This document shows positions 1 to 53,460 of a DNA stretch of 53,460 nucleotides, piece after piece; the stretch's first letter is position 1; every line of letters begins with the position of its first letter. The stretch is taken from NCBI RefSeq assembly GCF_000485595.1, contig NW_014577081.1:991438-1044897 (forward strand), given 5' to 3'. The translations under genes were made by a program, and so were the position numbers. The notes under the pieces are model-generated. The model ran no database searches. It was given only the letters and a program-made list of their open reading frames with translations, and was not told the DNA's origin. The stretch is from Priapulus caudatus. Taxonomy: Eukaryota.

Positions 1-92
1 GTCGCCGGCTGGACAGTGGGGACCGACTGTGGCTGCGGTAGTCCCTGTTGCTGCGGCCGTAGTGCGGCGAATTCGATCTCGAGTAGGAGCGA
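1..92 (-). CDS. tra2: tra2 exon preceding the RRM (RSYSRSNSPHYGRSNRDYRSHSRSPLSSRR...), truncated by the window edge
   Basis: Acceptor CTTTTCTGCGCAG, phase 2. SRSPLSSRRRH matches the conserved Tra2 SRSP(M/L)S.RRRH.GNR pre-RRM motif; the duplicate at 10593-10711 shows the ending RRRHASNR|GT. Confidence 0.9.
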
Positions 93-109
93 CTGCGCAG
101 AAAAGCACG

Positions 110-258
110 CGCTCGTTACGCCGACCTTGACCACAGGCCGCAACCCTACGACCTTGATTTCAGGTCGCAACCCTGTGACCTTGATCTCACGTCACGAACC
201 TACGACCTTGACCTCTGGTCACAACCCCGCAACCTTGACCGGAGGTCGCAACCCCACG
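110..258. repeat. About 27-bp intronic minisatellite (about 5 copies, ACCTTGA...GGTCGCAACCCT)
   Basis: Directly visible tandem units next to the tra2 acceptor. Confidence 0.8.
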
Positions 259-649
259 AAAGTAGGGGTAGTAGTCCCCTTTACAAAAGTAGAGCACTTT
301 ACGTCGGCTGGGTGAATTTCGCCCCCGTTACGTCCAATTACGAACGTGGGCGACGTTCGCTTGTTGAACAATGCAGCGTGCGATCGCGCCGCTTCGCTAC
401 TCGTGCTGCTATGACACGTTATGTTGTTATCAGTCTCGCAGTTTTCTATCTAGGGGATTACGATCGTGACAGCCATGTCTGTGTGCGTGTGCGGCCAAGT
501 GTGACCCCGTCAATCTCACACAAAATTCATACACAAGGAAGAAACAAAAAGCATACATCAGCGACACTTAACATCGACGAATACACATAATTAATGAACG
601 AAAGCAGTCATACACGACAATGACCCTTCTTTTTTAAATCTCCACAACT

Positions 650-655
650 TTTATT
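650..655 (-). terminator. Candidate poly(A) signal for the BEN-exon isoform
   Basis: AATAAA on the minus strand about 550 nt after the BEN stop, followed by a T/GT-rich tract (about 520-600), and upstream of the next tra2 acceptor at 93. Confidence 0.55.
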
Positions 656-1207
656 AAGAAATTTACAACGAAACACGATTTACACAATATAATACAAGAG
701 GAATCGGCCAGCTACTGCTAAAAAGCTTCGTTCTTACTTCACGAGCGAAGAACGAGCGAGCGCGTTAAATAAACGACGAGAGAAAAAATAAATTACATCC
801 GAGGCCTGTCCGCGCATTCCTGTAACGTCCGTCCGACGACCAGACTGCGACCGCTCTCCCACGACAACGGAGACGACGCGCAGCATCCGATATCGTTCCC
901 GTCTCGTGGGAAGCCTCGTCGCCGCGGAAACGCCGCGACACCACTGATCAATCGTCCCACGACAACGTGGGGCGCGCAGCATCTGAGATCCAAGAAGCCT
1001 CGTTGCCGCGGAAACGCGAGATCGTGCGACGGCCGCGCACCTCGAGCCACGCAGAATTGCCACGACAGATCCACGACGCGAGGTATCGATCGATCATTCT
1101 CCAGTAGTCGCCACTAACGCTGTCGCGAATCACGGGAGAGGATCGCTCAATTGTCTCACGCATGACGTCTCTTTTAGCCTGCAGATGGCGCCACCATTGC
1201 CGGTCGA

Positions 1208-3098
1208 TCACTCGATCGTCTCGCAGGAGGCGCCACCGCCGTCGCCCCCCGCTCCTCCGTTCTCCACCGCGCCCCCCGCCTCCTCCCCTCCCCCTCCCAC
1301 TCCCCCCGGCCCGTACTTCTCCAGGTCCTCGAGGTAGGCGCGGCGGCACTTGTCGTTCATCGCGTGGCGAATCGCGTGTCGGCGCGCGCCGTGCGCGAGC
1401 GTTCCCGGGAACTCGACCTCGAGCTGCGAGAGGATCGCGTTCACGCGCACGGGGTCGAGCTTCTGCTTGCGTATGCGCCCGTGCTTCGTCAGCACCATGC
1501 CTCCCTTCAGCGTCGAGCCGCGCAGTTCGGCACGCGAGAACAGCAGTGACATCAGCTTCAGCACAAAGTGGTTCGAGGAGAGGCGCGCGCGCTCGAACGC
1601 GGCCTCGTAGACGCGACGCGGGATCTCGATCGGGCGCCAGCTGTGCGGCGCCAGCACCACGTTGTCGCCGACGACGACGCCGTACGCGGGCTTCACCGAC
1701 AGGAACTCTCCTCCTCCTCCTGTACCGACGTACGGCTGGACGGCGGCGGCGGCTGCGGAGGAGGAGGGGGGCTTCCACTTCGGCTGGTGGTAGAGTGTGA
1801 GGGACGACGGCGACGCGCCGGCAGGGGGCGCCGCCGCGTGCGCCGCCGACAGCAGCGTGTTCTCGGACTCGCGCACAAGCAGCGGCAGCGCGTCGACGAG
1901 GAACGCGTCCTGCTGCTGCTGCTGCTGGGTCGTCGTCGTCGTCATGGGCGACAGCGACGCGGACGCGCGCAGGCTCTGCAGCATGTCCGGGATGTTCGGC
2001 GGAGGCTGCGCGAAGCCGCCGTCGCCCCCGGTGATCACCGGCAGCCAATCGGCAAACTGCGACGCCGCCGCCCCCGGCTCCTCCTTCATGGCCGCCGCCA
2101 CCTGCAGGTCAAAGGTCACGGCGCCGCGGCAGCCGGGCGCCGGCCCACTCAGCTCCGACTTGACGGTGTCGAACGCGCCGAGGTCGTCGGGGTGCGACGC
2201 CGGCGCCACCTGGTGCTGCCGCCTCCTTGCGGCGGCGGCGTAGATGTGCGCCGAGGACGCCGGGTAGTAGGGGGCTCGAGTGGCGCCCTCCGGCGGCAGC
2301 GGCGAGTGCGCGGACAGGTTCGTGCTGCGCGAGTCGTCGTCGCAAACCTCGCCGCCGCCATCGTCGTCGTCGCTGTCGTCGAGTTCGATTATCTCCGTTA
2401 TGTACTTCTCGACGTCCGACCGTCGTTGCTGCTGCTGCTGCATCGTGCTGGAATCCGCCGTGTGCCGCCGTGCCGCACCGCCAGGGGGCGCCTCCGACGT
2501 CGTCTGCTCCTTGCCGAACCGTGATTCCGCGTCGATCGCGTCGTCAACGGCGACGACGTTGCCCGGCAACGGCGCGCATCTCGCGTCCGCATCCGCGCAC
2601 GCCTGTGCCACGCGGCATGCCCCCCTGCTCCCTCCACTGGCGCCCTCTCTCTTCGGCACGACCGCGCCCCACGGCGCCAACGTCTGAGCGCCCGTCGCAA
2701 CCGCTTCGCCTCCCGCGAGCAGACGCGCCGCCGCGCCGACCGCGGGTTGCCGCGGCGACGGCTCGGCGGCAGCCTCCCGCCACGATGTCAGCGTCTGCGC
2801 GAGTTCGCGAAGCTCTTTGATGATCGTGACGTTCTGTTGTTCCATGCGATCGAGCCGCTTCTCGATGTCGGCTAGCCGCGAGTCGACGGGGGCGCCACCG
2901 TCGGCGTGCGAGTCCGCCGCCGGCGCCGCCGCGGCTACGGAGTTTTCGCGAGCGCGCGCCGGCAGCGTCGCCGCGCGTTGCAAAGCGTGGATCGGAGATC
3001 GCGAGATGAGCGCTGCGAGCAGGTCGCCGTACGCGCCCGCGCCGCCGGCGGCGTCGTCATCGCTACTCCGCGCCGCGTTCTTCCTGCCTCGCTCCGAT
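1208..3098 (-). CDS. Large terminal exon encoding a coiled coil, a low-complexity linker and a C-terminal BEN domain; nested in a tra2 intron
   Basis: The 591-aa ORF extends open to the acceptor TTCTTCCTGTCTGTGTTGCAG at 3099. The C-terminus (HFVLKLMSLLFSRAELRGSTLKG...KQKLDPVRVNAI...IRHAMNDKCR, about 1343-1580) has the BEN-domain pattern (LF..EEL..S..G, LDP..V..I, I...IN.KCR). Heptad segment RLADIEKRLDRMEQQNVTIIKELRELAQ. Domain recognised by eye. Confidence 0.85.
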
Positions 3099-3629
3099 CT
3101 GCAACACAGACAGGAAGAACGGCGTTGTCAGTTCCGAAGAACCTGCGGCGCGCGGGCCGCCTCCGTTCTCCGTTCCACGATCCTCGCTTTGCAACGAACG
3201 GCGCATCACCCTGCCCCCCCCCCTTTTGCGACGGAAACGCGATTTCGGGAAAACGCGCGACCGAGTTCGTTTTTGTCGTGTTTAAAAAAAAAAAACGGAG
3301 AGACTGCTCGGGTTTTAGTTCGACGCTTCGGCGACCTTTGGCTTTCTCGCGAGTCGGTTATGCACACGATCGCACACGAAACCGCACGCACACAGACATG
3401 GTCTGACAGTTGGTGGAAATGGTACAGGGGTGAAATTCACTCAGTAGCCTTTCGACATGCATTATTTATAACTCATTTCTGTTGAACTATTTTTTAGAGT
3501 GAAACCCTAGTATAGCATATGATATGGTTAAAGAGAAACTAAACTGCAGAAAAATTTGTGCTAATAATGTATCTACAATCTACCAGGAAAGTAATACTAG
3601 GAACGTTACATGAATTTGTACACACTTAC

Positions 3630-3644
3630 CTTCTGCTTCTTGAA
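3630..3644 (-). CDS. tra2: tra2 15-nt microexon (Y-SRSR-S/R)
   Basis: TTTTTTTTAG|TTCAAGAAGCAGAAG|GTAAGT: consensus acceptor and donor bracketing an in-frame SRSR. Confidence 0.75.
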
Positions 3645-3863
3645 CTAAAAAAAACCACGAGAAATACATTTAGTGATGATATGACAAAACATTTTAATTA
3701 AACCAATAGAACTTGATAGTATTTTTAAAACAATATAAAATCTAATTGCTTTCTTTGTAGGTAAAAATATTTGACTAGGCATCGCTTAGCAAGATTAAAT
3801 ATGAGCGATGAATTTTAATCATAGATCTGTTTCATTTTAATCAAAGATCAAAGATCTACTTAC

Positions 3864-3950
3864 TATGACTTTGACTTCTTTCCTTTGGAATACGACCGTG
3901 ATCTTGAGCGACTGTATTTCGTGCGTTTTCGTTGTGACCGCGACCGGCTC
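3864..3950 (-). CDS. tra2: tra2 87-nt RS exon (SRSRSQRKRTKYSRSRSRSYSKGKKSKS)
   Basis: Acceptor CTTGTTTCAG, donor TA|GTAAGT, strongly RS-rich, phase 2-2. Confidence 0.85.
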
Positions 3951-4140
3951 CTGAAACAAGTGAACGAAGATGCGTTATCGAACCGCCATTGTGCCGTCGA
4001 TCGTTTTTCGATCATTTAAACCCTAAAAAATCTAAACATTAAGTTTAACACCTGTTTATAAGTCTCAAATAGTAAAGTAGTAAATCACGCTGGTTCGATC
4101 GCCGTTACTTAAGCAGAATCTCATTCTGTTAGACTGTTAC

Positions 4141-4176
4141 GTTCTCTTCTTCTTATCCTTGCGAGACCCGTACATT
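4141..4176 (-). CDS. tra2: tra2 36-nt phase 2-2 exon (R-MYGSRKDKKKR-T), with in-frame ATG at 4175
   Basis: Acceptor TTCTCTCACAG, donor AC|GTAACA, basic NLS-like peptide in frame with the flanking RS exons. Confidence 0.6.
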
Positions 4177-4318
4177 CTGTGAGAGAACTGATGCCTAGGG
4201 AGCGATGATGTGTGCTTGGATATCGAGCACGGCAGGATAGGAGCATGCCTGGCACGCGTCACCTGCCAGCTACAGGCGGACTAGTTACACTGCAGCCAAG
4301 GAGCAGCAGTGGACAGTA

Positions 4319-4469
4319 CAGTCAAACCTCGGTTATCCAAACATCAATTATCTGAATTTCGGATTATGCGATCTCAAGGTCCCGTGAATATTTAATAAGC
4401 CACTAGACCATCAGTTATCTGAACAAAATACTCCCCGCCCGTCTCGTTCGGATAATCGAGGTTTAATTG
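4319..4469. mobile_element. Tc1/mariner-pogo type MITE
   Basis: TA flanks; TIR CAGTCAAACCTCGGTTATCC / GGATAATCGAGGTTTAATTG (3 mismatches). Confidence 0.75.
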
Positions 4470-4508
4470 TAATCGGTTCGTTGCCACCATCATGTCATGT
4501 CAGCTTAG

Positions 4509-5131
4509 CAGTGCTCAATTTTAAGGTTTTTTTTGGGTTGTCCGGAGGACAACCAAGAGAGTAGCATATGGTTGTCCCACAAGAGTTTTGGTTGTCCGGA
4601 TATTATTTAAACATGTGCTGCATGCGCTCTGCTCACGTGATGCTCAGTGCTGTAAAGCAAAAGGCCTAATCATTATATGAAGAGAATAAAATATTGGTAA
4701 TGTGGTAAATGATGCTGGGATCAATGACGTATAATAATAGTAATTAAAAGTTGCATGAAATTTATTTCATAACATTTACATTAAGTTAACTAACACTACT
4801 AACATTACTAACATTACTAACATTACTAACACTGTGTCAAGTCACAGATGAGTAAAAATTGAAAATTAACACGAAACATTGTGTTGTTAAACACGTGATG
4901 TTATACTTTGTATCAAGCAAGCCAAACAATGCGTCTAGACATGTACGTTTGCAGCGTATTGTGCAACCCTTACCTGGCCGTATGTAAAATGAACGCGCGC
5001 ATTAATAAATTTATGAATATAAATTTTTTTATAGAGGTTGGACACCGGACAACCACGGAAGCAATTTGTAGTTGCCCGAGAGAAAATCCAGTCGTCACGG
5101 ACGACCGGACGACTGTTAAAATTGAGCCCTG
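4509..5131. mobile_element. Non-autonomous TIR element, 623 bp, 5-bp TSD CTTAG
   Basis: TIR CAGTGCTCAATTTTAA / TTAAAATTGAGCCCTG; CTTAG on both sides; absent from the duplicate copy (empty site about 13730-13740). Confidence 0.85.
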
Positions 5132-5169
5132 CTTAGCATCGTCAAACCACACAGCCACTGAAGCCACGC

Positions 5170-5790
5170 AGTGTAACGCTGTTACCTTTAATGCACTTAC
5201 CCCCCTCCACCTCCACCGCACCACAACAAGCTATTACTTTCAATGCACTTACCCACTTAACTACCGCACCGCAACAGGCTGTTACCTTCAAAGAATTTAC
5301 CCCCTCACTACAGCACAACAACAGGCTGTTACTTTTAATGCACTTATCTCCACCCATCGCACAACAGGCTGTTACCTTCAATGCACTTACTCCTCTCTAT
5401 CCCACAACAGGCTGTTACCTTCAATGCACTTACTCCCCTCTATCCAACAACAGGCTGTTACCTTCAATGCACTTACTTCTCTCTATCCCACAACAGGCTA
5501 TTACCTTCATGCACTTACTTCTCTCTATCCCACAACAGGCTATTACCTTCAATGCACTTACTCCCCTCTATCCAACAACAGGCTGTTACCTTCAATGCAC
5601 TTACTCCCCTCCTCTACGACACCAGGACAAGCTGTTACCTTCAATGCACTCACCCCCTCCTCACGACAACAAGCCATTACGCTTGATGAACCTACCCCTT
5701 CTCCATTCCGCCTCGACCAGCCGTTAACTTTACAGACATACCCCCTTCTTAACTGCCTTGTGGCACGGTCTTACCTTCAATGCACTGCCA
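5170..5790. repeat. About 42-bp minisatellite (ACAACAGGCTGTTACCTTCAATGCACTTACT...)
   Basis: More than 10 visible tandem units; they account for the repetitive ORFs 4908..5894 and 5191..5727. Confidence 0.9.
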
Positions 5791-6666
5791 CCCCCCCCCC
5801 TCACACACACACAACCAACCCCACTACACTGCACTACGCCGGCGAGTTATCGTCGGCTCTCCGACCTCGTAAGAATCAACCACGGCGCTCGTAAAAAACT
5901 ACGACCTTGGCAGTGCAACGATTGGGGCGGACGGATCGGCCGCTCGGTCGCGCTGTTAATTAGATCCGATGAAGTCGAAGATGAACGCAAACGCCGGCGC
6001 GTGCGAAAAAACTCGGATCTGGAGTGACGCACGCTCGCGACTGCGGCAGAGGGGAGGGAGCGAGTTGGAAACGTTGCCAGAAAGAATTGGGACACGCGAA
6101 AAAACGAGCAAGACTGAAGGATGATTGATCGATCGATCTACGAGCAGTCGCGCAGAAAAACCACCTTCCGCTCAGTCGAGGTGCACCGTGATCTAGGCCG
6201 CTCACCGACACACGCAGGGGTATACTGGTGAGGAACAACCAACCTCATGTAACTACATGAGTGTAGCTATATGTACATGTATACATATACTATATATATA
6301 TATATTATTGTGTTCGTTCGCGCATGCGTCTTTGTTTGTTTACGTTCGTTTGTTTGCTTGTTTCTGGTTTCCGTATACATGCACGTGTCTGTCTGCGCAC
6401 GTGTGCAAGTAACAAATAAACAGCAACGAATACAAACAAAAGTCAGCGAGTCTAGATCCGCGCCCCCCCTTCTCTCTCTCTCTCTCTCTCTCTCTCTGCC
6501 AGCCCGTGCCAAGGGTATGAGCGCAGGAGAGTCTCTAGTACTCCCTACACCCCATACAACCCGAGAGAGAGCACGCACGCACGCGCGCGTGCAGGGAGCG
6601 GGCGGACGCGCGTGTTTTGTCACTAACACACTACATCCATCGTGAGGTCGACATGCGGTTTTACTC

Positions 6667-6683
6667 TTAGTATCGGTCCCGAC
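6667..6683 (-). pseudogene. tra2: tra2 last coding exon (R-RDRY-stop)
   Basis: GCTTGCAG|GT CGG GAC CGA TAC TAA; Tra2 proteins end in an SPRRY-like sequence. Confidence 0.65.
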
Positions 6684-7049
6684 CTGCAAGCAACAACATC
6701 ATCATGGCTCCGCGGAGCGATCGAGCGAACTTCTATTGCAAGGTGGCGCCACGTCACCGTTCTACGCGTGTGCGGGGAATTTCCCCAAAGCATTATGGGA
6801 GAGTGCAAGGCGGCGGTGCTGCTACGCACTGTCTAATCGATTATATATGAAGCTTTCGACACCAAATGAGGCTAACATAGGGCTAACCGAGTAATATCTG
6901 TAAGCGAATAACTAGGTTTGAGGAGCGGGGGATGTTAAACGCGGGGTACGCTATGTGGTCGCATGGCGGGCCGGCTTTACGTGGATCGTGAAGCTGTACT
7001 TCTGTAATCGTACTTCACTATTCTAGGCGGGGGAGACGTTTCGAATGTA

Positions 7050-7560
7050 TTAAGCATGGCCTGTGTGGGAGCTATTATAACCTGCTACAGTTGCTTCTAA
7101 CGGTACCCCCATCCCCTGAATGTATGAACTAGGGCCTGTGTGGGACGTATTACAAACTGCTACAGTAGCTTCTAACATCGCTCCCCACAATCCGAATATA
7201 TTTGACAGTGCCTGTGAGGGAGATATTATAACCTGCTACAGTAGCTTCTAACATAGCTCCCCACCCCCTGAATGTATTCAGCATGGCCTGTGTGATTTAT
7301 ATTATAACCTGTTACAGTAGCTTCTAACATCACTCCCCATCCCCTGAATGTATTAACTAGGGCCCGAGTGGGAGATATTACAAACTGCTACAGTTACTTC
7401 CAACAGCACCCCTCCCCCTAATCCAAATGTATTTGACAGTGCCTGTAAGGGAGATACTACAAACTGCTACAATGGCTTCTAACCATACCCCCCGCCCCCC
7501 ATTCCCGAATGTATTGGGCAAGGCCTGTGTGGGAAATGCTACAGTTCCTATCTAAGCCCC
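7050..7560. repeat. About 75-bp minisatellite in the last tra2 intron
   Basis: Recurring GCCTGTGTGGGAGATATTACAAACTGCTACAGTAGCTTCTAAC units. Confidence 0.8.
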
Positions 7561-7713
7561 ACCTACAATTAAGCCGTCCTTATACGCACTGCGCTGGGCG
7601 TCGTCGCCCCCCTCCGCTGCGTGTTTCCGCACCCCCGGCGCGGCCATTCAGACGCCAGGCAGCGGGGACGCCAGCAGACGGGGGCAAACGCGTGATTCAT
7701 CCCGGTACTTTAC

Positions 7714-8005
7714 GCGGAGATACGAGCCGCGGACCGGTCGCAGCGCGATAGCCGAGGCAGTAGCCGCGCCCTCCCTCTTGTATCCTCCTCCTCGCGTCCT
7801 CCTCCTCCGTAGCCACCTCCTCCTCCGTCAGCCGGCTCCTCCTCCAGCCGTACCCTCCGTCCTCCTCGCTGTTAGCCGCCTCCTCCTTCTCCTCCGTTAC
7901 CCTCTCGCCGCCGCCGTATCCGCCGCCTCCTCCCTCGCTAGCCTCCCCGCCGCCCGTAGTCGTTCCTCGACGGCCGCCCCCACCGCCCGCGCGCCTCCGC
8001 CGCCG
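7714..8005 (-). pseudogene. tra2: tra2 Gly/Tyr-rich plus RS2 exon, noisy copy
   Basis: GGGGYGGG-type repeats ending in SYSP-like codons and a GT donor. Confidence 0.65.
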
Positions 8006-8244
8006 CTGTAAGCCCGCAGACGACATCGTCGGAGTTATTTGACGCGGGTAACCGCGGAGACGACGCGGCATTTTGTATCGAATTTTTTTCCATACTAGAA
8101 TTTCGTTTAAAAAACACGCGATACAAGTCCCACGTCTTAGCGACAGTCGCCGTTTTTTTTCCCGAACCACTTTTTTCAAAGACCGGCCGCGCAGCGTATC
8201 TTAGATCTTGAGATAGGGGTGGGCCGGAAAGCGGGATATCGTAC

Positions 8245-8366
8245 CGCCGGTGGGTCGACCAGGCTAGAAACTTCGGGGTGGGTGTGTGCGCACGCTTTCG
8301 TGATCGAGTAGTCGGACTCGATTGCGCGCCCATCCAGCCCTCTATGCCGGCGCAGCTCTCCTTCGC
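8245..8366 (-). pseudogene. tra2: tra2 RRM exon c plus linker (AKESCAGIE.DGRAI..DYSITKRAHTPTP)
   Basis: The Tra2 signature DYSITKRAHTPTPG is readable across frameshifts in ORFs 7938..8459 and 8176..8472. Confidence 0.85.
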
Positions 8367-8974
8367 CCTTGGCGCGTGTGCGCAAATAACAGAGAACGTC
8401 AATAATGACGACCGCAGTCGAAACAGAAACCCCCCCCGCAGCCGTCTCCACGAAGGCACCGTAACAATACAACTACTCCTTGCAGATTGTAGATGTACAT
8501 ATATAATTGCTTGACAGCCTGGCAGTTTAAAAAGGCTAGCGATACATGCTCAATATATAACACTGGCGAATCCTTGTACGCGTATCCCTTCGCGAACCGA
8601 GCAGCAGCATTGCCTTACCCCCAAATCACGCGAGACACAGACGACAAATCGACTGGCCACCCTCAAATGAAAACTTACAGTAGGCGGCCTACCTATGTGA
8701 GTAAAAGTCGGCCGCTGCAATGCTTAAACTATTAAAGACTCTACACACCACGTTACTAAACACCACGTTCAACCTCGCTCAGATACTGACATGCACTCTT
8801 TTTTTTACTACGCCAGAAAGAAGGGCAGGGAGGGAGCGAGGAGGGAGGGCAGGAGGAGGACCAGCGGAGGAGGCAGGGAGGAGAGGAGCGCAGGAGCGGA
8901 GGGCGAGGGAGCCGAGGGAGGGCAGCGAGGAGCGCAGGAGAGGAGGAGGACGCCACATCCCACAGCCTACTCAC

Positions 8975-9035
8975 TCTGTCGCATTCATCTTGATTCTTGT
9001 AGTGGACGAAGGCAAAACCGCGAGACTTTCCCGGT
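8975..9035 (-). pseudogene. tra2: tra2 RRM exon b (GKSRGFAFVHYKNQDECDR)
   Basis: RNP1 motif RGFAFV; acceptor CCCACAG, donor GTGAGT; its 61-nt length implies an indel. Confidence 0.85.
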
Positions 9036-9405
9036 CTGTGGGAAAACAAGGCGAAGCACGTTAAGGCACTGAAGTTAAAGTTTGAAGATGAGATTCTAGC
9101 ATATGCAATCTGGGCCTTCATTGTCAGAAACAAAATGACTTTAGTCTCAATATTAACTTTGTCTAAAGTGTCACTCTGCATGTCTGTCACAGACAGTGAG
9201 CGCGGAGAGAAACAAGTGAACAGTCGTGCCGGCCAAACCGCCTCACTGCGCCCCCGCCGGCATTCAAGCCGCAAACGGATCTCGCTCCGAAAACACGACG
9301 TTCACTTGTCCACTACGTGCGTAAACGGCGACGACGATCAGAAATCGAACGAAACTTCGCGCGCAAAAAAACAAGAGCGTCGCGCAGCGAGTGCGCCCAC
9401 CTTAC

Positions 9406-9538
9406 CCTGTGGTCGTAGATGACCGAGCACTCCTCCATGGTTCCGTAGCGGCCGAACATCTCGCGGATGTCCCGCTCGGCTCCAGTTACAGCCGAGCAGT
9501 CCGAACACGCCGAGACAGCGGCTCACCTCGGGCGCCTC
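9406..9538 (-). pseudogene. tra2: tra2 RRM exon a, frameshifted copy (EAPEVSRCLGVFGL...ERDIREMFGRYGTMEECSVIYDH)
   Basis: The RNP2 motif CLGVFGL is diagnostic of Tra2; AG/GT boundaries present; the frame shifts after VFGL. Confidence 0.85.
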
Positions 9539-11187
9539 CTGCGGACAGCCAGGGGGCGCCGGTGAGCACTCGCGAGATTACGCGACGGGACGCGCGGACC
9601 CGAGCGATCAAAATTACTAACGCGAGATAGATAGGTATAGGAGATAGCACTATGCTAGGCTATAGGAGATAATAATATGCTAGGTAGCCGTAGCCAGTTC
9701 GACATGCCGGTTAGCAAAGAACCCTATAGAGAAAGGTAGATATAGAAGGCCCTTAGCACTCCTAAGGACAACTCCCTCCTAAGGGACACCCTGCTTGCTG
9801 CCCATGAGAGAGAGGTCCTTATGGCTAAAAAAAAATGGTTCCGAGAACCCACCCTACCTAGCAAATAGCGGTCCGCACCCTTTTTTTCCTCCATTTAAAA
9901 AAAAATATCAAAATTTATCAAAAATTTAAGAATAAAAATAAATTCAATCAATTATCAATTCTCAAAAATCAATTATCAATTCCAAAAATAAATCACTAAC
10001 TCCAACATATGCTACTCACCTCACCATCTACAACACGGACATTTTCGGATCTTTTTTTATTTCAAAAAAAAAATCGCGGTGACCTGACTGACCGCAGCCT
10101 AAGTTTTTCAGAGGACCGCTTCTCGGAAACACATGCATTTATTTTGTTTTAGGCGCTCTATCGCTAAGCAAGGATGCCTTTTGACCCATTTGCCCTTTCC
10201 GCTAATTTCCACGAGCGATTTTGCTCGATGGCCGTACGAAGTGGGCGCGGGAGGATTCAGCAGTCTTCTATCATCAGCCTAAAACAAGCAAATCGACCGG
10301 CTACAATAACAATTTACGGGATCCGGCGAATCGTGACGGCCGCGCACAGCACAACTACAGGGAATCGTCTAGACGATGTGGCGTGCGGTGTGGGGGGGGT
10401 AGGTGGATGGGTTGCGAAGCGAGAGAGACGGCAAGTTACGCGTTTCGCAGATCTATTCTATACTCACAAAATCCATGCATATATACACCGGACACTGACC
10501 ACGCTCGCGCAGTTCGTTAGTTTCAGCTCGGCCGCGCGTATAATAACACATATTTTGACATGGAGAAGAGATCGGCGAATCGTTCCACTGACCCTGTTGC
10601 TTGCGTGTCGTCGCCGGCGACAGCGGCCGACCCGACTGTGCCTGCCCGCTTTAGTCCCTGTTGCCTGCCCGCCCGTAGCTGCGGCGAATCCGATCTCGCA
10701 GTAGGAGCGACCTGCGCAGAAAGCACGCGCTCGTTACGCCCGACCTTGACCAGGCACGCAACCCTGCGACCTTGATTTCAGGTTGCAACCCTGTGACCTT
10801 GAGTCTCACGTCACGAACTACGACCTTGACCTCTGGTCACAACCCCACCACCTTGACCGGGCCGGTGCGCGCAACCCACGAAATAGGGGTATAGTCCCCT
10901 TTTACAAAAGTACGAACACTTATACGTCTGCTGGGTGAATTTACGCCCCCGTTACGTCTCATTACGATCGTGGGCGCCGGGTTACTTGTCAAATAATGCA
11001 GCGTGCCGACTCGCGCCGCCTTCGCTACTCGTGCGCTATGCAACATTTATTGTTATCACGTCTTGCGTTTCTATCTAGGGATTACCGATCTGACAGCCGT
11101 GTCTCAGCTGTGCGTGTGCGGCAAGTAGTGACCCCGTCAATCTCCACACAACTTCATTTACANNNNNNNNNNNNNNNNNNNNNNNNN

Positions 11188-12293
11188 CCAATCGCAACTG
11201 CCGACGCCGCCGCCCCCGGCTCCTCTTCATGCCGCCGCCACCTGCAGGTCAAGGTCACGGACGCCGCGGAGCCGGCGCACGGCCCATCAGCTCCGACTTC
11301 GGCGTGTCGACGCGCGAGGTCTGTCGAGGGCCTGCGACCGCCGGCGCGCACCTGGTGCGCCGCCTCCTTGCGCGGCGGCGTTAGATGTGCGCCGAGGAAG
11401 CCGGGTTAGTAGGGGGCTCGAGTGTGCGCCTCCGGCGGCAGCGGCCGGTGCGGGATAGGTCGCTGCTGCGGATGTCGTCGTCGCAAACGTCGCCGCCGCC
11501 GCCATCTCGTGCGTCGCGCTGTGCGTTCGATGTTCGATTATCTCCGTTATGTACTTCCTCGACGTCCGACCGTCGTTTGCTGCTGCTGCTGCAGCTGCTG
11601 GATCGCCGTGTGCCCGTGCCGCACCGCCAGACGAGGGGCCGTCGGGCCCTCCGACGTGGGTCTGCTCCTTGCCGACCGTGATTCCGCGTCGATCCGCGTC
11701 GTCAATGGCGGATCGACGTTAGCCGGCAACGGCCTGCGTGCCGTCTGCGCGTCCGCATTCCTGGCGCACGCTGTGCCACGCTGGCACGCCCCCTGCTCCT
11801 CCACTGGCGCCTACTCTCTTCGGACACGACCGCGCCCACCGGCGCCAACGGTACTGCAGCGCCCGTCGGCAACCGCTTCGCCCTCCCGCGAGCAGAGCGC
11901 CGCGGCCGCGCGAACGCGGGTCTGCGGCGTCGGCACGGCTCGGCGGCAGCCTCCGCCACGACGTCAGCGTCTGCGCAGAGTTCGCGAAGCTCTTTTGATG
12001 ATCGTGACGTTTCTGTTGTCTCATGCGATCGAGCCCTTACTCGATGTCGGTAGCACGCGAATTGTCGACGCGGCGCCCGTCGGCGTGCGAGTCCGCCGCC
12101 GGCGTCGCCGCGCGGCTACGGACGTTTTTCAGCTGCGGCGGCGCCGGCAGCGTCGCCGCGGCGGGTTGCATAAGGTGGATCGGAGATGCGAGATCGAGCG
12201 GCTGCGAGCAGGTCGCCAGTACGCGCCCGCTGCCGCCGGCAGGCGGCGGCGTCGTCATCGCTACTCCGCGCCGCGTTCTTCGGCTCGCTCGAT
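11188..12293 (-). pseudogene. Frameshifted copy of the 5' part of the BEN exon
   Basis: Colinear with 2045-3098, with many 1-bp indels. Confidence 0.85.
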
Positions 12294-15200
12294 CTGCCAA
12301 CAAGACAGAGAACGGACGTTATTGTCAGTCGCGAAGAACCTTGCCGCGCGCGGGCCGCCTCCGTTCTCGATTCCGATCCTCGCTTTGCACGACGCGCGCA
12401 TCCCCTGCCCCCCCCCCTTTTGCGACGGTAACGCGATTTCGGCGAAACGCGACCGACACCAGTTTGTTTTTGATCAGGTGTTTAAAAAAAAAAGGAGAGA
12501 CTGGCTCGGTTTTAGTTCGACGCTTCGGCGGACCTTTGGCTTTCTCGTGAGTCGGTTATGCACTCGAGTCGCACACGAAACCCACGCACACAGACAATGG
12601 TCTGACAGTTGGTGGAAAAGGATACAGGGGTTGAAATTCATCGGCCGCTAGCCTTTCGAATGCATTATTTATAACTCACTTCTGTTGAACTATTTTTAGA
12701 GTGAAACCCTGTATAGTATATATGAATATGGTAAAGAAAAACTATAACTTGCCAGAAAATTTGTTGTAATAATGTATACAGCTCTACCAGGAAAGTAATT
12801 CTGGAAACGTTACATGAATTTGTACACCTTACTTCTGCTTTGAACTCTAACAACACCACGGAGAAATACATTTAGTTGCTGATATGCAAAAGATGTGTTA
12901 ATGTAAACCAAATAGAACTTGATAAGTATTTTAAACAAATAAAATCTTAATTGCTTTCTTTGTAGGTAAAATATTTGACTAGCATCGCCTTGAGCAGATT
13001 AAATATGAGCGATGATTTTAACATTAGATCTGTTTCATTTTAATCAAAGATAACAGATCTATCTTACTATGATCTTGGACTTCTTTCTTTTGGAATACGG
13101 ACCGTGACTTGCAGCGACTGTATTTCGTGCAGTTTTCGTTTAGGTGACCGCGACTGGCCTGAAACAGTGAACGAAGATGCTTATTCGAACCGCCATTGTG
13201 CCTGATCGATCGTTTTTTCGTCATTTAACCTAAAAATTCTAAAAAATTAAGCCTTTACACCTGCTTATAGTCTCAATAGTCAAGTAGTAAATCACGCGGT
13301 CGACGCCGTTAACTTACAGCGAATCTCATATCTGTTAGACTGTTACGTTCTCTTCTTCTTATCCTTCGCGAGACCCGTACATTTCTGTGAGAGAATGGCA
13401 TGCTGGGAGCGATGAAGTGTGCCTGGACATCGAGCACGAGCAGGATAGGAGCCATGCTGGCACGCGTCACCTGCCAGCTACAGGCGCGACTAGTTTACAC
13501 TCCAGCCACGGGCCAGCAGCAGGTGGACAGTACAGTGAAACCCTCGGTTATCCAACATCAATTTATCTGAATTTCCGGATTTAATGCCGATCTCAAGAGT
13601 CCCAGTGAATATTTAATATGCACTAGACATTCAGTTATCTGAACAAAATACTCACCGCCCGTCTCGCCCTCGGCACTAAACGAGGTTTAATTGTAGATCG
13701 GTTCGCGGTGGCCACGCATCATGTCATGTTCAAGTTAGCATCGTCAAACCACACAGCCACTAAAGCCACGCAGTGTAACGCTGTTACCTTTAATGCACTT
13801 TACCCCCCCATTCCACCTCCACGCACCACAAAAGCAATTACTTTCAATGCACTTACCCACTTAACTACCGCACCGCAACAGGCTGTTACTTCAACGAATT
13901 TACCCCCTCGCATACAGCACCAAACAACAGGCCTGTTACTTTTAATGCACTTCTCTCACCCATACGCACGCGACAACGGCTGTTCCTTCATGCACTTACT
14001 TTCTCTCTATCCACAACGGCTATACTTCAATGCACTTACCCCTCTGGTTTATCCAACAACAGGCTGTTAACCTCAATGACGTATCCCCTCCTCTACCACA
14101 CCACGACAGCTGTACCTTCAATGCACTCACCCCCTCCTCACGGACCAAACAAGCCATTAGCGCTTATGAACCTACCCTTCTCCATTCCGCCTCGACCAGC
14201 CGGTTAACTTTCAGAACATACCCCCTTCTTAACTGCCCTGTGGCACGTGTCTTACCTTCATGCACTGCAACCCCCCCTCACCACCACAACACCAACCCAC
14301 AGTACACTGCACATACGCCGGCGAGTTACATCGTACGGCTTCTCCGACCTTCGTAAAGAATCAACCACGGTCGCTCCGTAAAAACTTTACGACCTTTGGC
14401 AGTTGAACGATTAGGGTTGCGGACGGATCGGCGCTCGTCCCGCTGTTGATTAGCTTCCGATGCAAGTCTGAGATAGACGCAAACAGCCGGCGCGTGCCGA
14501 AAAACTCGATCTGGAGTGACGCCGCTTCGCGACTGCGGCAGAGAGGGAGGAGCGAGTTGGAACAGGCTTGCCAGAAGAATTGGCAACGCGAAAAACGGAG
14601 CCAAAGACTTTGAGGATGATTCGACTCGATCGATCTAACGAGCAGCGCCGCCAGAAACCAGCTTCCGCTTCAGGTCGAGTGCGCACCATGATCTAGGCGG
14701 CTTCACCGGACACCACGCAGGCGGCTTAACTGGTAGGGGAACACCAACCTCATGCTAAACTACATGAAGTAGCTTATTTAAATACATAAATCAGGTGGCC
14801 CCATTATACGCGCCGTTGAGGTTCAATAAATGTTCATCCAGGAAAAGGGGCTCGCGCTAAATCAGCAGATTCAAAGAAAATCCAACATACATAGACACAT
14901 GCACACTAAGCAAATACATTGTAAACTCATTAGATTGCGCGATGTATATATGCGATCGGCGCTTCGACCTAAGGCCTTTAACCCTGAGTTAAGCCCCTCT
15001 CAAACAACATTTTTCAGTTCCGGAAAAAGCAAAAAAAAGCCCAATGACTCATCGCGTTATATCTGAATTTCCATTAAATCGGGGCGCGTAAAATCAGGGT
15101 TTGTAACAGGGCACGAAGTTAATTCGGCCACCGGCATGTATGCCAGCAAATTATTTGAGGGCCAGGTAACGATTGGCCAAACAGCGAGCACCTCTAAGAC

Positions 15201-17537
15201 CAGTATGCGTTCAGCCTGTTGTTAGCGAAAGTACCTTACGATTTTTATTTAGTACTAGCCCTAATTTAATGTTAAATAGCAATGATCAGCCTACATTACT
15301 GTTTTACGCTGACAGGATCCATTTTACATAATCTGAAATCGAGAATGCGTAAGCGGAAACATATCATTGATTTTACAAACAAATTTGGTGAAGACTGCTG
15401 TTAAATTATGTGGGTCTGGTAGAAATTACCGAGTTACTGGTCAGTATATTGAAATGTGATTAAAAAAATATGATTTGCGATACCCTGCTTATATATATAT
15501 ATATATAATACTGTAACATATATCATAATATGTATTTATGTATGATTACATCTTATATATATGTATATTATATATATATAGTGTTTCCCCTGCATTGACG
15601 TGACGAACAAGGCGGCCCAACTCGCTCAAATTCTCAGCCGCCACACAGAAATTTGTCCAAAACACCGCCTCGCTGACAAAACGTTTGACAACGTGAAAAA
15701 GAGGTTCAAGAGTCTCATACAATGTGTTCAGAATAGCTTAGAATGCACCATTTTTTCACAAATTTCCCTGGGGAGCATGCCCCCTGACCCCCCTAGCTTG
15801 CCCAGCACCTGCGCTGCTCGCTTTGCTAGGAACTCGAAACGTGCAAACACATCACACACAAAATTTACCACCTCACAGACCTTTTTGGCTAGGGGACGTA
15901 TATATGCTCACGAGCATCTGTGGTATATATACGCGCGCTCGCGTCTGTGGCCGGGATGATGTGGATCGGGATACGTGTTTTGACAGCTCACAGAGCGTTC
16001 TCTGTCTCTGTGCGGGAAACGTTGCACCACCGACCCGGCTGCGTGTGATCCCCCCCCCCCACCTCCCCCGACGAATCTATTTTTACTCCCGACTGCCCGG
16101 GTTTTTGCATCCCCGCGATTTTGGAATTTTGTTTCCCCCGACTCGAGAACCGGATAAGCCCCAGGATATATACTCTCTCTCGACGGAAGGGAACGCGAAT
16201 ATGAAGTGATATCACAGTCATATGCAGTGATACACATCGACGGTAAACGGTCGAAGAGCACAGACTCATTTACAACTGGACAAACCACCCTGAAGTTAGC
16301 ATGCTACCGTAACGTCCCTCCCTATCGGCTCCCACAGCACTATCCCTACTGCAGAGGAAGCCATGGGCAAAAGGCAAAGCAGACGTGGGTGAAATCCATA
16401 TAATACCATATGATAATTTATCGACCCCCCACTCTATCGACCCCCCACAGTGCACATACCGCGAAGGAAGCCACGGCAAAACAGACGTGGGTGAAATTCT
16501 CCTTTCCGTCCATTACGGAATCACCAAGAAATTTATGTCGGTCACGACGAAAATAATACCACCCGAAAGCTGCCCGAGGGAACGCACGCGTAGACTAGGG
16601 GTATTATTAATGAGATCTCGGGGGGCGGGAAAGCGAACTGTTCAACGAGGAGGAACTACGTGCCTGCCAGCTGAAATAGCACGCCAGACCGGCAAGGTCA
16701 GAACAGCCTATAGGCATAGATGCTCCTCAGCACAGACTGCACACAAACAACCTCTCGGGAACACGTGTTCCGCAACGAACGAACTCTGCCGGCCCCACGG
16801 CGATATTTTCAAAACAAATACGAACGCTACTCTAGCATTACGGGACATATAGATTACATATATGCGTTGGATGATGTTAATTACTGGTGAATTCCATTCA
16901 CAATGTCGACACGATTTCCACCTCATTCTAGGTCATTCTCATTGAACTGTACATTGCAACACAAAATTCAATTAAGAACAGTTAAAATTTCCGTGGATAT
17001 AATTCACTCAATTTTTCAGCAATGAACTGTGTGCGCTTCATTACCGACGATTTCTGCAAGTCGGTTTCATTACTTATTGATGACTCCCGTGAGATTTTTT
17101 AGATGCGGCCTGCCACTGCAAAAACAACATGTTTGGCAGGAGTTTGTCTAGAAATGCAAGGCACTGTTGCAAGAATTCCAGACCACATTTTTGTGGATGC
17201 GAAGTTAGCCAATTACATCCATATGCCTTGCAATCGCGTCGTGATTCAGCGAGATATCGTGAAGATTTGTAAATGTGTTTGCACTTGCAAATGTGCCAAT
17301 CTTACGACCAGCATCATTTTAAGCTCTAGGATTACACAGGCACTACATTATACCAGTTTGTTCGTGTCGCAGCTACAGCTAACACTGGATGAAATATGAG
17401 CACCAGACAGACATATTTTCTTTCCACAGATTCCGGCATTTCAACTTGAGGTAATAGGTTGGTAGCTGCCGGCGACGTGTTTTAGACCTGTTCAGTTACA
17501 CGAAAGTGGGTGGATCACCTACAATTGTTACTCTTAA

Positions 17538-17847
17538 GGCCAAAACAAAATATATGTGTGGTTACTGTTACATGCCGAAAAAAAATAGGGTAGGTAGGTA
17601 GGGAAAACATTTTATTTTCTTGAAATATTTTATTTACGAACCATGTCCGAAGGATGTGCGTTGTTCCTTTTGAAGCAGGAACTGTCCTTATTTTTATTTT
17701 ATTTATATTTTGAAGTAGTCCTGAACTGTCCATATTTTTTTTTTTTTGTTTACTTTAAAGAAAATTTACAATTAAAATGTTTAGGGTCGCTGGGAATAAA
17801 TAGGGTCGGTTGGGAAACCGTAACCACACTTATATTTTGTTTTGGCC
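17538..17847. mobile_element. PIF/Harbinger-like MITE
   Basis: TAA on both flanks; TIR GGCCAAAACAAAATATA.GTGTGGTTAC. Confidence 0.75.
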
Positions 17848-18058
17848 TAACCAACATTTTTGTAATACGTACTACATACAAAATAAATAAAAACGTAACT
17901 ATTTTAGTGTTGGTATTCACACTTCATTGCCACATCCAGTAACACATTATTTTGACATTCTTTCACAAAAAGTCAAACTCAGACATACCCACAGGCACTT
18001 GGTGCATTTCAATAAAATATAACGCTAAATAAATACAAAATCTATTTACTACCAAAGT

Positions 18059-18652
18059 CTTAATGTTTCTAATTCTATACTCTCTTTCACCTATTATTGC
18101 CGACAATTTCATGTAAATGCCGTCCAAATGCTCATGTGCAACAAACGCTGGCGGCAGCCATTGCTCACGCTGCACACTGAACCTTAAATATATAGCAGGT
18201 AGGAAAGCGTGATCGCTAAATTCGCTCGACGCTAGCTTGATTTTCATACGAATACAACACAAATACTCAACCATTATTCTAATTTTTATTATTTTTATAG
18301 TTTATTATTATAACCAATGCGAGAATTTCGTCAGTCTTTGTGTGATTTCGCGTGACACAGCTCGGTTACGAACACAGACAGTATGTTTTTATAACAAGTG
18401 AACACTGTTCTTGAAATAGAAACAAAGATGGAGTAGAATGGTTGAGTATTTGTGTTGTATTCGTATGAAATCAAGCTAGCGTCGAGCGAATTTAGCGATC
18501 ACGCTTTCCTACCTGCTATATATTTAAGTGTCAGTGTGTAGCGTGAGCAATGGCAGCCACCAGTGTTTGTTGCACATGAGGATTTGGATGGCATTTACAG
18601 GAAATTGTCGGCAATAATAGGTGAAAGAAAGTATAGAATTAGAAACATTAAG
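18059..18652. mobile_element. Long-TIR (about 215-bp arms) foldback element
   Basis: 18059-18275 is the reverse complement of 18437-18652 with few mismatches; the ends fall at TTAA. Confidence 0.85.
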
Positions 18653-18954
18653 CCTGAGTAGCCACAATAGATTTGTAAGGCTAAAAAGCGAAAATAATCA
18701 TATCTTACATTATTATGGTCACACAAACTGCATGAAATTTCACCATTATGAAAGAACAATCGATTTAATTTATATAAGTTTGTAATAACTTTGTCCATAA
18801 TAGATAGGAGGGTATTAGAAGATTCGGAGAACAGTTTCCAACTTTCCATCTTCGCTTTCATGTTTAAATTTTAGCATCTTCTCCACATGTTTACTCCTTC
18901 AATAAATTTGAAAAGCCACATATATTCCCCCTTCCTACATTTACATATATATAA

Positions 18955-19142
18955 CGCTGTGGCTATATGCCCGGCAGCCGGGCACGGTCTTCGATTTCCT
19001 AAATGCCCGGCAGTTCCTAACCCTAACCCTTGTTTACTTGAGAAAACGCTGAAAATTAAAAACTGCCAAACATTTACGAAATCGAAGACCGTGCCCGGCA
19101 GCCGTCAGATATATGCCGGCTGCCGGGCATATAGCCACTCTG
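18955..19142. mobile_element. TIR element in a (TA)n tract with internal CCCTAA repeats
   Basis: TIR GTGGCTATATGCCCGGCAGCCGG at both ends; CCTAACCCTAACCC in the centre. Confidence 0.75.
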
Positions 19143-19160
19143 TATATATATATATATATA

Positions 19161-19392
19161 ACGCTGTGGCTACGGGTACGGCAGCCGTATCTTAATGTCT
19201 CAAGGCTAGAGGTACGGCAGTCCGATCGCTTTCATACTTAACGAGACAAAGATGGCGGTGGGTGGCGCCAGATTTCGAAACACCTTGGGAAATAAATTCA
19301 CGATTTGAGAGTTTAGATGAGCTAGAACCCTAACCCTAACGCCAAAAAGGGGCTTCAACAAACGACGGCTGCCGTACCTCCAGCCACCGCGT
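19161..19392. mobile_element. Related TIR element in a (TA)n tract with internal CCCTAA repeats
   Basis: GTGGCT...GTACGGCAGCCGT / ACGGCTGCCGTAC...AGCCAC; same ACGCTGTGGCT start as the neighbouring element. Confidence 0.65.
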
Positions 19393-19558
19393 ATATATAA
19401 AGCGCAACACGTATTCCCAGCCAAAACCGAAAAACGTACATGGCCATCGCATGAACGCCTACGCATGAACGCATACGAATCACAACAACATCGCCATCCG
19501 TGTGTGTCGACGGCAAGTACAGAGACACGCACTCACGCATGCAGAATCACATACGAAC

Positions 19559-19674
19559 CTCGTCTTGGAGCGCGATCTGGAAAAGGAATGACTGCGAGAG
19601 CGAGATTTCAAGGAAGGATTCACATCATTGGGAGATCCGCCCCTGCCACGTTTCTTCACCGCAACCGTGCTTCC
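19559..19674 (-). CDS. tra2: tra2 exon 2, start of RS1 domain (GSTVAVKKRGRGGSPNDVNPSLKSRSRSHSFSRSRSKT)
   Basis: Acceptor TTTCCAG, 116 nt open in phase 0, RS dipeptides, donor AG|GTTCGT (phase 2) compatible with all downstream RS exons. Confidence 0.75.
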
Positions 19675-19785
19675 CTGGAAATTTAAGCAAATTGTTACAT
19701 CAAGATTACATCTAAAACATGTAAAGATTAAAAAGACTGATTCATCTCCATAATTTGCACGGTAACTTGCTGTCCCAAATCAGCC

Positions 19786-19962
19786 CAAGGATAGAGAACA
19801 TGGGTCCCAATAAAACCAATGTGCTTGGCTAACACCCTGACCTTAACCCTAACTCTAACCCTGACCTTAACCCTAACCAAAAATATAATCAATATAATCA
19901 ATAATATTGATGTAAATGACATTGGGTTTACCGTTTATTGGGACCCATGTTCTCTATCCTTG
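19786..19962. mobile_element. TIR element with internal degenerate CCCTAA repeats in tra2 intron 1
   Basis: TIR CAAGGATAGAGAACATGGGTCCCAATAAA; flanked by the direct repeat CCCAAATCAGCC. Confidence 0.8.
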
Positions 19963-20300
19963 AACCCCCAAATCAGCCACACTGACTAACTGACTGTCAG
20001 ACAGGCATTATTTTACATACAGACGTTGATAATGATAGGCTAAATAACTATAACGTCAAACTAAAAAGATTTAATAATTAATAGTCCTGTAACTACTAAT
20101 CATGAAATCGTGTATTAGCTAAGACACATAATTAATCGGCTGAAAAGTTATAGAACAATTTCATTTGACGCTACTTGTACCAAAGAGAGAGCAAAACAAC
20201 GTGAACGTTCAATAACAAGAACGCTGCAACTAAATTACGCTGCATGTACCAATAATACTAGATCGTAAAAACAAACAAACATCAAAACACGTGTTTATAC

Positions 20301-20315
20301 CTCATCGTCACTCAT
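20301..20315 (-). CDS. tra2: transformer-2 homolog, coding exon 1 (MSDDE)
   Basis: Minus strand ATG AGT GAC GAT GAG followed by donor GTATAA (phase 0). An MSD-acidic start is typical of Tra2 proteins, and it joins in frame to the RS exon at 19674. Confidence 0.75.
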
Positions 20316-20399
20316 TGTGAATTGCAATACGTTATGCTTCCTCTAATATACCATAAATTGCAAGAAATTCCAACAAAGCGTCTGACACAAAACAAATGC

Positions 20400-20570
20400 A
20401 AATGGTAGCCGGTTTCCACGCTACTCTCCTAGCGCCATCTGTGGAGCTATCACTTAAGTAAAAATTTTTACTATATCGATGGCGCATTTTTTACAAGCTG
20501 AATGATCCGTGAGTTGGTTCTTGAAGTTTCCGCAATGGCCCGTAAGAACCTATATTGTGTGCCATCTGCT
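20400..20570 (-). promoter_or_regulatory. Putative tra2 promoter with three GATGGC(G/A)C (YY1/CTCF-like) motifs
   Basis: AGCGCCATCT at 20431, GATGGCGCA at 20478 and GTGCCATCT at 20559, about 100-250 nt upstream of the tra2 ATG. Confidence 0.45.
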
Positions 20571-21331
20571 ATAACTTCAACAAAATAGTTTCAACAAAAT
20601 AATATTTTGTTTGGCAGCTGGTCTGGTACTAGTAAGGGCGCAAATCCAATTTCAAAAGTGGGGGAGGGGCAGACGTACGTGGTTCAAGAGCCTGCGAGGG
20701 AGCGAAGCGGCCGAGCGGGGGGAGGGTTTTTTAAACGGTAGGAACTTTTCGTATTTTTGATCTATTCGTTTAAGTTTTATTTTTTCGTTTTTTATTTTTT
20801 CGTATTATACGAATAACATGAATAACGTTCACTGCACGTATCTCAAATATAGCGTATTGCTCGTGTCACGTTTACGTTACCTCGCTAGGTGATTACACGT
20901 TTAATTTCTCTTAGCTATTCTAGTATTCTAATATAAAAAGGGTCATTATTGCGCATTTTAATTGCAAGTATCAACTATTGTTTGTATTGTTTACATGCAA
21001 TCAACTAGGTGAGCTGATCACTATAGTGGTGTATGAATTTTCAAAACTTTCCATTTCAAGTAATGCTTTTTTGACTGCTTCGTGTATATCGTTGATACTT
21101 TTTATTTTTAATTTAGTGTAGTGGAGACAACCACAAAATAATAATATTATAGAAGGGGCTTATAATTATGCAGAAGCACATGTTCAAAAACCTGGGGTTT
21201 TTGATAATGATTAATGTGTCCCCCACCCTACAAAAAGTTGGGGGGACGTGTCGCCGACCTGTGTCCCCATGGCATTTGCACCCATGAGCGCAATCTACCG
21301 ATTGCCAGACTGTGTGGCAATCTCGAGATAT

Positions 21332-21605
21332 CAGGGGTGGATGTAGGGGGGTGTCCGGTGGGTCCGGACCCCCCTTTAATTTCAAAGTGCCCCAAAAATT
21401 TACTGCTCAGATGCTCTCAGAATTTACCAATTTAAAAAAAAAAATTCTTGTAGGAGGTCTCCCCCCTAAGTGGCAACGAGCCGAAGGCACGTCGCATAAG
21501 CTGCCTTTGGCAGTTCTTTAAAACACCAGAAAAATTAAGCAGGAAAAAAGTGCCCTTTATTTCTTCCTGGACACCCCCCTTTCAAAAATCCTGGATCCGC
21601 CTCTG
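21332..21605. mobile_element. CAGGGG-terminated MITE
   Basis: CAGGGGTGGATGTAGG / CCTGGATCCGCCTCTG imperfect TIR; flanks GATAT / TATAT. Confidence 0.7.
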
Positions 21606-22384
21606 TATATAGTCTTAACAATTTATTACTTTTGGGTTTAAACTACTTGGGAGTATGTGCAATTTACTTTAAATGTGTATTTCAACTGCGTAATATTTCG
21701 TTTGGCTGATGCTATGCACGTGCGAAATCTGGAATGTCGCAAAAAACAACGAAACCCAGGGAGGCTCCTTGGAAGCAAGGCCATAGTTAGTGTGTGGGGC
21801 AGATGCCCGCCTAGATTTAGGAGAAAATGAGTGAAACGCTGAATGAATGGGAATAACCAATCCATAAAATCAGTGTAAATCATCGAGTAATCAATCATAC
21901 GTAAAGCCCCCAACCTAACGTTATGAAGGTTAACGCGACGGTCAGGCTGCCGGTAGGTGGCCGTCACCCTATATTTATTTATATTATATTATATATATTG
22001 ATTATATTTAATATTTTTTTAATTATATTTATTTATTATATTATATATATTTATATTAAATATTATTATAGAGTCTACCTATATTATTTCTATGTGAATA
22101 ACATGTGAATATACATTGTAAATAATACCTGTCATCATCATCATTATTATTATTATTATTATTATTATTACTGCTATTTATTGAATTCGTAATAATATAT
22201 ATACAAATTAGAAGATAATCAATTTCCTTCTATTGCCAAGTGTGCTGTTAAAGTGTAACAGGGAAAAGAATAACGGTTCTATACAAGACTATATACTTTG
22301 TATAAGATTGCATGTGTGACTGATAATTCACCTTTAAAAATAATTAAAGAAGAAAAGACAATTTCTTAGTTATTAAATGCTACT

Positions 22385-22390
22385 TTTATT
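22385..22390 (-). terminator. Candidate AGBL5 poly(A) signal
   Basis: Minus-strand AATAAA followed by T-rich sequence between AGBL5 and the tra2 promoter; the terminal exon is not resolved. Confidence 0.3.
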
Positions 22391-23613
22391 GCTTTCAACA
22401 CGAATGCAGTAACCTTTACAATAAAATGCCACTAATATCATTCACTTGGTTTGGCTCCCCCTTTTGTTTCTTTGGCTCTTTATTTTCATATTAACTTCCT
22501 TATTTATTACCTCTGATTCACCTCGCTCTCCCTATCTGCATCCCTTCCTCTCTCATACGCACTAACTTTCATATTGAATATGACTGTATTTTGTTGTAAA
22601 TTATGAAAACACTTTACCAATATCACGTTACTGAAAAAAAGAGACGTAATAAATTATTCTACAGAGCCGGATGCAATCATGCATCATGTATAAACGATAA
22701 ATATTTAACAGCTCAATTTACAGAATATAACCTACACCAATACGGCCGATCTTCGTTATTTTTTTAAGGCGCTAATTTATACACACTATAGCGCCTATTT
22801 CAAATGATCAAATAATCATATATCCCCCTCTTTAGCGCTAAATCTTTTTTAAATCATTAATGGGTGTCACACCAGTCGATTCTCTATGAATTACAATGTT
22901 ACTACACAAACCTATGTAAAGCTGAGTGACATTAAACGGCATTACTTTGGTCGAACGATGAACCTGAACTGAGAGAGAGGGTTTTTGGCACGGCATCATC
23001 GCGCAAAACGTGAGTAGAAGAGTTCTTGTGATAGTAGAAAACACACTTAGTCACGCAACGTGACCATAGATGTCTAGCAATTCGTGCTAATGCATAATCC
23101 AGCAGCCAAAATGGGTTGTGGATTAAGGATTAGCTTAAGCTCAGCACTGGTAAATGGTAATATACACGTCAACAATTCACAACGGTGCATATTGTATACA
23201 GTGTAGCAATTCACTTTGTGTCGTTTTTTCCTTTCTCATCGTAACAACTCTTTCATTACCAGCCAAGAGCACATTCTCTTCACATTCAGTAAATCAATGT
23301 AAACACCTGACAGGAAAACTCAAACGAGGTGTCAAATATTAAAATGAATCGTGCAAAATTTGTCAAAAAACGAACAAAATGATTGCTTAAAATGATGGAT
23401 ATAGAATGAATTTTTTGGTTATTTCGTGAGACGTGTTAGACAGCAAATGAAGCATAGGGGCCCACTAGCTGCACTGAAAATAGGTGTAGCTGCATGAGTA
23501 TTGAAATGGGAAAACAAATATATGGTAAAGGCTCACTTGTAAAACGAACACCTCTACATATCTATGCTAACTGTCTATCTACATACCAATATGTCTATAT
23601 ATATATTTCTCTC

Positions 23614-23644
<31 letters not shown>

Positions 23645-24332
23645 CTTTATATACACAACGTGAAAAGATTGTTGTAAACAGCCACTATAAATAATAAATA
23701 ACTCTCCCACACTGCACTTACAACAGTTTCTAGTAAAGTAAAATATATATATATGTTTCTCGCTCCACCTTTCTCCATTCTCCACTTCTTCCTCTCTTCC
23801 TCTTTTTTGCTGTCCCCCTAGGCCAGAATGCACCAATGAATAGGTTGACGACAGTGCGTGTGGGTGTGGACAAGCGTGTAAAAGTGCCACGGCGTAGCGC
23901 CACTGTACGACAGAGTCCTGACTAACATGACGAATGCGTGAGGTGAGAACAGTCTCAGGAAAATACTCGTACGGTAAAAATGCGATCTGTGTCGGTCGCA
24001 CAGCTGTCGCTGGAAGTCACGGTATTGCCAAGCTCCTAGGTAATCGTAGATCCTGCGACAAATGTCGAGAGAACACGTGTAAATTCCGCGTGGGTGCTGA
24101 CGCGTGCGTGCGTGCGTACTTATATATCCCGTGAATAGACTTTGAAGAAGCATGTCAGAAACGAGGTTTCTCCTTACTATACGTTTTCATGTACGATACC
24201 GGGACTGAATGAAAACAGGTTTACTACTGATGATACGATATATTACGAAAATGCAAAACCGTCACAGATTTGAGCAATATCACGAGTGTATAACAAAGAG
24301 TCTGTATATAAAAAAGAGAGAGCGAGCGAGAT

Positions 24333-24363
<31 letters not shown>

Positions 24364-24394
24364 GAGAGAGAAAGAGGAGAAGAGTTTGACATAC

Positions 24395-24445
24395 CAGCCG
24401 GTGACACTCTTTCTACGAGGCTTGGTCTTCTTATTGCCTGTGTTA
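24395..24445 (-). CDS. AGBL5: AGBL5 putative C-terminal exon (NTGNKKTKPRRKSVTG)
   Basis: AG/GT boundaries with phase compatible with the preceding exon; no conserved motif. Confidence 0.45.
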
Positions 24446-24974
24446 CTAGGAGACTTGGCTGAATGGCCTGGCTTACACTTTATGATATTTAACCTGTGTA
24501 TAAATAAATGAAAGTGTCAATGGCACTTGTAGCTCACCTTGGTTGTGATAAGAAGATGAGGGGCGGGGATGATATAGGATCAGCAGTATATATGGGGAGA
24601 ACTCCCTTATATAGATATCTCCTATTATATACTCCTTTGAACTGATATATGCATACAGTTTTTGATGCGAAAAAAATAAATGTTTCAGGATCTGAAAGTC
24701 TAAATCTTGACGTAAGATAGCCAACTACGCGCTAATGATTCGCATTTTGATTTCGACATATCGCGCAAATATAAAACAATAAAATACTTCCAGGATCAAT
24801 TACGCTGTGAACTCATGAATCTTAAAACCAATATTACCACGTATATAGGTATGATTGTAGAGTGTAACCAGTTTAGAGAAATAAACTAATAGGACGTTGT
24901 CATTCTCACCACATTGAGGAGTAACAATGTATTTGGTGGCTGCAGCCTTACACATTCCAGTTATACCAAAATTT

Positions 24975-25552
24975 AACAAGAATCGATAGTGAATCTAGAT
25001 CTGGTCATTTTCATCTTTCTGCCAAAAAGTGGGCGCCGGCTCAAAAGTAGGTCGCTGGCGTGCTCCAAACATAGACGTTCAAATCTGGCTCCATAGCGAA
25101 GTAAACAACTGTATGATGCAATTGCAGAACATCGTGGGCAAACTGTTCCTTGAGTTATCGTTGACTGTAGGCAGACACTGAAATTGCCAAAATCTACCTA
25201 ATTTGCATTATTAAAAAAAAATCAAAACCTGTGTGATATGTTTTGGGGCCAGTCCTCATTCAATCACATACCAGAAATGAGCAAAATCCATTGAACCTAA
25301 ACTGACTTATGGCCATTTCCATTTTTGCCAAAAAGTGGACGTGGCTCCAAAGAAGGTTGACTGGCGTGCTCCAAAATAGGACGTTCAAACCTCTCCAACA
25401 GAAGTAACAACTATATCCAATTTGAAACATGTGGGTCAAACGGTTCTCGAGTTATCGTTGACAGTAGCCAAATGTTGACGAACGGACGGACGTACGACGA
25501 ATGACACCCCATGGCAATAGCTCATCTTGACGATGTCAAGGTGAATTAAAAA
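24975..25552. mobile_element. Helitron/Helentron-like non-autonomous element
   Basis: AACAAG start, internal duplication of about 300 bp, terminal hairpin CATCTTGAC-GAT-GTCAAGGTG followed by an A-run. Confidence 0.5.
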
Positions 25553-25724
25553 AGAATCACTTTCTCAATAATAGTTTAGGATCTACATTTCGTACTCCTA
25601 TAGTATGATGACAACAATTGTATTCTGTACCGTTATTTAAAATGCAATAATTATGATAAGCATGGTGCATTTGTCACATATATAAGCGATAAAGTGATAA
25701 TGCTTTTTCTGCTATAGCACTTAC

Positions 25725-25843
25725 ATATCTCCTTTTCCTGCCATTGCTGATTTGATGATGACAGGGTCAGAAAGCTGTCTCATAACTGCAGACTGAGGCT
25801 TGAAGTTTGGTCTCGCCAATGACAATTGCTTTGGTGGTGACCT
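25725..25843 (-). CDS. AGBL5: AGBL5 putative C-terminal exon (RSPPKQLSLARPNFKPQ...)
   Basis: Acceptor CTCACCAG, donor GTAAGT, open and phase-compatible. Confidence 0.55.
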
Positions 25844-26172
25844 CTGGTGAGCAATAAAATCAGTAAAATGTAAAAAGCCTGTACATGCATAAAATCGCGT
25901 TACCAATTTTATCAATAGCCTGATGAAGAGACAATGTCTTGAAAGCTTGCTATGAAATAAATATATGACACACTATTTCTATACTTTGAATTAAATTCTA
26001 TTTATGTACGTTTACATGTATATATATATACACACGCATGCATGCACGCACGCACATGTATATATATACTTAGACAATAAATATTAATACTATATATAAT
26101 AAGATGTTCAGAATTATTTCGGAATCTGTAATTAGGCACTCCTGCTTTACATAACTCGGCAGCAAACCTCAC

Positions 26173-26366
26173 CGCGGGCGACTTTGAGGACTTGTTCTGT
26201 CGGAAGAAGCGCATGCCGATCGGTGTGATGGCGAACGGGGGAGACTGACGCTGCGCGACCACCTCGCTGCCCCGTTGCTCCCGATGCGTCGTGCTCCCCC
26301 TGGTGGTCGTCGGCACGGCAACGCGCGTCGCGTTGCCTCTCGCGTTGAGCGCTTCCACGTGAAAAC
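26173..26366 (-). CDS. AGBL5: AGBL5 C-terminal low-complexity exon
   Basis: Acceptor CTTGCAG, donor GTGAGG, GC-rich codons, phase 1-0. Confidence 0.65.
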
Positions 26367-26860
26367 CTGCAAGACGCGAGGCGTTGGACACTCAGCCAAG
26401 CACCCTCTCCCCACCCGTCATCTATGTCATGCAGCAACAAGATACTACCATACTGCCTGAGCTGCACAGCTAGTTGATGGGTGTCTATGTTCCCCACCCG
26501 AACCTATCTCCTCTCATCTCTCCATCCGACCCTCTCCCCTTCTCCTTCCACCCGGCCCTCTCCCTCTCTCCTCCCACCCAACCGTCTAGTTCTTTCTCCG
26601 TCTCCTTCCACCCTCTACCCCTCTCCCTCTCTCTCCTCCATCCAACCCTCTCCCTCTCTCCTTCCACCCGGCCCTCTCCCTCTCTCCTCCCACCCAACCG
26701 TCTAGTTCTTTCCCCCTCTCCTTCCACCCTCTCCCCTGTCTTCCACCCAACCCTCTCCCCTTTTTCCCACCCAACCCTCTCCCCTTTCTCCCACCCGACC
26801 CTCTCCCCTTTCTCCCACCCAACCCTCTCCCTCTGCTCCCGTGCTCCCGGGTAGCTTTAC

Positions 26861-27069
26861 CGTTGACGAGCACGGCCGCCTTGCCTCCCGGCATCTTCTC
26901 GCTCGTCCGCTTCACTGTCGAGACGTGGCGCTGAAGATCGGACCGGCTACTCCGCGCCGCCGTAGCCACGGCGTGCCTCGTCGCACACGTCGACAACGCG
27001 GCCTTGCTGCTGGCGGCTGCAGCGGCGGCGGCTGCGGTGGTGGCGGGCAGGCACGACGTGCTGGCGTTG
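26861..27069 (-). CDS. AGBL5: AGBL5 Ala-rich exon
   Basis: Acceptor CTGCTACAG, donor GTAAAG, phase 2-1. Confidence 0.65.
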
Positions 27070-27536
27070 CTGTAGCAGGTGAACGCACGGATGAACGCAC
27101 AGCTCGCGCGACGACAGCGAGAACGAGGGGCGTATGACGCAGGGATAGCATGGGGATGATCGCGGGGGGGGGGGCACTGCACGCGTTAATCCATGGGCGC
27201 CGAATATCAAATGCCGATATTCAATCCTAATTCGTTTATATCCAATTAAACCTGTGCAATCACGTACACCAAGGTGGTACTCGAGTGAAACCCCAGAATT
27301 ATTCTTTATTGGCCCGACCTGACCCGACGTCAACCCGACCCAACCTGACCCCGACACCACTCGACTGACCTCCTCCCAACCCCGACCCGACCTCACCCGA
27401 CTGACCTGACCTCCCGACCCGACCTGACCTCCCGACCCCCGCCCGACCCAACCCGACCTCCTCCCAACCCTGACCCGACCTCGACCTCCTCATGACCCGA
27501 CCTTCTCCTGACCCCGACCCTCGGCGCTCGTCATAC

Positions 27537-27736
27537 CTGTTGCCGGAGGGCGGCGGCGGCGGGGCTCGCTGCGTCTGCCGCGGCATGCTGAAGCGCTGCA
27601 GGCCGTTGGCGGCTCTCAGCTGCCGACGCAGCCAGTCGCGCAGGCCGCGCATCGACTGATGCTCGGAGCGTGGCAGCCGCGACCACGGGTTCGCTTCCAG
27701 CATGTCCAGCGCGGCGACGGCCAGGGCCTTGCCCAC
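27537..27736 (-). CDS. AGBL5: AGBL5 exon (VGKALAVAALDMLEANPWSRLPRSEH...LRDWL)
   Basis: Matches the AGBL5 motif VG.A.A.AALDM...NPW.R...SEH; canonical splice sites. Confidence 0.9.
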
Positions 27737-28218
27737 CTGAGATGGAAGGACAAGGTAGAGTGAGGGGCGAGTGACAGAAAAATAAGGGGCGAGTGACCGA
27801 CAAATAAGGGGCGAGTGACCGACAAATAAGGGGCGAGTGACTAGCGAATGACCAGTGAGCGACCAGCGTATGAGGGGAAAATAAGGGGCAAGTGAATGAC
27901 GTATGGTCAACGAATGAGGGGCGAATGAGGGGTGAGTGACCAGCGAGTGAAGTGGGAATAACGCGGATTTTACGAAAATTCGTACGTCTCTGCAGAGATT
28001 TTTGAGCAAAATTTTTGAACGCGATACTTCCATGCAATAATCTTTTTTCACGAAACTCGGACGAGAACGACGAACAATTGCGAACGACGTGAAAATATTA
28101 CGGATAATCCACAACGCGCTACCCACTTATTAAAGATCGGCGAAGAAGCGTGATCGACGCACAAGTGAACGCAACGCGAGATGTAACAAATGCAAGCACC
28201 ACCTGGCGAGCGTCTTAC

Positions 28219-28348
28219 CTCGCCCCAGATGTGAGGCGTGTACTTCGGCGGCAGGCCTATAGGTGGCGGCGGCGTCGCGCGGTCGTTGAGCGAGAGCGGC
28301 AGCACGTTGACGACGCAGCCCGTGTTGTAGTTGCACTCCAGCGTGTAG
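28219..28348 (-). CDS. AGBL5: AGBL5 exon containing the catalytic Glu (YTLECNYNTG...RATPPPP)
   Basis: M14D carboxypeptidase YTLE motif followed by the AGBL5-typical CNYNTG. Confidence 0.92.
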
Positions 28349-28379
28349 CTGTGCGGGGAATCAACGACGTGTTAGAGTG

Positions 28380-28765
28380 ATCATGCACGATCGCAAGGGC
28401 GGAGGCACGCACGATCGGAGGAGTGGGGCAGGGGGGCAGAGGCGTGCACGATCACAGGGGTAGGGCAGGGGGGCGGAGGCTCCCACGATCGAAGGAGCGG
28501 GGCAGGGGGCGAAAGCGTGCACAATCGCAAAGGCGGGGCAGGGGGCGGAGGCATGCACGATCACAGGGGCAGGGCAGGAGGGCGGAGGCGTGCACGATCA
28601 CAAGGGCGGGGCAGGGGGGCGGAGGCTTGCACGATCGCAAGGGCGGGGCAGGGGGGCACGCACGATCGCAAGGGCGGAGCAGGGGGCGGAGGCGTGCACG
28701 GTCGCAAAGGCAGGGGAGGGGCGGGGGCACGCACGATCGCAGAAGTGGGGGCTTGCGCGATCGGT
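28380..28765. repeat. About 29-bp GC-rich minisatellite (GCACGATCGCAAGGGCGGGGCAGGGGG)
   Basis: Visible tandem units in an AGBL5 intron. Confidence 0.85.
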
Positions 28766-29016
28766 ACACATCGAAACCTATGCCACTGTCACTTCACTGT
28801 CTATTCACGTCCATGCTATTACGCACTATATTACATTACGTACCACATCACTATATTGCAACACCACGTGCATATTACGCGTCAAACTCATCCTATTACG
28901 TACTATATCGATACAATACAATACTACGACATGCATATTACATGTCAACACCATCCTAGTACATACGTAACATACTTGATCTGTACATCGCCACACTACG
29001 TGCGTATTATGCTCAC

Positions 29017-29186
29017 CAGTGGCTGATGCCGGTCATTTTGTACGTGGCGACGCGTCCGCTGCCAGACTTGGACATGCCGTCGCGTTTGTCCTTCGTGTAC
29101 ATGTTCCGCTCAGTGAAGTTGCAGCCGGAATAGTCAAAGTGCGGCGTGTTGAGTGACAGCAGCTTCGTGTAGAGCAGTGCTGCCAT
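29017..29186 (-). CDS. AGBL5: AGBL5 exon ([26 protein letters not shown]...GSGRVA)
   Basis: Matches AGBL5 LY.KL.SLN..HFDF.GCNF.E.NMY; 170 nt, phase 0-2. Confidence 0.92.
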
Positions 29187-29352
29187 CTGACGCAGGAAAT
29201 CGTAATGAATGAAGAAAATATGTAGTGAATTAATAATAAGTCTAAAGCGGTAAAAATTCACACAATTATAATTATTAAAGGATTGGGTTTACCAGATAGA
29301 AAAAGTTCGTACATCAGTAATGCAGAATCGTAAAACATTATCGCTCCATTTG

Positions 29353-30415
29353 AACAAGAGCCGCAGAGCGACTGGGCTCATCTGAGGTGTGTTGTTACGG
29401 TTATAAACGTCACATTTAAGTCGTGCGTAGTGACACCTTTGTTAGGCGCAGATATGCAGATACGCAGTTGCGTACACATCATTTCAGCAACCTTCTGCAT
29501 TCTGCATACCTCCCAAATCCCATTGGTTGATACAAATCACGTGCCTGAAACTCCTGTTTTATGGTGCATTGTGACCCTAACCCTAACCCTATTAAAAAAA
29601 AAGGAAAAATTAATTGTTGTAAATAAATCATGTAAATATTTGCGTTAATTGGAAAAAAATAGTTTAATGGATAAAGATAGAAAAATACAGGAAAACAGGT
29701 AACTAATAAAAAATCAGATGGGATTCGATCCAACAACCTTTCAGCCGTGACGCTCATGCTGTACGCGTTTGGCTATCCATGCTTATTGGGTTTCTAGATT
29801 ATTGATGTGCCATGAATATGACAACACTGGGACGTCATTGAGGCAGTTCAGGAATCCATGTTTAACCCTCCTCTTGAGGGTCAAAAGATTATCAGACACT
29901 TACTCTTCGCACGTCAGTGGAAAGCACATTTCATGGTCCTTTCAATAAAGTGATAAAAAAAAGTCAGCGCTGAAACAAAAAAGGTTTTCACTCCATTAGG
30001 CCATATCCTCAGAAAATGTCTGATATCCGACCTTTCCCCCACTGCCCTTTGACCTGTGACCTCCAATTTCGCACTGGTGATGAGTTTCCTGCCCATCACA
30101 CTATACACCGAATATTAAGAGCATAGGTCAAGCCGTTCAGATTTGCGCCGCAATTCCGTATTTCCTCCTATACCTTAAGTTAAGGGGGAAATATTCCCCC
30201 TCCGTTTACACATCTTGACCTTTGACCCTTGACCCCCAAATTTGTCATCCTGAGTCCTTTTCACGATCTCCCTCCCCCCCGACGTCCCGAATATCGTAAC
30301 CGTACGTCGAGCGGTTAAGATTTGTGCCCAACTGGTGACGCACAGGGATGGACGGATGAACGCACGCTCATGCGATTCTACAAGCTGAATCTGACTTCGT
30401 CAGATGAGCTAAAAA
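29353..30415. mobile_element. Helentron-like non-autonomous element
   Basis: AACAAGAG start; subterminal inverted repeat GCTCATCTGA (29375) / TCAGATGAGC (30400); terminal hairpin TCTGAC-TTC-GTCAGA plus an A-run; TTGACCTTTGACC motifs. Confidence 0.55.
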
Positions 30416-30689
30416 GCATTCCTGTGTCCCGCATTCATGTTGCCGTGCAACATGCCTACACCCCTGCACCACACATCCCTGCACCCTGCATCCTTCCATC
30501 ACCACACCACTGCATCTTTGCATCCTCGCACCCCTGCTTCACACATCCCTGCAACCTACACCCTGCATCCCTGTATCTGTGCATCCTCGCACCCCTGCAT
30601 CCCTGACCCACATCCATCCTAGCATCCCATGCAGCTTCGCACCCCTGCATCCTTCCCTTCCCCATCCCCCCACATCCCTCCCATCCCTC

Positions 30690-30968
30690 CAGAGATGCCA
30701 ACACATATTTGAAGCAATCTGTAGTTTCTGGACATCAAATTAGTAGTTTGAGGGTCACGCAGTGACACGAGTTTGCTAGGGGGGTCCGGCATGACCCCCG
30801 GAAAATTTTTTGATTCTGAGATGCAATTTCCTGCATTCCGAGGGTAAACGAATTTGTTTTTTTTTTATCATAGTGAAATTCGTAGTTTGATACAAACTGG
30901 TCGTAGTGGTGCAAAAAGAATAGAAATTCGTATAAAATACGAATAAATCGTAGTGGTTGGCATCTCTG
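30690..30968. mobile_element. MITE with a 13-bp perfect TIR and 6-bp TSD TCCCTC
   Basis: CAGAGATGCCAAC / GTTGGCATCTCTG with TCCCTC on both sides. Confidence 0.8.
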
Positions 30969-30994
30969 TCCCTCCATCCCCGCATCCACCTCAC

Positions 30995-31834
30995 CTGCTG
31001 ATCCTCATCCTCCATGTGGTTGCCATAGATGAAGCATCCGCGCTTCGACGCATGTCCGTGCAAGTCGATGTAATAGGCGAGTCCGCTCTCCGCTGCCGGC
31101 ACCGCCGCCGCCTCCGCCTCCGTGTACTCCACGTCCCGCCACCGCCCCCACGCCGACCCCGCCCCTGGGCCACGCCCGAGCCGGTCCTCCAGTGAGACGC
31201 TCCCCATGCGGTCGACGAGGTCAGGGATCGTCACCGCGGCGACGTCATGCGGGGGCGCCGCAGCCGCCTGCACGCAGAACTTCTTCGGCGGAGAGCTGTA
31301 CTCGCGCGCCGGGGATCCCGGGGACGCGGCGGGGTCAGGGGTCGCGGCGAGGTCGCGCTTGTCGCACGTCGTCGTCGTCGTTGCCGCGGCGATGGGCTTC
31401 CTCGCGCGGATCGCCGGAAAGAAGGCGCCACCGTCACGCGCCCGCGCATCCCTCCAGGTGTAGCTGGCGATGTCGCCCGTCGCGGCGATATCGTCGACGT
31501 CGGTTGCCGTGCCGACGTCGGTTGCCGCGGCAATGCTGCCGTTGCTGCTGCTGTCCGTCTCGAAAACGCCGTCGCCCGTCGCGGCGTGGCTGCTGGTGAG
31601 CACGACGGGGGCGCCACCGCTGTCGACGCGCTCGATCACGGGCAGGCGCTGCAACCTCGTGGTCTCCTCCTTGCCCGGGTGCGACTTCCTCCGCTCCTGC
31701 GCCTCCCTGCCAAGCTTCCCCGCTTTGCCGCCGTTCCTCCGGCCCCCCGCGGCGTCCTGCGCCGCGCTCTCCTTCGTCTTCCCCCGGCCGCCCTTCTCTT
31801 CGTCCCTCCCCTTCCCCTCCCCCCGCTCTCCGCT
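30995..31834 (-). CDS. AGBL5: AGBL5 large exon (low-complexity insert plus [24 protein letters not shown]); 5' end lies in a gap
   Basis: Zn-ligand motif DLHGH with the AGBL5-typical ASKRGCF.YGN; donor CAG|GTGAGG. Confidence 0.92.
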
Positions 31835-32083
31835 NNNNNNNNNNNNNNNNNNNNNNNNNGGGAGAGGGGAAGGTCGACGATTAATCGAACTAATTAATTA
31901 CTATTAATTCATTATTAGAAGAAATAATTCAATAGAATTCAATATACTCAATAAAAGACGAAATGAGAGTTAGCACGCGTAGATCTGGAGATGTATAAGG
32001 ATTATTCCCCCCTTCCAGCAGGTAATAAACCATAATAACGCGGGGAACCACCGCCGCCGTATTTCACGAGCGTTGCTACGCAC

Positions 32084-32261
32084 CCGCTTGCCCTTGAACA
32101 CGTGCGGCCGCGGCTGCGACCGGTCAGGGAACAGCTTGTGCAGATACGGCTCCCTGGTATCGGTCATGCCCTTGCACGACGTGATGGTCAGAAGGTCAAC
32201 GTTGAGCCCCTCGATCGACGTCGTGACCAGCTCGCGGTGGTAGTATATCGTCCGCGGCGAA
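32084..32261 (-). CDS. AGBL5: AGBL5 exon (TIYYHREL...VDLLTITSC...LFPD...RP..F.GKR)
   Basis: Strong motif match to AGBL5; canonical splice sites. Confidence 0.92.
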
Positions 32262-32679
32262 CTGTGCGGGGAGCGGCGGGGGAAGGTCAAACACAAGAAC
32301 GCACGTCGCGTCGTCGACGTCGGAAACGTTAGAACGCGTTTATGGAGTTTTTACTTGTCGTCACGTACGCGCGCCTTCGTTTCCTTACGTGATAAACGTT
32401 TCGCAAACAAAATCAGTAAACACTTTCAGTTTTCGGATGCGTGATGGCGTGACTAAAGACGAATCCCGACTTGAATTTTCGTTCGATCGACGAATATTTT
32501 CGAATTTCCAAATATTTTCCACCGCGTCGCCTATGCATCTTATCAGGAACTTACAAATGGAAGTTATAAGCTCCCGATCTTATGACAATTCGATCTCAAG
32601 AACAAGAGGAACGTCAGGAACGATCTCCGGACGAATAGACCTTGACGCACAACAGTGCGGACGGAGATTCCATCGCTAA

Positions 32680-32983
32680 AGCCTAGCGCACACTTGCGAC
32701 TTTTGGTTGCTCGTCGCTGCAACTTGCAACCACATGCAATCGGTCGCACGCTTCACCGTGTGAGCGCACACAAGCGATTTCAAAGCAATTTCGGAGCAAT
32801 TGGGAGCGACGAGTTGCTGAAAATCAAACCAGTTTGATTTCTTGCAACTCGTTGCAAGCGACCAGAATCGCTACGAGTTGCAGTTGCTCGTTCCCGCAGA
32901 CATAGCGATTTCACAGCAATTTCGACTGCGATTCTAGAATTGCAGCCGAGTTGCATGAAAAAGTCGCACGTCTGCGCTAGGCT
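32680..32983. mobile_element. PIF/Harbinger-like MITE
   Basis: TIR AGCCTAGCGCACACTTGCGACTTTT / AAAAGTCGCACGTCTGCGCTAGGCT with TAA / TTA flanks. Confidence 0.75.
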
Positions 32984-33012
32984 TTAGTTCCCCCCTCGAT
33001 CGCGTTGCCTAC

Positions 33013-33179
33013 CTGTCGGGCGTGAGCTGCTTGCAGTACTGGAATCGCTTGTCGAGAGACGCGAGCATGCTCTGGCACTCCTCGTACGAGTGCGGGTAGC
33101 AGAAGGTGAAGTAGGTGGTCGCACTCTTGCTCTCGGGGAAGCGATAGGTGAACGTCAGCACACAGCTGCCGTCCATCAT
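33013..33179 (-). CDS. AGBL5: AGBL5 exon (…ATTYFTFCYPHSYEECQ...)
   Basis: CCP family F..CYP.SY motif; 167 nt, phase 0-2. Confidence 0.9.
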
Positions 33180-33961
33180 CTGAAACGCGCCGAGAAATCG
33201 TTGTCACGGTTACGAAGTATTACAGCGGATCCAGATTTTTTTACAGTGGGAGAGAGTTTTTGGTGATTGTTTCACGACATGAGCACGTGACCACATTTCA
33301 CCCACATGTACAACCACATTTCACCCACATGTACAACCACATTTCGCTCATCTTTACAACTACATTTCACCCACCTGTACGACCAAATTTCACCCACATG
33401 TACAACTACATTTCGCTCATCTTTACAACTACATTTCACCCACTGATACGACCAAATTTCACTCACATGTACAACCACATTTCTCCCACCTGTACAACCA
33501 CATCNNNNNNNNNNNNNNNNNNNNNNNNNNNNNNNNNNNNNNNNNNNNNNNNNNNNNNNNNNNNNNNNNNNNNNNNNNNNNNNNNNNNNNNNNNNNNNNN
33601 NNNNNNNNNNNNNNNNNNNNNNNNNNNNNNNNNNNNNNNNNNNNNNNNNNNNNNNNNNNNNNNNNNNNNNNNNNNNNNNNNNNNNNNNNNNNNNNNNNNN
33701 NNNNNNNNNNNNNNNNNNNNNNNNNNNNNNNNNNNNNNNNNNNNNNNNNNNNNNNNNNNNNNNNNNNNNNNNNNNNNNNNNNNNNNNNNNNNNNNNNNNN
33801 NNNNNNNNNNNNNNNNNNNNNNNNNNNNNNNNNNNNNNNNNNNNNNNNNNNNNNNNNNNNNNNNNNNNNNNNNNNNNNNNNNNNNNNNNNNNNNNNNNNN
33901 NNNNNNNNNNNNNNNNNNNNNNNNNNNNNNNNNNNNNNNNNNNNNNNNNNNNNNNNNNNNN

Positions 33962-34081
33962 GTGCGCACCAGCGGAGTCATGCCGTGATTGTAGAGCCGC
34001 ATCTGTCGATTCAGATTCATCACGTTGAACTTAATGAGGCTGCCGGGGGACCAGCCCCGCACGCTGTAGTAAAACCAGGAC
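33962..34081 (-). CDS. AGBL5: AGBL5 exon ([10 protein letters not shown]...[22 protein letters not shown]); 3' end lies in a gap
   Basis: CCP prodomain WFYF and N..N motifs. Confidence 0.9.
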
Positions 34082-34376
34082 CTAGAGCAAGAGAGAGAGA
34101 GAGAGAGCGTGGACGTTGAGCGTGCATGTGATGGCAGCGCGCACGGGCGATGTGTAGACTCGCCACGACTACTTTTTTGTTTGTGTGTGTGTATGCAAGC
34201 CTACTGGTACCACCTGATGTATGATATAAGGTAGCACCTAGCAATGGCCACGACTAACGTCATCAGAGCACGTGGGACATAGTATTTCTCTCGTTAGTAG
34301 ATGCATCGATGCAAAGATGTGATAACTAAACTTTTAATCCGGCTCGAAACATTGCGGGTGAGTTACGAAGCCTTGC

Positions 34377-34471
34377 CTGTTTCCGTTCTCGTACGCTGTG
34401 CCTGCACAGTCCGGTCTGGTCCACACATTGAACTCATAGTCAGGCTCATTGTCATCATTCTGCGCGCTAGT
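34377..34471 (-). CDS. AGBL5: AGBL5 coding exon 2 ([22 protein letters not shown]), GC donor
   Basis: Near-identical to the AGBL5 motif [19 protein letters not shown]; a second copy lies at 36296-36390. Confidence 0.92.
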
Positions 34472-34661
34472 CTGCAATAAATGATAAACGACGTTTCCCA
34501 ACGTGCTTGCATGATCGAGACGCACTACCCGTGCACCTGCCTGCGAGCCTCGATGTACCCGAGTTCTCTGGTACAGCATTCTCGAATACACGTTGCAATC
34601 TTACGCGTGCAATAAAAGTGGGAGATAATTCTCGAATATCAATTTTTCATGATGGCCTTAC

Positions 34662-34748
34662 CAGACTCCGATCCACTTGTTCGACTCTCCTGAGATTTCC
34701 GGAGTCGAACTTGGAGGTAAAGAAAAGTCCACCACAGTGCACCTCCAT
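34662..34748 (-). CDS. AGBL5: AGBL5 coding exon 1 ([25 protein letters not shown]), copy 1
   Basis: FDSGNL motif and an ME..CGGL.F start characteristic of AGBL5/CCP5. Confidence 0.92.
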
Positions 34749-36022
34749 GCTGCGTCTATGCTGCGGGGACTTGAACGTGGATCTTAGCAGGTGTCCATAT
34801 TTCTAGTACCAATATAGTTGGAGTTATTGTAATCTGCACATTTTATTTTAATGGTGTGAAACATGACATGACCCCAACATTGTTTAAATGTTGCAATACT
34901 CACAAACATTTAATGGCCAATGAAATGCACTGGTAGCAGAGTAGAAGCCACATAATTTTTGGTCACTACTTAGTACTTAAAATTTTTTCAGCAGAATAGG
35001 AAACTGACTTAAGTTCTGTGCAAACCTCCATGTAAGTGTTTACATAATTTTGCTGCTCAAGTGGAACATGCCTGTAGTTATGCGATACGTCCATGACGAA
35101 CTTCAATTCTTAAGCCTCAGGTTTATCCATGACTTACACATGTATGAAGCCAGTGGCTGCTCGTCCGAATGTATTACCAGCAAATCGTGAGATTGCATGT
35201 CAAAAACCATCTGTTGATAGATATATGAATTGATTTATGTGTGCTACATACTCGGATGTCTCACAGGCAGAATGAGGGTACACCCAACAATCTTTATGAT
35301 TTATCTGAAACGTAATATAAGCCGAATTCTAGAATATTTGTAGATCTATAAAATTCTGACTGGTCACTGGACGAGCAGACACGGCTGTAGATTCCAGCGA
35401 GTCAGTATGTCACTATCTTAGTATCTTAGCTTAGCTATCTCTAGTATAAGTACTGTAGCTCTAGTACTATAGCCCGCGTTCATTAACTGCCGCAGGACTA
35501 TAGAACATTGTCAGCTTAATTTCGCTACTGCATTTGATCCCGATTGGTTCCACTGAAAAATGGCTCAGAAAACGCAAAATGATCGGGCTTTTTAACATTT
35601 ATTTATCTACATGGATACCAGATATGTAGGCAAACACATGGCATCTATGGTGCATGTATATACAATACCGGTAACGTCACGCGTTCGCACGCCACAATAT
35701 TTCAAATGGTACAGCCAGTAGTGCTGACTTGTGAGGAATAAAGATATTAAAGGCATAAATACATGGTGTAAAGTTGTGGAAAGTGTTCAAAAAGATAGGT
35801 GAGATGTCCATGTAGATAAATAAATGTTAAAAAGCCCGATCATTTTGCGTTTTCTGAGCCATTTTTCAGTGGAACCAATCGGGACCAAATGCAGTAGCGA
35901 AATCGAGCTGACAATGTTCTATAGACTAACTGCCTATTATTAGACTATTATAGACTAACTGCCTATTNNNNNNNNNNNNNNNNNNNNNNNNNNNNNNNNN
36001 NNNNNNNNNNNNNNNNNNNNNN

Positions 36023-36102
<80 letters not shown>

Positions 36103-36295
36103 TGTGTGTGTATGCAAGCCTACTGGTACCACCTGATGTATGATATAAGGTAGCACCTGGCAATGGCCACGACTAACGTCATCAGAGCACGTGGTCCATA
36201 GTATTTCTCTCGTTAGTAGATGCATCGATGCAAAGATGTGATAACTAAACTTTTAATCCGGCTCGAAACATTGCGGGTGAGTTACGAAGCCTTGC

Positions 36296-36667
36296 CTGTT
36301 TCCGTTCTCGTACGCTGTGCCTGCACAGTCCGGTCTGGTCCACACGTTGAACTCATAGTCAGGCTCATTGTCATCATTCTGCGCGCTAGTCTGCAATAAA
36401 TGATAAACGACGTTTCCCAACGTGCTTGCATGATCGAGACGCACTACCCGTGCACCTGCCTGCGAGCCTCTATGTACCCGAGTTCTCTGGTACAGCATTC
36501 TCGAATACACGTTGCAATATTACGCGTGCAATAAAAGTGGGAGATAGTTCTTGAATATCAATTTTTCATGATGGCCTTACCAGACTCCGATCCACTTGTT
36601 CGACTCTCCTGAGATTTCCGGAGTCGAACTTGGAGGTAAAGAAAAGTCCACCACAGTGCACCTCCAT
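36296..36667 (-). CDS. AGBL5: Second near-identical copy of AGBL5 coding exons 1 (36581-36667) and 2 (36296-36390)
   Basis: About 34180-35967 is repeated from about 36100 onward (offset 1919 at the exons) across an N gap. Confidence 0.85.
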
Positions 36668-37367
36668 GCTGCGTCTATGCTGCGGGGACTTGAACGTGGA
36701 TCTTAGCAGGTGTCCATATTTCTAGTACCAATATAGTTGGAGTTATTGTAATCTGCACATTTTATTTTAATGGTGTGAAACATGACATGACCCCAACATT
36801 GTTTAAATGTTGCAATACTCACAAACATTTAATGGCCAATGAAATGCACTGGTAGCAGAGTAGAAGCCACATAATTTTTGGTCACTACTTAGTACTTAAA
36901 TTTTTTTTAGCAGAATAGGAAACTGACTTAAGTTCTGTGCAAACCTCCATGTAAGTGTTTACATAATTTTGCTGCTCAAGTGGAACATGCCTGTAGTTAT
37001 GCGATACGTCCATGACGAACTTCAATTCTTAAGCCTCAGGTTTATCCATGACTTACACATGTATGAAGCCAGTGGCTGCTCGTCCGAATGTATTACCAGC
37101 AAATCGTGAGATTGCATGTCAAAAACCATCTGTTGATAGATATATGAATTGATTTATGTGTGCTACATACTCGGATGTCTCACAGGCAGAATGTGGGTAC
37201 ACCCAACAATCTTTATGATTTATCTGAAACGTAATATAAGCCGAATTCTAGAATATTTGTAGATCTATAAAATTCTGACTGGTCACTGGACGAGCAGACA
37301 CGGCTGTAGATTCCAGCGAGTCAGTATGTCACTATCTTAGTATCTTAGCTTAGCTATCTCTAGTATA

Positions 37368-37858
37368 CCGTATTTCCTCGAACGAGCGCCCAGGCCCTTA
37401 TTGTTTTAAACTGTCTCATTGCCCCGGCCCTTTTTCGAGGCAGGCCCTTTTTCGAGGTCCGGCGCTCATATAAATGTATGCCTTATTTCAAGTACAAGTA
37501 CATTTTTATCAGTCAAAATCTAATAGAAATCTCTAAATCTTCCGAGGTAAACATATTTTCGTTTGAAATTTCATTCAACTTCCCCACAAAACATGTCGTA
37601 AATTACATTGTGATTTCGCGCATTGTGTCTGAGCGCATTGTGTTCACTCTGGTTCAGAGATCAGAAATTATGCATGTGCTTGTTGTCCATTGGCTGATGG
37701 TAGCGTGAGCAGAACATATTGGTGTCTACAATATCATTTCATGTGAACATATCACATCTCATGACCCGGCCCTCATTTATTTCGAGGGGGGCTTACCCCC
37801 GGCCCTATTTCGAGGCAGGCCCTCTTACGAGCCCAGGCGCTCGTTCGAGGAAATACGG
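37368..37858. mobile_element. Tc1/mariner-pogo type MITE, 491 bp, TA TSD
   Basis: Perfect TIR CCGTATTTCCTCGAACGAGCGCC; clean empty site TAGTATAAGTAC in copy 1 (about 35442-35453). Confidence 0.92.
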
Positions 37859-37865
37859 TAAGTAC

Positions 37866-38590
37866 TGTAGCTCTAGTACTATAGCCCGCGTTCATTAACT
37901 GCTGCAGGACTATAGAACATTGGCAGCTTGATTTCGCTAAGTACTGCATTTGGTCCCGATTGGTTCCACTGAAAAATGGCTCAGAAAACGCAAAATGATC
38001 GGGCTTTTTAACATTTATTTATCTACATGGACATCTCACCTATCTTTTTGAACACTTAATTTCCACAACTTTACACCATGTATTTATGCCTTTAATAGCT
38101 TTATTCCTCACAAGTCAGCACTACTGGCTGTACCATTTGAAATATTGTGGCGTGCGAACGCGTGACGTCACCGGATATGTAGGCAAACACATGGCATCTA
38201 TGGTGCATGTATATACAATACCGGTAACGTCACGCGTTTGCACGCCACAATATTTCAAATTCAAATGGTACAGCCAGTAGTGCTGACTTGTGAGGAATAA
38301 AGATATTAAAGGCATAAATACATGGTGTAAAGTTGTGGAAATTAAGTGTTCAAAAAGATAGGTGAGATGTCCATGTAGATAAATAAATGTTAAAAAGCCC
38401 GATCATTTTGCGTTTTCTGAGCCATTTTCCGTGGAACCAATCGGGACCAAATGCAGTAGCGAAATCGAGCTGACAATGTTCTATAGACTAACTGCCTATT
38501 ATTAGACTATTATAGACTAACTGCCTATAGATGAACTGCCCTGCGGCAGTTAATGAACGCGGGCAGCCTATAGTACTAGAGCTATAGTAT
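37866..38590. mobile_element. About 720-bp foldback (palindromic) element
   Basis: 37866-38172 is the reverse complement of about 38219-38590, with a spacer of about 45 bp. Confidence 0.85.
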
Positions 38591-38614
38591 AAGTATAACT
38601 ACACTACCACTAGT

Positions 38615-39332
38615 GCTGATAGGGTCTATGTCCCCCAAGGTACTGCCGGAACGTAGCCTGGGTACGGTCCGGTATATCGGAACGTACCCTGGTAACTATC
38701 TGATATGACGGACCGTACCTCGCTTACTCCCTACCGTACCCTGACTGTCCCTGTTCCGCCCACTACTGATGTCGCAAAAAATTTGAAATATACATACAGA
38801 CCTGTATGATATCTTTATAAAGTTGGATTGGAGTATGAAACTGTGAAACCAAGAAGAAATTTCAACCTATATACACTGATGCGCGCAATCCTTTTACAAA
38901 TATCGCGATGATCGGGAATGCGTTTTCCTTTCGCAATGTTTACGACATTTTCGCGCATTTTCGCACGAGATTTTTGAAAGATGGCTCTAAGTGTTGTGGT
39001 GGAACAGGAAAATTTGTATGATTATCTTAATGGGTTGGAAACGCATAGACTCGCTGACACTTGTAGAAAGGGTCGGGAGGTGAAACGTAACAGGGTAAGG
39101 GTTACGAATATTTTGCGAGAACAAACCGGAAACAAGGAACGGGAGCATAAAGCGGCGCGTTTCCTGCCGACAAGCGGTATGTATTACGACATCAGCTGAA
39201 AGTCAGGGTACGGTTTGGAGTAGGCGAGGTACGGTCCGGCATATTAGATAGTTACCAGGGTACGTTCCGGTATACCGGACCGTACCTAGGGTACGTTCCG
39301 GCAGTACCCTGGGGGACATAGACCCTATCAGC
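38615..39332. mobile_element. Mutator-like non-autonomous element, about 130-bp TIRs, 9-bp TSD ACCACTAGT
   Basis: GCTGATAGGGTCTATGTCCCCCA.. / ..GGGGGACATAGACCCTATCAGC; ACCACTAGT at 38606-38614 and 39333-39341. Confidence 0.85.
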
Positions 39333-39380
39333 ACCACTAGTAGTAGTAGTATAAAGTATAAGTATAATATTAGTATTTTA

Positions 39381-39636
39381 GGCGCAAATCCACTTTAGGC
39401 ACCTTAGGTATCACAAAGTGATGCACAGACTTTCCGTATATCAAGGAATGATGCAAAAACCCTAACCCTAAGTCATAGAGTATAACCTTAGGTATCACGA
39501 AGTGTGTTACTGTTAGGGTTAGGATTAGGGTTAGGGTTAGGGTTTTTGCATCATTCCTTGATATACGGAGTCTGTGCATCAGTTGTCAGTTGATGATACG
39601 CAGAAATACCTAAGGTGACTAAAGTGGATTTGCACC
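39381..39636. mobile_element. TIR element with 8-bp TSD GTATTTTA and internal TTAGGG repeats
   Basis: GGCGCAAATCCACTTTAG / CTAAAGTGGATTTGCACC; largely palindromic. GG termini with an 8-bp TSD are compatible with Merlin-like elements (inference). Confidence 0.8.
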
Positions 39637-40369
39637 GTATTTTATTACTGTTAGTATTATTATATTACTTATTACTATTAGCTATTACTATTAGTATTAC
39701 TAGTATTAGTAATAGTAATAGTAGGTATAGACTATAGTATTGCGATGTCGATGTACACTGTACAGTTCAATACAATAGTTTCCTAAAGATAGCATATGTC
39801 ATGATTCATAAACCGTACGCAAATAAACCCACTTACATACCAGGCAAATATACATTTGTCATAGAACCTATGGCTTGCCGCATTAGTCAAGAATTCTGTG
39901 ACAAATATTGAATAACATTGAATCTACATATTATCAAACTTCTGCATATTCTAAAATTTTTGCTTAGTGTTTACATATCAGCGCCCTCTACTGGCATCAA
40001 AGAGATGTTCACAACATTAATTCCAATCATTTATTATCGCGACAAACATAGAAAGATCATTTTTAATCAAAATTCAACTAGCAGCTACTTAAAATAGCAC
40101 ATATGAAATGTTTCCTAATCTATTATGGTTATACATAAACTAAGAGGTGTCGTCATCACTTTACGTCACAGATGTGTGTGAGGCCAATATTGTGTGCCAC
40201 GCAAATGGCAAAACAAACACATTCTTATCGAAATTACGAATTCAAAAACATACGGATAACTGAAACGAGAAATTTTGATTAAATAATATATGTATGGATA
40301 TGCTCAATCAGGAAGGAAAAAGCAGACGTGTTTTCCTTGTATCATAGCATCGCGATTCACGTAGGCCCC

Positions 40370-40445
40370 TAGATACAATAATGTAACCCAAACCCAAGAG
40401 GATAGGGGGATATCCTCTTGGGTTTGGGTTACATTGTTGTATCTA
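40370..40445. mobile_element. 76-bp near-perfect hairpin insertion, 9-bp TSD GTAGGCCCC
   Basis: 35-bp arms TAGATACAATAATGTAACCCAAACCCAAGAGGATA with one mismatch and a 6-nt loop. Confidence 0.8.
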
Positions 40446-40481
40446 GTAGGCCCCCTACTAATCCAGTGCGCGTTATGATGT

Positions 40482-40651
40482 CAGGGGCTTGTACAGGATT
40501 TGTACCAGGGGGAGGGGGTCTAACCGTAACCCAAACTTGCGAGCACGCGAAGGGAATTTTTTTAAATTAGACCCCCTTAGATGCGTTTTCTGCGCGAGCA
40601 GGGGGGGGGGGTCGCGTCCTCGGACCCCCCCGTCCGTACCGACCGCCCCTG
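40482..40651. mobile_element. CAGGGG-terminated MITE, 5-bp TSD GATGT
   Basis: CAGGGGC...GCCCCTG termini with GATGT on both sides. Confidence 0.75.
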
Positions 40652-41154
40652 GATGTGGATAATGAATAATTAAACCGTTCGTTCATTAATACGTATACCC
40701 GGGTCGGAGCCTATGTGGGTGAGTGCGGGAGGGGAATTGTGGACTCAAAAAAGCCTGACGGAGGAAAAAAGAGAAGAACAATAACAAGAATACCCCACAG
40801 CGTGCACATAGAGGAGGGGATAGGTGCGGAACGAGGGTTTCCATCACGACTACTGATAATTTATACACATTGTATAGTAAATTATGCACACTTGAGTGTT
40901 ATTTACATTTATTATGCTATTTACCATGCACACGTGCAATCGGCTGGCCCGATTCCACCTTGAACGTATGCCAAAAAACAAAAAAAAAAAAAGTGGAAAA
41001 AAAAAAAAAATAAAAATACAATCAAATAAATAGAGCAGCAACGGTGACGACGCGGAACGTGAGCGCTAGCTTCCTGTACAGTAATATAAGGCATAGCGGC
41101 GGAACCCAGGAGCGTTGATGCCTACGAGCAATGTGAAATATTGATAGATCCGAC

Positions 41155-41600
41155 TTTTACGATGCACACGTGCTGTCAGCCCGACCGGCTCTACTTTGAA
41201 CGGATAAGAACGGTCGAAGAATATTATCTTGGCAGTCAACGGCGACCGACGTTGCAGCGCCATTTGCCCATACATTAGCATAGCTGGAAATCGTGGCACG
41301 ATGCTGCGAGCGAAGTGAAGCATGTAGATAAGATTTTACCATGCACACTTGCTCTCAGCTTGCCCGGCTCCACTTTGAACGTATAAGAACGGCCGAAGAA
41401 TATTATCTTGGCAGTCAACGGCGACCGACGTTGCAGCGCCATTTGCCCATACATTAGCATAGCTGGGAATCGTGGCGCGATGCTGCGAGCGAAGTGAAGC
41501 ATGTAGATAAGATTTTACCATGCACACGTGCTGTCAGCCTGCCCGGCTCTACTTTGAACGGATAAGAACGGTCGAAGAATATTATCTTGACAGTCAACGG
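41155..41600. repeat. 179-bp tandem repeat (about 2.5 copies)
   Basis: Unit starts TTTTAC(G/C)ATGCACAC at 41155, 41334 and 41513. Confidence 0.9.
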
Positions 41601-42920
41601 CATATTTTGCAAAGATTATGCACTTAAAATGAAGAGGAGTCATCCTAGCATGGATTTACATGATAACATTCTATGAGTAGACATCCCTTAATAAATAGGA
41701 AGAAGACCTTGCATGTACGGTGACCACTGCATATACCAGACAGTACATAATCTGGCTACGGTAGTGTGTAGATGCATGCGCAATATTTTACCAGAGGAGT
41801 TATATTTTGTGATGAATATGCATTTAATATGGTTAGGGGATATCTCAGCATAGATTTTTGTAATTAATTGTTATCAGTACACCTGTTTTTATAATTAGGA
41901 GAGCGCCCTAGCCTGTAGGGTGCAAAACTGCCACGTCGCCCCTTCTCGTATTTCCCGTTGTTTCTCCTGTGCCTCGCTCAGCCTAATTCTTTTCCTACCG
42001 CCCCTCAGCTATCTTCCCTGACGCTTTTCCTCAGTCTCTTACCCCTCTCTCCCACCGCAAGCTATATTATGCAGTTTTCTTTAGTCGGTACTACACACCT
42101 GAAACGGTGCTCGCGCATGCGCAATATCTCCCGAGAAGAATCATATTTTGCAATGATTGTGCATTTAAAATGAAGAGGACTCATCCTAGCATGGATCTAT
42201 ATGATAACATTCTATCAGTAGACATCCATTAAAAAATAGGAAGAAGACGTTGCATGTACGGTGACCACTGCATATACCAGCCATGCAGTACATAATCTGG
42301 CTACGATAGTGTGTAGACGCATGCGCAATATCTTACCAGAGGAGTTATATTTTGTGATAAATATGCATTTAATATGGTTAGGGGTATTTCAGCATAGATT
42401 TTTGTAATGAATTGTTATCAGTACATCTGTGTTTATAATTAGGACAGGGCCCTCGCCTGTAGGGTGCAAAACTGCTACTTCACCCCCTCCCGTATTTCCC
42501 GTTGTCTCCCGTCCCTCGCTCAGCCTAATTCTTCTCCTACCGCCCCTCAGCTATCTTCCCTGCTGCTTTTCCTCAGTCTCTTATCCCTCTCTCCCACCGC
42601 AAGCTATATTATGCAGTTTTCTTTAGTCGGTACTACACGCCCGAAACGGTGCTCGCGCATGCGCAATATCTCCCGAGAAGAAGAATATTTTGCGAAAATT
42701 ATACATTTAAAATAGAGAGGAGGTATTCTAGCATAGCTTTATATGATAACATTTTATCAGTAGACTTCACTTAAAGAATAGGAAGAAAACCTTGCATGCA
42801 AGGTCCCCGCTGCCTATATCAGCCAGTCCACAATCTGGTTACGTTAGTGTGTCAGTGCCAGCGCAATATCTGACCAGAGAAGTTATATTTTGTTATGAAT
42901 ATGCATTTAATAAGGTTAGC
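41600..42920. repeat. About 541-bp tandem repeat (about 2.4 copies)
   Basis: CA(C/T)TTAAAAT..AGAGGA recurs at about 41620, 42161 and 42702. Confidence 0.9.
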
Positions 42921-45185
42921 GAAGTCAACATCATGTAACAGTTGGCTATCGGTTTCACGGAAAACGGGTTTTTTATTATTGAAATAAAATACAAACAGGT
43001 TCTTAGTATCACGATAGGAAGACCTAAACACATCTTGATAGTGCACGCGCCTGCCTAGACCGTAACAACGACAACGTTCACCGCATGACGGTGTGTGAAT
43101 TTGCACATACCGCGTATTATGTGTGATCATATGCTCAACTATTGTGCAATAAGTTTGATTTTTGGCTCCGAAACTCGGAACGCGATACCGTAAAACTATT
43201 TCACATCACGGCATAAATTGATTCATTCTAACGAACTACGCTTGCGCGAGTATTTTAGTTCTAAACGCCGTGCGTGTGGCGCGGCGACCGCCAAATAAGG
43301 GGTACGTTTTAGTGAACCGAGATAAATTTAAGCTCTTCGTCATTTCAAAATGTGAACCGCGACTGTCGCTAAGAGTTGGCATTTATAGCTCGATTTACAA
43401 GCGCATATACGCTCTTAAATTTCTCTACATCGATTAAATACGACACAACCATAACATCGGCTTAGTAACGACTGAAGATGGTTAAACATGAGCTATATAC
43501 ACCACCCATACCCCCGCCATCTCTACGATGTCCAGAGAGTATAGACTGACTCCAAAATTCCGCGTGGCTGAACCCAACGATGCGAACAACAGCGGCTGCG
43601 ATTCTCAAACGACTTACGGTGTCAGTCTACTACCTTCAGCAAAACAACACAGCATCGGATAAATAAACGTAAACTAAGTAATCGTCAAAAATAAAGTAAA
43701 CCGCGTAAAACAAATCCCGTTTACAACCGTACACGTCATCAAATGTCATCATCGCCACCAACAGCAGCAGACGTATAAACACCGTACATACAATAACTTA
43801 AGTATAACACACACACACACCCGCGCGCGTCGTCGTCGTCGGCGTCGTCGAAAAATGACTTAATTACAACCAGATTCGTCTGCTACGTAATACTATTATA
43901 GTCGCTCCGCAGATATCAGAGAGCGAAGACAAAAATCCCCGCGAAAAAACAACAACAACAGGAGGCAAAAAAGCTCTCGGCTCCCGCCGAAAGCAAGGTG
44001 TCGCTAACCAGACAATAACCCGATTATACGTCAACGCGAAAAACGCGGCTTACAATTGTAGCCGATAGATGGCAGCACTACACAACAACTGCAAACGTGC
44101 GCGCGTGTCAGCCAGCGGCTTACGTTAGTTAGTAGTAAACAGAATGTAGAACTCACTTCGCTATACAGTATAAACATATACGTTTGCTACAACACAAACA
44201 GCGACGCTTGCCTGAACCCCTCGCCAACGATCGCAAGCAGAGCGCCATCTGGCGGACCGGATTCGCCGGACGTCGGCCGCCGCGAGTGCGCGCGTCGCGG
44301 GGCAATCACGTGTTATTTACACTCATTGGGGCTCTCCCCGCATCTCGGCAGTCTCTCGCGAGCGTCAGTGAGAGGCGACGACCGAACGACACAACCTCAT
44401 CGTAAGTCACCGATCATAGCGGCGGCTGCGACGACATCACCAAACGCCGCGGTGACGTCGCCTAAATCCGCGACGACGTCAGCGCACCGTGACGAAATCG
44501 GCGATGATGTCATCAGACTCCGCTGTGACGTCACCGAAATGCGCGACGACGTCACCGAACTTTGCTCTGGCACGTCCCGGCGTCCGAGGCGGCCTCGAAC
44601 ACACCGCTGCGGACCACGCGCTGGCCTCCTTCTCGACGCTCGTTTTGTTCGGGGGAGGGGGGGAAACGTTAGTTGCGGCAGCTTCCTTCCCGGTGCGTTG
44701 GTGGGAGCGCGCGCGGAGAGGAGGAGCAGACAGATGTGCACAGGCTGCGTGTGCACGTGCGCAGCGGATGGATGTGACATTGAGCAAACATGGCGTCTCC
44801 GTGTCGCGACCTCGCGAGGATTCGTCTCACCACCTCACCCATCGTTCACGCCGGTCGATTCATTTACAAGCATCCCGTCGCCGCGTCGGCGAACCTGCGA
44901 TCGAGTCTCGTTCCTCGTCGCCGCCGCCGCGTAGGTACACACGCTCGTCCCGCTGGCGCACCACTCCTCACAGAAGCCCTACGATACGCCGCAGCCAAAG
45001 TCACGCGCAGCATCCCCGCATCGAAGCGGTCACCCCGGCAACGCATCCTCAGCATCCCCGCGAAGCCCTCCGCCACAGACGAAAACGAAGCATCCGTCGC
45101 CGCGCCGACGCCGACGCTCCCCGCCAGCATCCCTCAGCATCCTCGTCTTTGCGCGCGCAGACGCGGTGGGGAGGGAGCCGGATCC

Positions 45186-46262
45186 TCACCGCCAGTTGAA
45201 GTCGCGGCCGACCTGCTCGTAAAACTTGAGGTTGAACGGCCGGTAGTAGTCTTCGAGTTTCTGCAGCACGCGCGGGTTGATCGCCGGATGCTTGCGGCCC
45301 TTCGTGTCCGTGAGGCAGCGCTCGGTCGCGTCGTGCCGCAGGCAGAAGAAGCCCTTCGTCGCGTTGAAGTAGAAGTTGTCGGCGTGTATGAGCGGCTCGA
45401 GTCCGAGGAACGCCTCGATGCGCGTCAGCTCGGACGCCGGGTCGACGACGAGGCGGTCGCCGTCGACGACGTGCATCTGCGTGCGCGGGAACACGTCGAG
45501 CCAACGCTGCAGGTGCCGGTGGTAGACGCCGATGCGGATCGCCTTGTACGACGTGTTCACCTCGCCGTAGTCGTTGACGGCGTACGCCTCGAAGGTCGCG
45601 TGCGGCTTGCCCTTGGCGAGCCGGTTGGCGTGGATCTGCGCGTAGTCGGAGACGGCGCGGTCGACCGGGTCGCGCACGACGACGATGAGTCGCGTCGCGT
45701 TGTTCATCGCGCGCACGCGCTCCGGCACGCCGTCCGTGATGAAGTACGCCGGCGACTTCTCGACGGTCACCTGGCCCGGGAACGAGTACGGCATGCGCTT
45801 GCGGTACCACTCGAGACCGTACGCGTAGCGCTCGCTGTCGAAGAAGTGCACCTCGCCGTGCGCCGCCTGCACCTTCGGATGCATGTTCATGAACTCGAGG
45901 AGCGCGCGCGTGCCGCACTTGCGCACGCCGATGATGATGCAGGACGGCAGGCGGCGGTTCGTGCCGCGGAAGCGGATGCGCTCACGCATCTCGTCGATCG
46001 AGCCGAGCGTGGCGGCGCCGCCCGCGGCGGCGGTGGCGGCGGCGGGGCGGCACGCGCCGGCGTACGACTGCATCGCGCGCAGCGTCAGGAAGCAGCCGAC
46101 GAAGAGGAGGAGGCCGAAGAGAGGCAGCAGCCGGGCCTTGCTGCAGCGGCCCCCAGGCTTCCCTGCTCCGCCGCCGCCGCACACCGCCGCCAGGATGCCG
46201 GCGCGGCCGGGCGTCGCCGCGTCGACAGGGGGCGCCTCTAGTAATGCGTCTTTCTGTGTCAT
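45186..46262 (-). CDS. HS3ST5: Heparan sulfate glucosamine 3-O-sulfotransferase (HS3ST1/5, Hs3st-A group), 358 aa, type II membrane protein
   Basis: 5'-PSB motif IIIGVRKCGTRALLE, EVHFFD, EKSPAYF, 3'-PB RDPVDRAVSDY, NFYFNATKGFFCL, KGRKHP; N-terminal TM LLPLFGLLLFVGCFLTL. The acceptor at 46273 makes ATG 46262 the likely start. The paralog symbol is approximate. Confidence 0.93.
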   Translation of the reverse strand: MTQKDALLEAPPVDAATPGRAGILAAVCGGGGAGKPGGRCSKARLLPLFGLLLFVGCFLTLRAMQSYAGACRPAAATAAAGGAATLGSIDEMRERIRFRGTNRRLPSCIIIGVRKCGTRALLEFMNMHPKVQAAHGEVHFFDSERYAYGLEWYRKRMPYSFPGQVTVEKSPAYFITDGVPERVRAMNNATRLIVVVRDPVDRAVSDYAQIHANRLAKGKPHATFEAYAVNDYGEVNTSYKAIRIGVYHRHLQRWLDVFPRTQMHVVDGDRLVVDPASELTRIEAFLGLEPLIHADNFYFNATKGFFCLRHDATERCLTDTKGRKHPAINPRVLQKLEDYYRPFNLKFYEQVGRDFNWR

Positions 46263-46719
46263 GCTGCTACATCTGCGAAGAGAAGGAAGAAACGGGAGAC
46301 GTTTAGTCATCAGGTCGTTAAACAATATGATGGGGACATTCCGGATAAAATCACAAAACATAGTTAGTTAGTTAGGTATATAATAATAATTTTCGGATGC
46401 CCTACTGGGCTACTGGCCTAGTGGGCTAGTGAAGAGATTCACAGTTTTCACTGGCGGGTGCCGCCGCATACAAGGCTCCCTTCTTGGCACCGTTTCCACA
46501 CTCTATCTCTTTTTTTGCTGAGTACTAAGCAGAGAAGAAGTGTGTACCATTTTTCATGTCTTTAGTCAAGTTAGTTAGGTGAGCACGAGGATGGTGTTGC
46601 GAGCATTAATATTGTTTACGCGTGCGCATGCCATCATGATCAGAGGCAGTCTTGTTGAGGGTTGCCTGATGCCTGCCTACCACTTCACACGTTCTCCCTT
46701 AACGTTATCAATATCATTG

Positions 46720-46990
46720 CACATACACGCGAACACGCACGCACGCACGCACGCACGCAAACACATACACGCACGCACACACATACGCGCACACACACAT
46801 ACGCGCATGCACGCACGCACGCGCGCGCACACACACACGCACACACACACACACGCACGCACGCACACACACACACACACTCCCTCTCTCTCTCTTTCTC
46901 TCTCTCCCTCACACACACACACACACTCTCTCTCTCTCTCTTTCTCTCTCTCCCTCACACACACACACACATACACACGCACACCCCACA
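46720..46990. repeat. Compound (CA)n/(GCAC)n/(CT)n microsatellite
   Basis: Directly visible. Confidence 0.95.
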
Positions 46991-48529
46991 CGCCATCATG
47001 GGCTGCGTCTATGCGTGCGGTTATTATAACTATCGATGATGCTGTCTCGTGTGTGTGCANNNNNNNNNNNNNNNNNNNNNNNNNNNNNNNNNNNNNNNNN
47101 NNNNNNNNNNNNNNNNNNNNNNNNNNNNNNNNNNNNNNNNNNNNNNNNNNNNNNNNNNNNNNNNNNNNNNNNNNNNNNNNNNNNNNNNNNNNNNNNNNNN
47201 NNNNNNNNNNNNNNNNNNNNNNNNNNNNNNNNNNNNNNNNNNNNNNNNNNNNNNNNNNNNNNNNNNNNNNNNNNNNNNNNNNNNNNNNNNNNNNNNNNNN
47301 NNNNNNNNNNNNNNNNNNNNNNNNNNNNNNNNNNNNNNNNNNNNNNNNNNNNNNNNNNNNNNNNNNNNNNNNNNNNNNNNNNNNNNNNNNNNNNNNNNNN
47401 NNNNNNNNNNNNNNNNNNNNNNNNNNNNNNNNNNNNNNNNNNNNNNNNNNNNNNNNNNNNNNNNNNNNNNNNNNNNNNNNNNNNNNNNNNNNNNNNNNNN
47501 NNNNNNNNNNNNNNNNNNNNNNNNNNNNNNNNNNNNNNNNNNNNNNNNNNNNNNNNNNNNNNNNNNNNNNNNNNNNNNNNNNNNNNNNNNNNNNNNNNNN
47601 NNNNNNNNNNNNNNNNNNNNNNNNNNNNNNNNNNNNNNNNNNNNNNNNNNNNNNNNNNNNNNNNNNNNNNNNNNNNNNNNNNNNNNNNNNNNNNNNNNNN
47701 NNNNNNNNNNNNNNNNNNNNNNNNNNNNNNNNNNNNNNNNNNNNNNNNNNNNNNNNNNNNNNNNNNNNNNNNNNNNNNNNNNNNNNNNNNNNNNNNNNNN
47801 ATGGTGATGTGGCGGCTGGCGTGACGGTAGTGGAGGTGGGTGTCACGATGATGCACGGCAGTGGCGACTGACAGTTAGTGCACGCTGCTGAAAAATAGAT
47901 GACGATTGAGTTGTCTCTGCTCGTGCTGTGCTACGGCTGCGGCTGGTCGCGGGGTGCGCGCGGCGCGGGCGTATGGTGTACACAGATTTGCGTCCGCAGG
48001 TGCGAGCAATCGGGAAAACAGAATACTAACAGAGCGCGGCAGAACAGACTATGAAACACGGAGGTTGACACGCCGGCGTAGCGAACACCGATGAAGCGCG
48101 ACAGAATCTATTTACGCTTGCTGCTCCTGCTGCTGCTTGCTGCTGTGTTGCCTGCTGTGCTGCTGCGCTCCTTGGCGGCTGGCTGCTGCTGCTGGTGTGT
48201 TGCGCGCTGCTGCATCCGCCTCGCTCCTTGCTGTGCTTCTCTGCTGGCTGCTGCTGCTGCTGCTGTGCTGGGGCTGCTCCTGCGGGCCGTCCTGCTGCTG
48301 CGCTGCTGGCTGTCTTGCTGCTGCTGCTGCTGCTGCGCGGCGGTGTCCTACAGCCCGTGATGCTGCTAAATTGATTTCCGCTGACACAGCAGCGCGTCGT
48401 AGTAGTAGTAGAACACATTTCAGTAAAGCGCCTGGCGATAGAACGTGCGGTGGTCGAGTAGGGAAACACGTGTTAGCCAAAAATTGCTGCCAGTAGACCG
48501 TGTTAGTCTGAGGCGAAACGTGTTAGAGA

Positions 48530-48860
48530 AGGAACATGGCGCGAGTAGAACACGGTAGAGAACACATCTTAGAATCAAAACACTGCTGCCAGTAGAACAC
48601 GTGTTAGGAGAACACATGTTAGAAACACATGTGCCAGTCGTACACGTGTTAAGAGAACACATGTTAGAAAAACATGTGCCAGTAGTACACGTGTTAGGAG
48701 AACACGTGCCAGTGGAACACGTGTCAGTAGAACACGTGTCAGCACAACACATGTCAATCGAACACATGTCAGTAGAACACGTGTCAATAGAACACGTGCA
48801 AATAGAACACGTACAAATAGAACACGTAACAGTAGAACTCTTGCCAGTAGAACACACGGA
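48530..48860. repeat. 15-bp minisatellite (AGTAGAACACGTGTC)
   Basis: About 18 tandem units; they account for ORF 48601..48939. Confidence 0.9.
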
Positions 48861-49859
48861 TGAAAAGCTACCACACGAACATGAAACAATTCGTGAACCC
48901 ATCCCGTCTGGCGCTTACTCAATGCCCCCCTCAATGTGATATTAATGCTAACCCACGTCTAATTAACAGACCTGTCTAATGACCACTAATGAGTAACGAC
49001 TGACCCATCCAACAGCTGTCCCCGAATTAGACCCCAATGCTTATTTTCAATAAGTACGTAGAGGCTTCCGTGCACTAGCAATAACCAAACCACAGTTGGT
49101 CCGAAAGTAATATAAGAGTAAATAACTGAAACTAGTAATTTTTACGAATATTCGTATTTTTCGTAATAATACCAAGTGCTAATAATACCTATATTATAAC
49201 TCTTATATATAATAACTCTGGTATGATTAGCTCTTGATAATACGCATATTTTACGAGAACGACGATCACACGCTCGCCAGGCGAACATAAGTGGTGTGAG
49301 ATCCCTTCCCCTTCGGTCTTTGCACACCTCCCTCCTCCCTCTCCCTCTTTCTCCCTCCCTGCCTCCCCCCAACCCACCGCACGCACTCACGGGCGTGGCC
49401 TGGTCGATGATGGAACGCCGCGAGCTGCCGTCGCCATGGCTACGCGAAACAATCTCGACGGAAGAATGCGGTTAATTACGTTCAATTAACACTTCTCACG
49501 CGCAACGCGCTTTTTTGTTGCGCGTCTAATTAAACACGGCTCCTGTTCACCGTTCACTTTTGTACGTATAACCTCCCCCTCCCCCCTCCCCCCGCGCAGT
49601 CAGCTCGCGGCAACGCTGATACTGCTTCCTACGGTGACAGCAGCAGCGGTGACGGAGGCGGTGACGGCGGTGGCGGTGACGGCAACGAATTTGTATTTAA
49701 TTAGCAGTTGTTTACGCGCCGCCTTTGTTTCGCCGACCCGCAGGTAGTTAGCGGCGGTGACGTCATCGTGCACGTGACGCGCTAGAGGCAGAGAGGGGGA
49801 ACAATGGGAGAGAATGCGCGCGTGTGAGAGAGCGAGAAAGGGAGAGAGAAAGTGAGAAA

Positions 49860-49872
49860 AAAGAGACAGAGA

Positions 49873-49918
<46 letters not shown>

Positions 49919-49933
49919 CAGATATATATATAT

Positions 49934-49974
<41 letters not shown>

Positions 49975-50001
49975 CACACACACAGACAGATATATATATA
50001 T

Positions 50002-50042
<41 letters not shown>

Positions 50043-50069
50043 CACACACACAGACAGATATATATATAT

Positions 50070-50100
<31 letters not shown>

Positions 50101-50489
50101 NNNNNNNNNNNNNNNNNNNNNNNNNNNNNNNNNNNNNNNNNNNNNNNNNNNNNNNNNNNNNNNNNNNNNNNNNNNNNNNNNNNNNNNNNNNNNNNNNNNN
50201 NNNNNNNNNNNNNNNNNNNNNNNNNNNNNNNNNNNNNNNNNNNNNNNNNNNNNNNNNNNNNNNNNNNNNNNNNNNNNNNNNNNNNNNNNNNNNNNNNNNN
50301 NNNNNNNNNNNNNNNNNNNNNNNNNNNNNNNNNNNNNNNNNNNNNNNNNNNNNNNNNNNNNNNNNNNNNNNNNNNNNNNNNNNNNNNNNNNNNNNNNNNN
50401 NNNNNNNNNNNNNNNNNNNNNNNNNNNNNNNNNNNNNNNNNNNNNNNNNNNNNNNNNNNNNNNNNNNNNNNNNNNNNNNNNNNNNNNNN

Positions 50490-50560
<71 letters not shown>

Positions 50561-50590
50561 GAGAGAGAGAGACAGAAAGAGAGCGCGAGA
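49860..50590. repeat. (GA)n-rich compound microsatellite spanning a gap
   Basis: Directly visible. Confidence 0.95.
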
Positions 50591-50869
50591 AAGAACGCGA
50601 GGAAAAATGATAATACGAAACAGAGTAGCGACGACGCTAGATGACACGAAATGACTTCGCGGCAGACGAGCGGGAAATGACTGCTGAATGACTGCTGAAT
50701 GACTGCTGAATGGTCTTCCTGCTCGAATCGCAGAAAGCATTTCCTCGAGTTTTGCGAAGAATTAATTACGCCCATTAACGTAGCATGTGAAAATTTAATA
50801 AGCTCATTTCCGCACAACAAAAGTCGCAGCAGCACGTAAGCAGCGACCGAAATCATGTGCCAACTAAAC

Positions 50870-50875
50870 ACGTAC

Positions 50876-50910
<35 letters not shown>

Positions 50911-51330
50911 TCCGTTCTTACGGTCTGTGCGTGCGTGCGTGCGTGCGTGCGTTCGTTCTTACGGTCTGTGCGTGCCTGCGTTCGTGCTTACGGTGTGTGC
51001 GTGTGTGCTTACGGTGCGTGCGTTCGTGCGTTCGTTTTTACGGTGTGTGCGTGCGTGCGTTCGTTCTTACGGTACGTGCATGCGTGCGTTCGTGCTCACG
51101 GTCCGCGTGTGCGTGCGCTAGTGCATACGGTGCGCGCGTGCGTGTGTGCGTTCGTGCATACCGTGTGCGTGTGCATGCGTGCGTGCTTAAAATGCGTGCG
51201 TGCGTTCGTACGTGCATACGATATACGCGTGCGTGCGTGCCTACGGTGGGTGTGTGGGGGGACTGTGTGCGTGCGTGCGTGCGTGCGTGCCTACGGTGTG
51301 AGCGCGCTTGCATGTGTGGTGCGTGCATAC
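50870..51330. repeat. (GCGT)n-based compound repeat
   Basis: Directly visible. Confidence 0.9.
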
Positions 51331-51679
51331 TTGTCCACGATAATCTATGCCACATATCGATTTCTCTCTTCCCCGGCGTATCATCCGGGCACACACGCAT
51401 TCAGTCGGCGTGTCCGGGGAATATAAGCGGTTATATATCAAGCCTTATTACTATAGCTGAAGGTTTCCTCAAAACCCGACATGAGCCGGCAGCACGCACA
51501 AGCAGCTTAGCATCAGTGAGCGAGCGAACGAATGAACAAACAAACAAACGAAGGAACGAAGGAAAGAACGGAGGAACGAACGAACGAACGAAATACGTCC
51601 TGACGCAGCAGCAGCAGAATTGCACTCTTTCGCGTCACAGCAGGAAGACACAGTCACCTAAAAGCACCCCTGCACGCCC

Positions 51680-52170
51680 AGCACCTCTCTCGCTCCCTCC
51701 GCACCCCTCTCTCTCTCCCTCAGCACCCCTCTCTCGCCCTCAGCATCCATCCCCTCAACCTCACCATCCCTCCCTCTTCCTGCGTACCTCTCACTCTCTC
51801 TCAGCATCCCTCCCTCTCCCTCAGCATTTATTCCATCTCCCTCCGCCTCTCTCCCTCTCCATCCGCACCCATACCTCTCCATCAGCATCCACCCCCTCTC
51901 CCTCAGCATCCATCCCTCTCCCCCAGCATTCATTCCCTCTCCCTCCGCATCCCTCCCGCTCCCTCCGCACCCATCTCTCTCTCCCAGCATCACTCCATCT
52001 CCCTCAGCATCCCTGCCTCTCCCTCAGCATCCTTCCCGTATCACCAGCATCGCTCCCTCCCCCTCAGCATCCCTCCCTCCCCCCAGCATCCCTCCATCTT
52101 CCTCCGTACCCCTCCCTCTCCCTCAGCATCCCTCCCCTTCCCTCGCTGCCAGCATCCCTCCCTATCCTGC
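51680..52170. repeat. Pyrimidine-rich minisatellite (CTCAGCATCCCTCCCTCTCC)
   Basis: Degenerate tandem units of about 21 bp. Confidence 0.85.
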
Positions 52171-53411
52171 ATCTCGCTGACAGATTCCACGGAAGATGTC
52201 ACTCGCATGCACGCACACGCGCACGCATGCACTCGCACGCGCGCACGTATGCACACGCACGCACTTGCATGCGCGCACGTATGCGCACGCACACACGTAC
52301 ATACACAATGCGTTCTTGATGAAGCCCTTCGACGCCATTCATACTCCGGCTAGATTACGGCGCGATTATCTCTGACTCACTCGGCAGCAGAATCATCCTC
52401 ATCTTCCCGAAATGATTCCAAAATAAACACTCTGACGATCGCCGAGCGTGGCCGAGGGTGGTGCGGCGGTACGGTGAGGGAAAGGAGGCGAGAAGGGGGT
52501 GGCGGCGCAGGCGAGAAGGGAGGGACGGAGGGAGAGGGGGAAGGCAAACAAAAGCTCTTGCGGAGAACTCGCGTAAGAGTTTGCCGTGAATGAAGGCATC
52601 ATAATTCCATTCTCCGGTATTTAATTATGCGCGCGGGTGGGGGGGGGACTAAGAGACGTATTTTTAATTATGTCTGGCATCGAGCTACGCTGCAGCCTCC
52701 GCCCCTCCCTCCCCCCACCACCACCCAACCTCCGCTGCTCCGCCCCCACAATAGCCACTCGGCACAGCGTCCGACTTGATGAGTGGAGACATTTCAATGG
52801 TTTCAGTTCGAGCATCGTCATAATCGTTTAGTTTCGCCTCCCCCTCTCCACTGATGAAGACCCCGGCATGCATTGTGCGCGCGTGCGTGTACGCGCGCGC
52901 ACGCATTCATACCTGACAACAAAGCGCGCGCCGCGATCAAACCGTGAAAAAACTATTCTTTGTCTCGCGAGAAAAAAACACGCCTTCCGCGGTCCGCCTC
53001 CCGAACATCCCCGCCGGGCCCCTAATGGCGGATGCGCGCTCCATCCGATGGGTACCGCAACAATAACTAATTAAAAGCCCAATAAATTAGGGCTAACGAA
53101 GACGCGCTGTGGCCCTCTGCCTCCCGCTCGGCCGCGCTGACGGGACGCGAGCAAAGGATTTCATTAACTGGCTTTGTTACGAGGTTGGCTTCTCTCTCTC
53201 GCTCCCCCCTCTCTTTCTCTTTCTCTCTCTCAATCATCGGGTGATTCAGTCGCGCCATTATTCAAGCAGCGACGCTCACAAAACGCTGCGCAGAATATAG
53301 TAATGAGTTGCGATCGAAATTTAACGAGCGGAAGGTTCAACGTGCGTTGTCTCTCGCCTGCTGCTTCCCCCGCTCTCTTCCGCATTTGCCTTCTCCCTCT
53401 CTATCGCCCGC

Positions 53412-53460
<49 letters not shown>

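What the first reader, a model, noticed from the sequence alone, without database searches (positions are those of the whole stretch)
1208..4176. tra2 locus predicted to encode a second protein: an RS-BEN chimera via an alternative terminal exon
Seen in sequence: the 1.9-kb BEN exon lies on the same strand between tra2 RS exons (3630-3950) and the tra2 pre-RRM exon (1-92). It has a strong acceptor at 3099, an in-frame TGA 10 codons upstream in the intron, and no in-frame ATG until the middle of its coiled coil (2845). Its acceptor phase (2) is the same as that of the tra2 exon it competes with, and it has its own AATAAA at 650-655. Joining 20301-20315 + 19559-19674 + 4141-4176 + 3864-3950 + 3630-3644 + 1208-3098 gives 2160 nt, an uninterrupted 719-aa protein (MSDDE...KSKSYSRSR|RSERGRKNAAR...BEN). 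Established: Tra2 is an RS-RRM-RS splicing regulator (sex determination in insects), and BEN domains are DNA/chromatin-binding modules (BANP, BEND3/5/6, Insensitive/Elba). Inference: one gene switches between an RNA-binding splicing factor and an RS-tagged DNA-binding factor, which could couple chromatin to splicing and would also lower Tra2 output. I know of no described Tra2-BEN isoform, but I could not search for one.
Basis: partly seen in the sequence, partly recalled or inferred. Interest (0 to 1): 0.92.

Follow-up and report, generated by a model that had tools for sequence, protein, structure and literature searches.

The report
Tra2 gene makes an RS-BEN chimera
In this invertebrate, the gene for a Tra2-type splicing regulator also splices its arginine/serine-rich front end onto a hidden last exon for a predicted BEN DNA-binding domain, so one gene likely makes both an RNA-binding splicing factor and a DNA-binding protein.

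Summary
Largely confirmed, now with RNA evidence. In one RNA-seq run, 5 of 250 reads laid on 2800-4250 join the 15-nt tra2 exon (3630-3644) to the acceptor at 3098; that run has no reads in the intron in front and covers the exon through to its poly(A) signal. The domain folds as BEN (pLDDT 94.6; best solved match Z 13.9), although Pfam stays under its cut-off (20.3 of 23.2 bits). Listed variants in the exon are 11 silent to 3 changing, and a 38%-identical homolog keeps the residues around the acceptor. Corrections: the 36-nt exon 4141-4176 is skipped (48 reads), so the supported product is 707 aa, not 719; the 10-kb second copy in the window looks like a raw long read. New: a hairpin covers the BEN acceptor and two nested complementary arm pairs flank the exon, a candidate RNA switch (predicted only). 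Related BEN domains sit behind RS, NAP and Tudor front ends in other invertebrates. Not shown: protein, full-length mRNA, DNA binding, tra2 linkage in a second species. It works like CSB-PGBD3; no Tra2-BEN report was found.

The parts
19559..19674 (-). tra2 RS exon 2
   Evidence: AG/GT; its 3' end is the loose end of 48 reads at 3952
4141..4176 (-). possible in-frame 36-nt cassette exon, AGAA-rich, skipped in the runs laid
   Evidence: AG/GT; zero depth in X4; 3 AGAA in 36 nt
3864..3950 (-). shared tra2 RS exon
   Evidence: X4 depth about 129 at its middle
3630..3644 (-). shared 15-nt tra2 exon; its donor goes either to 3098 or to 92
   Evidence: loose ends at 3100 (5 reads) and 3864 (23 reads); joint 94-3864 with these letters between, in X1 contig and X4
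3424..3444 (-). outer upstream complementary arm (pairs with 308-328)
   Evidence: 21 nt, 86%; duplex -30.6 to -33.0 kcal/mol
3385..3408 (-). inner upstream complementary arm (pairs with 467-489)
   Evidence: 17 nt at 100%; duplex -45.9 kcal/mol; 0 of 300 shuffles reach the score
3070..3125 (-). predicted hairpin that pairs the pyrimidine tract of the BEN acceptor with the first exon bases, which include an AGAA motif
   Evidence: -31.9 kcal/mol sense, -23.2 antisense; 0 of 1000 shuffles, window chosen after the fact; 4th and 7th of 103 windows in an unbiased scan; larger stem 2969-3001/3171-3203, z -3.56
1208..3098 (-). coding part of the alternative last exon (630 codons to TGA)
   Evidence: open frame; X4 depth in all 17 bins from 601 to 3150; 11 silent: 3 changing variants
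2789..2878 (-). likely coiled coil (heptad pattern by eye; no predictor run)
   Evidence: kept in P0001 and P0002
2375..2392 (-). SIM-like hydrophobic-acidic motif; two psi-K-x-E motifs follow at 2153-2164 and 2078-2089
   Evidence: same motifs in the same order in P0001, not in P0002; reading as SUMO motifs is recalled consensus
1307..1700 (-). BEN domain (Pfam core 1346-1570)
   Evidence: PF10523 E 6.6e-4, 20.3 bits, cut-off 23.2; model pLDDT 94.6; Foldseek and VIA-align BEN matches
630..1207 (-). 3' UTR of the BEN isoform with AATAAA at 650-655
   Evidence: X4 depth 26-67 over 601-1200 and 0 over 151-600; signal; cleavage site itself not mapped
467..489 (-). inner downstream complementary arm
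308..328 (-). outer downstream complementary arm
1..92 (-). canonical tra2 exon before the RRM, cut by the window edge
   Evidence: joint and depth; open frame in the canonical join
5133..14791 (-). indel-rich second copy of the same locus, including the RRM exons near 9405-9560, 8975-9035 and 8230-8380; likely a raw long read in the assembly
   Evidence: about 85% identity, 25-N gap at 11163-11187; 166 inserted, 78 deleted, 119 substituted letters, 160 single-base gaps; RRM_1 hits on 2 of 4 fragments

Best explanation
The 1.9-kb BEN exon is an alternative last exon of this Tra2-type gene: the donor at 3630 is spliced either to 92, giving the RS-RRM splicing factor, or to 3098, giving an mRNA that likely ends after the AATAAA at 650 and would encode a 707-aa RS-coiled coil-BEN protein predicted to bind DNA. 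Shown: both joints in RNA, coverage of the exon and its 3' UTR, the open frame, mostly silent variation. Inferred: 77 Tra2 residues give the protein its start codon and an RS tag for nuclear or speckle targeting and contact with spliceosomal RS proteins; the coiled coil dimerises it; the BEN domain reads DNA as in BANP, NAC1 and Insensitive, most likely as a repressor or insulator-type factor. The choice is likely a kinetic race set by RNA structure: a hairpin hides the BEN acceptor, and if transcription passes the poly(A) site uncut, two downstream arms pair with two upstream arms, loop out the exon and bring the donor within about 400 nt of the canonical acceptor. Every BEN mRNA is one RRM mRNA less; an AGAA in the hairpin could let Tra2 itself open it (speculative). 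My odds: isoform real 0.9, translated and under selection as a fusion 0.75, RNA structure sets the choice 0.4, Tra2 feedback 0.25.
For: Junction: 5 of 250 X4 reads on 2800-4250, full agreement; one of only 3 loose ends listed; X4 depth 0 over 3143-3828. Coverage of all 17 bins 601-3150 in X4, of part in X2 and X3, and a contig piece 1426-1795 in X1. Share of the shared-exon depth: about 10% next to the junction, 20% on average, 46% in the 3' UTR. Selection: 11 of 14 listed coding variants silent against 26% expected, p 6.5e-5, pN/pS about 0.10; the one indel listed is in frame. Homolog P0001 (38% over 90%) aligns from the residues that span the acceptor and not further upstream, and has 16 identical blocks of 5 or more residues; P0002 keeps coiled coil and BEN. 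Fold: the first 15 Foldseek rows shown are all BEN structures; VIA-align Z 13.9, rmsd 2.6 over 119 residues to NACC1 BEN, first non-BEN row Z 5.2; atlas top rows BEN. Structure: arm scores 36 and 27 against shuffle maxima 30 and 23, 0 of 300; arms properly nested, 185 nt from the donor and 215 nt from the canonical acceptor; BEN acceptor is the most paired of 6 acceptors (0.78 against 0.45-0.65).
Against: The junction rests on one run, about 55% of it read, with 51-52-nt reads; X3 gave 9 reads and no listed junction. No read links the ATG exon to the BEN exon. X4 depth dips to 1.4-2.2 over 2701-3000 against 12-25 over 2251-2700, below a GC-plus-position fit, which an internal start could explain; 26 loose-end rows and 14 variant rows were hidden. 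X2 and X3 have a few intron reads in 3301-3750 (depth up to about 1 in narrow bins). Pfam BEN is under the curated cut-off. The place of P0001 and P0002 in their genomes is unknown, so a conserved tra2 link is only suggested. The long-range duplexes are no stronger on the transcribed strand (-45.9 vs -42.4; -30.6 vs -37.4), so they may be relics of transposon ends. AGAA density in the first 200 nt of the exon is ordinary (5 per kb).
Confidence: 0.75

Rival explanations
1. A separate nested BEN gene with its own start inside the intron or exon makes most BEN mRNA (for example from the ATG at 2845 or 2443); the tra2 junction is a minor read-in.
For: Depth dip at 2701-3000 in X4 and higher depth further 3'; a few intron reads in X2 and X3; many relatives are stand-alone coiled coil-BEN proteins.
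Against: No X4 reads in 3143-3828 and only the tra2 exon at the 3100 loose end; depth falls with distance from the 3' end (rho -0.85) and with GC (rho -0.75); no AG with a pyrimidine-rich tract in 2500-3090; conservation with P0001 begins at the acceptor, 84 codons before the first ATG, which sits inside the coiled coil.
Confidence: 0.13
2. The exon works mainly as a trap that lowers Tra2, like the vertebrate poison exon, and its protein is a by-product.
For: The two outcomes exclude each other; vertebrate Tra2b is limited through a poison exon and binds AGAA (PMC11791180, listing and passages).
Against: A last exon with its own poly(A) signal has no downstream junction to trigger decay; 630 open codons, pN/pS about 0.10 and 80% identity of the BEN domain to P0001 point to selection on the protein.
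Confidence: 0.08
3. For the flanking arms only: they are decayed terminal inverted repeats of a mobile element that brought the BEN exon in, and have no present role in splicing.
For: No strand preference of the duplexes; BEN relatives occur as multi-copy families in echinoderms and in bracoviruses and poxviruses.
Against: Arm spacing is 16 nt upstream but 139 nt downstream; the arms recur nowhere else in the window except the noisy copy and, for the inner pair, loose matches to CA/GT repeats; a 17-nt perfect match is hard to keep over the age implied by 38% protein identity unless selected (inference); no transposase was seen in the exon.
Confidence: 0.35
4. The arrangement is an assembly artefact that dropped a BEN gene into tra2.
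For: The window is visibly mis-assembled: a noisy duplicate of the locus with a gap.
Against: Both copies carry the BEN exon start in the same intron, and RNA reads join the tra2 exon to it.
Confidence: 0.02

Closest known systems
CSB-PGBD3 (ERCC6 intron 5, primates; PMC2268245, abstract and outline read)
   Same: An intronic, intronless DNA-binding module used as an alternative 3' terminal exon, joined in frame to the host N-terminus, made beside the normal protein and kept by selection.
   Different: The captured module here is coiled coil-BEN, not a transposase; the host is a splicing factor, so the swap is RNA-binding for DNA-binding; no dispersed target elements are known; no protein evidence here.
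Drosophila mod(mdg4) isoform C (PMC4281564 and PMC5094011, passages)
   Same: A BEN domain present in one isoform only of a multi-isoform gene.
   Different: Front end is BTB, already a chromatin protein; here it is the RS1 region of Tra2. That mod(mdg4) uses many variable last exons and trans-splicing is recalled, not read.
BEN-solo and single-BEN factors: Insensitive, Bsg25A/Elba1, BANP, NAC1, BEND6 (PMC4281564 passages)
   Same: Same predicted fold (TM 0.62-0.66 by query to BANP, Bsg25A, Insv), C-terminal position, long final helix.
   Different: Only 14-23% identity; extra N-terminal strands and a two-strand insert in the model; belongs to an invertebrate subfamily with an invariant Gly in that insert; has no start codon of its own before the coiled coil.
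Vertebrate TRA2B poison exon (PMC11791180, listing and passages)
   Same: An alternative exon in the RS1 half of a tra2 gene that diverts transcripts from making Tra2.
   Different: Poison exon is internal and non-coding and leads to decay; this exon is terminal, polyadenylated and codes for 630 residues.
Exon loop-out by long-range pairing, e.g. the alternative last exon of FGFR1OP2 (PMC8052449, passages)
   Same: Complementary intronic arms around an alternative exon and its poly(A) site; looped exons are included less.
   Different: There conservation and knock-down data support the pairs; here the arms come from one genome and are untested.

Membership tests
BEN domain | Pfam PF10523 at or above gathering score | tested here: not met
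   16.5 bits on the whole ORF, 20.3 on the domain, cut-off 23.2; profile covered 1-76 of 76. 10 of the 35 homologs scanned exceed the cut-off.
BEN domain | BEN fold | tested here: met
   Model pLDDT 94.6, pTM 0.87; Foldseek E 3.6e-4 to BANP; VIA-align rows 1-13 all BEN, Z 13.9 to 5.8; all 4 weak PDB sequence hits are BEND3 or BANP.
BEN domain | Sequence-specific DNA binding through the last helix and a minor-groove loop | not testable with these tools
   The last helix is basic and near-invariant N, C, R lie in it; binding not tested.
Tra2 (host gene) | N-terminal RS region followed by one RRM | tested here: met
   22 RS/SR dipeptides in the first 78 residues; RRM_1 hits on 2 of 4 fragments of the noisy copy, E 0.002.
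Tra2 (host gene) | RRM closest to Tra2 proteins, with the Tra2 linker after it | tested here: inconclusive
   A 25-aa fragment ranks CELF proteins 1-3 and TRA2B 4-7 of 53; two other fragments found nothing. The window text KRAHTPTP after the RRM is the Tra2 hallmark by my recall only; the clean RRM lies outside the window.
Alternative 3' terminal exon capture (CSB-PGBD3 type) | Host donor spliced in frame to the captured exon | tested here: met
   5 junction reads; open frame.
Alternative 3' terminal exon capture (CSB-PGBD3 type) | Own poly(A) site inside the host intron | tested here: met
   AATAAA 650-655; X4 depth drops from 26 in 601-750 to 0 in 151-600; tail not seen directly.
Alternative 3' terminal exon capture (CSB-PGBD3 type) | Fusion protein detected | not testable with these tools
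   No proteomics available.
Alternative 3' terminal exon capture (CSB-PGBD3 type) | Captured exon derives from a transposon | tested here: inconclusive
   Intronless and flanked by inverted arms, but no transposase domain and no genome to count copies.
Alternative 3' terminal exon capture (CSB-PGBD3 type) | Fusion conserved across species | tested here: inconclusive
   P0001 keeps the residues around the acceptor, but its contig could not be fetched; no fused homolog among 7996 candidates in each.
Poison exon (AS-NMD) | Premature stop upstream of a later exon junction | tested here: not met
   The exon is terminal and open for 630 codons.

The most novel reading that the evidence does not exclude
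One tra2 gene is a switch between an RNA-binding splicing factor and an RS-tagged DNA-binding factor, set by a hairpin and long-range pairing that Tra2 itself may sense, and it is one case of a wider habit in marine invertebrates: coiled coil-BEN exons captured again and again as swappable DNA-binding tails by splicing and chromatin genes (an RS gene in starfish, SET/NAP in Priapulus, a PHF20-like gene in a crinoid).
Probability: 0.3. Interest if true: 0.88.

Novelty: new variant of a known kind. Interest (0 to 1): 0.76.

Why it matters
Tra2 is a deeply conserved splicing regulator whose known side products are truncated or decayed. Here a sizeable share of its transcripts (roughly 10-45% of shared-exon depth in one sample) swaps the RRM for a DNA-binding fold under purifying selection. 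An RS domain tied to a sequence-specific DNA reader would be a direct way to bring splicing machinery to chosen loci, which is a long-standing idea with few natural examples. It also shows how new transcription factors can arise inside essential genes without a new promoter, and gives a compact, testable RNA switch.

Tried and rejected
No whole genome was held, so copy number of the exon and arms could not be counted. A search with tra2 exon 2 found no protein at E<=1 among 22 candidates (weak). A search with P0002 found only itself. The metagenome scan had 167 pattern matches and no relative; the viral scan did not run on the alignment. The run finder listed no indexed holder on record as RNA; X2-X4 came in by species label and X1 is RNA by guess, though it holds a spliced joint. 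The atlas gave no usable hit for the starfish RS front end, so its host gene is unnamed. In the BEN tree (56 rows; 4 of 60 proteins left out: P0034 and P0050 by choice, the rest for short matches) only window+P0001 is a starred clade; the starfish RS-BEN rows do not group with it, so I treat them as a separate origin, without a clade test. Literature: tra2 + BEN domain 4 unrelated papers (listing); BEN domain + RS domain 0; Priapulus + tra2 0; BEN domain + lamprey 2 unrelated; transformer-2 + terminal exon/fusion/chimeric 20 of 26 listed, none relevant by title; unhelpful. The paper that defined BEN was not held. PMC8228293 passages added nothing. Earlier findings by place, words and sequence were empty. 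My first guess of a lamprey was dropped because named relatives are all invertebrates. No complex prediction was sent.
Full report
Observation. The BEN exon has an in-frame stop 10 codons upstream, its first ATG at 2845 and one AATAAA at 650-655. All upstream donors from exon 2 on are phase 2, as are both competing acceptors.

The assembly. The window holds a second copy of the locus at about 85% identity (2045-4510 against 11188-13740; 1-523 against 10610-11151; 5133-6286 against 13735-14791) with a 25-N gap. It differs from the clean copy by 166 inserted, 78 deleted and 119 substituted letters, 160 gaps being single bases. That profile fits a raw long read, not an old duplicate (inference; error profile recalled). 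It also lacks a 623-bp inverted-repeat element present in the clean copy, so it may be the other haplotype. It carries the RRM exons: 2 of 4 fragments hit RRM_1, and one ranks TRA2B 4th to 7th of 53 behind CELF proteins. The name tra2 therefore rests on the RS-RRM layout, these hits and a recalled linker motif. The organism was not determined; named relatives of the BEN domain are from Priapulus, echinoderms, a hemichordate and amphioxus, and a priapulid is my untested guess.

RNA evidence. Four runs were laid on 1-4500 and two on 2800-4250. X4 (about 55% read) is the informative one. It covers all 17 bins from 601 to 3150, has no depth in 151-600 or 3143-3828, and gives three loose ends on 2800-4250: at 3100, 5 reads in full agreement that spell the 15-nt exon 3630-3644; at 3864, 23 reads (0.95) that go through the same exon into the exon at 92; at 3952, 48 reads into the end of exon 19559-19674. 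The 13 loose letters at 3100 occur once in the window at up to two mismatches and differ from the intron. So one donor is used with two acceptors, and the 36-nt exon is skipped, which makes the supported chimera 707 residues with 77 from Tra2. Against this: X3 gave 9 reads and no listed junction; X2 and X3 have a few intron reads in 3301-3750; X4 depth dips to 1.4-2.2 over 2701-3000; 26 loose-end rows were hidden; reads are 51-52 nt, so no full-length molecule is shown; X2-X4 are one study. BEN depth is about 10% of the shared exon next to the junction, 20% on average and 46% in the 3' UTR; depth falls with GC and with distance from the 3' end.

The protein. Pfam BEN covers the whole profile but stays below the cut-off (16.5 and 20.3 bits against 23.2). 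The domain found 58 proteins at E<=0.001; 10 of the 35 scanned exceed the cut-off. A model from 55 sequences has pLDDT 94.6; its best solved matches are BANP, Bsg25A, NACC1, BEND6, Insensitive and BEND3 (Z 13.9, rmsd 2.6 over 119 residues; first non-BEN row Z 5.2). Of the 14 coding variants listed for X4, 11 are silent where 26% would be expected (34% for transitions only; p 6.5e-5 and 8.5e-4); 14 weaker rows over the whole stretch were hidden. P0001 (unnamed, 38% over 90%, 80% in the domain) aligns from the residues that span the acceptor and shares the coiled coil, a SIM-like motif and two psi-K-x-E motifs. This suggests the same acceptor in a distant species, but its contig could not be read. 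P0002 shares coiled coil and BEN but not those motifs.

RNA structure. A repeat search of the intron found two nested arm pairs around the exon: 3424-3444 with 308-328 and 3385-3408 with 467-489. Their alignment scores, 36 and 27, were reached by 0 of 300 dinucleotide shuffles (maxima 30 and 23). The outer pair lies 185 nt from the donor and 215 nt from the canonical acceptor, and the poly(A) signal is inside the loop. The duplexes show no preference for the transcribed strand, so a transposon relic is a fair rival. Separately, the pyrimidine tract of the BEN acceptor pairs with the first exon bases (-31.9 kcal/mol sense, -23.2 antisense; 0 of 1000 shuffles for a window chosen afterwards; ranks 4 and 7 of 103 in an unbiased scan, behind the 27-nt repeats at 101-240 and one coding window; larger stem z -3.56). 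In human genes such pairs lower the inclusion of looped exons, including an alternative last exon (PMC8052449, passages).

How it most likely works. Shown: alternative splicing to a terminal exon. Inferred: a race between use of a hidden acceptor plus cleavage near 630, and transcription of the downstream arms that loop the exon out. The product would keep the Tra2 start and RS1 region, dimerise through the coiled coil and bind DNA through BEN; BEN proteins are linked to repression and insulators (PMC4281564, passages). Tra2beta binds AGAA (PMC11791180, passage) and one AGAA lies in the exon arm of the hairpin, but AGAA density in the exon is ordinary, so feedback is speculative.

Wider pattern. 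Among the 58 hits are a starfish RS-coiled coil-BEN protein kept in two Asterias species (P0042, P0059), a Priapulus NAP-BEN protein (P0057) and a crinoid Tudor/MBT-BEN protein (P0024), several named as numbered isoforms. They do not group with the window's domain. These are gene models whose exon structure I could not see, so repeated capture is a lead only.

Comparison and verdict. It works like CSB-PGBD3 (PMC2268245, abstract) and resembles the BEN-bearing isoform of mod(mdg4) (PMC5094011, PMC4281564, passages); it is not a poison exon. Searches for a Tra2-BEN or RS-BEN product found nothing relevant; the library lacks most subscription papers and no supplements were read, so an unremarked annotation may exist. 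New variant of a known kind; interest 0.76.

Noticed in passing
window 4509-5131: 623-bp element with 16-bp terminal inverted repeats and a 5-bp target duplication, absent from the noisy copy: probably a polymorphic MITE-like insertion.
   Followed up: partly
window 122-254: 27-nt tandem repeat just before the canonical acceptor at 92; the most structured windows of the 4.2-kb scan (z -3.3). Could also affect acceptor choice.
   Followed up: partly
window 4141-4176: In-frame AGAA-rich 36-nt exon candidate, skipped in the runs laid; may be tissue- or sex-specific.
   Followed up: partly
window 45189-46367 (-): Single-ORF sulfotransferase (PF00685, E 7.6e-32) with a membrane-anchor-like stretch; looks like a heparan sulfate 3-O-sulfotransferase (recalled).
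   Followed up: no
window 30779-31897 (-): GC-rich ORF without Pfam hit whose 3' part reads like an exon of a cytosolic carboxypeptidase (recalled motif).
   Followed up: no
P0042 / P0059 (Asterias), P0057 (Priapulus), P0024 (Anneissia), P0051 (Branchiostoma, isoform X35): Related BEN domains behind RS, NAP/SET, Tudor/MBT and other front ends; possible further captured last exons.
   Followed up: partly
runs X2, X3 against X4: Depth on the shared tra2 exon is about 1-2 in X2 and X3 and about 129 in X4 at similar read numbers; cause unknown.
   Followed up: no
window 4317-4472: High depth with many variants and loose ends in all four runs: a dispersed repeat in the tra2 intron.
   Followed up: no
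window 34178-38528: Near-identical 1.27-kb duplicate (34178-35448 and 36097-37367, 99%) and inverted copies around a gap; probably another assembly overlap.
   Followed up: no

What the first reader, a model, noticed from the sequence alone, without database searches (positions are those of the whole stretch)
3630..3950. A 15-nt microexon acts as an isoform-specific on/off gate for the BEN protein
Seen in sequence: the 87-nt exon ends in the split codon TA|. Spliced to the microexon or to the pre-RRM exon, both of which start with T, it gives TAT (Tyr). Spliced directly to the BEN exon, which starts with A, it gives TAA (stop). The microexon ends in AG|, giving AGT (Ser) with the tra2 exon and AGA (Arg) with the BEN exon. 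Microexon skipping therefore removes only 5 aa from Tra2 but converts the BEN transcript into an RS-only peptide with a 3' UTR of about 2.4 kb. The microexon (TTCAAGAAGCAGAAG) and the first bases of the BEN exon (GGAAGAAC) contain AGAA/GAA motifs, the established Tra2 binding sites. Inference: this could be an autoregulatory circuit analogous to the vertebrate TRA2B poison exon.
Basis: partly seen in the sequence, partly recalled or inferred. Interest (0 to 1): 0.75.

Follow-up and report, generated by a model that had tools for sequence, protein, structure and literature searches.

The report
Tra2 microexon before BEN terminal exon
A tiny 15-letter exon in an invertebrate splicing-factor gene is real and is included in nearly all RNA reads seen, so it is likely a fixed shared piece rather than a switch; the notable feature is a conserved, expressed exon inside the gene that likely swaps the protein's RNA-binding half for a predicted DNA-binding BEN domain.

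Summary
The codon arithmetic is right: exon 3950-3864 ends TA; with the microexon the BEN isoform would be 707 aa, without it 72 aa. The microexon is real: one contig and 3 reads span exon-microexon-tra2 exon, and 23 loose-end reads give the microexon as consensus. No skip junction (3864->92 or 3864->3098) was listed, so skipping is below roughly 20% in the one informative sample. The microexon has the best donor in the gene. Polarity is opposite to the TRA2B poison exon: inclusion would rescue BEN and leave Tra2 unchanged. The gate is therefore likely a by-product, though NMD or tissue-specific skipping is not excluded. The solid finding is the BEN exon: expressed, 11 of 14 scored variants synonymous, BEN fold confirmed, and its acceptor-spanning peptide and pre-Met sequence conserved in a 38%-identical relative. 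It is likely an alternative last exon giving an RS1-BEN fusion, like CSB-PGBD3; the junction read itself was not visible. A better poison-exon candidate lies at 4176-4109.

The parts
20301..20315 (-). tra2 exon 1, coding part (start codon; ends in phase 0)
19559..19674 (-). tra2 exon 2 (116 nt, RS1 start, ends AG in phase 2)
   Evidence: its 3' end is the consensus of 48 loose-end reads at 3952
4109..4176 (-). candidate AGAA-rich cassette/poison exon (acceptor 4176; weak donors 4141 in frame, 4109 past an in-frame TAA)
   Evidence: densest AGAA cluster, 5 per 100 nt, and the only two AGAAGA in 1-6290; no X4 depth; use not shown
3864..3950 (-). 87-nt RS1 exon ending in split codon TA
   Evidence: about 118x depth in X4
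3630..3644 (-). 15-nt microexon (adds 5 RS-type residues), donor 8/9 match to consensus
   Evidence: included in contig X1, 1 read X2, 2 reads X4, and consensus of 23 loose-end reads
635..3098 (-). BEN alternative terminal exon (ORF 3098-1208, poly(A) signal at 655; 3' end approximate)
   Evidence: depth from about 680 to 3124, zero 3125-3834; 11 of 14 scored variants synonymous; homolog P0001
2756..2881 (-). predicted coiled coil in the BEN exon, conserved in P0001 and P0002
   Evidence: alignment; only weak coiled-coil-type Pfam hits
1346..1570 (-). BEN domain
   Evidence: PF10523 E 8.5e-4, below gathering score; model pLDDT 91.7; Foldseek top hits all BEN structures
1..92 (-). pre-RRM tra2 exon (runs off the window)
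   Evidence: about 63x depth in X4
10610..14791 (-). indel-rich second copy of 1-6286, likely an uncorrected long-read or haplotype artefact
   Evidence: 183 inserted and 96 deleted bases against 79 mismatches over about 2.5 kb, mostly single bases
8260..9538 (-). tra2 RRM exons, frameshifted noisy copy only (edges approximate)
   Evidence: RNP1 piece matches RRM_1 at E 0.0012

Best explanation
The microexon is a real exon, included in nearly all reads seen, and likely a near-constitutive part of the RS1 domain shared by two products of a tra2-type gene; the working switch is likely the next step, the choice between the BEN exon (acceptor 3098, own poly(A) site) and the pre-RRM exon (acceptor 92). 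The first choice would give a 707-aa RS1-coiled coil-BEN protein with no RRM, predicted to bind DNA; the second gives normal Tra2. The TA|A stop is likely a by-product of an intron splitting a Tyr codon; it would at most act as a passive fail-safe sending rare skip products to long-3'UTR NMD. Shown: exon edges, microexon inclusion toward tra2, BEN exon expression, coding constraint, BEN fold. Inferred: the 3630->3098 splice, translation of the fusion, DNA binding, constitutive inclusion in all tissues.
For: Inclusion: joint 94->3864 with microexon letters in contig X1, 1 read X2, 2 reads X4; 23 loose-end reads, agreement 0.95; no skip joint at the 3-read threshold; rough 95% upper bound 22% if 2 of 27 were hidden, 11% if 0 of 25. 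Donor 8/9, best of the five donors scored; no UGC in 40 nt upstream. BEN exon spliced to something upstream: depth about 8-13x just inside the acceptor and zero in 3125-3834; 6.06 on + against 0.56 on -, the reverse of what a transcript 5' end would give. First Met is residue 85 of the exon, but the sequence before it is conserved in P0001 (0 of 2000 shuffles), as is the peptide across the acceptor (0 of 2000). 11 of 14 scored variants synonymous; the one listed indel is 3 nt. BEN fold.
Against: No read joining 3630 or 3864 to 3098 was displayed (4 loose-end rows hidden; no three-part joint listed), so the upstream partner is not shown; exon 19559 could also join in frame. Only X4 is deep; tissue unknown; about 55% of it was read. 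NMD could hide 3864->3098. The microexon is more AGAA-rich than its codons require (P=0.013). Agreement 0.95 leaves room for one or two skip reads. The relative's DNA could not be seen, so synteny with tra2 is inferred from one peptide match. No fused RS-BEN protein was found among 43 related proteins.
Confidence: 0.65

Rival explanations
1. One reading: the microexon is a regulated cassette; Tra2 or another SR protein binding AGAA promotes inclusion, so BEN protein is made only when it is active, while Tra2 changes by 5 aa. It would be a feed-forward gate on BEN, not feedback on Tra2.
For: Frame logic exact; two AGAA in 15 nt, P=0.013; long 3' UTRs favour NMD in Drosophila (PMC3962487 passages), which could hide the skip product; the relative keeps Arg at the junction, so if coded AG|R its exon would also start with a purine.
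Against: No 3864->92 skip joint, which NMD cannot hide; strongest donor in the gene, whereas one Tra2 target is described as needing multiple sites and a weak 5' site (PMC3240583 Discussion); no AGAAGA in the microexon.
Confidence: 0.15
2. The BEN exon itself is the feedback element: high Tra2 would promote the proximal acceptor 3098 and divert transcripts away from the RRM exons. Compatible with the best explanation.
For: Using the BEN exon removes the RRM; depths fit a split (87-nt exon about 118x, pre-RRM about 63x, BEN 3' part about 30-65x); AGAA slightly above shuffles over the whole exon (10 against 5.5, P=0.038).
Against: One AGAA in the first 200 nt (P=0.29) and no AGAAGA anywhere in the exon; untested.
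Confidence: 0.2
3. Tra2 autoregulation at this locus runs through a different, TRA2B-like poison exon at 4176-4109 (or a longer form), upstream of the 87-nt exon. Compatible with the best explanation.
For: Densest AGAA window of the two stretches scanned, both AGAAGA sites of 1-6290, weak donors, in-frame TAA after the first donor.
Against: No X4 depth at 3977-4250; the 36-nt form is in frame; AGAA may simply reflect Lys/Arg codons; P=0.012 is after picking the best window.
Confidence: 0.3
4. The BEN ORF is an independent nested gene with its own start inside the intron, so the microexon has nothing to do with it.
For: No junction read displayed; P0002 and most BEN relatives are stand-alone ORFs as predicted; BEN-solo proteins are common.
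Against: Good acceptor in the right phase; conserved sequence before the first Met; strand pattern and zero depth upstream.
Confidence: 0.08

Closest known systems
CSB-PGBD3 (ERCC6 intron 5), PMC2268245
   Same: A single long coding exon with its own poly(A) site inside a host intron acts as alternative 3' terminal exon and is fused in frame to the host N-terminus; conserved.
   Different: Here the host is an SR-type splicing factor and the exon encodes coiled coil plus BEN, with no transposase shown; a microexon sets the frame.
Vertebrate TRA2B/TRA2A poison exons, PMC3240583
   Same: tra2-type gene, AGAA motifs, a possible stop-containing product.
   Different: There inclusion adds the stop and lowers Tra2; here inclusion removes the stop, affects only the BEN product, and the exon is 15 nt with a strong donor.
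Drosophila mod(mdg4) and lola (recalled, not read here)
   Same: Shared N-terminus joined to alternative DNA-binding C-terminal exons, some of BEN type.
   Different: Shared part is a BTB domain, not an RS domain; many alternative exons and trans-splicing.
BEN proteins BANP, BEND6, NACC1, Insensitive, Bsg25A
   Same: Fold matches (TM 0.54-0.60 by query for BANP, NACC1, Insv, Bsg25A; 0.45 for BEND6); upstream coiled coil predicted.
   Different: About 20% identity; no RS-domain fusion found in my searches; DNA binding untested.

Membership tests
TRA2 poison-exon autoregulation | Inclusion of the regulated exon introduces the stop | tested here: not met
   Inclusion keeps both frames open; skipping makes the stop
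TRA2 poison-exon autoregulation | The event lowers functional Tra2 | tested here: not met
   Tra2 frame open with and without the microexon
TRA2 poison-exon autoregulation | Array of AGAAGA-type sites in the exon | tested here: not met
   Two AGAA, no AGAAGA in microexon; both AGAAGA of 1-6290 at 4153/4150
TRA2 poison-exon autoregulation | Responds to Tra2 level and NMD block | not testable with these tools
   No perturbation data
Regulated cassette microexon | Both inclusion and skipping occur | tested here: inconclusive
   Inclusion seen; skipping not listed; one deep sample, bound about 11-22%
Regulated cassette microexon (neural SRRM/eMIC type) | UGC motif just upstream of the acceptor (feature recalled) | tested here: not met
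   No TGC in 40 nt upstream
Intronic alternative 3' terminal exon (CSB-PGBD3 type) | Own acceptor, ORF in host phase, own poly(A) site, expressed | tested here: met
Intronic alternative 3' terminal exon (CSB-PGBD3 type) | Direct splice to host exons | tested here: inconclusive
   Indirect support strong; junction reads not displayed
Intronic alternative 3' terminal exon (CSB-PGBD3 type) | Transposon origin | not tested
   No transposase hit in Pfam; terminal repeats not searched
BEN domain (PF10523) | Profile match at curated cut-off | tested here: not met
   19.9 bits against 23.2; 20 of 36 family members match at E<=0.01
BEN domain (PF10523) | BEN fold | tested here: met
   pLDDT 91.7; all listed hits of rank 1-16 are BEN structures, best E 3.4e-4; profile hits BEND6, BANP at E 1e-4
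BEN domain (PF10523) | Sequence-specific DNA binding | not testable with these tools
   Needs experiment
Tra2 family | RS1 - single RRM - linker - RS2 layout | tested here: met
   RRM seen only in the noisy copy
Tra2 family | Best match to Tra2 among RRM proteins | tested here: inconclusive
   Fragments too short: TRA2B chains at E 0.15, below hnRNP A1 and nucleolin; other fragments gave nothing. Assignment rests on layout and recalled signature motifs

The most novel reading that the evidence does not exclude
A conserved invertebrate tra2 locus encodes a second protein, an RS-domain/BEN DNA-binding chimera, and a Tra2-responsive 15-nt exon licenses it in particular tissues, tying splicing-factor activity directly to a chromatin or transcription regulator that carries a spliceosome-recruiting RS domain.
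Probability: 0.15. Interest if true: 0.78.

Novelty: new variant of a known kind. Interest (0 to 1): 0.45.

Why it matters
Tra2 is known as an RNA-binding splicing regulator. An alternative last exon that replaces its RRM with a BEN domain would give an RS-domain protein aimed at DNA, a natural test of whether an RS domain tethered to chromatin recruits splicing machinery; RS domains without the RRM can co-activate splicing (PMC3240583 Discussion). I found no description of a tra2-BEN product in my searches. The fusion (about 0.85 likely) carries most of the interest; the microexon gate adds to it only if skipping is regulated, which the available RNA does not show.

Tried and rejected
No whole genome is held, so no paralog search and no clean RRM exons. 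No indexed RNA holder was listed for the stretch; the raw runs were added by species label. The second read lay read the same 55% of X4 and showed only 6 of 10 loose-end rows, so the 3098 junction stayed hidden. X2 and X3 cover the exons at about 1-2x with scattered intronic reads and are nearly uninformative. No related locus in metagenome contigs (598 pattern matches, 0 confirmed) or viral contigs (234, 0 confirmed). Viral BEN structures match only weakly (best E 3.3e-3, 16% identity): no support for viral origin. The wide structural search did not run. Atlas hits were under 0.9, leads only. Earlier findings: none. Rejected: the second copy at 10610-14791 as independent support for conservation (error spectrum of a raw long read); 'stop in the last exon cannot trigger NMD' (3' UTR length is a main signal outside vertebrates); in-frame rescue acceptors 3065/3062 (4 of 17 pyrimidines). 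No complex prediction was run.

Full report
Setting. The window is from an invertebrate draft assembly; a neighbouring sulfotransferase has no named relative above about 62% identity, with best named hits from myriapods, spiders and a brachiopod. The gene lies on the minus strand and has the RS1-RRM-Gly-rich-RS layout of Tra2. Formal assignment from the short noisy RRM fragments was inconclusive; the name Tra2 rests on layout and on motifs I recall. Positions 10610-14791 are a second copy of 1-6286 with 183 inserted and 96 deleted bases against 79 mismatches, which I read as an uncorrected long-read or haplotype artefact. It carries the only RRM exons in the window and is not independent evidence.

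Observation. All four exon edges are as stated. Exon 2 (19674-19559), found from the loose ends of 48 reads, fixes phase 2. Conceptual splicing gives 707 aa for BEN with the microexon, 72 aa and a stop without it, and Tra2 forms differing by 5 aa. The stop is not special to this acceptor: TA followed by A or G always stops, and exon 2 also ends in AG, so a direct exon 2-BEN splice would be in frame.

Is the microexon used? Yes. Contig set X1, 1 read of X2 and 2 reads of X4 join 3864 to the pre-RRM exon with the microexon letters between; 23 X4 reads have loose ends at 3864 whose consensus is microexon plus tra2 exon, agreement 0.95. X3 gave none. About half of each raw run was read; reads are 51-52 nt; X2-X4 are one study and only X4 is deep.

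Is it skipped? No joint 3864->92 or 3864->3098 was listed (threshold 3 reads). The first is in frame and cannot be hidden by NMD. A rough 95% bound is 11% (0 of 25) to 22% (2 of 27), assuming equal detectability and that microexon choice is independent of last-exon choice. The microexon has a T-rich acceptor, the best donor of the five scored (8/9) and no upstream UGC.

Is the BEN exon part of this gene? It is expressed in X4 from about 680 to the acceptor, with a trough in the most GC-rich part, and depth is zero at 3125-3834. Just inside the acceptor depth is about 8-13x with 6.06 on + against 0.56 on -. At a transcript's high-coordinate end one expects the reverse, and the poly(A) end shows the expected pattern (11.1 against 0.12), so fragments likely continue upstream through a splice (inference; insert size assumed). 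The junction reads were not displayed: 4 of 10 loose-end rows were hidden. Of 17 variant rows in the ORF I scored 14 (dropped 2360, 2361, 2363, a 3-read cluster in poorly matching reads); 11 are synonymous. One close homolog exists, P0001 (38% overall, 71% over the C-terminal region). It matches across the acceptor itself (CCR-SER in both) and in the stretch before the first Met, each at 0 of 2000 shuffles, so that stretch needs an upstream coding exon in phase 2 in both species. P0001's DNA could not be seen. P0002 shares the coiled coil and BEN end. None of 43 related proteins has an RS-rich N-terminus, but many are single-ORF predictions that could not show one. The domain is below Pfam's cut-off (19.9 against 23.2 bits) yet models at pLDDT 91.7 and matches BANP, NACC1, Insensitive, Bsg25A and BEND6. 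Named sequence relatives are sea cucumber and crinoid BEN proteins.

Mechanism. Most likely the microexon is a fixed part of RS1 and the working choice is the last exon: BEN (RS1-coiled coil-BEN, no RRM) or the RRM exons. The TA|A stop is likely incidental, or a passive fail-safe. The TRA2B analogy fails on polarity: in mouse, Tra2 activates exons whose inclusion brings the stop, through arrays of AGAAGA-type sites (PMC3240583, passages and Discussion). If this locus has such feedback, better candidates are the BEN acceptor choice or a cassette at 4176, which has the densest AGAA window and the only two AGAAGA in 1-6290, weak donors and an in-frame TAA, but no reads in X4.

Literature. Searches: transformer-2 + BEN domain, 2 papers, listing only, titles on fruit-fly sex genes; tra2 autoregulation, 21 papers, 20 listed; tra2 + microexon, 56, 20 listed; BEN/terminal exon/fusion, 324, 20 listed, none of the 20 mentions BEN; BEN phylogeny, 4; tra-2 isoforms, 3; a linker motif, 0. 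None of the listings describes a tra2-BEN product; subscription papers are missing and no supplements were read. CSB-PGBD3 (PMC2268245, abstract and outline) is the closest architecture; mod(mdg4) and lola are recalled.

Verdict. Observation confirmed; gate unproven and disfavoured (about 0.15); RS1-BEN alternative last exon likely real (about 0.85). Interest 0.45.

Noticed in passing
window 4176-4109 (-): AGAA-rich candidate cassette exon with weak donors and an in-frame stop after the first donor; a better TRA2B-type poison exon candidate than the microexon; no reads in X4.
   Followed up: partly
window 10610-14791 vs 1-6286: Indel-rich duplicate of the locus, likely a false tandem duplication from a raw long read; it puts a whole noisy tra2 3' half between exon 2 and the clean 87-nt exon.
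   Followed up: yes
window 4510-5133: Segment present in the clean copy but absent from the noisy copy; 4251-5100 is covered in all four runs with many variants and loose ends, as for a dispersed repeat or mobile element; likely a haplotype difference.
   Followed up: partly
window 3065 and 3062 (-): Tandem AGs that would restore the BEN frame after microexon skipping, but with purine-rich upstream sequence.
   Followed up: partly
window 45186-46367 (-): Single long ORF for a heparan sulfate 3-O-sulfotransferase (PF00685).
   Followed up: partly
window about 26000-32350 (-): GC-rich exon-like ORF pieces, one with a motif recalling a cytosolic carboxypeptidase (recalled, untested).
   Followed up: no
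window 5150-5760, 7040-7545, 37910-38486, 18056-18655, 34178-37367: Minisatellite arrays, two long inverted repeats and a 99%-identical 1.27-kb direct repeat across an N gap.
   Followed up: no
P0012, P0013, P0016, P0020, P0028, P0036-P0038: Several BEN relatives share an N-terminal motif with conserved Trp and a C-terminal BEN, forming an apparently uncharacterised family, in named cases from sea cucumbers.
   Followed up: no
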